A DNA stretch of 55,257 nucleotides, taken from positions 1 through 55,257 of the forward strand of contig CAJFCJ010000073.1 of the NCBI GenBank assembly GCA_904063045.1. The letters are read 5' to 3'. Shown one piece after another: positions 1-55,257 of this stretch (within the stretch, counting starts at the first letter, position 1; each line of letters starts with the position of its first letter). The notes under the pieces are model-generated. The model was given only the letters and a program-made list of their open reading frames with translations, ran no database searches and was not told the origin of the DNA. Source of the stretch: Dimorphilus gyrociliatus. Lineage: Eukaryota > Animalia > Annelida. A program made the translations under genes and the position numbers.

Positions 1-1183
1 TAATAGCAAATTTAAAAGTATGACAGTGATGAAAAAAATTAAAGTAATAAGCATCTGCGAAAAATGATATAATCTATTAGAAAAATTCTTTATCCTTACC
101 TTGCTCGTCTTTCTCACTTCAAGATAAAAGGAAAAGGATTTAGTAAGAGATTTTTAAATATATCTATATATATGTTGTCTTTGCAGACAAATACCAAGTT
201 GAGACAGTTTTATACCTTACACTTGTCCCTAATAATTTGAAGTAGGTGTGTAGTCAAGAGCGATATTGTCTTAACTAATGTTAAAACTAATAGTGTAACG
301 TTTGGGATAATAGACCTGGTGTAAAACAGCACAGAAACTGACCTTGCTCAAGAAAAGTCTTTGTGACCATTGACTATTTATAAATAGGAAAATTTTGAGA
401 TTAGTAAATTCACACTTCTCCCTTTATGCTATTTATATTTGTCTGTCAATATCTATTCTTCTTGTCTCAATAGAAATTAATAGTATAACAAACATTATTG
501 ATCAGATTAGATAGCTAAAAATTATCTCTCTCTCTCTCTTAAAAACATAAGCTATCCATTTGGAATGGTTACACCAACGCAATAAATTTAGGATAGTTGT
601 AGAACAAGAGTCTTTAAAAAGTCACATGACTTCCTAGATAACCATAAGTCACTTGAATATATTTTTTTAATAACTGTCTTTGATAAAAATATAGAATTAA
701 TAAAAATATTTAAATGTTTAAATTTTCTAGATCTTTATTCATATTTAACAAACAAGTAAAAAAAAAACAATATTAATGTTGTCCGTATTTTGCGTAGATT
801 TGTAATAGCTTTCTTGACAATAGGCCTAATTGCTCAATATTACATTTATCTTCGCATAGAGCAGTAATAATATCAATTTTTATAAAAATTTTGGATTTCT
901 GTTAAAAAACAAAAAAAGCGAAACATTCTTAGTAGAAAAAAAATACAATGGTTAAAAATAGAAAAGCTGACATTGCTATTTTTTAGAAAAACGTTTTTTA
1001 AATTATTTCTTATGTAAAAGTTTTTATTATGAATTGTATTCATAGTTTTACAAATGTTGTATAAATATTTAAAAAGATATGGTAAATTCTTATAATACTG
1101 TTTTTCAACACATTTTAGATATTTTGTATCTATGAAGAAAATATCCCTTGAAACTGCAAAAAATCAAATAAAGAAAAGAATGT

Positions 1184-4100
1184 TTAAGATTGTTTAAAAA
1201 GTATAAAATTAACTTGAAAAAAGTGTTTTACTGTACAAATTTTCAATTTTTTTCTCTCTAATTGAAAAAGGAAACATTGAAATTTACTAAAAAAATCATT
1301 AAAAACAAAGTGATTAAACCTTAATTCCTTGAAATAGTTTTGTAAATATTTCTTTAAAGGTAAAAGTTGATTTAAAAATGGCAAATTTAATGATAAGATA
1401 TTTAATGGTAAAAGTATTAAAAAAGTGTTTATTATCCAATTATTAGATAACGATAAAAATATAACGTAACAAATCCAAAATATCATTAAAAAGAGTATTT
1501 TTAATAATTGTAATCTCATTTTGGAATATTGTCTTTTTTTTATATACAAATTTAACGCTATTGTCAAAAAGGAAATTGATAATAAAGAAATTTGAATAAA
1601 ACTTTTAAAAACTGTATTGATAGTTTCATTCTGGATGAAATTTAAAAGAGGGTGGCATAGAGGACTTTTCGAATGGTCTTTCTATTAAAAATTATTAAAA
1701 ATACTATTATGTAAAAAAAAAAGAATTTTTGATCACGTGTTTATTACCATAAGAATATAAAAAGTACATGCGACTGTTGTCGAAAAAGTGAGAGTAATAG
1801 CTTGAAAATATCTTATGGAAATTGCTTTAAATGTAATTTGTAAAAAATAGCCAATAGAGTTGAAAATATGATGCAATGTTTGTGTTAGAATGATAAATAA
1901 TAATGAAATATTAATTATTTGACAATAATAACTAGTTGTCCAAATAAAATGATATTTTTCATATTCAATATCATAACGAAAGCTTAAAACTATTATGGTT
2001 AATATGTAAATAAATATTATTAAATCATTAACATAAAACCAAAGAATAGTAGAAAATTTGAATTTAATCAATTTGAATTGAATTGAAATGATATTTATTA
2101 TCATAAATACTAATTGGAAAATAATTAGAAATGTTAAGCAAATTCTAAGCCAATTATTAATAATTGGTGTTGAACATGAATGAAATAGTCGAATTTCCCA
2201 TAAGCACTTTGAAGTTGATAAATATTTCAAGTTGCTATAGCAACAGTAAGAATTATCATCCGCTCTTAGAGATTTCAATCTTTTTGCATATCTTAAACCA
2301 TAATCATAGAAATTGATGTAAAATTTAAATGTATTTTGAATATTAATATGTTCAAGTGATTTTAAATTTTTAAATAATTCACTTGTAGAATATTTTATGC
2401 TATTATAGCTTAGATTTAAAGTTTTCAACTTGTATAAATGATCAAAAGCTGATTGTTCAATAATAAATAAATCATTTTTTGATAAATCTAATTTACGAAT
2501 ATTATTTTTTTTATTAAAAAATTTTTTTGTAATTTTCTTAATATTGTTTTCTTTTAAATTTAAAATTTGTAAATGTTGAGGGAATGTGAAATTTTCTTTT
2601 AAAAATGTATTAAAATCAATATTTCTCAGATGAAGACTAATTAAATGTGGATATTTTGATATAAATGAAGGAAATGTTGAATTTAATTTATATTGATTGA
2701 TATATAAAGAAGTAACATTTAAATTTTGAACATTTTGGATTATTTGATCAAAATATAAAATTGATAATTTAATCGTTTTAAAATTCTCCAACTGATTTGA
2801 TAGTCTTGTTAAATTTGCATTTAGACACGTGACAGTAAAAATATTTATACATGTACAATTGTATGGACAAGTAATTTCTTTACAGAAAATTTCATCAGTA
2901 CCATCATAACAATCCATTATTCCATTACAAGTATCAGCTATATCAATAAATGTTTTGTGTCCTATGCATTTGAAAGTACCAGGTAGAGAGATTTTTTCTA
3001 GACAGAAGAGAAATCTTATTTTATGAGCCATTATGTTACTTCTATATTGTTAAATGTACCACAATTGATTTCATCATCTCCATATGGACAGTGTTGAGTA
3101 CCATCACAAATCAATTTAATATCTAAACAAATACCATATCTAAAACATTCGTATTGTCCAGGTTCACACAATTCAGATATATTACAGTTTATATAATCAG
3201 TTTGAACTTTTTGCGGTTTCAATATTATAGATCTTAAACTATTGTATTTTAAAATACAAGCATTTTTTCTACCAGTTTTTTTGTTATGATTAGTTTTCAC
3301 ATTTCAAAAAAAATCAGTTAACCATACTTATTGAATTTGTTTATTGAAGAATTAGTTGTAAATATAGAACATTTCGTTTCGTCAGTATAATCAAAACAAT
3401 TTCTATTTCCATCAGAAAATGCTTGATTACCTATACATTGTCCATTTTTACAAGGTCTATTTGCGTTTGTATGAGTGTCTCTAAGCAATTTGCGTTCAAG
3501 TGAAAATTTTTCTTACCTTTCTCCTTCTGAGCAACTTTTGGTAACTTTATATTTCAAATATATAATAAATTATTTAATGGTTTAGTTCACTGAAACTGTG
3601 TGTGTTTCTTTTATATATGTTTCTTACTGCAAAATGTCTCATCTGATTTATCAATGCAATCAAAAATAAAATCACAAATATATTGTATTGGAATAGTTAA
3701 TGAATTATTGCACACAAATTTCTCATGTATTGAACAATTATATTCATCTGAGCCGTCACTACAATCTTTAACATCGTTACAGATGAATCTTTTATGAATA
3801 CAGATTGATTCTTTTGTACAAAGGAATCCATTTATTTTACATGTTGTTTTCTTTGTAGGAAATTTAAACCATTTACCAAACTTAATATGAAAATCTTAGA
3901 CAAAAGTTGACAAATAATAGCAACAGTAACTGAATATTAACATTAACTTAGTACTTAGTGTTTTTTCACATACTATATTGGACATGATAATACTTTCTTC
4001 ACAATTTGAGATTTTCAAGACAGAAGGAAAAAATTCATTATTTTTAATTGGAACATTGAAACAAAAATGATCAAATTTTGAATTTTTAACATCTCCAGTT

Positions 4101-6457
4101 CTGAAGATAAATATTAATTACAGAAAAGATAAGGAAAGTTTGGCATGTTAAACATACATAAGTGATTTATTAAAGAAATTAATAAATTTATTATCTAGAG
4201 TCGCTATCTCAAAATCATTTAATGGACTTTTAATTAATTTAGCACCTAAAAATAAAAAATATAGAGAATTTGAATATTATAAAAGTTTTGTCTTAGTTTT
4301 CTTACCAAACAAATTTTGAGAAAGAGAAAATTTAAATTTAATCTTGCTTTTAATGAAAAATATTTGATATAAATTGGCTGGAGATAGGATGTTTAAATTT
4401 TTAGATTCACAGAAATTTTTCCAAGATTGAATGCTGATAGCAACAATTTTTTTAAATTCATAATAACAAGTATTTTCCAGTGATAAAGTACGTATACTCT
4501 CAGAGACAGTGGGACATTCTATATTAATTTTTAATTGTTGAATTCTATTTATTTTCAACTATTTTTTTTACCCTTTTGATCTTGGTTTGTACAGGATAAT
4601 GATATTCCGAAGTAGAATGTTTCAAACAGATTTCTACTGAGTACATCGTTTAAAGAACATTGCCCCAGATAAGACATATTTCTCTGACAACTAACAGAGA
4701 ATAAAACCGGTTGTATGATGTGATAACTTTCAAATGTGTTTAAAATTTCACCATTTGTGAATCCAAATCCTTTACAAACTAACTAAAATGAAGTAGTAAT
4801 AAAAATCATAAATTAAAATGTTTTGAATAAGACAAACAAAAACATTTGCTTCAAATTTTCCAAAATTTAAACTAGATACAAGATACCACTGGTTGTTATA
4901 CCATACTTCCAAACTACCTAAAATTTCATGGGTATACGAACTCTTCGTTTCTTTTAATCTAAATTGAAATGCTGAATAAGGTATTATTGTTTGTAACTTT
5001 GTCAAAAAAAAACTTAAAACAAACAAAATATAACATACTTTTTGTATTTAAAATTCGAAGAATTTTTGGCGTTGCACTAGGAAATGTTTGATAAAATGAC
5101 GGGAAAATATTTCTAGAGATATCCGTATCTGTTTTATTTCGACATTTTATACCATAAATGTATGATACATCCCTCTCTTTTTTAGAAGATATTGCAACAG
5201 AATGGAAGAGATTTTTAGAATCTGGGAAACAATTTAATGGCAACATTGCTCTTCCAACAAGCACATCTTGTTCAAATAGTACTTGATTTTTAAATATTTC
5301 AGATTGTAGACCCCTAACAGTTGGAGTTTGATTTGAATATTTTCCAAAATGTTTACAAATACACAAAGACATTAAACTAAATGTAGATTCTGTATATTTA
5401 AAAAAAACAAACTGGATAAATATGAAAATTGAAAAATTAAAAACGTCCACTCTGAACTGTATTTCCAAAATATACTGGAAAATAGAAATTTCCATATTTA
5501 AATCCAAGAACAAAGTCCAATCTATTCTTAAATGGAGAATTAAAATGGTAGAATGATAAAGGAACTTTATAAAATATTTTAGTATTTGGTTCTAGCTCTG
5601 AGCATATTAAAGAGCATTTCATCCATTTTTCGTATTTTACCAATTTGAATGATCCATTATTGGATAAAAGTATTACTTTTCCCTTATTTGAAACATATTC
5701 ACCTTTAGCTAATTTATACTGATTATTGAGCCAATAGACTTTTGAACATATTTTTGACAATTTGTGTTTGTTATCTATGCAAAAATTAAAAGAAGTTTGA
5801 TTAACACGTGCATAGATCATTGATGGATGATGCTTTGTTTTTCTTTTCATTTCTTTTTTCGAGTAGGCATATAAATCTATGGAGATAATTGGATAAATGA
5901 TTGAATAACAAAAATGTCTATTTACTTACAAACGCTATCAGTTTTTAAGCAAAATAGGCTAGTACTATATTCCCTATATTTCCTGTCGAGAATAGTATGA
6001 TAAGAACACTTTCTAGCTTCTTGACAGCGATATCCTTTACTGCATTCCAAATTATCTACATCCTTTAACCTTACTACAAAAAATTTGTGATAGTATGACA
6101 TTTTTAAACAAACAAAGAATGAAAAAATGCAAACAAACATTTAAAGGCCATACTAAAAAGTCCATCAAAGCCAATTTTTGAGCAAAAGAACATTGATGCA
6201 GTTTTTTTACCTATATTACTGCAAAGGCGATAAGTTTTATTATGGTCCTTTAGTTGAACAAGACCATAACAGTAACTCCTAGTACATCTCATGTAATTTT
6301 GGTCATATGTAAGATTGATTTTAGACAGAGGAATATCAAAAACAAAATATGGAGCTTTTGACAAACCAGATGTATCACTAATATAAAGTCCATTTGTTTT
6401 TAAATTACAAAAATATATAGTAGAAATAAATGTAATTTTTAATTTTAAAAATTTCAT
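1184..6457 (-). CDS. Multi-exon GRL101-like leucine-rich-repeat GPCR (signal peptide, SRCR-like, C-type-lectin-like, several LDLa, LRR, 7TM)
   Basis: Signal-like start MKFLKLKITFISTIYFC at 6457. SRCR-like exons (6104-6526, 4772-5026 LGSLEVWYNNQWY, ~4570-4760). CTL-like exon 4277-4558. LDLa repeats at ~3640-3830, 3031-3300 (CDGTQHCPYGDDEINC) and in ORF 1733-3031 (CNGIMDCYDGTDEIFC). LRRs, a CC..C hinge and TM segments in 1733-3031, with further TMs in 1184-1567. Confidence 0.85.
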
Positions 6458-6692
6458 AATTTCATTGTGAACAAGCGTTAGGAAGAGAGTATAAGAGAGA
6501 GAGAGAGAGAGATAATTGAATATCATCTCTAATAGCCTAATTTATTTTTTAATGAAATAAAATCTGATTAATCATAACAGAAATTTTGGATTAAATTTTG
6601 CTTTATTTAATTAATTTTTAAATTATTTTAATATTTTTATTCTTTAATATAAATAGCTTTTTTGATCTACAATTACATTTATCTATTAAACT
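6458..6692. promoter_or_regulatory. Putative bidirectional promoter between the divergent GPCR paralogs; contains a (GA)n tract near 6495-6512
   Basis: Only ~235 bp separate the minus-strand ATG (6457) from the plus-strand ATG (6693). Promoter function is inferred from geometry. Confidence 0.5.
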
Positions 6693-9600
6693 ATGAGTAA
6701 ACTCGTATTTTTTTCCTGCTTTTTAATGTGTTTTACCAACATTATAGATAAGAGTCGATCACTACTCGTCTTTAATTCTAATCCTGTGGTACAAAAACAT
6801 TAATTCGAGTTTTAAATATAAAGTCAACCAGTAAAATAAATTTGACCTTTTAACCTTAGAAAATTAAAGAATATCCCATAAAATTTGCTTTTCATCAACG
6901 CAACTGCAATGAAAATTTTTGTTCCGGATTTGTTAAATTACAACGTTGGAAAGCGTTAAAGTCAAAGTTTCATATTATAACCATTCTAAATACACATATT
7001 ATACTGAACTTTTGCAAAGGATTATCCCCAAAATATGATACCTTAAGAGTGGAAAGTTGGATTTTGAATGTAAAGAATAAATGGCAATATTTCAAATGGT
7101 ATCATCTAAATTGTTACAACGAATTAGATTGTTATACTCGAGAACAACAACATAAATCTACAGCAACAAAAATTCAATGTTTCTTTGCAAGTAAACCTTG
7201 TAAGAGTAGTTCATTTTTTTGCTTATAACCTTCACATTGACCCAAAAAAAACAATTAAATCTAAAGATTATTTCGTATTTTGGAACAATAAAAGAATTGT
7301 TTACCAGCGGCATTTAAATAAGCATAAACTTGAATGCCTTTTGAAAGAGAATCATAAACAGTGTAAAAATATCATTACTGTATATACCAAAGATAATGAT
7401 CTCGATCAGCATAATCATGGAATGATGATAAATACTACATCTTCTGATATTAAAGAATGCTCTCAACTTGTATGTTATGGTCGAAATATTAGCAATACAA
7501 AACTTGAATCAAAATCTTTAGTTGTTTTTGAAAAAGCACAAAAATTCAATGAATTTCTTGATAGAGATGCAAATTTCTATTTTCCAGGACAAAATTTTAA
7601 TAAAAGATTTATTCCACTTCTATTTGAATTTCACTCTTTTGAAGAAGAATTAATTACTTATAGAGTATTGTGCAACAGTAAAAGTTTTTTGGATAGTATG
7701 AAAAATTCCAATTTTCGAGCAGTTCCTTTTAAAAATTTTCAATTTTGGAATTTATATTATTCAACTGAAAATAAGACACTAGTTTATAGATGTAAATATA
7801 ATGTTAATGATGTAGAAGAATGTTTAAAATATCTGAGAGAATTTCATATAAATGACCAACAAATATTTGGAATAAATTGTCATCAATCATTTACAAAAGT
7901 GAGAGAAATCAATTTTAATGGTTAATAAGCATACATTTGAAGACTGAAAATAATGGTATCACCATCATTATCCTCGTCATTTATATTCATTTCAACAGAT
8001 ATTACATTTATACTGAGAAAAGATGAAAATGAATTTATTAGAGAAAGGGGTCAAAGAAAATCTTATACAGGACAATTAGAGTTTATTTACAAGAATTATT
8101 CATTACTTGTATCAAATTTAAAATTTAATTATCATCAAGTACAACTTTTTTGTAAATATTTTGGATTTCAAAATGGAGAATTAAATGAATTCTCTGACAA
8201 TTATCAAAATATACTAGTTTTTCTTATGGTCAATTGTAGTTTAACTGCAAAGACAATTGAAGATTGTAGTTTAGAATATTTTCAAGATGACTGGCTGAGT
8301 AGATTTCCAGTTACTAATTTATTTATTACTTGCTTTGAACATAAAATAAGAAATTATCATTTTGAGAGGGAAACAGAAATAGATGATATTTTTAATAATT
8401 TCCTTATTTTACAGATTGTCCTAATACATTTAATAACAACTGTAATGAAGTTTATATATATATGGGAAAATGTTATTATCTCTGTAAAATGGATAGAGAT
8501 ATTACACATGATGAAAGCCATAAAATATGCAATGGGAACTTAGTTGGAATAACATTAAGACAAGAAGCTAATTTTTTAAATTTTGCATTATTTTCATTTC
8601 AAATAAATTCTTTAAAAAATATATATCGAAATTTAAGTAGCACTAAAACATTAGCTAATCAGTTCATACCCGTTGGTGAGTTTTTGTTATATTTCTGTTA
8701 CAATTTAGCTTAACTCTTGTCCTTGTCCAATAGAATTTCACTTTGACAATTTATACAATGATTTAATAAATTCAGATAAAATGCAAATGAAAATGATCTC
8801 TGAAATTGATATTTTTTTTGATATTTCTACAAAAAGATTGTAAAGTTTAATTCATTTAATCATTTTCTTATTTTGTTTTATTTAAAGGATTAGAAAGCAA
8901 AGAAATGGAGAAATGTATTTCAAAATTAAATGTGGAATGTTTAAAAAATTTGAAAACTTTAAATATTTTGGTTTTTTTTCAGTAGATTGTAAAGTAAACA
9001 TCTTTAAATTTATAATTTGTGAACAAAATAGTAAAAATTGTTTTATTTTAAATATTTCCCCAAAACAAGAAACTTGAAATAATTTTTAATTTTCAGTTAA
9101 TTTCTTAGGAATTCAAATGAAGAAAACATATCAATTAGTTGCGGATTCCAATGTTAAAAAGTGTATAGAAACACATTTCAAATGTCATCAAGATGGTTAT
9201 TGCATACATACAAAATATATTTGTGATGGACATTTTGATTGTTATGATCAAAGTGACGAAGAAAATTGTTCTTCATCTTTACTCGACTATTTTGTATGTT
9301 TTGATGGTAGAAGAATTGCTATTCATCAAGTTTGTGATTATGTATATGATTGTTTAGACAAAAGTGATGAAATTGGATGTGGTAAGTACAAAAAGAGAAA
9401 CAAAAACATCAAAATCAAAAAAACAGAAAACAACTACTCTTCTTTCTTTTATTTAAGAAAAGAAGAAGTGCACTTCTAATTTGTAATTAAACAAAAATGA
9501 ATTTCAATGCATTAACTCTATTATGTTTAGCCAATGTTCAAGTGGACAATGCTTAGAAGAAACAACTAACGTTTGCAAACAAGATTATTTCTGCTTTGAT

Positions 9601-12490
9601 TCGAGTGATAAAGAACAATGCAAACTCATTTTGTTGAACCGTCGTCAAGTCTTTAAAAAGTAATCAGTTTCTATAACCATTTCTTTCTTCTTTTTCGTAA
9701 AATATTAAGAATGTCATCAAACATACTCTAACCTTCTCTGAGGGGAAGGGATGTAGAATTTTAAAAATTATAAAATAGTGAATACTTTTTACTACCAGTT
9801 TTACTTGTAATTTTTTCTTTGCAAAATTTTTCAGAATAGACGAAGAAAAGGTCAACACTGTGAAAGAACAGAGGAATTTTTTATCTGATGAATTTATTAA
9901 CAATCTATGTGATTATCTTCATATATAAAAATTTAAAACAAAGAATAACGTAAAATGTAAGGATGAATTTTTTAACAGATCAATACCAGAACAAAATATT
10001 CAACATACAGAGTAATAATTTAAATATAGATAAGCAAATGTTGAACTAATCTGTTAAATTGCTGTGCAACTTAATCATAAGTTTACACCTGGTTGTTCTT
10101 AGAGTGAACTTGTTTTAGCGTTTTTCGAATAAACTAGCAATTTAACAGTTTAGATCTGACATATTTTTATACATAATAATAGATATTGATAAGCTAATAG
10201 GAGCAACATAACCCAAAATCTTACCTTCTGAAGAGTGTAGGATTGAAATGTGCTCCTATTAGGGGATCAGTACTATACAGTATATAAATTTATATAAATA
10301 ATTTTATGTTAATTTTTAAAACACGCAAAACAAAAAAGAACCAAGTCTTTGTTCAAAAGAAATGAGTCCATTCTATGAATTCATAACAATGAAAAAATGG
10401 GAGCATTCTTTACTCCTCAACAGCCTACATCACTCTTGTAACGAAATATGTAAAATTGGGCAATATAAATGCAAAAAATATGGAACATGTATAGATAATA
10501 TTTTTATATGTAATGGAAGAATTGATTGTTTTTATGGTGATGATGAAGAGAGTTGTAATAATAGTAAAGAGAATTGTTTTCTCTACGGTTTTAAAGTTGT
10601 TTTATTATTATTTTTTATTACTTTAGAAAAAGTTATAGGAACTCATTTATACAAATGTAGAAAAGAGCTTCGTTACAGATCTACAACAATCTATTGTACA
10701 CCTAGTAGAAAAAAAATTCAAATTGATTGTAAATTTAATGATCATAAAATGGAATATTTTTGTAAAAAGCCTTCTTGTCCAAAAAGGTGTAAATGTATTG
10801 GTTTTCTAACATTAACTTGTTTTGAGGAACTTGTCAAAAATAATTACAATGACAAACATATTTGGAAAACAATTAAATTCATAAACTTTCCAGCTAAAAC
10901 ATCTTTAGAAATAATTGGAAAAAAAGACAATTTAGTTACAACAAAACTGGTAGTCTTTAATGGAAATTTAACCAATTTGAAAGAAATTAGTCATCTAAAA
11001 AATTTAGTTGTTTTAGATTTAACAAAAAATAATATCGTTTATTTAAATAATAATATTCTCTTAAAATTTAAGATTATACAAATCTTAATTCTAGCAGACA
11101 ACAAATTGCAAAGCATTATAGATTTGAATAGGCCTATCTTTCCGAGTTCCCTTTTAGTTTTGAATTTAAGTATCTCTAGCATAGAGAATTATTCCATGAA
11201 ATCTTTAGAGAATTTAAAAAAATTAAAAATTTTAGATTTTTCAAATTCAATTATATCTAATTTTTCAAATGATTTTTTACATCAACTTGAAAGTTTAATT
11301 GAATTTTATATTGAAAATTTAACATTGAAAGAAAGAGATTTTGGTGCAAATGTATTTAATGGATTAATATCATTAAAAAAAGTCTACTCTGATCATTATA
11401 GGTTTTGTTGTTTTATTAAAAAAGTCTCAATATCATTTTGCAAACCTGAGAAAAAAGCTACAAATTCTTGTGGAGAAATGATTGATCTAATTTTCTTAAA
11501 AGGTAACAATAGAGTATGAAAAAGAATTTTTTTCTGTTAATGTATTGAAATTCCCTAATTCCTGTTTCTGTTCTATTTAGTTATTTTCTATATTTATACT
11601 ATACTTTCTGTTACAATGAATATCTACTCTCTAGTAGTACTTTTTAGAAATATGATCAGATTTTCAAAAGCATTCAACATTTTACTGGCAATTTCCGATC
11701 TTTTGTTCTCTATATACTTTACTATAATTTCTTATAAAGATTTAGAATTTTCAAAAACATATATTGATTACGACATCATGTGGAGAAATAGTAAACTTTG
11801 CACATTTAGTGGAGTACTAGCAAGTTTTTCATTTCTCTTATCAAATGTTTGTCAATTAATTTTAACTGTTGAAAAATGGAGATTAGTTCATTTTGGCTTA
11901 AAATTTAACCCTCTTTCAAAATTCATCATACTATTTTTACTATCTATTACAATCTTTGTATCATTACTGATATCATTAATACCTGTTTATATTTTTCCAG
12001 TTAGTAATACTAAAAAATAGGACAAGAATTTACTAAATAGTAAAAATATACAAAATTATTTCAGCATTACTACTCAAGATATTCCTTGTGTCTCTCTTTG
12101 CATTTAACAAATGAAAGACAAATTGGATGGCAATATTCATTTTCAATTTTTTCAATTTTCTCATTAATTAATGGTATGATTATTTTATTTCTATTTTTGG
12201 ATATTTTCCGAACAATTACGAAATCAAAAAGTATTCTTTCAAAGTCCATATACAAAAAAAGGATAAAAAGAGTATTAAAAACTGGAATATTGATTATACT
12301 ATCAAATGTATTGACATGGCTACCTTTAGCATTTATTGGTATACTTTCTTTATTAGAAATTAGTTTTTTAACTCATGATACCTATATTTGGATTTTTGTT
12401 CTTATTTTACCAATAAACACTCTTTTAAATCCTATTAATTATTCTGAAAGAATTCATCTTTTAGTTTGGGGAATAAAAGAGAGAAAGTAA
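6693..12490 (+). CDS. Multi-exon GRL101-like LRR-GPCR, paralog of the divergent gene (SRCR, CTL, LDLa, LRR, 7TM)
   Basis: ATG 6693 gives MSKLVFFSCFLMCF. SRCR-like segments at ~6870-7220 (RNCNENFCSGFVKL) and 7953-8543 (YTGQLEFIY..VQLFCKYFGF). CTL-like 8462-8713 (GKCYYLC). Tandem LDLa at 9117-9479. LDLa plus LRR at 10362-11519. 7TM exons 11616-12020 (TVEKWRLV) and 12086-12490 (LNPINY). Confidence 0.88.
10038..10162. repeat. Imperfect foldback / MITE-like inverted repeat in an intron
   Basis: ATGTTGAACTAATCTGTTAAATTGCT (10038-10063) is an imperfect reverse complement of AGCAATTTAACAGTTTAGATCTGACAT (10136-10162). Confidence 0.55.
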
Positions 12491-12570
12491 TAAAAAAAAG
12501 ACATTTCTATTATTTTGCTTTTAAACAATCCAATAATTTTAGAACAAAGAACAAACTGATAGAAAATTAT

Positions 12571-13022
12571 ATGGAGAATGGTCAGTATTGTTTTTTCTTT
12601 ATATCTAAATTTCTCTTATGATATCTTATCTTCTTTTCAAAGTTATGGAAATTTTTAATGATAATGAGAGATTCCATTTTATTTCTGAAAATGATGATTC
12701 TAATGATGACAAACTTAAGAATGAAATTCCAAAATTATACATAAAAAATACTTTTCAATTGATTAAAATTTTAAATGAAATTTTACAAATTATTAAAATA
12801 TTTCAAAGATTACAAATCAATTTTAAACGTTTCGACCAACATACGTTTTTTTTCAATAGTTCAAATGAAAGATATATTTTTGGTATGATTATTAAAAAAC
12901 ACAATTTAATTTTTGGTTTATTAGATGAAAATGATCAGAATAGCATGAAGTGTTTTGGTGAATTTATTGATTTCTACTTACAAAAATTAAAAAAAGAATC
13001 AAAATCAATTTTTCCTATTTAA
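12571..13022 (+). CDS. Small uncharacterised protein, possibly longin/roadblock-like fold
   Basis: Probable short first exon (ATG GAG AAT G/gtcag at 12571), then ORF 12618-13022 with a helix-strand-strand-helix pattern (YIFGMIIKKHNLIFGLL). Fold assignment is a guess. Confidence 0.35.
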
Positions 13023-13362
13023 ATTCATGTTTTTCATTTATTTTAATAAAGTCAGAATGGTAAACTTTCTTTGCCATTTTAAAAATTATTGATTCTCTTG
13101 TTTTTAACACTGTGGATAATCTCTTATTAACCATGAACAAGATGATCGATGAAAGATAAATAATGAAGTATTGTGTATGAAAATTAAGGTGAAAACGCTC
13201 GATATAATGAGTGACATAGTTTCGAATTCCGCGGAAGATCGGGGTGTCAGTGTTCAAGCATCTGGATGCAGGATAATGAAATAAGCCAAAATTTTCTTTC
13301 AAGATGAAGTTCTCTTTTCTAGTTAAGACTTTTAGAATATATTGTTTTGTATTACGAATTTT
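13015..13362 (-). mobile_element. Possible degenerate LTR-retrotransposon integrase zinc-binding region
   Basis: FHYPASRCLNTDTPIFRGIRNYVTHYIERFH loosely resembles the gypsy H.G..(R)t...i...y.F.gm...V..yi..C motif. It lies immediately next to an LTR-like repeat. Confidence 0.3.
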
Positions 13363-13550
13363 CGTTAGCAATTTCCTTTGAGTTTTATTTTAGCTTCTCT
13401 CTCGTGTTGCTCTATTGTATTTGCTCCTTATATACCTGATTGACCATGATATGAACCCAAGTCGCCTACCCTCCACACATGATACACTCTCATTCCTTCT
13501 CTCTCACATACATTCACACTAACTCTTACTGACACACAACACAGCTAACA
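13363..13550 (-). mobile_element. Short LTR-like repeat, copy 1
   Basis: Ends (C)GTTAGC...GCTAACA are inverted; flanks ATTTT and ATCTT. Minus strand has GTATATAAGG and AATAAA. Shares GATATGAACCC..CACATGATA..CCTTCTCTCTCA..TACATTCACACT with 21485-21560. Confidence 0.6.
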
Positions 13551-13926
13551 ATCTTTGTTTTGTTCCTATTCATTAGGCAATAAACAGTGAATTTGTTGCA
13601 GTTAGCTATTTACAACTATTCAATGAGCTCATTAATTCACAATACACTGAATTTATACAATTGATGTGGTCATTCTCAAAAAATGGACAGTTTTGCCATT
13701 GGTTGTAGCTGAGCACTCTAATCCTCAATAAAATCTCTAATCCGTATCAATATTTGGAATGATATTCATTATTCAAAAGGTCAATAGTAGACAGAGACAC
13801 AGTAAAAAACAGACTTTTATTGTTAGTATTCAATAAGTCAGATGAATTATTCAAAAAAGTTGAGAGAAAACGTTATAATACGAAATTAGTTACTTTGTAA
13901 AGAGCTTTGCCTTAACATTTCTTTTA

Positions 13927-16184
13927 ATGATGTTTTATATTTTTCAGTTGTTGTGTTTGTTATCTTTTTTTCTCGGAGATATCAAAGCAAGTAAGTTATA
14001 CTTGTACTAGTTTGCATTTTTCTCAACATGATTTGTACTCAGTATTTAAAGATATGCTAAAAATTATCAGTTTTATCTCTCTTTCAATGTTAAATATAAT
14101 AACACATAATTAGCGAAGATAATAATGCAATTTTTAATTACTAACAGACGGAAAATTGATTAATGTTGCTGACAAATTAATGGGTTCCAAGTGTTTTGTT
14201 AATTCAGTTAAACCAGCTTTGAAAGGACTGGATTTTGAATGCGATAATGTACTTTCTCCAAATTGGATCAATACCAATTCTTGGATAACAAATTGCAATC
14301 CAAGTTGTTTATCAGAAGAGCTAACAATTACTTTTAAAACAGCTTATGATGTTATGGAAATCTGTATTTCACAACCTTTTATATCGCTTGCAAACAAAGT
14401 ACCAGATGTTGAAATTACTTGGAATGACCAACAATCATATGAGATAAAACTTGATCCAACTGCGTTAATTCAATGTTTTCTTCCCAAATTAAATTACGGG
14501 AAACAAATACAAAACATGACCTTTATTACGGTTCATACTGGTAATTCTATTGAAACTGGTTTTAGTTCATTAATGATATATGCCTATGATGATGGTTACG
14601 ATTAATAAATATATTAGTATTATTTTTATATTACTAATTATATTCTTTATCTCATATGATAGATAAACTAGAAAATGCAAAGAGTGCAGAGTTTTTGACA
14701 GATATATCTTCAATAGAAAACGGAGCAACATGCAGAGCAAAAACTGAATATAGTAATCTTTGGGCGTGCCATCTGGCATTGGATTTCATAAGTAGCTTAC
14801 TGGTGGCTCACCAAGAGTGGTCTTCTCGCTGCAATAATGGAGACTGTATTGGACAATTTATTGATGTTACTTTTAAGATATACGATACGCCAGTTATTTT
14901 TTGCCTGACAAACAGGTGAGATAAATAAAACAAAAATCATTAATTTAGCTTTTTTTTACCTGTTTTTTTTACATAATAGGCAATCTTATACACAGTTTAT
15001 AACAAAAGCCTCAGCAAAATGGTCATCTGGCTTGATTAGAACTCACGATTTAGGAAAAGTATACACTCGATTTTGTTATAACTATTCAAGTGGATTTGTA
15101 GAAACAGGAGTTAGAGTTTCAGTAGTGGAAAAAAAGGGTACCCATAGTCTTGGATTTGGTCAACTTCAAGTCTTTGTTAAAAGTATGCTGTCTATGAATA
15201 AAATACTTAATTATTTTAGTTGTAAATTTCATTTCTGTCCTAAAATTAGATTCAGCTGAAAAAGTTTATGCTCTACAAGGCACATCTGATTTTGTTTACA
15301 ATCTTCCATCATATATTCATAATAACTTTAAAGCATTCAGCTTTAGTTTATATGGAAACAACAAAACTTCTGGGGACAACTGTGGAGATATTTATATTAC
15401 ATTCTCTTTTAATCAGACCAGCGTTTTTAAGATTTTTATATCAAATATCGTAAAGAGTCATATTGTAATTGTTGATCCTTTTGCTAAAGTTTATGACTCA
15501 ATTATCCAACAATATATCAAATGTAATGAGTGGAACGATTTTTGGATAACGACAACTAATGGTAAAATTCAATTTGGCAAAGGCTTATTATACAACAATA
15601 ACATAAAAATAAGTACTCAATTAGAGATAAATAGAATATCTCAATTAGTATGGAGGAATACAAATTCTAGTATTGATCATAATCTCAAAATTAATGATAT
15701 AGGTATAATTAAATAAAAAATAATTTTTCATATAAAACATCATTTATTTAACGTAATAAAATCAATAACAGATGGAAGAACAATTCATCTACATATAAAA
15801 GAAAATTGTACAAAGAAACAGCATGAATATCTAAATGATAAATTAATATCAACTTGTGTAGCCTTGTCAAAACTTTCAAACGTAATATACACATCAACTT
15901 TAAATGGTAAAACATACCGTTCAACGGAAATACCAGAAATAGTTTTAAAATTCAACAAAACTATGGAAAATTTTTTCAATATTCAAGTATTTTATGAAAA
16001 TATGTATGAAGATAATTTTTTTGGAATTTGTTCATTAAAATCTTCTTTTCTCAGTGATAATAATTATCATAAGTATGTATTCTCTTGTGATGAGTTTAAT
16101 AGTATTTTAACCAATTTATATTGTGTTATTAACTTTAATGAATTACCTCACAACCCTGCTGAGATATGTTACATAAGTTATTAA
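13927..16184 (+). CDS. Secreted multidomain lectin-like protein (2 x F5/8C/galactose-binding-like, FAMeT-like, C-terminal Cys module), paralog A
   Basis: Signal peptide MMFYIFQLLCLLSFFLGDIKA then gtaag. ORFs 14156-14605 and 14656-14919 are NVA...C....W...C discoidin-like. CNEWNDFWITTTNGKIQFGKG at ~15460-15590 is FAMeT-like. Terminal ORF 15864-16184. Confidence 0.75.
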
Positions 16185-17001
16185 AGGAAAGAACGTATCT
16201 AATAGACTAACAGACTTTACAGCGAATGAGGGTCAGGGTGAAATTTATGTTATTAATAATAATGAATACAGTTTCTGATCATTCTGTCCAACTAAACAAT
16301 TTAACAAGTAGGGAAGTTAGTTTGGAATAGCGGGGAATATGAAATAACGACATTCTACTGATTGATTGAAATGAAATTAAACGCCATCTGTTGTCATATT
16401 AATAGATTTATAGATGAGAAAACTTCAACTCGTTTACATTTTACGCTAATACTAACCAATCAGTCAACACTCATTTTTCCAATTGCAGTTTAACCCTTAG
16501 TGAATCCCAAGCCTCAGTCTTAATATGATGAAATACAGCTATATTAGCCAAAATTTCAATATTCCTAACCCTTCAATAACTCAATGGACATTTGAAAAAT
16601 TGATTATTATGATGAAACTCAATAATTCTAGTTGAACAATGTCAGAAAAAATAGTATAATGAATTAGTTTTTACTGTAATTCTCTTTGTAACTTAGCTTT
16701 AACTCGTTTTTGTCCATCCCATTCCATTATTCTGAATTTTTATTTACTAGAGCTTAGTTGACAAGAGATCTTGAAAAAAGCCTTACATCAATTAATCAAT
16801 CTTTAAGTTCATCATTTAAAGAATGAGTGAAATATTGAAGAGAGATATATTGAATACTGCAATAAAATAAATCTTTAGATTTATTTTCTAGAAAGAATAA
16901 AATAGAAATCAGCAAATAAACTACAAAAGCATTCAACAATTCAATAATTCAATATTTCTATATATGTATATATTAGTATATATAAATCTAATTTCAACTA
17001 T

Positions 17002-19176
17002 ATGAAAGATATGGAGAAAATGTTTGTTATTTTCGCTCTGTTTTTCCTACTAGTTCAAAATTGTGTGCTGATCACAATTCCATCTGGTAAAATTAAATTA
17101 AATAAATTTCAAGTTTATAAAGCTTCGTTCTTTTTTCATAGATGGCAAATTAATAAATATTGCCAGCAAAAGTAATGGAGCAACTTGTACAGCTTCAAGT
17201 GTATATACTACATCAATTGATCAGAAATGCGATTATGCGCTAGAGCCTTTCTGGATTAATCACAATGACTGGGCAGCAACATGTTCATCAAACTTAGATT
17301 GTAAAGCATCATGGATAAAGATCATTTTTAAGAAAGCTTATGATGTAATACAAGTGTGTGTTGTTCAAAGAGTAGTTGCACCCGCTAATTTACTAAGAAA
17401 GATTGAAATTAAAATTGGCAACAATCCAATAAAGATATACAATGTAAATCTTATTGAAACTTGCTTACTACTTGAAGATGGAATTGGATCTAGCGCATCT
17501 GAAATAGAACTTGAGCCTAAAGAATTTATGAGTGCAAGTTCAATAAATACAGGATTCAATTCTATCAGTGTTTTTGCATACGAAGAAGGTTCATTTACAT
17601 TTATATATAACCGTATTTAACAAATTTTTCCACTTCTAGATTCCTCTGTCGAGAAGGGAAGTGATATATTTGTAAACATAGCCGATTACGATTTGGGAGC
17701 AACTTCTACTTGTTCGTCCGAACAGAATAGTTTGAAGTGTCCATACGCGCTTAGTAGAGTATTCTCAAAGTCTTGGGTTGCAACGTGTCAAATAGGAGGA
17801 GCAAGTTGTATTGGTCAATATATTGAAGTAACATTTATGCACTTGGCGCAACCTAAAATGTTCTGTTTGTCAAATAGGTCAATAGAAATTTACCTTTCGT
17901 ATAAAAAAAGGACTTTATCAATTTTTCTGTCTACAACAACAGATATGATCATGTTTACAAGATTTTAACTGCCAAAGTAGAATGGAGTTCAGGTTTTAAT
18001 GAGACAATATCCCTTCCTAACGATAATAACAGACACTGTTTCAAATATTCAAATGCTCCCGTACTAGAATCAGGATTTAAAATTATTGCCAAAACTTCAT
18101 CGCATCCGAAAGATATAGGATTTCAATATATTAATGTCTTTGCAAAGAGTAAAAGGCTTAAATTATTGAAATTATCCATATGTTTTGTTATTTTTTTTTA
18201 ATTTCCAAATTTAGAGATGGATGAAAGAGTTTTTACTATTCAATCAAATACTGATTCAATTTATCACATACCACCTCATCTTAATCGGAATTTTAGGGCA
18301 ATGAGACTTAAATTTAAGGGAGAAGATCAAGGAGAAGCTTACGATTGTTCCTCCTTAATAATCAGTTTCAAGAGCAAATTGTCAATCCAGTTCATTTTAA
18401 AGCTAGATGAAATTATTGGTAATAGCAAGATTTCTTCAATTCATCTTACAGGCCCCGCTATAATTTCTAAAGTTCTAACGAATTCTGAACCATTAATTAG
18501 CTGTACTAAATGGAATGAATTGTGGATAGAATTGTCAACAACTGATGTAAAAGTTGGCTTGGGTAAAACTTATGGCAGTTCTATATTGGCAGTTGTCGAA
18601 TCAAGTTTCTGTCTCGAAATTACACAAATTCTATTTAAAAACGGCAATGGATATAATATTAAAAATCATATTCAAATATCTGATAAAGGTATACAATTTT
18701 TTAATATCTCTCACCGATCCACCTTTCTACTTGTAAATATAACAATTGCAGAAGGAAGTACTCTAGCAGATAACACTAATGACTGCCATATAAATCCCTA
18801 CTATGAAACACTTGATAAATCAATTCTTACATGCGTAGCTCTGGCGAAGAGAAATAATATTTTAGAGTATAAGTTGACAAATGGAAATGGGACGATAACT
18901 AATTATACCTTTAATGAAATAATCTTCAAGAAAACTGCTCCATTATCAGGAAATATTAATGTTTATTTTTTCTTCAAGACTAATAACATTGAAACTGGAA
19001 GTAGAAGAATGTGTAAAGCAAAACCAATGCTTGATAAAAGTTCATTTTTGCATTTCGAATTTGAGTGCCATGTAGATGAAAATCTCAATTTGAATAGCTT
19101 ATTTGTCAGTATAAACATAGATGATTTAACGGATGTTAAGAAATTATTTCTCTGCGAAGTTTTCATACAGAATTAG
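17002..19176 (+). CDS. Secreted F5/8C-like plus FAMeT-like protein, tandem paralog B
   Basis: Signal exon MKDMEKMFVIFALFFLLVQNCVL. Exon LINIASKSNGATCTASS..DWAATC at 17140-17620. Second domain 17693-17968. CTKWNELWIELSTTDVKVGLG and C-terminal LCEVFIQN in 18217-19176. Confidence 0.8.
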
Positions 19177-19952
19177 CAGAAATACTCTAATGACATGAGA
19201 AAATACAGTTTGTTTAAATATTGATATATTTGATTATATTGCAGGTGATTTCCTACTAATTTAAATAAAAGTATCCATCATTGAAGAATTACTGTAAATG
19301 GTAAATGGTATTTTAGTTAACTTTGAAGAGAATATGTTAAGCAACTAAAAACACTTTTAGATGAATTCTGAAAGGAAATCTCAAGTCACTAAATTTTCAA
19401 CAATTTTCAAACTGGCACAAAATATATTTCATATAACTCTTTTAACAATACAGCTAGCTAAAAAGTACAAACAAAATGGCCAAGTTGCAATAATACTCTG
19501 CTTAATCTCTAAAGAATCTCTATATAATGTTTAGCATAAACTGTTTGCCTGTATTCCATAGATTAAAAATCAATCCTGTCTAGCTGTTTCTCTGTTACAA
19601 AATTGCTTCCATTCAAAATTGGGCAACTCTGGAAAAAGTCATTGAGTACATTCTAGTTGTGAACAATATACAAACGCCTAACTAGTTTTATTTATACAAC
19701 TCTTCAAAACACTTCTCCTTTGTCACAGTGTTCATTAGAAAATAGTTTAAAGCCCTTATTCAACATTCTTTTATCAACAAGAGTTAAAAAAAGGCCTATG
19801 CTCATAATGAACTTTCTTCACTGAAGCATACAAGAGATATTTGTTTATACATTATTGATATAGGCCTAAATAAGGAAGATAAAAGTTAGGTTTCTTGAAG
19901 ATAAATCGGTATATTCAGTTATCAAAGTTTTATTAAAATTTATTTCCCAACA

Positions 19953-20830
19953 TTAAAATATTAAAATATTCGATAAAATAAAAAAGAAAATTGTAGTTGT
20001 TAGCAGAGCTCTATAAGAGTTTCCACTGCTTGGATAAACCACTTTATTGTTACATTCACCACTTTGACAATAGCATTCCGATGTACCCTCTCCATTCACA
20101 GTTCTCGTTGCACAAGATGTTTTTGATTCAGCACTACATTCTCTTGTTACTGTTACTTTACCTGTAAAACATAAATTTCATATATATAAAACCAAACAAA
20201 TATGATTAAACATAAATCAGCCAAACCATTTAATTTCTCGATAAAAGTTCTACAACTATTGGCATTTTCACATGAATTTGTAGATTTAAAATTTTGAAAA
20301 CAATTTGAATCTGTTGAACTGTCACACTTATGGCAAGTCAAACCTTAAAGGATAAAGTAAAGTGTACAAATTTTAAAAAAATAATTCTTCTTAAAAGAAC
20401 AACTTTTTACCATTTCTAACTAGTTCATTATTACATTTGTCTTTTTGGCAGCTGCACATATAAGTAGAAACATCTGCTATTTTTGTCAGTTCACAACCAG
20501 TCTTGATATCACTATTACAATATCTGGTTACTGTAGTAATACCTGCAAATAATCGGAATCTGTGTCTGAAAAAAATAACAATATTTGAAGATATTGTTCG
20601 TACCGTTTTCAGTTACTCTTTTAAATGTACAACTTTTAGCATTATCACAGGTTGGAAGACTGTCAAGATTTTTTAAACAATCAACACTTGAACTTGAATT
20701 ACTATGGCAATCATAGCATTGAATGCCTGATGATAAAAAGCAATTTATCAATTAATGACAACTCAAAATGAGAAATATACATCACCATAGGATATTGATA
20801 AAATGCTGGCAAAGAGAAAAAGTTGATAAA
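19953..20830 (-). CDS. GPI-anchored two-domain LU/three-finger (Ly6/uPAR, Quiver-like) protein
   Basis: GIQCYDCHSNSSSSVDC..CDNAKSC (20515-20751) and TCHKCDSSTDSNC..CENANSC (20153-20341). Last exon CYCQSGECNN followed by hydrophobic tail ALLTTTIFFFILSNILIF*. Start codon uncertain. Confidence 0.75.
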
Positions 20831-21159
20831 GCATACTAATATTTTTGAGTCCTTTCATTTTGGAAGTATTGGATCAAACTATAGGTTTTCGATATAGAGG
20901 CCATCTTTTTATCTGCAAAAACATGAATGGCACACAAATTTCGCTTTCAATAAACTTTTACAATCGAATAGGCCAAGTTACATTCAATAAATCTTAACTT
21001 TATTTAGGTCGACATTTGAAATAACATTAACTGGTTTTTAAGTTATTTTTCTTCCCGAATGAGAAGTATAGAAAATGGTATTTGTTGCAGCTATTTTTAA
21101 CAAAAATTAATAACAAATTTTCATATCTTCTCTTATTTTCTAACTTTATGTTACAGCAT

Positions 21160-21760
21160 TTTCTAAGCTTTTTACGTGCCTGGATGTTTATCAAGAAGAA
21201 AAAGCTATTGGACTTGTAACTAAGGCTGCACTTTTTTCTGTCATTATGTGATTATTGTATTGTAATATTAACTTCCCTAAATTATTAATAATGTCGATTT
21301 CGTTTCAATTTATTTGTGCTTAAATCGTTTCTCTGACACCATTTTGTTGCATTCGTTCCTTTTATATTTACCTTGGGTTGTGTTTGTGTCGCTTAACTGG
21401 GTGCTTGACTGTGGTGCCATATCTGCACCACTTCTTCAGTTTTACTTAACTTGTGACGCAATATCAAGTCAAACCGATCGATAATGATATGAACCCGAGT
21501 TACCTATCCTCAACACATGATAATCACTTACTCCTTCTCTCTCATATACATTCACACTGGCTCATACTGGCACACAACATAGCAAACAAGTTTTATTTTG
21601 TTCATCATATACTGTATGCCTCAGTTTGTAATGTTGAGGAATGTCTGAAATTGTGTGCAAAACATTCAACTTGTATGACTGTGGCAATCAGAAATGGTCA
21701 GATATAATGCCTTAAAAGTAAATGAACCCTTTCTCCATCTGTGAACATGACCCGCTATTT
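21160..21760 (+). pseudogene. Probable PAN/Apple-domain gene remnant interrupted by an LTR-like repeat
   Basis: CNVEECLKLCAKHSTCMTVAIRNGQI*CLK at ~21627-21720 contains an in-frame stop; the repeat at 21292-21588 sits just upstream. Confidence 0.4.
21292..21588 (-). mobile_element. LTR-like repeat, copy 2
   Basis: Minus strand runs TGTTTGC...AATAAA...CGACA with an internal TATAAAAGG. Homologous to 13363-13550 and to 22285-22378 plus 23966-24120. Confidence 0.6.
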
Positions 21761-22378
21761 TAAGATGATGAATAATAGATTAAGTTGTTATATTAGAGAT
21801 ATAAGTACTTCAATTGATGAAACATTTACAATAGATGAAAAATAAGATTCAATAGCCGTAGCAACATTGAAAAGCAAGCCATTAATATTCCCCTCAAATG
21901 CAATACATTTTAAAGTACTTATTGCTGTTTTTAATAAGAGATATTTTAAAAATAGATATAATTTTCAGACATCAAATATAAAGTTAATAAATTAAAATTT
22001 TGGAGTAACAACTTGTTTCATCGGCAAACTAATTAAAGATGAAATGGATAATTCAACAAAATTTTAAAATGATGATAATCCTATCTGAAAGAAACAAAAT
22101 TTATTAGCTGTGTTGATGAGTCATCATAATATGTGTGTGTGTGTTTGTGTACGATGGAACAAAGATGGACAAGTCAGTTTCATATTATCGCAAGTCTTGT
22201 TTTTTGAGAAGAGAATTTATATCAGACAAGTAACTTATTTATATATGTTTTAACAGATTATCAGATTAATGCCACTGAACAGAACGTTTGTGTGTTATGT
22301 GTCAGTATAAGTCAGCGAATGGATGAGAGAATGATTGTGTGTCAGGACGAAGGTGTTTAACTCAGTCTCTCTGAGCTA

Positions 22379-23965
22379 CAGTCCCGATAAAAAGTCTCGG
22401 CCAGGGTTGTTCTCAGAGCGGAAAAAGTGAATTATTTAACTAACAGGACTTGCTTAATTATCTTTTTTTTGTTTAGAGTGAAGGATAAGACATTTATACA
22501 ACCGAATTTATAAATAGAATTCATTAAAAAATTTTTCCTGCTTTACAGTATTTTTTATTTGAAAATTTTTAAAAACAAGGAGAAAAAATTTCGGCCATGC
22601 TTCCAAAAAACTTATCAAATGTCAATTTTAAACTAATAGTTTATTGTGTAACCTTTTTTTTGGATAACTAGTCGACACCTTTTTTTGATTGATCTGTATA
22701 GATTTTTTATGTAGTCCCCAGAAATGGAAAAAAATTCATCTTTTATAAGTATCTTCAAATCATTCAAATTTTTGGGTAATTTTTCATAAACCCTCTTTTT
22801 AAGCACTGCCCAAAGGTTTTCTATTATATTGATATCAGGACTTTGGGCAGGCCAATCTTTTATAAATTTTATTTTATTTTTTCTGAGGCATGTTTTAGAA
22901 ATTTTCGAGGTATGGCATCTTGCCCCATCCTGCTGAAATGTGTTTTGTCTAGTGTATATAGGCAATAGATGATCTTTTAGAATCTCTATGTATTGCTGTG
23001 AATCCATGGATTCGTCACAAAATGCAAGAGCTCTGGAACCATCATATTTTATAGCTCCCCAAATCATTACCTTGCAGTTCTTTGCTTTAAAGCTCTTTCT
23101 GCAATATTGTGGTAGATGTTTATCTCCTGTTTTGCATCTGACTCTTGTCTTTTGCTTTGGGTACAGCTCCAAAGTTGATTCGTCCGAAAATATGTAGCTT
23201 TCTGTCTCCTCCTCAGTTTTTTTAAGAATTTTTTTGGCAAAGAGAATTCTCTTCTTTCGGTTACCTGAGTTAGTCAATGGTTTCACCTTTGCCACATAGC
23301 TCTTTACCCCGTAATTATAAAGGATCTTCTTAGCAGAAGATAAACTTACCTTACCTGCCATACTCCACTCATTGCCTGTCTGGCAGAAAAAAATGGGTTT
23401 TTTTTTTAATTATAATAAGATTCCTCTTATCTGATTCGCATATCTTTCTTGGACGACCAGATCTTGGTTTGTCTTCCATTGAAGAACATTCTTTTGCCTT
23501 TTTTAGGTTGTATCTCACACTTGTACGAGGAATATTTAGCTCTTTCGATATTTTGACCTGGCTTAGCCCTCTTTTACTTAATTCTACAATTTTCTGTCTC
23601 ATTTCAAGACTTATCCTGCCCATTTTTTAATTTTTTATTGTTCTGTTGTTCTCTGATTGTGTAACACTACTCAGGAAATGTCATAGAAAAATATTAATGG
23701 GGTTTTTGTCTGATAATTATCTATTTTTTGGGCAGGAACAGGGAACATGGCCGAAATTTTCTCTCCTTGTTTTTGAAAATTTTCAAATAAAAAATACTGT
23801 AAAGCAGGAAAAATTTTTTAATGAATTCTATTTATAAATTTGGTTGTATATATGTCTTATCCTTCATTCTAAACAAAAAAAGATAATTAAGCAAGTCCTG
23901 TTAGTTAAATAATTCACTTTTTCCACTCTGAGAACAACCCTGGCCGAGACTTTTTATCGGGACTG
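22379..23965 (-). mobile_element. Tc1/mariner transposon, near intact, ~220-bp TIRs, TA target duplication
   Basis: TA|CAGTCCCGATAAAAAG at 22377 and CTTTTTATCGGGACTG|TA ending at 23967. TIRs 22379-22599 and 23746-23965 differ at only a handful of positions. Encloses a transposase. Confidence 0.97.
22633..23623 (-). CDS. Tc1-family transposase, split by frameshifts at ~23370-23407; DD35E spacing
   Basis: N-terminal HTH with RSGRPRK (23369-23623). Catalytic region IFSDES...FQQDGARCHT...WPAQSPDINIIENLW (22633-23361). Confidence 0.93.
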
Positions 23966-24490
23966 TATATCTCAGGTCATAAATATCGAAAAAAACTACT
24001 GATGAGCACAGTCAAATACCCAAGTAAGCGACGCTAGCGAGGTATAACAGGGAGTGAATGTAACAGAATGGCATGAGAGAACAGAGAGCATCATAAATAT
24101 AACTTGACACGAAATTATTAAGCAATACAATAAATTCGTGGTACAAGGAAATAAAACGTCTTGTAAAGCCATATTTGATAGGAATTTGAAGACTTTTTTC
24201 ATTGAAAGTATCTTGTTTATTTAGACAAGATCTAATTGGAAAGCAAATATTGAATAATATACTAATATATTTAACACTAATTGTGTCCAAAAACAAGCTC
24301 ATAGAATTGACCAACTGTTACTTATAGATTAGTTAATGATTCAATACATTTTTTTCTTTTGGATGTCAATATACTTTTTCTTTTGATGGTTGTAATTTCT
24401 CATAAACTGCAATCAACTCAGCTTCATTCTTAAGCTCATTAACCATATGTTAAAAGACAATTTTCTATTGCTTAACATGTGTATTATTAT

Positions 24491-25804
24491 TTACTCTATA
24501 TTGAGTTTCCTAAAATGTTGAAGAGGTTCGGCCGCCTTCTTCTTACTTTCATCATAGAAAAGATTATCAGAATTTGTTCTATCCAGAATGATATCTCTCA
24601 TTTTGTATACTCGATCGGCTGTTTGGGCTTGGAAAAATAATAAAAAGTTGATTGTTAATAATAAGAGAGAGATAAATACTCTATACCTGCAATTTCTGAA
24701 AGACTTCCGGCTCTAGGTCCATCGTAGTCATCCGGTAGGAATTCATTAGGTAGCATTCTCTTGGGAAAATATTTGTAAAGCGACTCAAGCGTTTCGTGTA
24801 CTCGCAACTATTGAAGAAGGCGAAGCAAAGAAAGAATAATTGGAGCAGGTATTGTTTAAAAACTAACCCTCTCCTTATGTTTCTGCTTCATGAAGGGTTT
24901 ATACATCGCAAATATAGTTTCAAAGAGACCGCCAACGTTATAGTAATGGAAACCTTTTATCCGTCCAACTTGAGCATTCTAGATATTGTAACCATATTCT
25001 AGATATTGTTTGAACGCCAAATTTAAATATACCTGACTTTCTTTATTATACTTGAGAGAATCAGGATCATTAAACATTGACATCATTTTAAGGCTGATAC
25101 CAGTCATGTCGAATATCATAACTATACCATTAACTTGAAACATTTCATCTTCCATGATGGATACAAAAATCAAATTCATGACTTTCATAAATTCAAAAAA
25201 GCTATATTTTTTCTTTATCTCCTCAAAGGGTATTGCGTCTAGGTTTAAAAGTTTAATTAGACAAGACAAAATGATTAACATTTTAGATATGCATACTTAG
25301 TTTATAAAAAAACACTACTCTACCATCGTCGTCGTATCCAGGCAACATCATCAGTTGTCTATTAGACGGAAAGAGAGTTTTGTTAATAGTAAAAGAATGT
25401 TTATAAATCAATTTAAGGGGTTGCTTTACCCTTTTCTAATCACTTCTTGAACAGTTTTAGAATGACTGTCCAAGTTGCTAATGCAATTTTTATTCTTATA
25501 AAAGAACTTGGTTACATTCTCAATCGTCTCTCTTGCTTTAGCTTGACTGTATTTACTGTGCCTTAAAATTCTAATTAAGTTAATTGTTCCTATAAGATAA
25601 AAGACCATGTATTAATCAACATTTAATAAGATGAAATTCTTCAATACACCGACTTGTATCAAATTTAAAGTGTTTTTGCTCATTAACCCAGTCTCTTAAA
25701 GCTTGAACAGCTGATAATCTATCACTAGGTATTTCGTTTAATTCATCTTTTGCTTTCTTAATGTACTTTTCTTCCAAAGTGCAAACATAGCTTTCCTCCG
25801 CCAT
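24491..25804 (-). CDS. CRAL-TRIO lipid-binding protein (alpha-tocopherol-transfer/clavesin-like), paralog 1
   Basis: YVCTLEEKYIKKAKDELNEIP; LIRILRHSKYS; EMFQVNGIVMIFDMTG; KRMLPNEFLPDDYDGP; ends EPLQHFRKLNIE*. Short introns; TATA-like element ~45 bp upstream. Confidence 0.93.
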
Positions 25805-26249
25805 GATTTCTTGTCAGGTCACTTGTTATCGTTCACGTTTCTTAATATATATAGGTGGCGCTAAATTCAAAATGAAGTTGGTTTTCTTCAAAAATTTCTA
25901 AATTTGTCGATTAGTAATCTCAAATGATATAAATGACTACTGATTAAATGATAAATATATTGCACAATATTCCCCAAGAATTTTATAACAAATGCTTTTA
26001 GTATAAAGTTAAAGATGAGTCATTATCTCTAATCAAACACTGATAAGCTGTATGTCGCAATATATAAATTATGTATATAAAGTGCTGATAACCTGTTTTT
26101 AGAGGCTTCTCTACTTTCTATAATTGATAAGAATTTTGATAAATAGTTATAAAGTAAAAGCCTAAAATACCCACACAGAATACATTCCAGCATAAAGATT
26201 TGGGTATGTAAGTCTGAATTTTTGTTAATAAGTTGGTAGGAGCATTTTT

Positions 26250-26408
26250 TAATTGAAAAATGGTTAGGCAGAAGAAAATAGCAACTGATTTGAACTTAGG
26301 AGGGTCTCCTCTAAGGGTTAGGGCTAATGGAAAAGGGTAGGTACAGCTAAGGGCTGGGTTAGGGTTAGGGTAAAAGCACCAATTTGTGGACGTTTTCTGT
26401 CGCATCTG
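26250..26408 (-). mobile_element. Telomere-repeat-bearing MITE copy (one terminus atypical)
   Basis: GGGCTGGGTTAGGGTTAGGG at 26351-26370 and ATTTGTGGACGTTTTCTGTCGCATC at 26382-26406; closely similar to 32826-33033. Confidence 0.85.
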
Positions 26409-26449
26409 CAAACTATTTATCCATGTGGTCAAAATATCTTCAGTCGATT

Positions 26450-27110
26450 TTAGATTATGTGACCATTTGAATGCATAGATATTTCCAGGAAAATCACGCC
26501 CATTATAGGAATTATAGCATGTTCTAAGATTAAGAGAACGACTGCTTGTTGTATCAGTAATGAAGTGTTCAAAGTTATATACTCTATTTACATAACATTT
26601 CCCTCAAGTGACAATTTAAGTGAAAATTGGTCTACTTTTACAATGCTATAAACGAATTCATTTGTTCCATAACTTTCTGGTAAATAATATTTGAAAACAA
26701 ATTGTATAATCATTGGTGAATATACATTCGTAAATTGTCATGAATAGATCAAAGAAAAGATCAAATGCACTTTGCCATATTCGCAAATATGACCTGACAT
26801 CAAGTCAACCCTCCTGGACAACGAGATGACTCTGAGTCATACAGTTGTTTATATGTAGACATTTTTGGCGCTTTCATTCCTCGCATTCGATTGCTTTAAT
26901 GACACCCTTATAAATAATCAAAATATCCAAAATATATGCAACCGTCAGCATTAAATTTCACACCATTACCCTTAATTATTCCGTGTTGAATATAGTCACT
27001 GATATCAGTTGAAGTTGTACCATCCGAAATTGTCTTATCTGCTATAGCATTGTACCACTCATACAGTAGAATAGTATTTGCCTCATTTAACAGAAAAGGC
27101 AATCTTGAGG
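26450..27110 (-). pseudogene. Possible LamG/concanavalin-like domain remnant
   Basis: ORF 26908-27102 (..GIIKGNGVKFNADGCIYFG), followed by S..RCPGGLT, resembling the C..dp..Cp.GfT motif; stops intervene. Confidence 0.3.
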
Positions 27111-28475
27111 AGCCTAACGAGAGGGTGAAGAATAGAAAATTTTCAATTGAATCTTATAAAAAAAGAGAGGAAAAATAAAATTTGCTAACTTGGAGAAATA
27201 CGAAATAAAATTATTAAATATGAAAAAAAAGTTTTTCTTTCATAGAACAGTTCTACTATTAACATTTGCTGTCTAATCAAATAAGCTGAAATTGTCTTTA
27301 TAATTGATTAATTGCTTATTTACTAGATATTCTGTTCTGACAGTAATGTTAACTTAGAATAGCAATTTCAATAGATCTCTCAATGTCATTAACAAATAAA
27401 AATTGCTTCTTTTCAGAGAAATATTATATCTAGAGCAATAATCCATTACCTGGAAGACTACAGCTAAAAATATTTTAGTTTTATGCCATTTTATCTACAG
27501 TTTAAAAAACTACTGTCAATAAAAGATGAAAATCGAACCTCCAACTAATCATTTACACTTGATTATCACTTGTGTATTTTGTTTCACATCTAACCCTAAC
27601 CCTAACCTAAACGTTTCTTTCATAATGTCGCTTTAAACAGCTCTTTTACAAACTTCAAACTGCACTCATTGTCTGATAAATTACCTTTAATTTAATCTAA
27701 AGTATCCTTCTTAAAAACAACGACTCTTCCTCCGTAAGATATTAGTGAAATTCTAAATATAACCATTTGTTTATATTTAAATCCTTAAGCTCTTTCTCTT
27801 TTTCTAATAATACTACAATCAATCTTCTCTCCATATTAAGAAGCAGAGTAAGCCCATATGACGTCATAAATAAAAGCCTTTTTTTATTAGATATTTTTGT
27901 TTTACAAGCCGAAATATATAACTGCCAGGTTATTAATTAACAATGCATATGACGGATGCACTTATCCTGGTCAATAAATTTCATTATGTATGTTGACATA
28001 TATTTGTGATGTTTCACTCCTAACTGAACGTTGTCTCCGATCTCACTTTACAGACTTATTGGCTTATCCCTCCTTCTTTTAAAAATTTTTTAAAAGCAAA
28101 TGTAATTGTTTTAAGGATGAGATTTTATGCTGTAAATTTATGACATCATATTTTATCAATCGCTTAAGATATTCCCGTTAGCTATTACTGAGTTGGCAAG
28201 AAAATTACAACAACAAGGAGAATGTAAAAACTAATCAATCATTTGCATATATAATTGCGTAAAAGCTACTTAAACAAGCTAAGGTCAACTACTAGGTTGT
28301 ATTTATTCATTAAAAATAGTTTGTTGTATAAAAGGGACGTGAGATTTGCTTGGAAGTTATATTGTCTAGACGAAACAGTATTTCTCATCACTAAGAATCT
28401 GAGAAGAAAGTTGTACTTTTTTTAATTAGTTAGAGATCCGAGAGCAATTTTTTGACATTTTTATTAAGTTCAAAA

Positions 28476-28915
28476 ATGGCAATTCCATCTTTATCAATTT
28501 TAATTTGTGTTTTGTTCTCTCCAACCGTGAAATCAAAAGGTAATGTTCTTTTCATTGCTTGCTTAACAAGCTGAACCTTAAATATAAAATATATATTTAA
28601 TAGTTTTTGGTTTGGAATATTATAACTTATCCAATCATTTCATGCCTAATTATCCTCTTCGATTGAAGGAGATTGGAAATAAATCCGTATATATGGCAAC
28701 TGTAGATGATTGTAAATCTATCTGCGACTCGCGAATGGATTGCTTGTAAGTAAACAATATTTTTACATTCCTTTAGAATTAAATCTTGTCCACTTCTTTG
28801 CTACAGATCTTTCAGCTATCAAAGAGCTGTTTCATACTGCTACTTTAAAAATGAAACCAAAAGTGGTATTTTCAAATCGCAATTCTATGATCACTACTTT
28901 AAAATTCAGTGTAAG
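28476..28915 (+). CDS. Small secreted PAN/Apple-domain protein (3' end uncertain)
   Basis: Signal exon MAIPSLSILICVLFSPTVKSK/gt. Exon ..MATVDDCKSICDSRMDCL/gtaagt. Exon SFSYQRAVSYCYFKNETKSG..YDHYFK. Confidence 0.65.
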
Positions 28916-30550
28916 ATACTATCTTTTATGTTTATGTGAAAGTTCAACTTTCATATTCATTATTAAAAATTCACGCCATAAAAGAGATCATAATGATCTT
29001 ATTCCAGTTTAAACAATAAAGATGGTAAACTACAACTCTGATAAATGATAACATTTTACTAAACAGATATTTTCAAGAATAGAGGTCAATTATGGGTAAT
29101 TCATTTGAATCTTATTAATCAAAATATACATATATTTAAATATATGTTAATGAAGGGTAGAACATCAATCAACGGGCGTTTTTATGCAAAGTTATTGATA
29201 GAATAGACGCACTGAAGGCTTTTAAACTTTCTTTAATTTACTTTTCTTTACTATTATAAATGTATATTTAGAGATTGGCTACAGTACTTTGTTATGTTCT
29301 ACAAGTGAAAAACTAGAAGTCAGTTTTTGGAAAGACGATATCAATAAGTTATCGATAAGATTGCTTAAAAAGACTGTCAAAAAACCTTTTCGCTATTCTA
29401 GTTATATTATTTTGAACAGCATGAAACATGAACAACTGAAATATTCCAATATTATAATATAAAAGCTATTGTTCATATTTATAAACATTGTTCTAACAAT
29501 CTACAAACAGTTTATAAACTTGATTAAGAAAGTTGACATTTAGATGGTGATGGAAAATTTTCTTCCAATTTCAATGGCAGCTCGTTGAAGAAAGGAGAAA
29601 AATTAATATGGAATGAATTCATTACAATTACAGCTTAGAAAGAAATCTTCCATCTCCAATTCTATGTGATTCTACTGTGATTTTGAATTGGTTGTATATC
29701 CATAGAATTTGTATGCATTCTGTCATCATAAACGAGAATTTCACACTCATTTTTTATCTACAACTACCTTTAATTCTATAGAAACGTAAAAGGACCAACA
29801 ATGATCAAATCGTAGGTACTCGAGTAGAACAGTACTTCCTGGAACCTCTGTGATAGACACTCTATATGATGTTTCCTTACTATCTCTCTTAGTGGAAAAG
29901 GATTTAAATTCGCTAAATTCGCCTTTCAAAACGATGGAACAACGATCCATTTCTTTTTTCCCATCTTCTCACTGCTTTGTCAATCAAGACGCTACTTTCA
30001 TATTATGATTATCATACGTTTGTTAATAAATACAATAATCTTGAAAACTTTTAATCTGTCTTGACAATCAGGAATTTTTACTTTTCCATCAATTGCACAA
30101 ATCAATTTCATTATTAGACTATTTTGAACAAAATGAAAGATTAATGATAAGTATCCATGAGTCTTGGTTAGGATGACGTATGAAGTCATTCACCTGTATA
30201 ATTTTATAATGTACTTGATAAACTTTCAATTCACACTAAATGATTTATAAGGATCAATATTGAATCACAAAAATGTTATGAGTAGTTTGTGAACAGCTAG
30301 TTTTCACATAAAAAAAGTAAAATGCTAAGAATAAATAATCCATTAAACAATACAAATTTTCGATCTTTGTTAATGTTATTTAAGGTTATTGAATTTTATT
30401 AGAGTTCATTTTTATTGTAATACAAAAGGTCTTGGAATAAATGAATTGATCTATTAAGGATTACAAGTGTTCAATCAATTGTCTTATATTTGCATATTTA
30501 AGTTCAATTTAACAATACTCAGTTACTTACTATCGGTATTCTAACAAAAA

Positions 30551-32692
30551 ATGACAAAGTTAACTTTACAAACTTCCATTGTCAGTTTCTTATGTTTATT
30601 TTCCTTATCCTATACATTCAAAAGAGGTATGTTTATTCATTTTTTTATTACAATTCACTCCAAAAGGAAAACGTGCATTTATCTTCTCAATTTTTAGGTG
30701 GAGGACTAATTAATGTGGCGCATGAAAAATACGGTGCATCCTGCACTGCAAACTCAGAGTTTGATGATTTACATAAATGTAACAATACATTGCATCCTCA
30801 ATGGGAAAATAATGATGAATGGATGAGCAACTGCAATAATGAGAATGATTGTCTTTTATCATATATCCAAATAAATTTCCCCAAACCATATGATATCACT
30901 CAAATATGCATACATCAGAGATTCTACAGCTCTAAATTTCATTTGGAGAAGGCGATTGGTAAATTTAGTAATGGCGCCACTGCTACTATATACTTTTTTT
31001 CCGGACAAATCGAAAGTTGCATTCTACTCGATGAAGATATTGGAAAAGATTCAAACTGGATAAGATTTCAATACTTGAAAAGTTCTGAATATCAAAATAC
31101 AGGATTGCGGGCCGTTTTAGCCTATGCTTACAAGGGTAAGAGTAATAGTTTAAAGGAGAGAAGAGTGATTTATTAAGCTTTTAACAGATTCAGTTGATGT
31201 TATTGATGATAATGAAGATGATTTACATTATACAAATGTTGCTGATAAAACAATTGGTGCAACTTGCGAACAGAGCAGCCAGAAAGGCATTTCCTGGAAG
31301 TGTCAGAATGCCATAGATAATTTTAGTAGAGTGTATAATGGCCGACCAGGATGGGCTGGCAATTGTAATGCTGACACCTGCATAGGCGAATATATAATTA
31401 TTCATTTTCCCTTTAAAGTAAAACCAACAAAGCTTTGTTGCGCCGTAAACAGGTAATCAAAATATTTATAATCGTTGAGACTTAGAAAACTTTCTGTTTG
31501 CTTTTCATTTATTCAAATAGCCAAAGTTCTACGACATGGACAGAGACTTTTAATATTACTTGGAGTTCGGGAAGTATTTCTAGTATGAGTTTGAATGATC
31601 CTGACATAAATTGTCAGGATTATGAAGGAAAACATATTGAAAAATCTGTCAAGCTCACAATAAGTGAAACTATCACGATTCCAATAAATGGTTTTTCGAT
31701 TATTCAAGTTTTTGCCAGAGGTAAGTCTACCTATAACTTGCATTTCGCCTCTTGTTTTGATAGAATTCCTTTTGTATTTTAGTGATACCAGAAAGAATTT
31801 TTAAAATACAACCTCGCGATAAAGTCACCTATTATCTACCACTGCAATCCAGATCTATAGTATTTGGTTATCATAGTGACAAATGTAGAGAAACTATCTT
31901 CTACTTTAAAACTGATGGTGGCGAAAGTGTTTTTACTTTAGACATTACTTTGTTGGGAGATAATAAAGGATTAACACTTTTTCAATTCAGCCATCTAGAA
32001 GGTATTTTAGAAAAACAAGCGAAGGTGAATTGTAACATTTGGAATGAATTTTGGCTTGATTTTTCAAACAAGAAATTTTCATTCGGAACTGGAATTCAGT
32101 ATGGCTTAAATGAAGTATTTAATGTTCTTTTAAGTACTCAACTGATAATTTCAAAACTGAGCATATTAAACAAAGACAACAGTATTGCTAATTTATTTAC
32201 AGTTTATGATACAGGTTTGCATTGGTTGATTTTCCTATTAAAACCTTTAATTTGCTGCCAATTTAAGATGGAAGAAAGGTCAGTTTTGAAAATCCTTCAC
32301 AATGCGCGAAAAACCTACCGCGAAACGCTATTGCTCTCATGGATAGTTTATATGAGAGTTGTTCAACCATTGAAACATTAGACTGGATAATGAAGTTACG
32401 CCTTCTCTCTGAAAAATCTTTTCATATATTTAAGCAATCGCACCCTTCTATAACTCTAAAACATGGAATAACTCTAAATGACGATATTAACGTTACATTT
32501 CACTATGAAAATGTTAACAAGATGAATACTCCCTGTTTGCTGAAGGAAAGAATAAAATCTGTTGACAACTTAAATACTTATCGGTTTCAGTGTGGAGAAA
32601 CTTTTCAGATTGTTAAAGTTGTTTTCTTTCGTGTCCTTCTTTCTGTAAAGGAAATAATAAATCAAGTTGAAGTTTGTCACACCTACCCTTAA
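30551..32692 (+). CDS. Secreted F5/8C-like plus FAMeT-like protein, paralog C
   Basis: Signal exon MTKLTLQTSIVSFLCLFSLSY/gtatg. LINVAHEKYGASCTANS..EWMSNC (30592-31176). CNIWNEFWLDFSNKKFSFGTG (31782-32381). Terminal module 32339-32692. Confidence 0.8.
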
Positions 32693-32825
32693 ATAGTTAA
32701 TGCATACAAATGTTGAGGATATGTCATTAAATTCTGTTAAAGATAATAAATGTTTGACATTGAATACAACAATATTTAACAAACGATTCTTCTAACTTTA
32801 TTCTTCAACTTTGTTCCTTTTGTCC

Positions 32826-33033
32826 GGATAAGACAGAAAACGTCCACAAATTGGTGCTTTTACCCTAACCCTAACCCAGCCCTTAGCTGTACTTAACCTT
32901 TTTCCTTTACCCCTAACCCTCAGAGGAGACCCTCCTAACTACAAATCAGTTGCTGTTTTCTTTTGCCTAACCATTTCTCAATCCAAATTTTTGTCTTGAA
33001 ATTTCTCATTTGTGGACGTTTTCTGTCAACCCC
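32826..33033 (+). mobile_element. Telomere-repeat-bearing MITE, full length (208 bp)
   Basis: GACAGAAAACGTCCACAAAT and ATTTGTGGACGTTTTCTGTC are perfect 20-bp inverted repeats; CCCTAACCCTAACCCAGCCC at 32863-32882. Confidence 0.92.
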
Positions 33034-33434
33034 ATTTCACCTTACTCTGATATCACTGAATGAGCATTAAGTTTTAAATTGTTGTTGAAAATGACGCTTA
33101 AGGCTGTTTTTATACTGATGTGACATTTGAAAATATGATAATTCCAAAATACAATTATTGCTAATGGTGATTTCAAAATTTGAAATAGTACAACTGTATG
33201 ACTGTTTTATGCATATATCATCTTCAAGCTGCCCAAAAAGGTCAAGGTCACCTTATTTCCAAGGTTTGTCCCTAGAGCTGAGCAAAATACTTCTACCATG
33301 AAATCTTTGAAATCTCCATTATACAAGGAATTTGCAAAGCAATTTATCATTCTATAAAGTCTTGGTTGTCCTTTACTATTTTCCCCAAGTTTCCTTTTAA
33401 TTCCATGAATTAAAGTATGAGCTTACTCGCGTTT

Positions 33435-33642
33435 GGGACCGGTCGAAAACGGCCATAAATGAAATATTTGAAAGTTAGATTTCAGCCTGGGAAATGGTTA
33501 GGAGAAATAAGATAACTGTTGATATGTTCTTAGGAGGGTCCCATCTAAGGGTTAGGGGTATTCAAAAAGGTTAGGCAAAAACAAGGCCTGGGTTAGGGTT
33601 AGGGTAAAACCATAGATTTATGGCCGTTTTCTACCACATCCC
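33435..33642 (-). mobile_element. Telomere-repeat MITE, subfamily 2 (208 bp), 8-bp TSD TCGCGTTT
   Basis: TCGCGTTT at 33427-33434 and 33643-33650. Termini GGGA..TCCC. Subterminal IR GAAAACGGCCATAAAT / ATTTATGGCCGTTTTC. Internal GGGTTAGGGTTAGGG. Confidence 0.92.
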
Positions 33643-33780
33643 TCGCGTTTTACTGTACTTGAATGCAAACATATTCAATGTAGGTGCCCATGAGGTAAGT
33701 GAACACATAATTTATTTCCATATTAAGTTCGAACAATACAATTAGGCTTCACGCATAAGTGATATAAGTAGATTGAACAG

Positions 33781-33979
33781 GGTGGGGGTGTGAACATACC
33801 CTTATTATTACTTGAATAATATATATGAGGTTGAGCGCATTATCTGCTATTTATATTCTCTATCCCTAAATTGGAGCCCCTCTAACAATAAATCCATCCA
33901 AATTTTCAAACGAACCCTTTCCTAAAATGTTTTCAGAGTTGGAAATATTGGCTAACAGGCACATTCGCACCCGACCCCC
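33781..33979. repeat. Element bounded by GC-rich inverted repeats (GGGTGTGAAC...TTCGCACCCGACCCCC)
   Basis: Same two arms as the compact hairpins at 38216-38245 and 53153-53185, here ~170 bp apart. Confidence 0.45.
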
Positions 33980-34417
33980 CATTAAACATAGTTTAAGAAA
34001 ATTGAAATATACTTTTAAGAAGTTAAGTACATGTTCGATGCTGCTAATCATAAATCCATTACTGTTTTATTTGCGTAATTTGAAATCATTTTACAACATG
34101 AAGATACTTTCTTCATAAAATACGTCTTTATCATTGATAGTAAAGGAATTTTTACCCTTAATCTTGCCATATTAGATTGTTTTTGTCTAAAACCACGAGG
34201 ATGAATTTTGGTAATCAATTGACCTCGCAATTTTATAAAAAAATATAAACGTTAAAGTTACCATTTCATATTTTTCTTTAATATAAAAAGTAAACAGATT
34301 AATATATTTATACTGTATATATACTTGAAAAGTATTTCTACATCACAGTATTTGTTACACTCTTCAACACTTGCCATAAGTAGAGTTGTTAAATTAAGAA
34401 ATTGATATTGATCAACC

Positions 34418-35315
34418 ATGTACCTGACAACAAAAGAAAAGTTTTCAAACCAAAAAGTCCAAAAGTATGCACCACCTCCAACAAACAGGTATTATAAGAA
34501 AAATCAAACAGCAAAGACAATCCTGAAAAAGGAACCTAAGCTGCAAAAATTAGAAACATTAGACAATGATAGCATGTCAGAAAATGATGAAGTTCAAGAT
34601 ATTCTCCATTTTTCAGATAGTGAAGAATCCATTTGTCAGCTGTTACAAAGCAAACAATCTGAGCAAAATGCTTTAACATTTATTGGACAATTTGAAACTA
34701 ATACTGGTTTTAAGTTTGATGACTTGATAGACTCTGGTAGTGACAGATCATTTCAAAAAAGGTATTAAGACAAGTTCAAGGAAAAGCATCCTTCCCAGAA
34801 CAAACTGTGAAAAATGCTAGAGACGCTTCAGGTAATAGCATAGAGATATGTGGAGAAATCATTCTCAGACTTTATTTTAATGGAAAAATTATTAAACAAT
34901 GCTTTCTGATCAACAAAATCATTATACAACAATGTATTATTGGGTGTGACTTTCTACAACAAAATGGAGCTACCCTTGACTTTGGCAAGAGGCAGATTAT
35001 ACTCCAGCCAGTTATGGAAAAGAATTACCCTATTGGAACACAACACTTAGCTTTCAAAGGAAAGCTCAGTTCCTCTTACTATGAAAAAGAATGAGAGTCA
35101 AATACATATCATTCAGACAACAATTGAACAAGAAAATCCTGAGATGAAGCAAAAAGTTACCCAAATTCTGGAGAAATATAAAGAAACTATTGCAAAAGAC
35201 ATATTTAATATTGACAATCCCTGGAAATTACTCTTGAACCAGGTTCAACACCATATAGACAAAAGCCCTATAGAATGCCTCCTCATAAACAAGAAGAATG
35301 CAAACAACAACCAGC
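34418..35315 (+). mobile_element. Degenerate Ty3/gypsy gag-protease-RT N-terminal fragment
   Basis: Protease motif LIDSGSDRSF (34418-34768) and flap/C-terminal part CIIGCDFLQQNGATLDF (34807-35094). LEITLEPGSTPYRQKPYRMPPHKQEECK at ~35221-35305 is the typical RT N-terminus. Frameshifted. Confidence 0.85.
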
Positions 35316-37117
35316 TGAAGGATTATGTGTTTCATGTTTGTCATCGAAACACAAGACTTGCAAAACATTCTCAATGACAAAATTTAAACAATTGAATGAG
35401 AAATTAAATATAATTTTAGGTGAATATTACAAAAATACAACAGAGGTTATGAACAAAATTAATGAATATGAAAAAAATGCTGGGAAAAAATACAAAATTA
35501 TTATAATATTGTCAGACAAAAGTTTATTCTACCAAATGAACTTAGTTTGAATTTTTTCAAAACATTTTCAAATCAATGTGAAGAATTGTAAAATCTTTTG
35601 AAAAATTAAGAAAATTGAAAATAGAAATAGATAACAGCATTAAAGTTCAATATGGATTTCACAACTCTTGTGATATTATTGATCAGGTTAAAATTGAAAA
35701 CTTTGATAACAATCAAAAGGAAACATTTTCAATACTTAAAAAACACTTGATAACAGAGAACAAATTAGTTATTGATATGTCTGAAGAGCCTATTACAGAG
35801 AAGAAGATTAAAGATTTCGCAAAATTAACATTGAAAAATCAATTAATAGATATCAACTTCACTGCCTGTAGTTTGAAAACAGTACAATGTAAGGAAATTG
35901 GAAATGTCCTAAAAGATTGTTCAACAATAGAAGCAATTAATCTATCAAAGAATAAATATATGGATAGAGGAATTATAGATATTTGTGAAGTACTCAAAGC
36001 ATCATCAGATACTTTGAAAAATCTTTCTTTTAATTCAATGAATTTAAAATCAAACCAAAATACACTGATTGGAAATTTTCTTAAACATTGTTCTAGAATT
36101 GAAACAATAGATCTATCTTGGAATAGAGATATGGGGGATGGAATGATTGCTATTTGTAATGGACTTAAAATGTCATCAAAAACTTTGAAAAATTTAAATT
36201 TAAAATTCAATAACTTAAATGAACAGCGAAGTGAAGAGATTGGATATTTGCTGAAATTTTGCAACAGAATAGAAACAATAAATCTTTCTGGGAATGAAGA
36301 TATTCAAATACGGACTATTTGTGATGGACTTCAAATGTCATCAAATAATTTGAAATATATTGATTTAGAGCTTTGTTATTTAAATGATGAACAAGGTAAA
36401 AAGATTGGACATTTTCTTAAAATGTTGTTCCAGGATTGAGACAATAAACCTTTCTGGAAATGGAAATATCAAAAATCAAATATGGACTATTTGTGATGGA
36501 CTTCAAAAATCATCAAACTCTTTAAAGAATATTTCTTTAAATTCAATGAATTTGGAAGAAAAACAAAGTACAGAAATTGGAAATTTGCTGAAAAATTGTT
36601 CCTCAATTGAAACAATTGATCTATCAGTAAACAATAATATGGGGAATGGATTTTTGAATATTTGTGAAGGACTAAAAATGTCTTCAGACACTTTAAAAAA
36701 TTTTGGTGTGAATTAAATTGTAAACAAAGTATTAAGATAGGAAACTTGCTAAAACATTGTTGCAGATTGGAAACCATATGTCTATCTCAGAACATATATA
36801 TGGGAAATGGATTATCAAATATTTGTGAAGGACTTGAATGGTCATCAAACACTTTGAAAAATCTTGATGTAAGTTATTCTCAATTGAATGAAACACAAAG
36901 TATTGAGATTGGAGAATTGCTTAAACATTGTTCTAGAATTGAAACAATATGTCTTTCTGGGAATAAACAAATGGCTAATGGAAAATTGAATATTTGTGAA
37001 GGACTTCAAATGTCATTAAACACTTTAAAGAAATTTGCTTTTGATGGTTGTAATTTGAATAAAGTGGACTTCATAAAAATTGGAACACCTCGAATTTTGA
37101 ATAGGCCAACATATTAA
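35316..37117 (+). pseudogene. Intronless B-box-like / coiled-coil / RI-type LRR gene with several frameshifts
   Basis: GLCVSCLSSKHKTC then a coiled-coil-like stretch (35275-35550). LRRs alternate 28 and 29 aa in ORFs 35615-36439, 36384-36716 and 36746-37117, which overlap in different frames. Confidence 0.8.
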
Positions 37118-37299
37118 ATTTTTTCTGCATAAAATGTTAGATGAAGCTTAAATTTATATATAATTTTCTTTCAAATATGATTTAGGTAAGATTTTATATC
37201 ATTTTTTTTTGTTTATATTATGTACTGTTTTATTGATTTTTTTTTCTTATTTGGCATGCACTTCATAATAATTGGAACACCAACAAAAATGTTTATATT

Positions 37300-37645
37300 A
37301 TTCCTACTTTTGTATCTGACTACCCTCTTTTTCGATGCATTGCCATTCCATCATATAGACATGGTAACAACCCTGGCTGCTCTTTTATAAGCTCATAAGA
37401 GCATTTTTTGATTATTTTTCACAATTTGTCCTCTGATTCAAATTGTGGACCATTGTATACCAGGTTTTTGGTAAGGTGCCACATGTTCTCAATTGGGCTG
37501 AGGTCGGGGCTCTTTGCTGGCCAATCAAGAGGATGGATATCATTCATTTGAAGGCTCTTTTAGTTGTCCTCGCTGTGTGGCACCCAGCATTGTCTTGCTG
37601 GAAGATGTATTTCCTCCCCATTTTTGCCTCAATCTCTTTTGATTG
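37300..37645 (-). mobile_element. Degenerate Tc1 transposase C-terminal fragment (second family)
   Basis: Minus strand reads YIFQQDNAGCHTARTT..(shift)..DWPAKSPDLSPIENMW..NLVYNGPQFESEDKL*. Confidence 0.85.
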
Positions 37646-37654
37646 AGACTATTG

Positions 37655-37700
37655 CAGGGTTGGGTTAGGGTTACAGGGAGATCTCTTTTTAGTTGATTAT
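37655..37700 (-). repeat. Fragment of the telomere-repeat MITE
   Basis: GGGTTGGGTTAGGGTTACAGGGAGATCTC..TAGTTGATT resembles the MITE core. Confidence 0.45.
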
Positions 37701-38649
37701 TGGAATATGATCCTTGGAGCTTGCTTTTTAATTGTTGTCAAAAACATTGCATACTAGGCCTTTAAACACATTGATATTATCAATTGAAATATTAACATGT
37801 GATTTTTTTTGCTGAATATGGAAAAAATGTAAGAAATTGAAAAATTCAAATAAAACAAGGTGTAAATTTAATATTAAGTTGGAAAAGTATGTTATTTTGA
37901 TGTAAATGACCAATTTAACAACATTGAATTAGTGGATTTTGTTTATTTTTGGAATTCTAATAAGTAACGTTGTTATTTGTCCTAAATTAAAAATTTAATG
38001 AAATTTAACTAATTAGGAAAACAGTTGTATGACTTTTATTTGGAAATTAACCCTGTTTTTGATTGTAAAACTTTTATATTTATCCTCCCACTAAATAAAT
38101 ATATATTATGCTGGCTGGCCAGTTGTTTATCCCTTTTGCTACTTTGACAAGTTTACAAATATCTTTGTTGTTTCCTGGGATTGTGTGCTAATGTACCTGA
38201 GTGTCAATCTACCTAGGTGTGAATATGCCCCATATGGTTCACGCCCTCTTTTTCTTTATTATGCCATTGTTAATATTATTGATTCAAAAGAGTGGAGACA
38301 TTAAAATGAATATGAGTTTATATAAAGTGTATTATTTATAATTGCCTTTGAAAACATACTCTGCTTTTGTAAACATCATTAATAATTCACCATTATAAAT
38401 TGCTATTAAAACTCAATTAATCTTTATCATCATTCTCAAACAAAAACTGTAACAGTTTATTTATTAATGAAGTTTAACTAGACGTTCTTTGTATAATCAA
38501 TTTCTTTGTGTAAATTAGTATAGTTTTACAGAAATTGCCTTGCTCAAAATAAGTAAATTGGCTGGTAATGTGTTTGTTTTTCATAGCAAGTTGAAAGTAT
38601 TAAGTACATTTTATAGTGAAATAAATTCAATATAGAAAAATAAATTCAA

Positions 38650-39324
38650 TATTATTACAAATTTCGCATGTTAAACATTTACATATGCCATCATTAAAAT
38701 GACGTAATTTGTACGATTTTCCATCAAAAAATGTAAATGAGATAAATTTATCATGAACATTTCGCAGAGTAAGAGACATTTGTTGAGAACAGATTCCAGA
38801 ACTTTTAATAAGGACTCTTAATTATGTATTTGTTAAATTTGCATATTTGATCTGATAACTAAAAATCCAGACTTTACAGTTAAACATTTGTTTTGTTCAA
38901 CATCATTTCCAATTTCTGCAATAATTTCATCTTCAGCAGTTAAAGAACAAGTTATACCAGTTATCGTTCCATTAGGTACGGGCTGAATTGAATGGATGTG
39001 ACAGAAATGTCCACAAATGAGTGCTTTTACCCTAACCCTAACCCAGCCCTTGGCTGTATCTAACTTTTTGCATTACCCCTAACCCTTAGAGGAGACCCTC
39101 CTGAGTACAAATCAGTTGCTGTCTTCTTCTTTCTAACCATTTCTTAATCCAAAAAAGTCTTGAAATTTCTCGTTTATGGACGTTTTCTGTCGACCCCGAA
39201 TTGAATAGATTGAATTTATAAAATTATTCAATTCAAGAGCATCCTTGCAGTTTCGATAAATTGATTCCAAGTTTGAAAATTTAAATGATCCAAACAGATT
39301 TAGAATTATAAGAAAGTACATCAT
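38650..39324 (-). pseudogene. Secreted fibrinogen-like (CASPR-type) domain gene disrupted by a MITE, frameshift and stop
   Basis: Removing 38993-39197 plus one TSD joins YRNCKDALEL..SIYSI to QPVPNGTITGITCSLTAED. Downstream, in a shifted frame, SYQIKYANLTNT*LRVLIKSSGICSQQM. Confidence 0.6.
38993..39197 (+). mobile_element. Telomere-repeat MITE, full length, TSD GAATTGAA(T)
   Basis: GAATTGAA at 38985-38992 and 39198-39205. G4-type tract CCCTAACCCTAACCCAGCCC at 39030-39049. Ends GGACGTTTTCTGTCGACCCC. Confidence 0.92.
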
Positions 39325-40369
39325 ATTTTCACCTAGGAAAAGAGAAAGAGAGATAAAAGTAAAGTGACAACTGTAAAAAGATATACAGCTTTCATTCAAT
39401 ATTTAAAAACTATATCAAGTAATAAAATTAGAGATTAATAATGTATTTTATTGCATTTATCATTTTAGATGAAATTTTTCCATAAAATGCCAAAAAACAA
39501 AACTTTTTAAATGAAAACAATTAATGATCTATTTACCTTTCCCAGAGAGTATCTTACAAATGAAAATCTATGAATTAATTGTTTAAAATACAATCTAATC
39601 CTAAATCAATACCAACTTGACTAAGATGTTGTGCAAATGAAGGGAATTGCATTGAAAATTGCCAAGAATTTTATAAATTAACATAATTAAACATAACAGA
39701 TTCGTTCAAAAAATTTAACGCTTTTCTTATACCATACCTGTTGGAATTCCTCTCTGAAATTCACTTTTCAACTGTTGAACTCTGATTCATAAATATTTAT
39801 TATTCAAAGCCTGTAAGTCATCTGCATTCTTCTTTCCTTTCCTTGTTCTTCAATTGATCAACAGCAGCTAAAGTCTATAGAGAGTTGGATTTTCCAATAT
39901 ATGAATAAATAATATTCCACCAATATTACAACTATACTCTGCATAATCAATGTCAATCTCCTAAAACATTGACATTTATTTGAGAAATATTTTATGTGAG
40001 AAAGAGAATAGATTTTTCAAATTAACCCATTCAATAAATTTATATGAAAGATACGTTAAAAATGACATTTAGTATGGTGGTGGTAGACGTGTGTGTGTTT
40101 CATGAAAGGCTTGGCGGTGTGAGTGTTTGGGTATGTGTGTACTTTGATGTATCGTGATTGTAGGAATTTCGTTCTCGTCCCAAACGTATTCGTCCGTACC
40201 GCTCATTTATTACACCAAAGTACTTGTCCAAATAGAACCTCAATAAACATAAAATTGACTTTTCAAATTTAATCTCCATTAGCATTTTCTTTAATAATGA
40301 AAAAGATCTATTCGTATGTAAAGATTTGGTGGTAACTACAAGTTTAATAAAAAATGCAAAATGTTCATT

Positions 40370-40700
40370 GGTAGAGAGTTCTTATAAGTTGACATTAATT
40401 TAATTAATAGATTTCAGTGATTATACTCAAATTGGCAATGGATTATCAATGATTCTTAATGGGCTATTTTAATCCTCAAGTACATTGAAATATATATCTA
40501 TTTAAAAAATTGTAATTTGTCTGAAAAAGAATTTGTCAATGATGGAAAATTGTTCGAAAATTCAATAGCATTCTAGATTATTGACATAAACCATAAACGT
40601 TCATTTGGTAATGGTTTAATTATACATTTGCAATGAACTCGTCCAATTAGCAGAGGCATTGACAACTATCGATTTGTCTGGTTGCCAAAAAGGATTTATT
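40370..40700 (+). pseudogene. Decayed RI-type LRR gene fragment (fourth family member)
   Basis: Broken translation IGNGLSMILNGLF*SSSTLKYIS..KNCNLSEKE..GKLFEN..ICNELVQLAEALTTIDLSGC follows the same repeat consensus. Confidence 0.6.
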
Positions 40701-41446
40701 CAATGAAATTATTTTGGAAACTGAAGAAAATTTTAAAAATCTATAGTTTTTAATAGTAATGAAAAAACTGGAGTTGAAGTTATGAATATTTATAATGACT
40801 CGACCCTGTCTTGAATTGTTTGAGCAGCTTGCTCTCTAAACGAAAATAACTATTCCTATTTTGGACTATTTTTAAATCAATGTAGAAATATTTGTTCTAT
40901 AAACTTAAATTGTAAACAGCAATCTAATTGAAAAGTTGGTGTAAGGATTTTTCCAATTTCCATATGTTTAGTAGTTGCATAACAATTCCTTAAAGGGTGG
41001 AAATTGTCGTTTCAAAAGAACAATATGTTCAGTTTTTCTACTTTTCTAAATATTACTGACATAGTTGAAAACACAATGATAATTCATAATGAAAAAACTT
41101 ACATGTTTTCATCGTGTTCCCTACTATGAGCGTTTCATTTTTTATTATTATTGAAGATTATAAATTGATGACAATATAAAATCTATTACAGGCATAAGGT
41201 TTATAAAACTTATGAGTTTGTGAATAGCTTTCTATTGTGTTAAAGAATATTATAGTTTGATTTTTGTTCCTATAATAAATATATTCATTTCTATTCAATC
41301 CATACAAAATGTTTTATGTAAAATAATGTAGAATGAAATCTTTTAGTTTATTGTACAAGTTTAAAGAAGATCAATGATGATACCACATTTCTTGTACATT
41401 TTTCCAAATCTTTTACTTTGCATCCGTAGGTTGAGTTTTCTTCATA

Positions 41447-43890
41447 TTGAACAAGATTTTTAAGACGAAAAACGCAAACTTTATTATCTTAGATCAAGCT
41501 ACTCAAGCAAACTTGTTGAATTTAGCAAGAGGTAAGTTATCCTTTCAGAGCTCTACATATGGAGGCGTTACAGCACCCATGGAACCTGGTTTTGCTATTG
41601 ATAGTAATGTTGGTGTTTTACTTACAAATGTACGTACACAAATAAATGTACATATCAACTAGATATTATGCGTTCTATTCAGAAAGTCGAGATTACCATT
41701 AAAGAAATACTGTTTTTTTTTCAGGAAAACAATAATTGCTCAAGAACAAGTAAACATAGTTCAGAAAAGTCTTGGTGGTCAGTTGATCTTGAACAAATTT
41801 ATAGTATTACCGAAGTATGTCTTCTCAACGTAAATGACAATATCTGTAAGTAAATTAACAAATAATGTAGATTGAAAATCATTAGTTCATAATATTTAAT
41901 GTCCAGACGACAGACTTCAGCAATTTCATATTCTTCTTGGGAAATTTCCAAATAATGAGAATAGCATATGTAAATTCGTGACTGATCCAGTGAAAAGACC
42001 AACTTCAACAGATTCTTCTCAGTACAGCTGTTATTCTTGCAATCCTGATTCTATAGGCTCTTTTCTTACAATAAGATTGATAGCTGTTGATATAGAGTTG
42101 ATACTATGCGATGTAAATGTTAGAGGAAAGTTAATCAATGACAAAAGAGGTAGGGCAGCAGTACAGATTTTAGCAAATTGAAATAAACAGAAAAATCCTA
42201 AAATCATTGCCTTTTATAAAAAGCTTTTCATCTGTTAAATTTCGCAAATTCAAAAACAACAACGGGAGGACATCGAACTACTCATGTAAAAGAAAATGGA
42301 TATGACAATGACTATAAAACACTCTTTCATTCAAGAGGGTGGTTTTGCAAAACCATATATCTTATTCGATAATCTAAGAATCTTAAGATACCATAGAATA
42401 ATTTTTGTTTCATTATACAATGATGGTTTGTAATGAGCTATTTGTTTCGACATTTCAATTTTTATTTGAAATATTTATTAAAATGTCTTTTTCAGATCAT
42501 CATAAAAGATTTAGAAATGTTTACATTTCTATTAAAAATATTCCGGAAACAAACTTCAATCCAAACAGTATTTTTTGCGTAAAAGATTTTTCAGGAAAAT
42601 TCACAACGAAATACGAATTATTGAACGTATTGTGTGATCCTGCTCTTATTGGAAGATACCTGATTGTCAGCCGGGAAGATAATACTTATAATTACAAATT
42701 ATTAGAATTTATGGAGATATATATATATATTTCAGAAATAGATCAACATGAGCCATACAGTTTTGTATTTAAATTACAACTTATAAAAATTAAATTACGT
42801 AAACTTTCATTATTCTGATCGCAGAAACTCCACATTCATTTAAACATTACATCACTCAAGCAACATTGAATGACGTTTCTCTATCGACAAACCAATTAGA
42901 TTTATTAAAGGATGATGTTTACTATATTAATGATAATGATGGACAAATATCTTTGGCGTCAAACGATGTACTCGTTCTCACTACAAAGCTTGTTCATATT
43001 AATTCACTGTGTCTAAGAGGTTTATCATTTTAGGAATATCTTACATCAGTATATTTTGTATGTTTTTTTTCAGTGTTTCATGGAACAAATTCGAAACCTG
43101 GAATTTTAATTAAAATTACTAATTTTCTAACTGGAACAATAACCTCAAAAGAGATACCTGGCGATTTTAAACATTCGCACACAGTTTGTGTCCAATTCGG
43201 CTTTCTCCTGACAAAAAACATAAAAATAGAATCGCCAGATAGTCGAGGTTTGGCAGAAGTTGATCTAATTGCAGTTTCATCTTTAACACAGAAAAGTTAG
43301 TTTTCCATTTTTATTTACTCAAACTAAATTATAGCTAAAAAAATTTGCAGTTGGAGGAAAATGCTTAGAAAACAACCACAAATGGACATATCCAACTTCT
43401 CTTCTACCAATCAATTCCGATTTATTTTATTACATTTTGCTGGAAGGTGTAAATACTGCTGATGAAATTGTAGTCTACAAATTAAAAAATTCCACATATC
43501 AATCAGCAAATTTGTGTAGCAGTATTCAAATTTCGGATGAAGATTGGAATTCCAGAAACTACTTACTCTTTAAATGTAAAAAATTTGATGGATTTATTGA
43601 AATTAGTCATTATCTTTTACGGCAAATCGTTACTCTTTTGCACATTTTTTAAGCCACTTTCCCTTCCTTTTATTTTTTTATCTATATATGGCGTTGACAA
43701 AAAACAATCACAAGTAGTCAGGAAGAACAAGACAGTAACTGAGTTACACTTAAGAATGTCTCCTCAAATGAAAAAGGTAATGGGAAAGGTTAAAACAAAG
43801 ATAAAAGCATTGATTTGTGGTCGTTTTCTATCGCACCAGTTCTATATTCACTTTAAATCTGTAGAAAATAAACCACTTTTAACCATTTGA
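41447..43890 (+). CDS. Multi-exon F-type lectin (fucolectin/FTP) domain protein; boundaries approximate
   Basis: NLARGKLSFQSSTYGG..AIDSN; NCSRT..SWWSVDLEQIYSITEVCLLN; GSFLTIR..LILCDVNV; second domain with CDPALIGRYLIV..LEFMEIYI. Confidence 0.75.
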
Positions 43891-44342
43891 ACATGTATCA
43901 AAAAATGTGTTGTTCATGCCTCCATTTCCATTCAAATCAATTATGTATATTTTATGGTTTTTCTTATAGCAGGTCTCCTGTTTTACTACATTTTTCTACA
44001 CCTAGACAAATAATTAGGATATAATTACCATTTTTTTAAAAGTTTTTCAGGTATTTCCCGCTTTATATACTAAATTAATTTTCAAGAAAATTCAAAAAAG
44101 AATGAAATAAAATTTTTCCTAATCCTAGAATGACAGCTAAAACTTAGCCCTATACTTTACCCAATATGCATGTTTTGTCTTGGGCTTGCTTGATGCAGGG
44201 TAGAGTTAAATGCTTAAACATAATTATATCTTGCTTTTATTGTATAACAATGTTTCTGTTGACATTTCAATAATTTTCGCAGAAAAAATGTTATGTTAAA
44301 CTCGAAATCATTTTTTTAAGAAACGTTAAAATGTTTAACTCT

Positions 44343-44570
44343 ATTATCGCTCATATATATTTTAAATATCACTGTTTGAAAAAGGCCAAAAAATTTGAGC
44401 ATGAAATTTTAAAATTTGACATTTATTGAAAATTTTTTTAAAATATAGAGATTTTCTAAAATTTAAAATTAAAATGTGAACGTTGAGAAATAAGTCATTC
44501 TGAAATTTTAACTAAAGAATGTAGGCGATTGGTGTCACTCGGATATATTTATAGTAGAGTATACAATATA
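44343..44570 (+). repeat. Direct duplication of the CRAL-TRIO upstream region (partner at 46671-46980)
   Basis: Shared ATTATCGCTCAT.TATATT.TAAATATCACT and AACTAAA.AATGTAGGCGATTGGTGTCA..GGAT.TATTTATAGTAGA. Confidence 0.75.
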
Positions 44571-44834
44571 GGCCTAAATTTTTTTTATTTGATATATTAG
44601 TTTTAAAATGCTCTGTAAGAAATGGAAAACATTGCCAATGAAGGTACTAAAGTAAAACTCATGACTTTCAGAATTAAATATACTTATTTTATATACATTT
44701 ATCAAATATATGTACTTTTTAATGTGAATTTTCTAACGGTAACTATATTATCTCTCGCAAGTTGTTTACTCACAGCGACACCTGTGTATTAAAGACGAGA
44801 ATTTATTATTTGGTAATCATTTCTACCATAGAAT

Positions 44835-46157
44835 ATGGCAGAGACTGGCTACATTTGCACTCTTGAAGAAAAGTATATTAAGAAAGCTAAAGATGAATTG
44901 AACGAAATACCAAGTGATAGATTATCAGCTGTTCAAGCTTTAAGAGATTGGATCAACGAGCAGAAACATATTAAATTTGATACAAGTTTGTTATTTTTCT
45001 TTTGCTATTATAAAAGTGATATGAAATTTGTTTATTGTTTTATAGAAACATTGAACTTGATCAGATTTTTAAGGCATGCCAAATACAGTCAAGCTAAAGC
45101 AAGAGAAACAATTGAAAATGTTATCAAGTTTGTCCTTAACAATCAACTGTATTTTTTAAATTTAGATTCTCAATGTGATTTAATTCAAGATACTGTTAGA
45201 AGAGGGTAAATATTAGTTATTAAATGCAATCTAACAAAAAATAATATTCCATTTTTATCTTCTGTTTTTAGTCAATTAGTCCTTTTACCTGGATACGACA
45301 ATGAAGGTCGAATTATAGTACTCTATAAATTAAGTGTGTTTTTCAATAAAATTTTCTTATTCTTGACAATTAGAGACTGTATGTTTTTAGATATGATATC
45401 TTTTGAAGAGCTGAAGAAGAAATACAAATTTATGACCTTTATTAAGACCCTCAATGCAATTATTTTGACCCTCAAAGATGATGAAATGTTTCAAGTGAAT
45501 GGTTTTCAAATGATTTTTGACATGACTGGTTTTAATTTGAAAATGTTATCATTATTCCATGATCCCGAAGCTGTTAGATTTAATAAAGAGAGTCAGGTAA
45601 CAAATATTTTCACAATATTTCTTTCCAATATTAAAATTCAAAAAATAACAAACAAAACTAGAAAGCTCAAGTGGGAAGAATGAAAGGCATACATTATTAT
45701 AATATTGGAATACTCTTTGAAGCTCTGTTTTCAATTTATAAACCCTTCATGAGCAAGAAGCAAAAAGAAAGGGTAAGGTGTTTTTTTTGTGAAGATAACC
45801 GGATCTTTGTCACAATTACTTTCTTTTTTAGCTATATGTTCATGAAACTTTGGAATCGCTGTTCAATCATATTCCTAAAAGAATGCTACCAGATGAATAT
45901 TTACCTGATGAATATGACGGACAAAGAGCCGGGTCTCTTCTAGATCTTGGAGGTACTCCAATAAAAATAAACTTCAATTTGAGCAAAAATAAATTTAATT
46001 ATTCTTTATTCTCTTTTCAGCTGAAACGGGAGAGAGATTACTCAAATATAATGATCAAATTCTCGAGTTTACTAATCCAGATAACTTCGGTTTCGATGAG
46101 AGCAAGAAATCTTCCGACGAACCTCTACAACATTTCAGGAAATTAAATATTGATTAA
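44835..46157 (+). CDS. CRAL-TRIO lipid-binding protein, paralog 2
   Basis: MAETGYICTLEEKYIKKAKDELNEIP; DEMFQVNGFQMIFDMTG; RMKGIHYYN; KRMLPDEYLPDEYDG; ends EPLQHFRKLNID*. Exon organisation appears to match 24491-25804. Confidence 0.93.
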
Positions 46158-46302
46158 AAAGAATTCTAAATTGACTTTTATTCAAAGTTTCAATATTTGT
46201 TCCAATTCATTTCATGATTGCCTATGTTTTTCGAATAAACATTTTGTCACATTAAAGTGTTTTTCAATTTTATAAATGTAGAATTTTAGGGTTACGTGTA
46301 AA

Positions 46303-46495
46303 AGGCATGTCATGGAAAACGTTTACAAATCTTTCCTTTAACAAAACCCTAACCAAGCCCTTGTGTTTGTATAATCATCTTCAATAGTCCTAACCCTCAG
46401 ATGGTTTCCAAAAACTACATCTCAGTAGCTATCTTATTTTTTAACCTAAAATCTAACTTCCAAATATCTCATTTGTGGACATTTTCCATCACCCC
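46303..46495 (+). mobile_element. Older telomere-repeat MITE copy
   Basis: ATGGAAAACGTTTACAAAT ... ATTTGTGGACATTTTCCATCACCCC; degenerate CCCTAA core. Confidence 0.75.
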
Positions 46496-46990
46496 TGTTT
46501 AAAATTAGGGATATAGAAATAGAAGAGATATGTCTCGTTTCTCTTGTATAACAACATTGTAATAAATTTCATGCAAAAATTTAATGTAAAACCCGTAAAA
46601 CAACTCAACTTGTAGTCTTTTCAATTTTATTAGTCCTACTTTTATAAATAATACATCTTTTTTAACTTCATTATCGCTCATGTATATTCTAAATATCACT
46701 TTCTATCACATGTCAAAAATTTGTGTATGTACTTTCCTGCTGAGGTTGTAGGTAAGTACTGGTCCAAATAGAACCGAACCAGGAGTAAGCCACTTAGAAG
46801 AGAGATGTAGAATTAAATTTAAAAATTGACACTTACTCATAAAAATTATTTGAAAGGTTTAACTTTTTTTAAGTTTAAGTATAAAATGTCAATGTTGATT
46901 ATTGAGCCATTTTATAATTTCAACTAAAAAATGTAGGCGATTGGTGTCAATTGGATTTATTTATAGTAGAATGTATAATGTAGCTTTTTT

Positions 46991-47271
46991 AAAATGGTTG
47001 GGAGTAAACGATCCAGTTAGCTGAACTTTAGGGTAAGATTACGAGCTTTTCTAGGGTTAGAAAAATTTTAATTTGAATATTTTTGAGGTTAGGTAGGGCT
47101 GAACTGATGGTTGGGAAGGGTAAAGTGGATAGAATCTTGTTATTTATTGAGTTAGGGTTAAGGCTACACGCCAAAACATGGACCGTTTTCTCCCATGTCC
47201 CTAGTTTACTCCTCTTAACCATTTTCAATCCAAAATCTTGCCTTCAAATATCTTTCAATTCTGTTGACCCC
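46991..47271. mobile_element. Rearranged, inverted composite of the telomere-repeat MITE
   Basis: Minus-oriented copy 46991-47201 ending GGACCGTTTTCTCCCATGTCCC, followed directly by a plus-oriented 3' half (AACCATTTTCAATCCAAAATCTTG..TTCTGTTGACCCC). Confidence 0.7.
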
Positions 47272-47553
47272 TATATACAAAATATCAACACAAGATTTTT
47301 GTCTTTAGTATAAATGTATTCAGCGCTATATGAAAATTTCAAACAATTTGTTTGTTACATTTGCCTATTACAATTTCATTTTAGGGTTAGCATTTAGATA
47401 ATGCTGGAAAAAATAATCTTTCAAAAGGAATATGTAAAAGACAGAAGGACGCCTAAAGCATGGAAAGAGTCTTCACTATAAAATTACCATATTTCTCTCC
47501 GTTGTTTAGTTATACGTGATCGATTCTCTGTCACGTGATACACACTTTTCAAT

Positions 47554-48522
47554 ATGACTGCTGAACAATCTCAATTCGAACTTGAAGAAATAGAATGTGA
47601 AATTTGTTTAGATTGTTGGATGGATGATCCAAAAATACTGTCTTGTCAACATACATTTTGTATAAAGTGTTTCAGGGAATTACCAATTAAAAATTTTCAA
47701 ATTTTTTGTCCAAAATGTGGAGCAAATTGTCCAATACCCAAAGAAAACTGGATAGACAAACCAGTAGTTAATGATTCTGTAAAGAAGAATGGATTATCTT
47801 ATATATGTAATGGACTCTATCAATCCATCAACACTTTAAAAGATGTCACATTTTTTAATTGCTATTTAAATGAGGAAAACTGTAATCAGATTGGAAATAT
47901 GTTGAAATATTGCTCAATATTAGAAAATATTCATATAAGGTGGAATAGAAATATGGAAAATGGAATAATTCATATTTGTGAAGGTCTTTTTCCATCATCA
48001 AATACTTTGAAGGTTTTAGATTTTTATGGTTGTAATTTAGACGTTGAAGGATGCAAGCAAATTGGAAATCTTTTAGAAAATTGCTCTATAATAGAACAAA
48101 TTGATTTGGGATGGAATAAATCAATGAAAACTGGTATAGATTTTATTTGTAAAGGTCTTTCTCAATCAACTAATTCATTGAAATATATGAATTTTATTAA
48201 TTGCAACATAAATGAAGAACAATGTAAAAGTATAGGAAATCTCCTTCAAAGTTGTTCCAGTTTCGAAACAATTAACTTATATGGAAATAGTAGGGTAAAA
48301 GAAGGTATATTTGCTATTTGTAAGGGACTAATTCAATCATCAAATACCTTGAAAAACATCACTTTTTGCAATTGTAATTTAAGTGATGAAATTTGTAAAA
48401 TAATTAGAGAAATGTTAGAAACATGCTCTGAATTGGAAAAATTAGATTTAAGTTTAAATCATGAAATAGGAAATGAATTTTCTTTTGATATTTCTCAACA
48501 ATTGTTTAATTTAAATATTTAG
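47554..48522 (+). CDS. Intronless RING-HC plus RI-type LRR protein (putative E3 ligase/sensor)
   Basis: C3HC4 RING CEICLD..ILSCQHTFCIKC..CPKC, followed by alternating 28/29-aa LRRs (LKVLDFYGCNLD../IEQIDLGWNKSM..). Confidence 0.9.
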   Translation: MTAEQSQFELEEIECEICLDCWMDDPKILSCQHTFCIKCFRELPIKNFQIFCPKCGANCPIPKENWIDKPVVNDSVKKNGLSYICNGLYQSINTLKDVTFFNCYLNEENCNQIGNMLKYCSILENIHIRWNRNMENGIIHICEGLFPSSNTLKVLDFYGCNLDVEGCKQIGNLLENCSIIEQIDLGWNKSMKTGIDFICKGLSQSTNSLKYMNFINCNINEEQCKSIGNLLQSCSSFETINLYGNSRVKEGIFAICKGLIQSSNTLKNITFCNCNLSDEICKIIREMLETCSELEKLDLSLNHEIGNEFSFDISQQLFNLNI

Positions 48523-48829
48523 ACAAAAAGTTGAAGATAATCTCCCAGGAATAAAACAAAAATTGTAATAAAAATGATATGAAAATTTTTTTATTATTCC
48601 CTCATTTGTAATTTAGAGAAACATAAGAGTCTCTCTCATTCATCACATAAAGCACCTACACATTTCTCAGTCTATAATTTACTCCATCTAGAGTCTATAA
48701 TTGATATTACCATAGAGTAATTTAGGTCTATATTTTTGTTAAATATACATTTATCCATTATTTGAATCAAGTAAATGTTCTTCAGCATAAATGACTTGAA
48801 CAATGTTTAACACAAATGAAAGAGAAAAC

Positions 48830-49005
48830 CTCTCAGTAGGCTAGAGTTTGAGGTAAGATTTGGGGCATTTCAAGGTTAAGAAAATTTTGATTTTGATTTT
48901 TTTTCAGGTCATGTAGGACTGGCGGTTGGAAAACGCAAAATTGAGAGTCCCATTAACTGCTAGTTTAGAGTTTGGGTAAAACACCAAAAAATAGGATGTT
49001 TCTCA
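48830..49005 (-). mobile_element. Degenerate copy of the telomere-repeat MITE (47010-type subfamily)
   Basis: GAGGTAAGATT..AAGGTTAAGAAAATTTT..GGGTAAAACACCAAAAAATAGGATGTTTCTCA parallels 47030-47195. Confidence 0.55.
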
Positions 49006-49699
49006 ACATTACTGTCACAAATATATTTCTTACATTTGATATAATATGTTATAAATAATTTCTATAGAAAATTGTCTTTTCCTAGTTTAAAAACTAAATT
49101 TTCAATGTTTACATTATTTTTTTTCCCTCTCGGAAAACCTTTCTATGTCAAGTGATCAATACCTTGTAAAAGATCGGAGGAAATATCAATTATAAAAAAC
49201 GAGTGACATTACTTTATATTTTAGACTTGGCGATGTAGTTTCATAATTTTCAGGATAATGTCATATGGAATTAACAAAATGCTGTATCTATGAAACCAAG
49301 CAGATAGGGCGCTGTCTGTTCGTTAATTTTATATACTTTATTTTCTTGTTAACCAATAAAAGAAGATCTAAGGCCACGCGTCCCCCATGTTTTTTTTACA
49401 AATCCAATTTCTCTTGGAAATTATCAAATTTTTGTTCAATACCACTAAATATTTAAAAATTGAGAAATATAACTAGACAAATATTGATCAACTGTTAGAA
49501 TAATTAATGCTACTCTAACAAATTTATTGTACTTAAAACATTGATATATCATAATTCGTCGTAAATATAGACGAGAATAGACTTTTTCAATATACTCAAT
49601 ATATTAAGTATAACATACACTTTCAGATAATTACTAATTGCAATCATTTATCTCTTTTTTAATATATGTTGTCTGTTCAAATGATGAGCTCTGTGAAGA

Positions 49700-52025
49700 A
49701 ATCTCTGTTATCAAATGACAACGTTTACCACTAGTTCGGTATACAAATCCTCTAAAAAAAGAATGTAAATAATGCTAGAATTTTGGAAAGAAGGTATGTT
49801 TTTATTACAAACTTGCAAAGAAGATCAGCAGTACAAACGTTCAAACATATTTCAATGTCTAAACCTTTCATCGAACTCCATTTGAATATTTCTGAATAGT
49901 ATGGCTGAGATCCAAAAATTCTATCCACATGAATTTCGTATTCTGTAACTGTTTGAATTATTTTTTTATCAAAATGAATTTTTGAAATCGTATTAGTAAT
50001 CATTTTTACTTTTTGGCATTTTTCCCACAATCGAATAGCCAGTACTGTTTGTTATTGAAGTAAATTCTGTACCTAGATAGCAGTGTAGTGACACATGAAA
50101 AGTCACTGCTCTAAATAATAGTTAAAGGTTTACTGGAAAGTGTCTTACAAGTTATCTACTCTACTTCTTAGTTAGCATTCAGCAATACAATATATATACA
50201 TTACATACCTGCACTTTGAACTTAAACTGCAAACATCTAGACATTCAGTAAGATCTTTAACAATTTTATTTGAAGATCCCCAAACTGAAGTAAAATACGA
50301 AGTACCTCCAATAGCTACAGAATTTGCATAAACTGAATATTCATCTATTTTTAGATAAATTAAATATGAAGTTCGATGCTCCTTTTATTAATAAATAAAA
50401 ATACCTGTTAACAATTTAACATACGTATGACAGTCATTGTTGAAAGTTTCACCGGTAAAACTACTCTTTAAATTGCAATTATTGCCAGTAATATTAAAGG
50501 TAATTGCTCTGGAAAAAAGACATAGAAAGAGTTATTCTTTTAAAAAAACGGAAAAACCTGCACAATGGTTCCGAATTGCAAATACTTAGACATTCCTCAA
50601 CATCTGTATTAGGAATTGTTGATAATCCAAACTTTGCAGAAACAAAAGGAAAATTTAGTGTCACAATTGAATTTTTATAAAGTTTATACTGATGCTCTAT
50701 TTCTAGAAAAATAAGATTAATGAAATGAATTGCTGATGAGACAATATTTACCTGAAGGTATTTTCATATAAAGATCATGTCCATTTTTTTCCTCTTTACC
50801 TATGACAATGCTTTTAAATTCACAGGTCATATTATGAACATCAAAAGCAACTGCCCTAAATCGAAGATTGGTAAGAAAAGAATAAAGCTAAAATTTATTA
50901 AAACAACTTGCAAAGAAGATCATAACTGCAACTTCTTTTACAATGGTCAGCTGATGTTACATTTATTAAAGATGATGTCCAAATTTGGGAAAGAAGTGGA
51001 ACATTAGGATTTGCGTCAGAATTTTTGTATAATTTATATTGAATTGCTTTAATTCATAAACAAAAACGAAAACGAATAAAAACTCATGTAAAATATAATA
51101 ATAAAACTTTTATATATAATCACATTTTGGATGTTTTGCATAAAGCCTGAGACCCAGTTGATAATACTTTCCATAAAAAAGAGCTTTAAAATAACACCTT
51201 TTTAAGGCCACGTTGTAATCAAAAGCTCTGGAAAATTAGTTTTCGATGAAGAATAAGTAATTTTATTAGGGATATTTTTCTATTTACTTGCATCCTTCTT
51301 CAGTGTAGCATGTATCCATGCACTCTTCAACGTTCGTTACTTGAATTTCACTTAAACTCCATCGAGTAGATTCAAAAGATATACTTGGACCAGCAGCCTC
51401 ATTATCAAACACATCAAATTTGTCTGAAACTGTTTTTTTTTTATATATTATTTTAAAAATAATTTAAAAGACACCTACGTGATGATTCAATACAAATATT
51501 CGAAACGGATATTAAATAGACAAGGATCAAATATATTTTATAGACCATGTCTTCTTTCCAAATGGATTAGGAAGTGAATGAAGACTGTTTTCAAATAAGG
51601 AATATTCAATACAAAATCTATATAATTGTATTGTTCAGAAATTTAACAAAACACTCCGTTTCTAACTACAAGTAAAATTTATATTTAATAATAATTTAAT
51701 TATTAATTCGCAATGTATTGACTGCTTAAATAAATACTGTAATTACATTAAAAGCTCCATCTACTGGATTACAATAAAACTAGTATTTTTAATTGATATT
51801 TTTTGAATTTCGTTATTATTATTCCAAAGCCTTTTACGCTGTTCTCTAAAATTCTACTTCCATTTTACTTATTTATAAGTTAGACAAAGAAATAACTGAA
51901 TCATTATTTAAAACATCAAATTTCCTTATAGTTTATTCTAAAAAAAAGAAAATTATGACTCTTTTCCAACAAAATTACAGCAAAATAGAGAATTAGAGAG
52001 AAAGATTGAAAACTTGAAATCATCT
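49700..52025 (-). CDS. Probable secreted multi-PAN/Apple-domain protein; structure uncertain
   Basis: Signal-like MISSFQSFSLILYFAVILL near 52025. PAN motifs IQVTNVEECMDTCYTEEGCK (~51290-51350) and LDIEICLNVCTADLLCKFVI (49752-50030). Confidence 0.45.
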
Positions 52026-52156
52026 CACCAAAAGTCATTTTTAGTCAATTACTTGTGACTTTTCCAAGTCGGCATTTTCTGTTGAAAACACTTTATGTGA
52101 ATTAAGAGAATTTATTTGCGAAAAAACTACAGTGCATAAAACAATTCGTCATAACT

Positions 52157-53120
52157 TTAGACAATATCAACTTGGCATAGTTGGAATGAACTGTAATTTT
52201 TAAAGCTATAAATATGAACAGCTTCGCAATATCGATTGTTACACGAACATACAAATTTACATTCTGTATTGCTTGACTGGAATACTTGACATTGTTTAAA
52301 CACTCTAGAGATTTGGGGTTCAGGAGGTGTATAAACTAATAAGTTACTGCTTAGTGTATTTTCGCAAACTAAATCTGTTCCTCTGATAGAAATGTTAATT
52401 AAATTTAGAGGTTTATTAGCTCCTAGAAAAGGAATCCAATGGATAATTTTCATTACCTACACATGTAGAGATATCAGAACCGAACAACTTTGCCATCATA
52501 TCTGTAGAATAATAAGGGTTAGGTGAGAGTTGTTCTCCTCTAATAGAACATGTTAACTCATCTCCAACTGCCGTTGTGAATTGACATTGTTCATTTGTAG
52601 AACAAATTGGATATTGTTGAAAGCGCCCACAGTTTTGTGGTTTTACTCTAATATTTTTCCTAAGCCTTTCCCATTTCTAATGCATATCTATCGAAAGATC
52701 TCACTTGTTCAGGTAAATGAGAATGAATAGTTCCTTAGAAAAATCCTTTCGTTTTCTGAAAACAGTATCTATTGCTATATAGTTCGTTGGTGATAGTAAA
52801 ACCTTGACAAGTTGAATCTTCAAGGCAATGTTTAGCACATAATCAGAGATCTTAAGCTTCCAATACTGCTACATGATAACTCAAGTCAAACTTGTCAAGA
52901 ACTCCTTTTTTTATAAGTAAATCCTGATACAGCATATTTTGGTAAAAAAACATCCATAATTCTCATCAAAGCAATTCAAATTTTTCCAACCACTAGCTTT
53001 GCATTCACTTTGGTTTATGTCACTTTTGCCTATTCTTATTCTTTTGTCAATGCTAATATCACATTCATCATCAAAATATCCTGCAAACGTTGATCTTATT
53101 TGACAAATCAAAAAATGTAA
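52157..53120 (-). CDS. Probable secreted trefoil-like plus PAN plus C-terminal Cys-module protein
   Basis: ECDISIDKRIRIGKSDINQSECKASGW...CFF (trefoil-like, 52911-53330). PAN-like ..EQCQFTTAV..LTCSI (~52520-52620). Terminal ECKFVCSC..FQLCQVDIV* (52157-52453). Confidence 0.5.
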
Positions 53121-53628
53121 TAAAAAGATACGGCAATGTAGATTTCGGATAGGGGTGTGAACGTACCCATGAAGGGTTCGCACCCGACCCCATAGATTTC
53201 TCATAATACCACTTGTCTCTAATGATAAAAAGAAAACAAATGTTGAAATAAGCTTCTTTGTATACGAAAAACAACAAAAATACGTAAGATTCTCTATGAA
53301 TTTTAACCAAAAAATATACATAAATAACATAAAAAATGTAAAAAGAACATATACATCATAAAATAATGATACATTATAAAATTTTTGGATTATTCTTTAC
53401 ATTTTTCACCTTTCAGAAAAAATATCTATATACACGAATTTTTCACTAGAGGGGTGAATTACTGATGAATTGTAAATATAATACTATTATCTCTATATGT
53501 ATTATATATTATAATATCTTATTTTTAACATTATTCACTAATTTCACTTATCTATGTTTCAAATATGAAAACATCGGAAAATTGTACAACGGCTATATTT
53601 AATTGTTTTTGCAATGTGATTTTACAGT

Positions 53629-55257
53629 CTATACTCTAGCAATATCCTTTCCAAAGTGTCTGCTAATTGTCTGACAACTGTGGGAGTCCAATAAAGAATG
53701 TCTGATATCAAATATTTGTAAATTTTTTGATGACCTTTCAAGTCCTCTACAAATATCTCTCCATCCTCTTCCAATATCAGAATTCCATCCTATATATAAT
53801 TTTTCAATTTTTGAACATTTCGTCAATAATTTTCCAACAGATTTGCACATATTTTCATTTAATTTACAATTTTGAAAACCAATATTTTTTAGAGTATGGA
53901 CAGAATTTTCAAGTCCCTTGCATATTTGAAAAAATCCATCTCCCATATCTCTATTCAATCCTATAAATATTGTACAAATTCGAGTACTTTTGGACAGGAA
54001 ATCGCCAATATAAAAGGCTACATATTTTGTTATATTACAGTTTTCAAAATCTATAGCCGTTAAGTTAGCACGGAACGCGTACAATTCTTTAAAAATTATA
54101 TAAACGCCATTGATCATACTTGGATTACTTCTAAAATATGTTTTTTCAATTTTTGAGCATTTCGTTAGTAGATCTCCAATACAAATGCACAAAAATTCAT
54201 CAATGCAACATTCATCGAAATATAGGCCTTTTAAACTGGTTGAAGATTTTACAAGCCCTTTACAAATTGAAGAAAATCCCTGCCTTCCCATATTTCTATT
54301 ACAATTTAAATGTACTTTCTCAACTGTTGAACATTTTAGCAATAAATTTCCAAGAGAAATGCTGCTGTTTTCATCTAAATTACAGTCAGCAAAATCAAGA
54401 GTCTTTAAAGTATCAGACGAAGTTTCAAGTCCTCCGCAAATAGATATAATCGCTTCTACAAGATCTTTATTAGATTTCAATTGACATGCCTGCAATTGAG
54501 TACAATTCACTAACAACTGTGCCAAAGATAATCCCATATTTTCATTTAAATTACACTCTTCTAGGTAAAGAAATTTTAATTTTGAACAAGAATTTTGCAG
54601 ACCATTACAAATTGCAAAAAATCCTTTTCTCATATTTGTATTTCCTTCTAAATCTAATTCTTCGATATGATGACAATCCAAAAGTAGATTTCCAAGATGA
54701 TTGCTAGCGTCTTCATCCAATTTAAACTCTGTAATACGAATTATTTTTAATGTGTAGGAGGAACATTGAAGACCTTTGAAAAGTTTCAAATTCTCATTAG
54801 CTATAGTATCATTGTGTCCAATATTGATTTGTTGAATTTGAGGACAGAGAGTGAAAAGATTTTTAAGCTCTTCACCATATTCTCCACAGAGACCGCAATT
54901 ATATAAGCTTATCGTGATCAATGTTTTGCAAGATGTCTTCAATCCTTTACAAATATCAGAGAAATGCATTCCAATATTTGTATTTTCTCCAAGGTAGACA
55001 TTTTCAAGTGTTGAAAAATTTCGCAATGTATCTATAATAAGTTTGCACATACTCTTATTCAAATTGCAGTTAGTAAGATCAATTTCCCTTAAAGTGTCAT
55101 GTGATCTTTCAAGTTTCGTAATAATGTGTATCAAACCATTTTCAATGTTACTATTTTCTGAAATGTTCAAACATTGAATTCGACAGGAGTTTTTGATAAG
55201 ATTTCCAATTACTACAGACATATTTTCAGTTATTTTACATTTTTGAAAATTAATCCT
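53629..55257 (-). CDS. Long intronless RI-type LRR protein, 5'-truncated by the window edge
   Basis: 530-aa ORF that stays open to position 55257. About nine 57-aa units of alternating 28+29 residues (LREIDLTNCNLN../LENVYLGENTNI..). Confidence 0.9.
   Translation of the reverse strand, partial: RINFQKCKITENMSVVIGNLIKNSCRIQCLNISENSNIENGLIHIITKLERSHDTLREIDLTNCNLNKSMCKLIIDTLRNFSTLENVYLGENTNIGMHFSDICKGLKTSCKTLITISLYNCGLCGEYGEELKNLFTLCPQIQQINIGHNDTIANENLKLFKGLQCSSYTLKIIRITEFKLDEDASNHLGNLLLDCHHIEELDLEGNTNMRKGFFAICNGLQNSCSKLKFLYLEECNLNENMGLSLAQLLVNCTQLQACQLKSNKDLVEAIISICGGLETSSDTLKTLDFADCNLDENSSISLGNLLLKCSTVEKVHLNCNRNMGRQGFSSICKGLVKSSTSLKGLYFDECCIDEFLCICIGDLLTKCSKIEKTYFRSNPSMINGVYIIFKELYAFRANLTAIDFENCNITKYVAFYIGDFLSKSTRICTIFIGLNRDMGDGFFQICKGLENSVHTLKNIGFQNCKLNENMCKSVGKLLTKCSKIEKLYIGWNSDIGRGWRDICRGLERSSKNLQIFDIRHSLLDSHSCQTISRHFGKDIARV

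Follow-up and report, generated by a model that had tools for sequence, protein, structure and literature searches.

A probable local cluster of intronless genes joining TRIM-like heads to NLR-type LRR arrays in the annelid Dimorphilus gyrociliatus

A TRIM-type head of RING, B-box2 and coiled coil followed by an LRR array of the ribonuclease inhibitor (RI)/NLR type is, as judged from sequence, the layout of a large gene family in Dimorphilus gyrociliatus. The region from 35.3 to 55.3 kb of the window analysed here, which is the complete contig C73 of 55,257 nucleotides, is probably a small local cluster of this lineage-specific, intronless family, in which its turnover is displayed and for which the likeliest role would be in innate immunity. 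Cytosolic innate-immune recognition in animals has two big protein families, the TRIMs and the NLRs, whose recognition domains normally differ.

Architecture and distribution of the family

A search of the worm's own genome with the family LRR gave 209 scored matches among 1459 first-look candidates, and the cross-match of head and LRR searches identified at least 14 single-ORF RING-B-box2-coiled-coil-LRR genes elsewhere in the genome, with head and LRR in the same open frame on C96, C5, C47, C71, C76, C226, C116, C111, C214, C7, C145, C49, C22 and C125; P0001 (712 aa) is one example of an intact gene with the full layout. The original prediction that the loci of the window are members or wrecks of such a family is borne out by these genes. 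Many of the copies are broken, which is consistent with birth and death, and both the architecture and this history are supported. Matches that span head and LRR were found only in Dimorphilus or in Logan runs SRR233722xx from another AT-rich species, among 1.84 billion representatives searched, so that the family, predicted to be lineage-expanded, is supported as lineage-restricted. No published description of the layout was found in the literature.

The heads are supported as TRIM-like by profile and by predicted fold. A profile of seven heads matches the TRIM3 RBCC structure 8amr with an E value of 3e-18 across RING, B-box and coiled coil, and also matches TRIM2 (5e-16) and TRIM21 (1e-14). 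Among 34 heads the B-box2 ligands, C-x2-H-x7-C-x8-C-x2-C-x4-H-x2-C, hardly vary; a single paralog sequence reaches only E 1e-3 with Pfam zf-B_box, below the cut-off. In the AlphaFold model of a full-length head the RING and B-box have a pLDDT of ~90 and are followed by a 67-residue helix (residues 119-185, pLDDT ~94), and the top Foldseek matches of this model are KAP1/TRIM28, TRIM21, TRIM2 and the TRIM5alpha B-box-coiled-coil, with the B-box fold of paralog heads matching the B-boxes of TRIM29, TRIM41, TRIM39 and TRIM5.

LRRs alternating between 28 and 29 aa had been claimed at four loci of the window, and at three of them the repeat is clear: motifs recur every 57 aa within ORFs 35615-37117, 47554-48522 and 53629-55257, where a 57-aa unit HMM trained solely on paralogs from outside the window gives per-unit E values from 1e-11 to 1e-25. 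The fourth locus is a faint relic with a weaker signal. Profile searches with the LRR retrieve RNH1 (E 9e-34) and NLRPs, and the structural matches include RNH1 and NLRP3/5/14, which supports assignment to the RI/NLRP subtype on modelled as well as sequence grounds. The LRRs are shared with caspase-LRR genes, and the window LRR is 35-42% identical to single ORFs at C95, C305 and C112 that combine NACHT and LRR; the family LRRs are homologous to those of NACHT-LRR genes in this worm. The loci had been predicted to be free of NACHT, and of the 98 NACHT matches across the genome none falls on C73, where the 5' end of 53629-55257 lies beyond the contig; none of 26 paralog ORFs contains a Walker motif or NACHT. 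Neither a NACHT upstream of the loci within C73 nor broad conservation as a single-copy gene was found, and intact RING-B-box-LRR genes are present in the genome.

Loci of the window

The cluster contains one intact member, one LRR array at the contig end, one copy beheaded by a retroelement and one nearly erased relic.

The intact member is a transcribed, intronless RING-LRR gene of 322 aa at 47554-48522 on the forward strand, with a C3HC4 RING at residues 15-57 (47596-47724) and eight RI-type LRRs, in four 57-aa units, at residues 84-311 (47803-48486). The TRIM-type RING-HC proposed at this locus holds up well: Pfam zf-C3HC4 scores 25 bits against a cut-off of 21, the top-scoring PDB sequences are without exception TRIM RINGs (TRIM2 at 2e-7, followed by TRIM56, TRIM3, TRIM69 and TRIM32) and eight of eight zinc ligands are present. 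Many active RINGs have an Arg or Lys "linchpin" after the last Cys; at this position the gene has Gly, and its aligned paralogs R, K or I. The B-box and coiled coil are absent and the RING joins the LRR directly, so that the protein is not tripartite. In the AlphaFold model beta-strands start at residues 97, 125, 154, 182, 211, 239, 268 and 296, giving a spacing of 28, 29, 28, 29, 28, 29 and 28, with an LRR pLDDT above 90 and Foldseek matches to RNH1 (3tsr, TMq 0.64, rmsd 2.1) and NLRP3.

Expression of the gene is seen in RNA-like runs, in which exact-match contigs cover 47751-48411 without a joint within the gene; runs X2-X4 are labelled "DNA?" or "?" and are taken as RNA on the grounds that GT..AG introns are missing from their contigs and intergenic DNA is left without coverage. 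The absence of introns, proposed for all the loci, is thus backed by RNA for 47554-48522 and rests on ORF continuity at the others. A paralog on C61 is 88% identical with its ORF intact, and is also transcribed; both copies are missing from the public protein set. Between them dN/dS is 0.24 at a dS of 0.24, the same in the RING and LRR parts, and the gene is under purifying selection. Their similarity is limited to L009:1380-2482, equivalent to 47433-48535 of the window, and includes an upstream block of 120 bp (47433-47553, forward strand) which contains a CACGTG palindrome at 47532 in a motif scan and is presumed to be a promoter or 5' leader.

At the contig end, on the reverse strand, 53629-55257 is an open, LRR-only frame of 542 codons with ~9.5 units and at least 19 LRRs by the unit HMM. 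The frame is open to base 55257, the last of the contig, and any N-terminal head would lie beyond. Partial copies on C97 (86%) and C177 (91%) stop short of the 5' part, and the protein collection holds no longer version.

Two of the four loci had been called decayed and both are, with frame changes and stops. The larger, 35320-37117 on the forward strand, carries four frame changes and a stop overall. Its first part (35320-35606, with one frame change and one in-frame stop) covers the later half of the B-box2 (C-x2-C-x4-H-x2-C) together with the beginning of the coiled coil in tblastn alignments with the heads of the full-length paralogs L011, L015 and L014, and residues 1-200 of P0001 as query in the own-genome search find C73:35296-35490 at E 1.2e-7; the predicted B-box/coiled-coil piece is therefore real, though partial. 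The second part (35615-37117) holds the linker and about eight 57-aa LRR double units, or ~16 LRRs, spread over three frames in the ORFs 35615-36439, 36384-36716 and 36746-37117, with unit-HMM E values from 1e-5 to 7e-25 and with the RING-headed paralogs P0001, P0002, P0003 and P0008 as best blastp matches.

The family locus had been placed from 35316, and the first four bases of that interval (35316-35319) belong to a gypsy-like element, so the family-derived sequence begins at 35320. This element, a fragment with broken gag, protease and the start of an RT, occupies 34414-35319 on the forward strand; a D-S-G protease motif and an RT-start-like pol stretch are visible in its ORFs and alignment. 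At least 40 genomic copies at ~90% identity all match only query 115-1020, that is, window 34414-35319. The fragment has taken the place of the 5' part of the pseudogene, with its RING and the initial half of its B-box, and marks the family boundary. This copy was probably beheaded by the retroelement fragment first and frameshifted afterwards.

The relic, originally given as 40370-40700, is a heavily decayed LRR sequence of ~2.5 units with stops and frameshifts at 40431-40919 on the forward strand. Its LRR fragments, which no RING precedes, are collinear across 40458-40919 in shifting frames and are detected by the unit HMM alone; the two stronger pieces are 40493-40621 (E 1.4e-4) and 40800-40919 (E 2.7e-4), and the others are weaker. 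A search by tblastn at 1e-3 misses the locus, whose tblastn fragments contain stops, and the claim is much weaker here than it was first stated.

Proposed function and its alternatives

By analogy, the family is most likely to take part in cell-autonomous recognition of foreign or abnormal molecules, as a component of innate immunity. The concave face of the LRR horseshoe would bind a target and the RING would recruit E2~ubiquitin, so that either this target or the ligase is marked; members of full length would dimerise through the coiled coil and be activated by clustering, as TRIM5alpha and TRIM21 are. The short RING-LRR form has no coiled-coil scaffold and so may be a simple one-chain adaptor-ligase or modulator. 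A tentative formulation is that these proteins are NACHT-independent intracellular pattern-recognition and restriction factors, in which a foreign ligand on the NLR-type LRR directly triggers RING clustering, driven by coiled coil or B-box, and ubiquitination, with the short forms as dedicated single-chain ligases or regulators; the logic would resemble that of TRIM5alpha and TRIM21, with the sensor surface of an NLR. The immune reading rests on analogy, on turnover and on fast concave-face evolution in one subfamily. The anti-transposon role that had also been suggested has nothing in its favour except the location of the genes among transposons.

The concave-face check proposed for the LRR gave a divided answer. 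With the positions defined before the test, dN in one subfamily is 0.46-0.64 at concave-face positions against 0.17-0.22 elsewhere, a rate about three times faster, and dN/dS exceeds 1 in six of eight pairs, which are non-independent and include some LRR-only ORFs. Entropy among 91 LRR units is also highest at these positions. Between 47554-48522 and its C61 copy there is no concave-face excess (5/28 against 21/199 positions, p=0.34; dN/dS 0.31 against 0.24 at other positions).

It is unlikely, but it has the best claim among the alternatives to an immune role, that the family consists of substrate-adaptor E3 ligases for endogenous proteins, acting in regulated protein degradation as F-box/LRR proteins do and without any part in immunity or surveillance. 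A RING with an LRR is formally the one-chain equivalent of a SKP1-F-box-LRR receptor, FBXL2 is among the structural matches of the 47554 protein (rank 42), and that gene shows plain purifying selection with no signal on the concave face; the very high copy number, the many pseudogenes, the lineage restriction, the fast concave face of the one subfamily and an LRR shared with NLR and caspase-LRR genes all speak against it, as does the Dimorphilus genome paper, in which most of the few expanded families are assigned to immune responses (PMC7854359). More improbable is that 47554-48522 is a functionless truncated by-product, or a decoy or regulator competing with full-length members for ligands or E2s. 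It lacks B-box and coiled coil and has just eight LRRs on its RING, a Gly at the linchpin and no call in the public protein collection, and further RING-direct-to-LRR forms such as L038 exist; transcription of both copies counts against a by-product, and their intact ORFs, eight zinc ligands and dN/dS argue against neutral decay. A decoy or regulatory role is compatible with the same data as an active ligase.

That the LRR loci are pieces or pseudogenes of ordinary NACHT-LRR NLRs, with RING and B-box neighbours by coincidence, is very improbable. NLR LRRs of the same type and the ~98 NACHT matches in the genome would favour it, as would the loss of the 5' end of 53629-55257 at the contig edge and a NACHT ORF ~4 kb from the C61 paralog; yet C73 itself is without such a match, RNA depth drops to zero immediately upstream of 47554, and every LRR of the window scores best against RING-headed proteins (53629-55257 gives 275 bits with P0003 and 234 with the NACHT-bearing P0016). 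An ordinary-NLR origin is refuted for 47554 by the one ORF that holds both RING and LRR, and for 35320 by collinearity of B-box, coiled coil, linker and LRR with the RING-headed paralogs.

Relation to known recognition proteins and ligases

Set against TRIM (RBCC) ligases, especially the class IV restriction factors and sensors TRIM5alpha and TRIM21, and TRIM2/3, the family has the same order of C3HC4 RING, single B-box2 and long coiled coil, and is likewise multi-copy and fast-evolving with a variable C-terminal recognition domain; it differs in that an RI/NLR-type LRR array replaces PRY-SPRY, NHL, FN3 and the like, and in that the genes are intronless. The B-box and coiled coil, which define TRIMs and drive their activation, have been lost from the intact gene of the window. 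With NLRs (NLRP/NLRC) and RNH1 it shares the LRR subtype, the 28/29 alternation and the horseshoe fold, but it has neither a NACHT or other STAND ATPase nor a death-fold domain, and its output would be a RING where NLRs recruit caspases or kinases through oligomerisation. Zebrafish NLR-B30.2 and fintrim genes are a precedent for the exchange of domains between NLR and TRIM families that have expanded in a single lineage, and their recognition domain is under positive selection (PMC4852459, PMC2657112); there the fish NLR gained a TRIM-type B30.2, whereas here a TRIM head carries an NLR-type LRR.

The "pattern-recognition E3" LRSAM1 also has LRR, coiled coil and RING in a single chain, and its LRR brings the ligase to bacteria, on which the RING builds a ubiquitin coat (PMC8567218). 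Targeting by LRR and ubiquitination by RING in this style is the working model proposed for the TRIM-LRR family, although in LRSAM1, a single-copy conserved gene, the LRR lies at the N terminus and the RING at the C terminus, a SAM domain is present and there is no B-box. The LRRs of LRSAM1 are of another subtype. An LRR also binds the substrate of a ubiquitin ligase in FBXL receptors and in the IpaH/SspH LRR-NEL ligases of bacteria. These two groups use another catalytic or recruiting module (F-box with SCF, and NEL domain), and their heads are non-homologous to that of the TRIM-LRR family.

A TRIM ligase bearing the sensor surface of an NLR would be evidence that signalling by the LRR horseshoe does not require a STAND ATPase, and the family would add a new C-terminal class to the TRIMs. 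The animal is small, can be cultured and has a 74-Mb genome, and its compact intronless genes would allow ligand recognition and ubiquitination to be studied on one chain, and within 20 kb the window gives a snapshot of turnover in a maintained minimal member, a transposon-beheaded copy and a relic.

The intact gene and its incomplete relatives

The window, with a G+C content of ~28%, is the entire 55,257-base contig C73, part of a 77.9-Mb assembly of the miniature annelid Dimorphilus gyrociliatus, and it holds one minimal intact member of the family and three incomplete ones. The intact member, apparent from the ORF listing, is a RING-LRR ORF of 322 codons at 47554-48522 on the + strand. Residues 15-57 of its product form a complete C3HC4 RING that scores over the Pfam cut-off, and every one of its best matches in solved structures is a TRIM RING, namely TRIM2 (2e-7), TRIM56, TRIM3, TRIM69, TRIM32, TRIM31 and TRIM21, in agreement with the original prediction that one locus carries a TRIM-type RING-HC. 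The RING is followed by a short linker that retains the post-RING motif of the family heads and then by four 57-aa units, or eight LRRs; no B-box or coiled coil is present in the protein sequence. The LRR part is modelled by AlphaFold with pLDDT >90, the beta-strands starting at residues 97, 125, 154, 182, 211, 239, 268 and 296, a 28/29 alternation. In fold this part matches NLRP3 as well as the mouse ribonuclease inhibitor 3tsr, the latter with TMq 0.64 and an rmsd of 2.1 Å across 229 columns. Its neighbours in the ESM-Atlas are LRRC31, NLRP3-like proteins, RNH1 and LRRC34/74A.

The ORF listing and motif spacing reveal a strict 57-residue period in 35615-37117 (+), 47554-48522 (+) and 53629-55257 (-), and a profile of the 57-aa unit, built from 91 units that all come from paralogs outside the window, matches these three loci unit by unit with E values of 1e-11 to 1e-25. 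The unit consensus has beta-strand motifs of the LxxLxLxxC and IxxIxLxxN types, spaced 28 and 29 residues. Such repeats had been proposed for four loci, which holds for these three; the fourth was missed by tblastn at 1e-3, and the unit profile recovers it at 40458-40919 only as a relic, made up of collinear, frame-shifted pieces with stops (best E 1.4e-4).

A gypsy-like element, of which at least 40 copies at ~90% identity are found, mostly on small contigs, matches the window at 34414-35319 and ends there. Beyond that boundary, starting at 35320, full-length paralogs can be aligned with the window over the second B-box half, coiled coil, linker and LRRs, and no RING or first B-box half was found upstream of this point by the same alignment, so that the predicted B-box/coiled-coil segment exists with its B-box reduced to the second half. 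The reading frame of 35320-37117 shifts four times and contains an in-frame stop, and the locus is a beheaded, decayed copy of the family; together with the frame-shifted, stop-bearing locus at 40431-40919 it makes up the two decayed loci that had been expected. At 35320 the pol reading frame of the gypsy-like element passes without a shift into that of the B-box remnant, a continuity that is read as accidental.

The third incomplete locus, 53629-55257 (-), comprises 542 open LRR codons (~9.5 units), with no stop before the contig ends. The copies on C97 (86%) and C177 (91%) are partial and do not reach its 5' part, and no longer version of the protein was found in the protein collection.

Expression and duplication of the 47554-48522 gene

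Public runs X2-X4 were taken as RNA because their contigs skip introns and leave intergenic DNA uncovered: six GT..AG introns of 57-68 bases are skipped at 44985-46019 in the neighbouring CRAL-TRIO gene, and depth is zero over intergenic 44000-44787 and 47349-47545. The CRAL-TRIO (SEC14-like) gene at 44835-46146, with its six confirmed introns, thus serves as an internal control for the nature of these runs. Exact-match contigs from X2-X4 extend across 47751-48411 with no joint anywhere within 47546-48530, and the gene is therefore both transcribed and unspliced; the contigs that differ at 15-40 places derive from a paralog. It is for this gene that the proposed lack of introns across the loci is borne out. 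A pair of small + strand introns of the GT..AG type, 60 and 55 bases long, lies at 48723-48906, just past the RING-LRR stop, with low depth in X4; these may belong to a separate, weakly expressed gene or to 3' exons.

A paralog at C61:60370-61308 is intact and encodes a protein 88% identical to that of the window gene. Similarity between the two contigs is confined to a 1.1-kb block (window 47433-48535), essentially the gene alone; with retroposition considered as a possible origin of the pair, neither a poly(A) remnant nor a target-site duplication was seen. The two copies have diverged with a dN/dS of 0.24 (dS 0.24), equal in the RING and LRR parts, which shows that both are under purifying selection. 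Neither was found in a large protein collection, and both are therefore apparently unannotated.

A palindromic CACGTG core is located 22 bp upstream of the ATG at window 47532 and in the same place in the C61 copy (TGTCACGTGAT in the window, TGTCACGTGAC in C61). Such a core constitutes an E-box and is similar to the CLEAR element. As a family-wide promoter motif it was discarded, being restricted to these two short copies and lacking in the 400 bp that precede each of 21 other family ORFs.

Upstream of the window gene, the non-coding repeat at 46561-46954 reaches a depth of 8,000-15,000 in the DNA run against a baseline of ~100 and is abundant in the RNA-like runs too. It contains no ORF and has no Rfam match, the Rfam scan of the whole window having returned zero matches; the depth ratio suggests ~100 copies.

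A TRIM-type head joined to NLR-type repeats

Searching the species' own genome with the 322-aa protein gave 209 scored matches among 1459 first-look candidates. The majority lie on small contigs; stops interrupt some of the matches, and the open frame around a match is often short. Querying with a head, residues 1-200 of the full-length paralog P0001, gave 116 matches. When the coordinates and frame lengths of the LRR and head matches were compared, at least 14 loci proved to encode both head and LRR in a single frame of 485-854 aa, on C96, C5, C47, C71, C76, C226 and C116, and further on C111, C214, C7, C145, C49, C22 and C125. The RING-B-box-LRR architecture that had been pieced together from the window therefore exists as intact genes elsewhere in the genome.

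The head is TRIM-type on several grounds. A profile built from seven heads hits 8amr, the RING-B-box-coiled-coil structure of TRIM3, over all three modules (E 3e-18), followed by TRIM2 (5e-16) and TRIM21 (1e-14), and the B-box2 ligand pattern is almost invariant in 34 heads. In the model of the head, RING and B-box are predicted with confidence and accompanied by a 67-residue helix; its best Foldseek matches are KAP1/TRIM28, TRIM21, TRIM2, TRIM23, TRIM25 and the TRIM5alpha B-box-coiled-coil. Pfam B-box scores of single sequences fall below the cut-off, which is why annotation says only "RING-type domain-containing". Another feature of the genome is a tandem cluster of ~25 TRIM-like RING-B-box-coiled-coil heads at C5:2,523,000-2,600,000, in ORFs of ~500-550 aa; as it is missing from the LRR matches it probably represents a different expanded TRIM subfamily whose tail is of another kind.

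The window loci are unlikely to be ordinary NLR genes. NACHT and LRRs of the same type do occur in one ORF on C95 (1733 aa), C305 (1490 aa) and C112 (1417 aa), and the family profile also ranks highly the NACHT-LRR proteins P0016 and P0018 and the caspase-LRR protein P0009. None of the ~98 NACHT matches in the genome lies on C73, however, as anticipated for a NACHT-less family, and LRRs of the NACHT genes share 35-42% identity with the window LRR, whereas those of family members share 45-52%. For the 53629 locus, truncated at the contig end, the RING-headed P0003 is also the better relative (275 bits, against 234 bits for the NACHT-bearing P0016), although by a small margin. The presence of the same LRR type in NACHT and caspase proteins indicates a module common to several head types in this lineage, and the family joins a TRIM ligase-type head to a new putative recognition domain derived from NLRs. 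The nearest described analogies are the domain exchange of zebrafish NLR-B30.2 and fintrim genes (PMC4852459) and LRSAM1, an LRR-coiled-coil-SAM-RING "pattern-recognition E3" (PMC8567218).

Downstream of the C61 copy, at a distance of ~4 kb, there is a NACHT ORF (C61:65193-65672); TRIM-LRR genes are thus intermingled with NLR genes. P0016 itself (2396 aa) combines NACHT, FLYWCH, a MULE transposase domain and family-type LRRs in one predicted protein, and is either a transposase captured in an NLR or a merged gene model.

Putative recognition surface and distribution

The most variable positions in the 91 units are the x positions of both beta-strand motifs. With a concave-face set fixed in advance from the LxxLxLxxN geometry (unit positions 13, 14, 16, 18, 19, 41, 42, 44, 46 and 47), eight pairs from a subfamily with 74-82% identity (L024, L027, L034, L036, L038) gave a dN of 0.46-0.64 on the face versus 0.17-0.22 elsewhere, and the ratio of face dN to whole-alignment dS exceeds 1 in six of the eight; these pairs are not independent, and the values are Nei-Gojobori estimates from an AT-rich genome with gene conversion unmodelled. 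The excess expected on the concave face is thus seen in this subfamily, and is not significant when the window gene is compared with its C61 copy. Homology and this evolutionary pattern suggest that the proteins may act as ligases, bind ligands through their LRRs and have an immune role; the one observation pointing to an anti-transposon role is co-location with transposons.

No description of TRIM-LRR, RING-LRR or RBCC-LRR proteins, or of Dimorphilus LRR, NLR or TRIM proteins, was found in the literature. When 1.84 billion representatives were scanned in full with HMMER, ~30 clusters had a match spanning head and LRR. Twenty clusters were looked up, among them 17 of the head-plus-LRR ones and P0139, matched over its head only; save one false lead, all are Dimorphilus entries or Logan assemblies, a lineage-restricted distribution that speaks against a broadly conserved single-copy orthologue. 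The false lead, an "RBCC" match in the ray Mobula hypostoma, is a low-quality model that concatenates three TRIM-PRY/SPRY units and is not a TRIM-LRR. B-boxes with ordinary LRR_8 in metagenomes and TRAF-type domains with LRR_6 in rotifers, with ESM-Atlas scores <0.9, are suggestive as leads only.

Three Logan proteins that were traced (P0040, P0097 and P0105), and P0006, found by word search, come from runs SRR23372216, 228, 229 and 231, whose accessions turned up in no paper. The P0006 gene on L049, the one Logan gene tested, is absent from the Dimorphilus assembly at the DNA level; the Logan loci have 25-28% G+C, and a Cupin_5 gene next to them codes for a protein sharing 64% identity with its Dimorphilus counterpart. 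These data suggest a second AT-rich species, a relative of Dimorphilus, that carries the family, in which case the RBCC-LRR fusion predates the split. In SRR23372229 and sister runs the stretches L049, L050, L053 and L055 hold tandem RBCC-LRR arrays, with three genes in 9.5 kb on L049.
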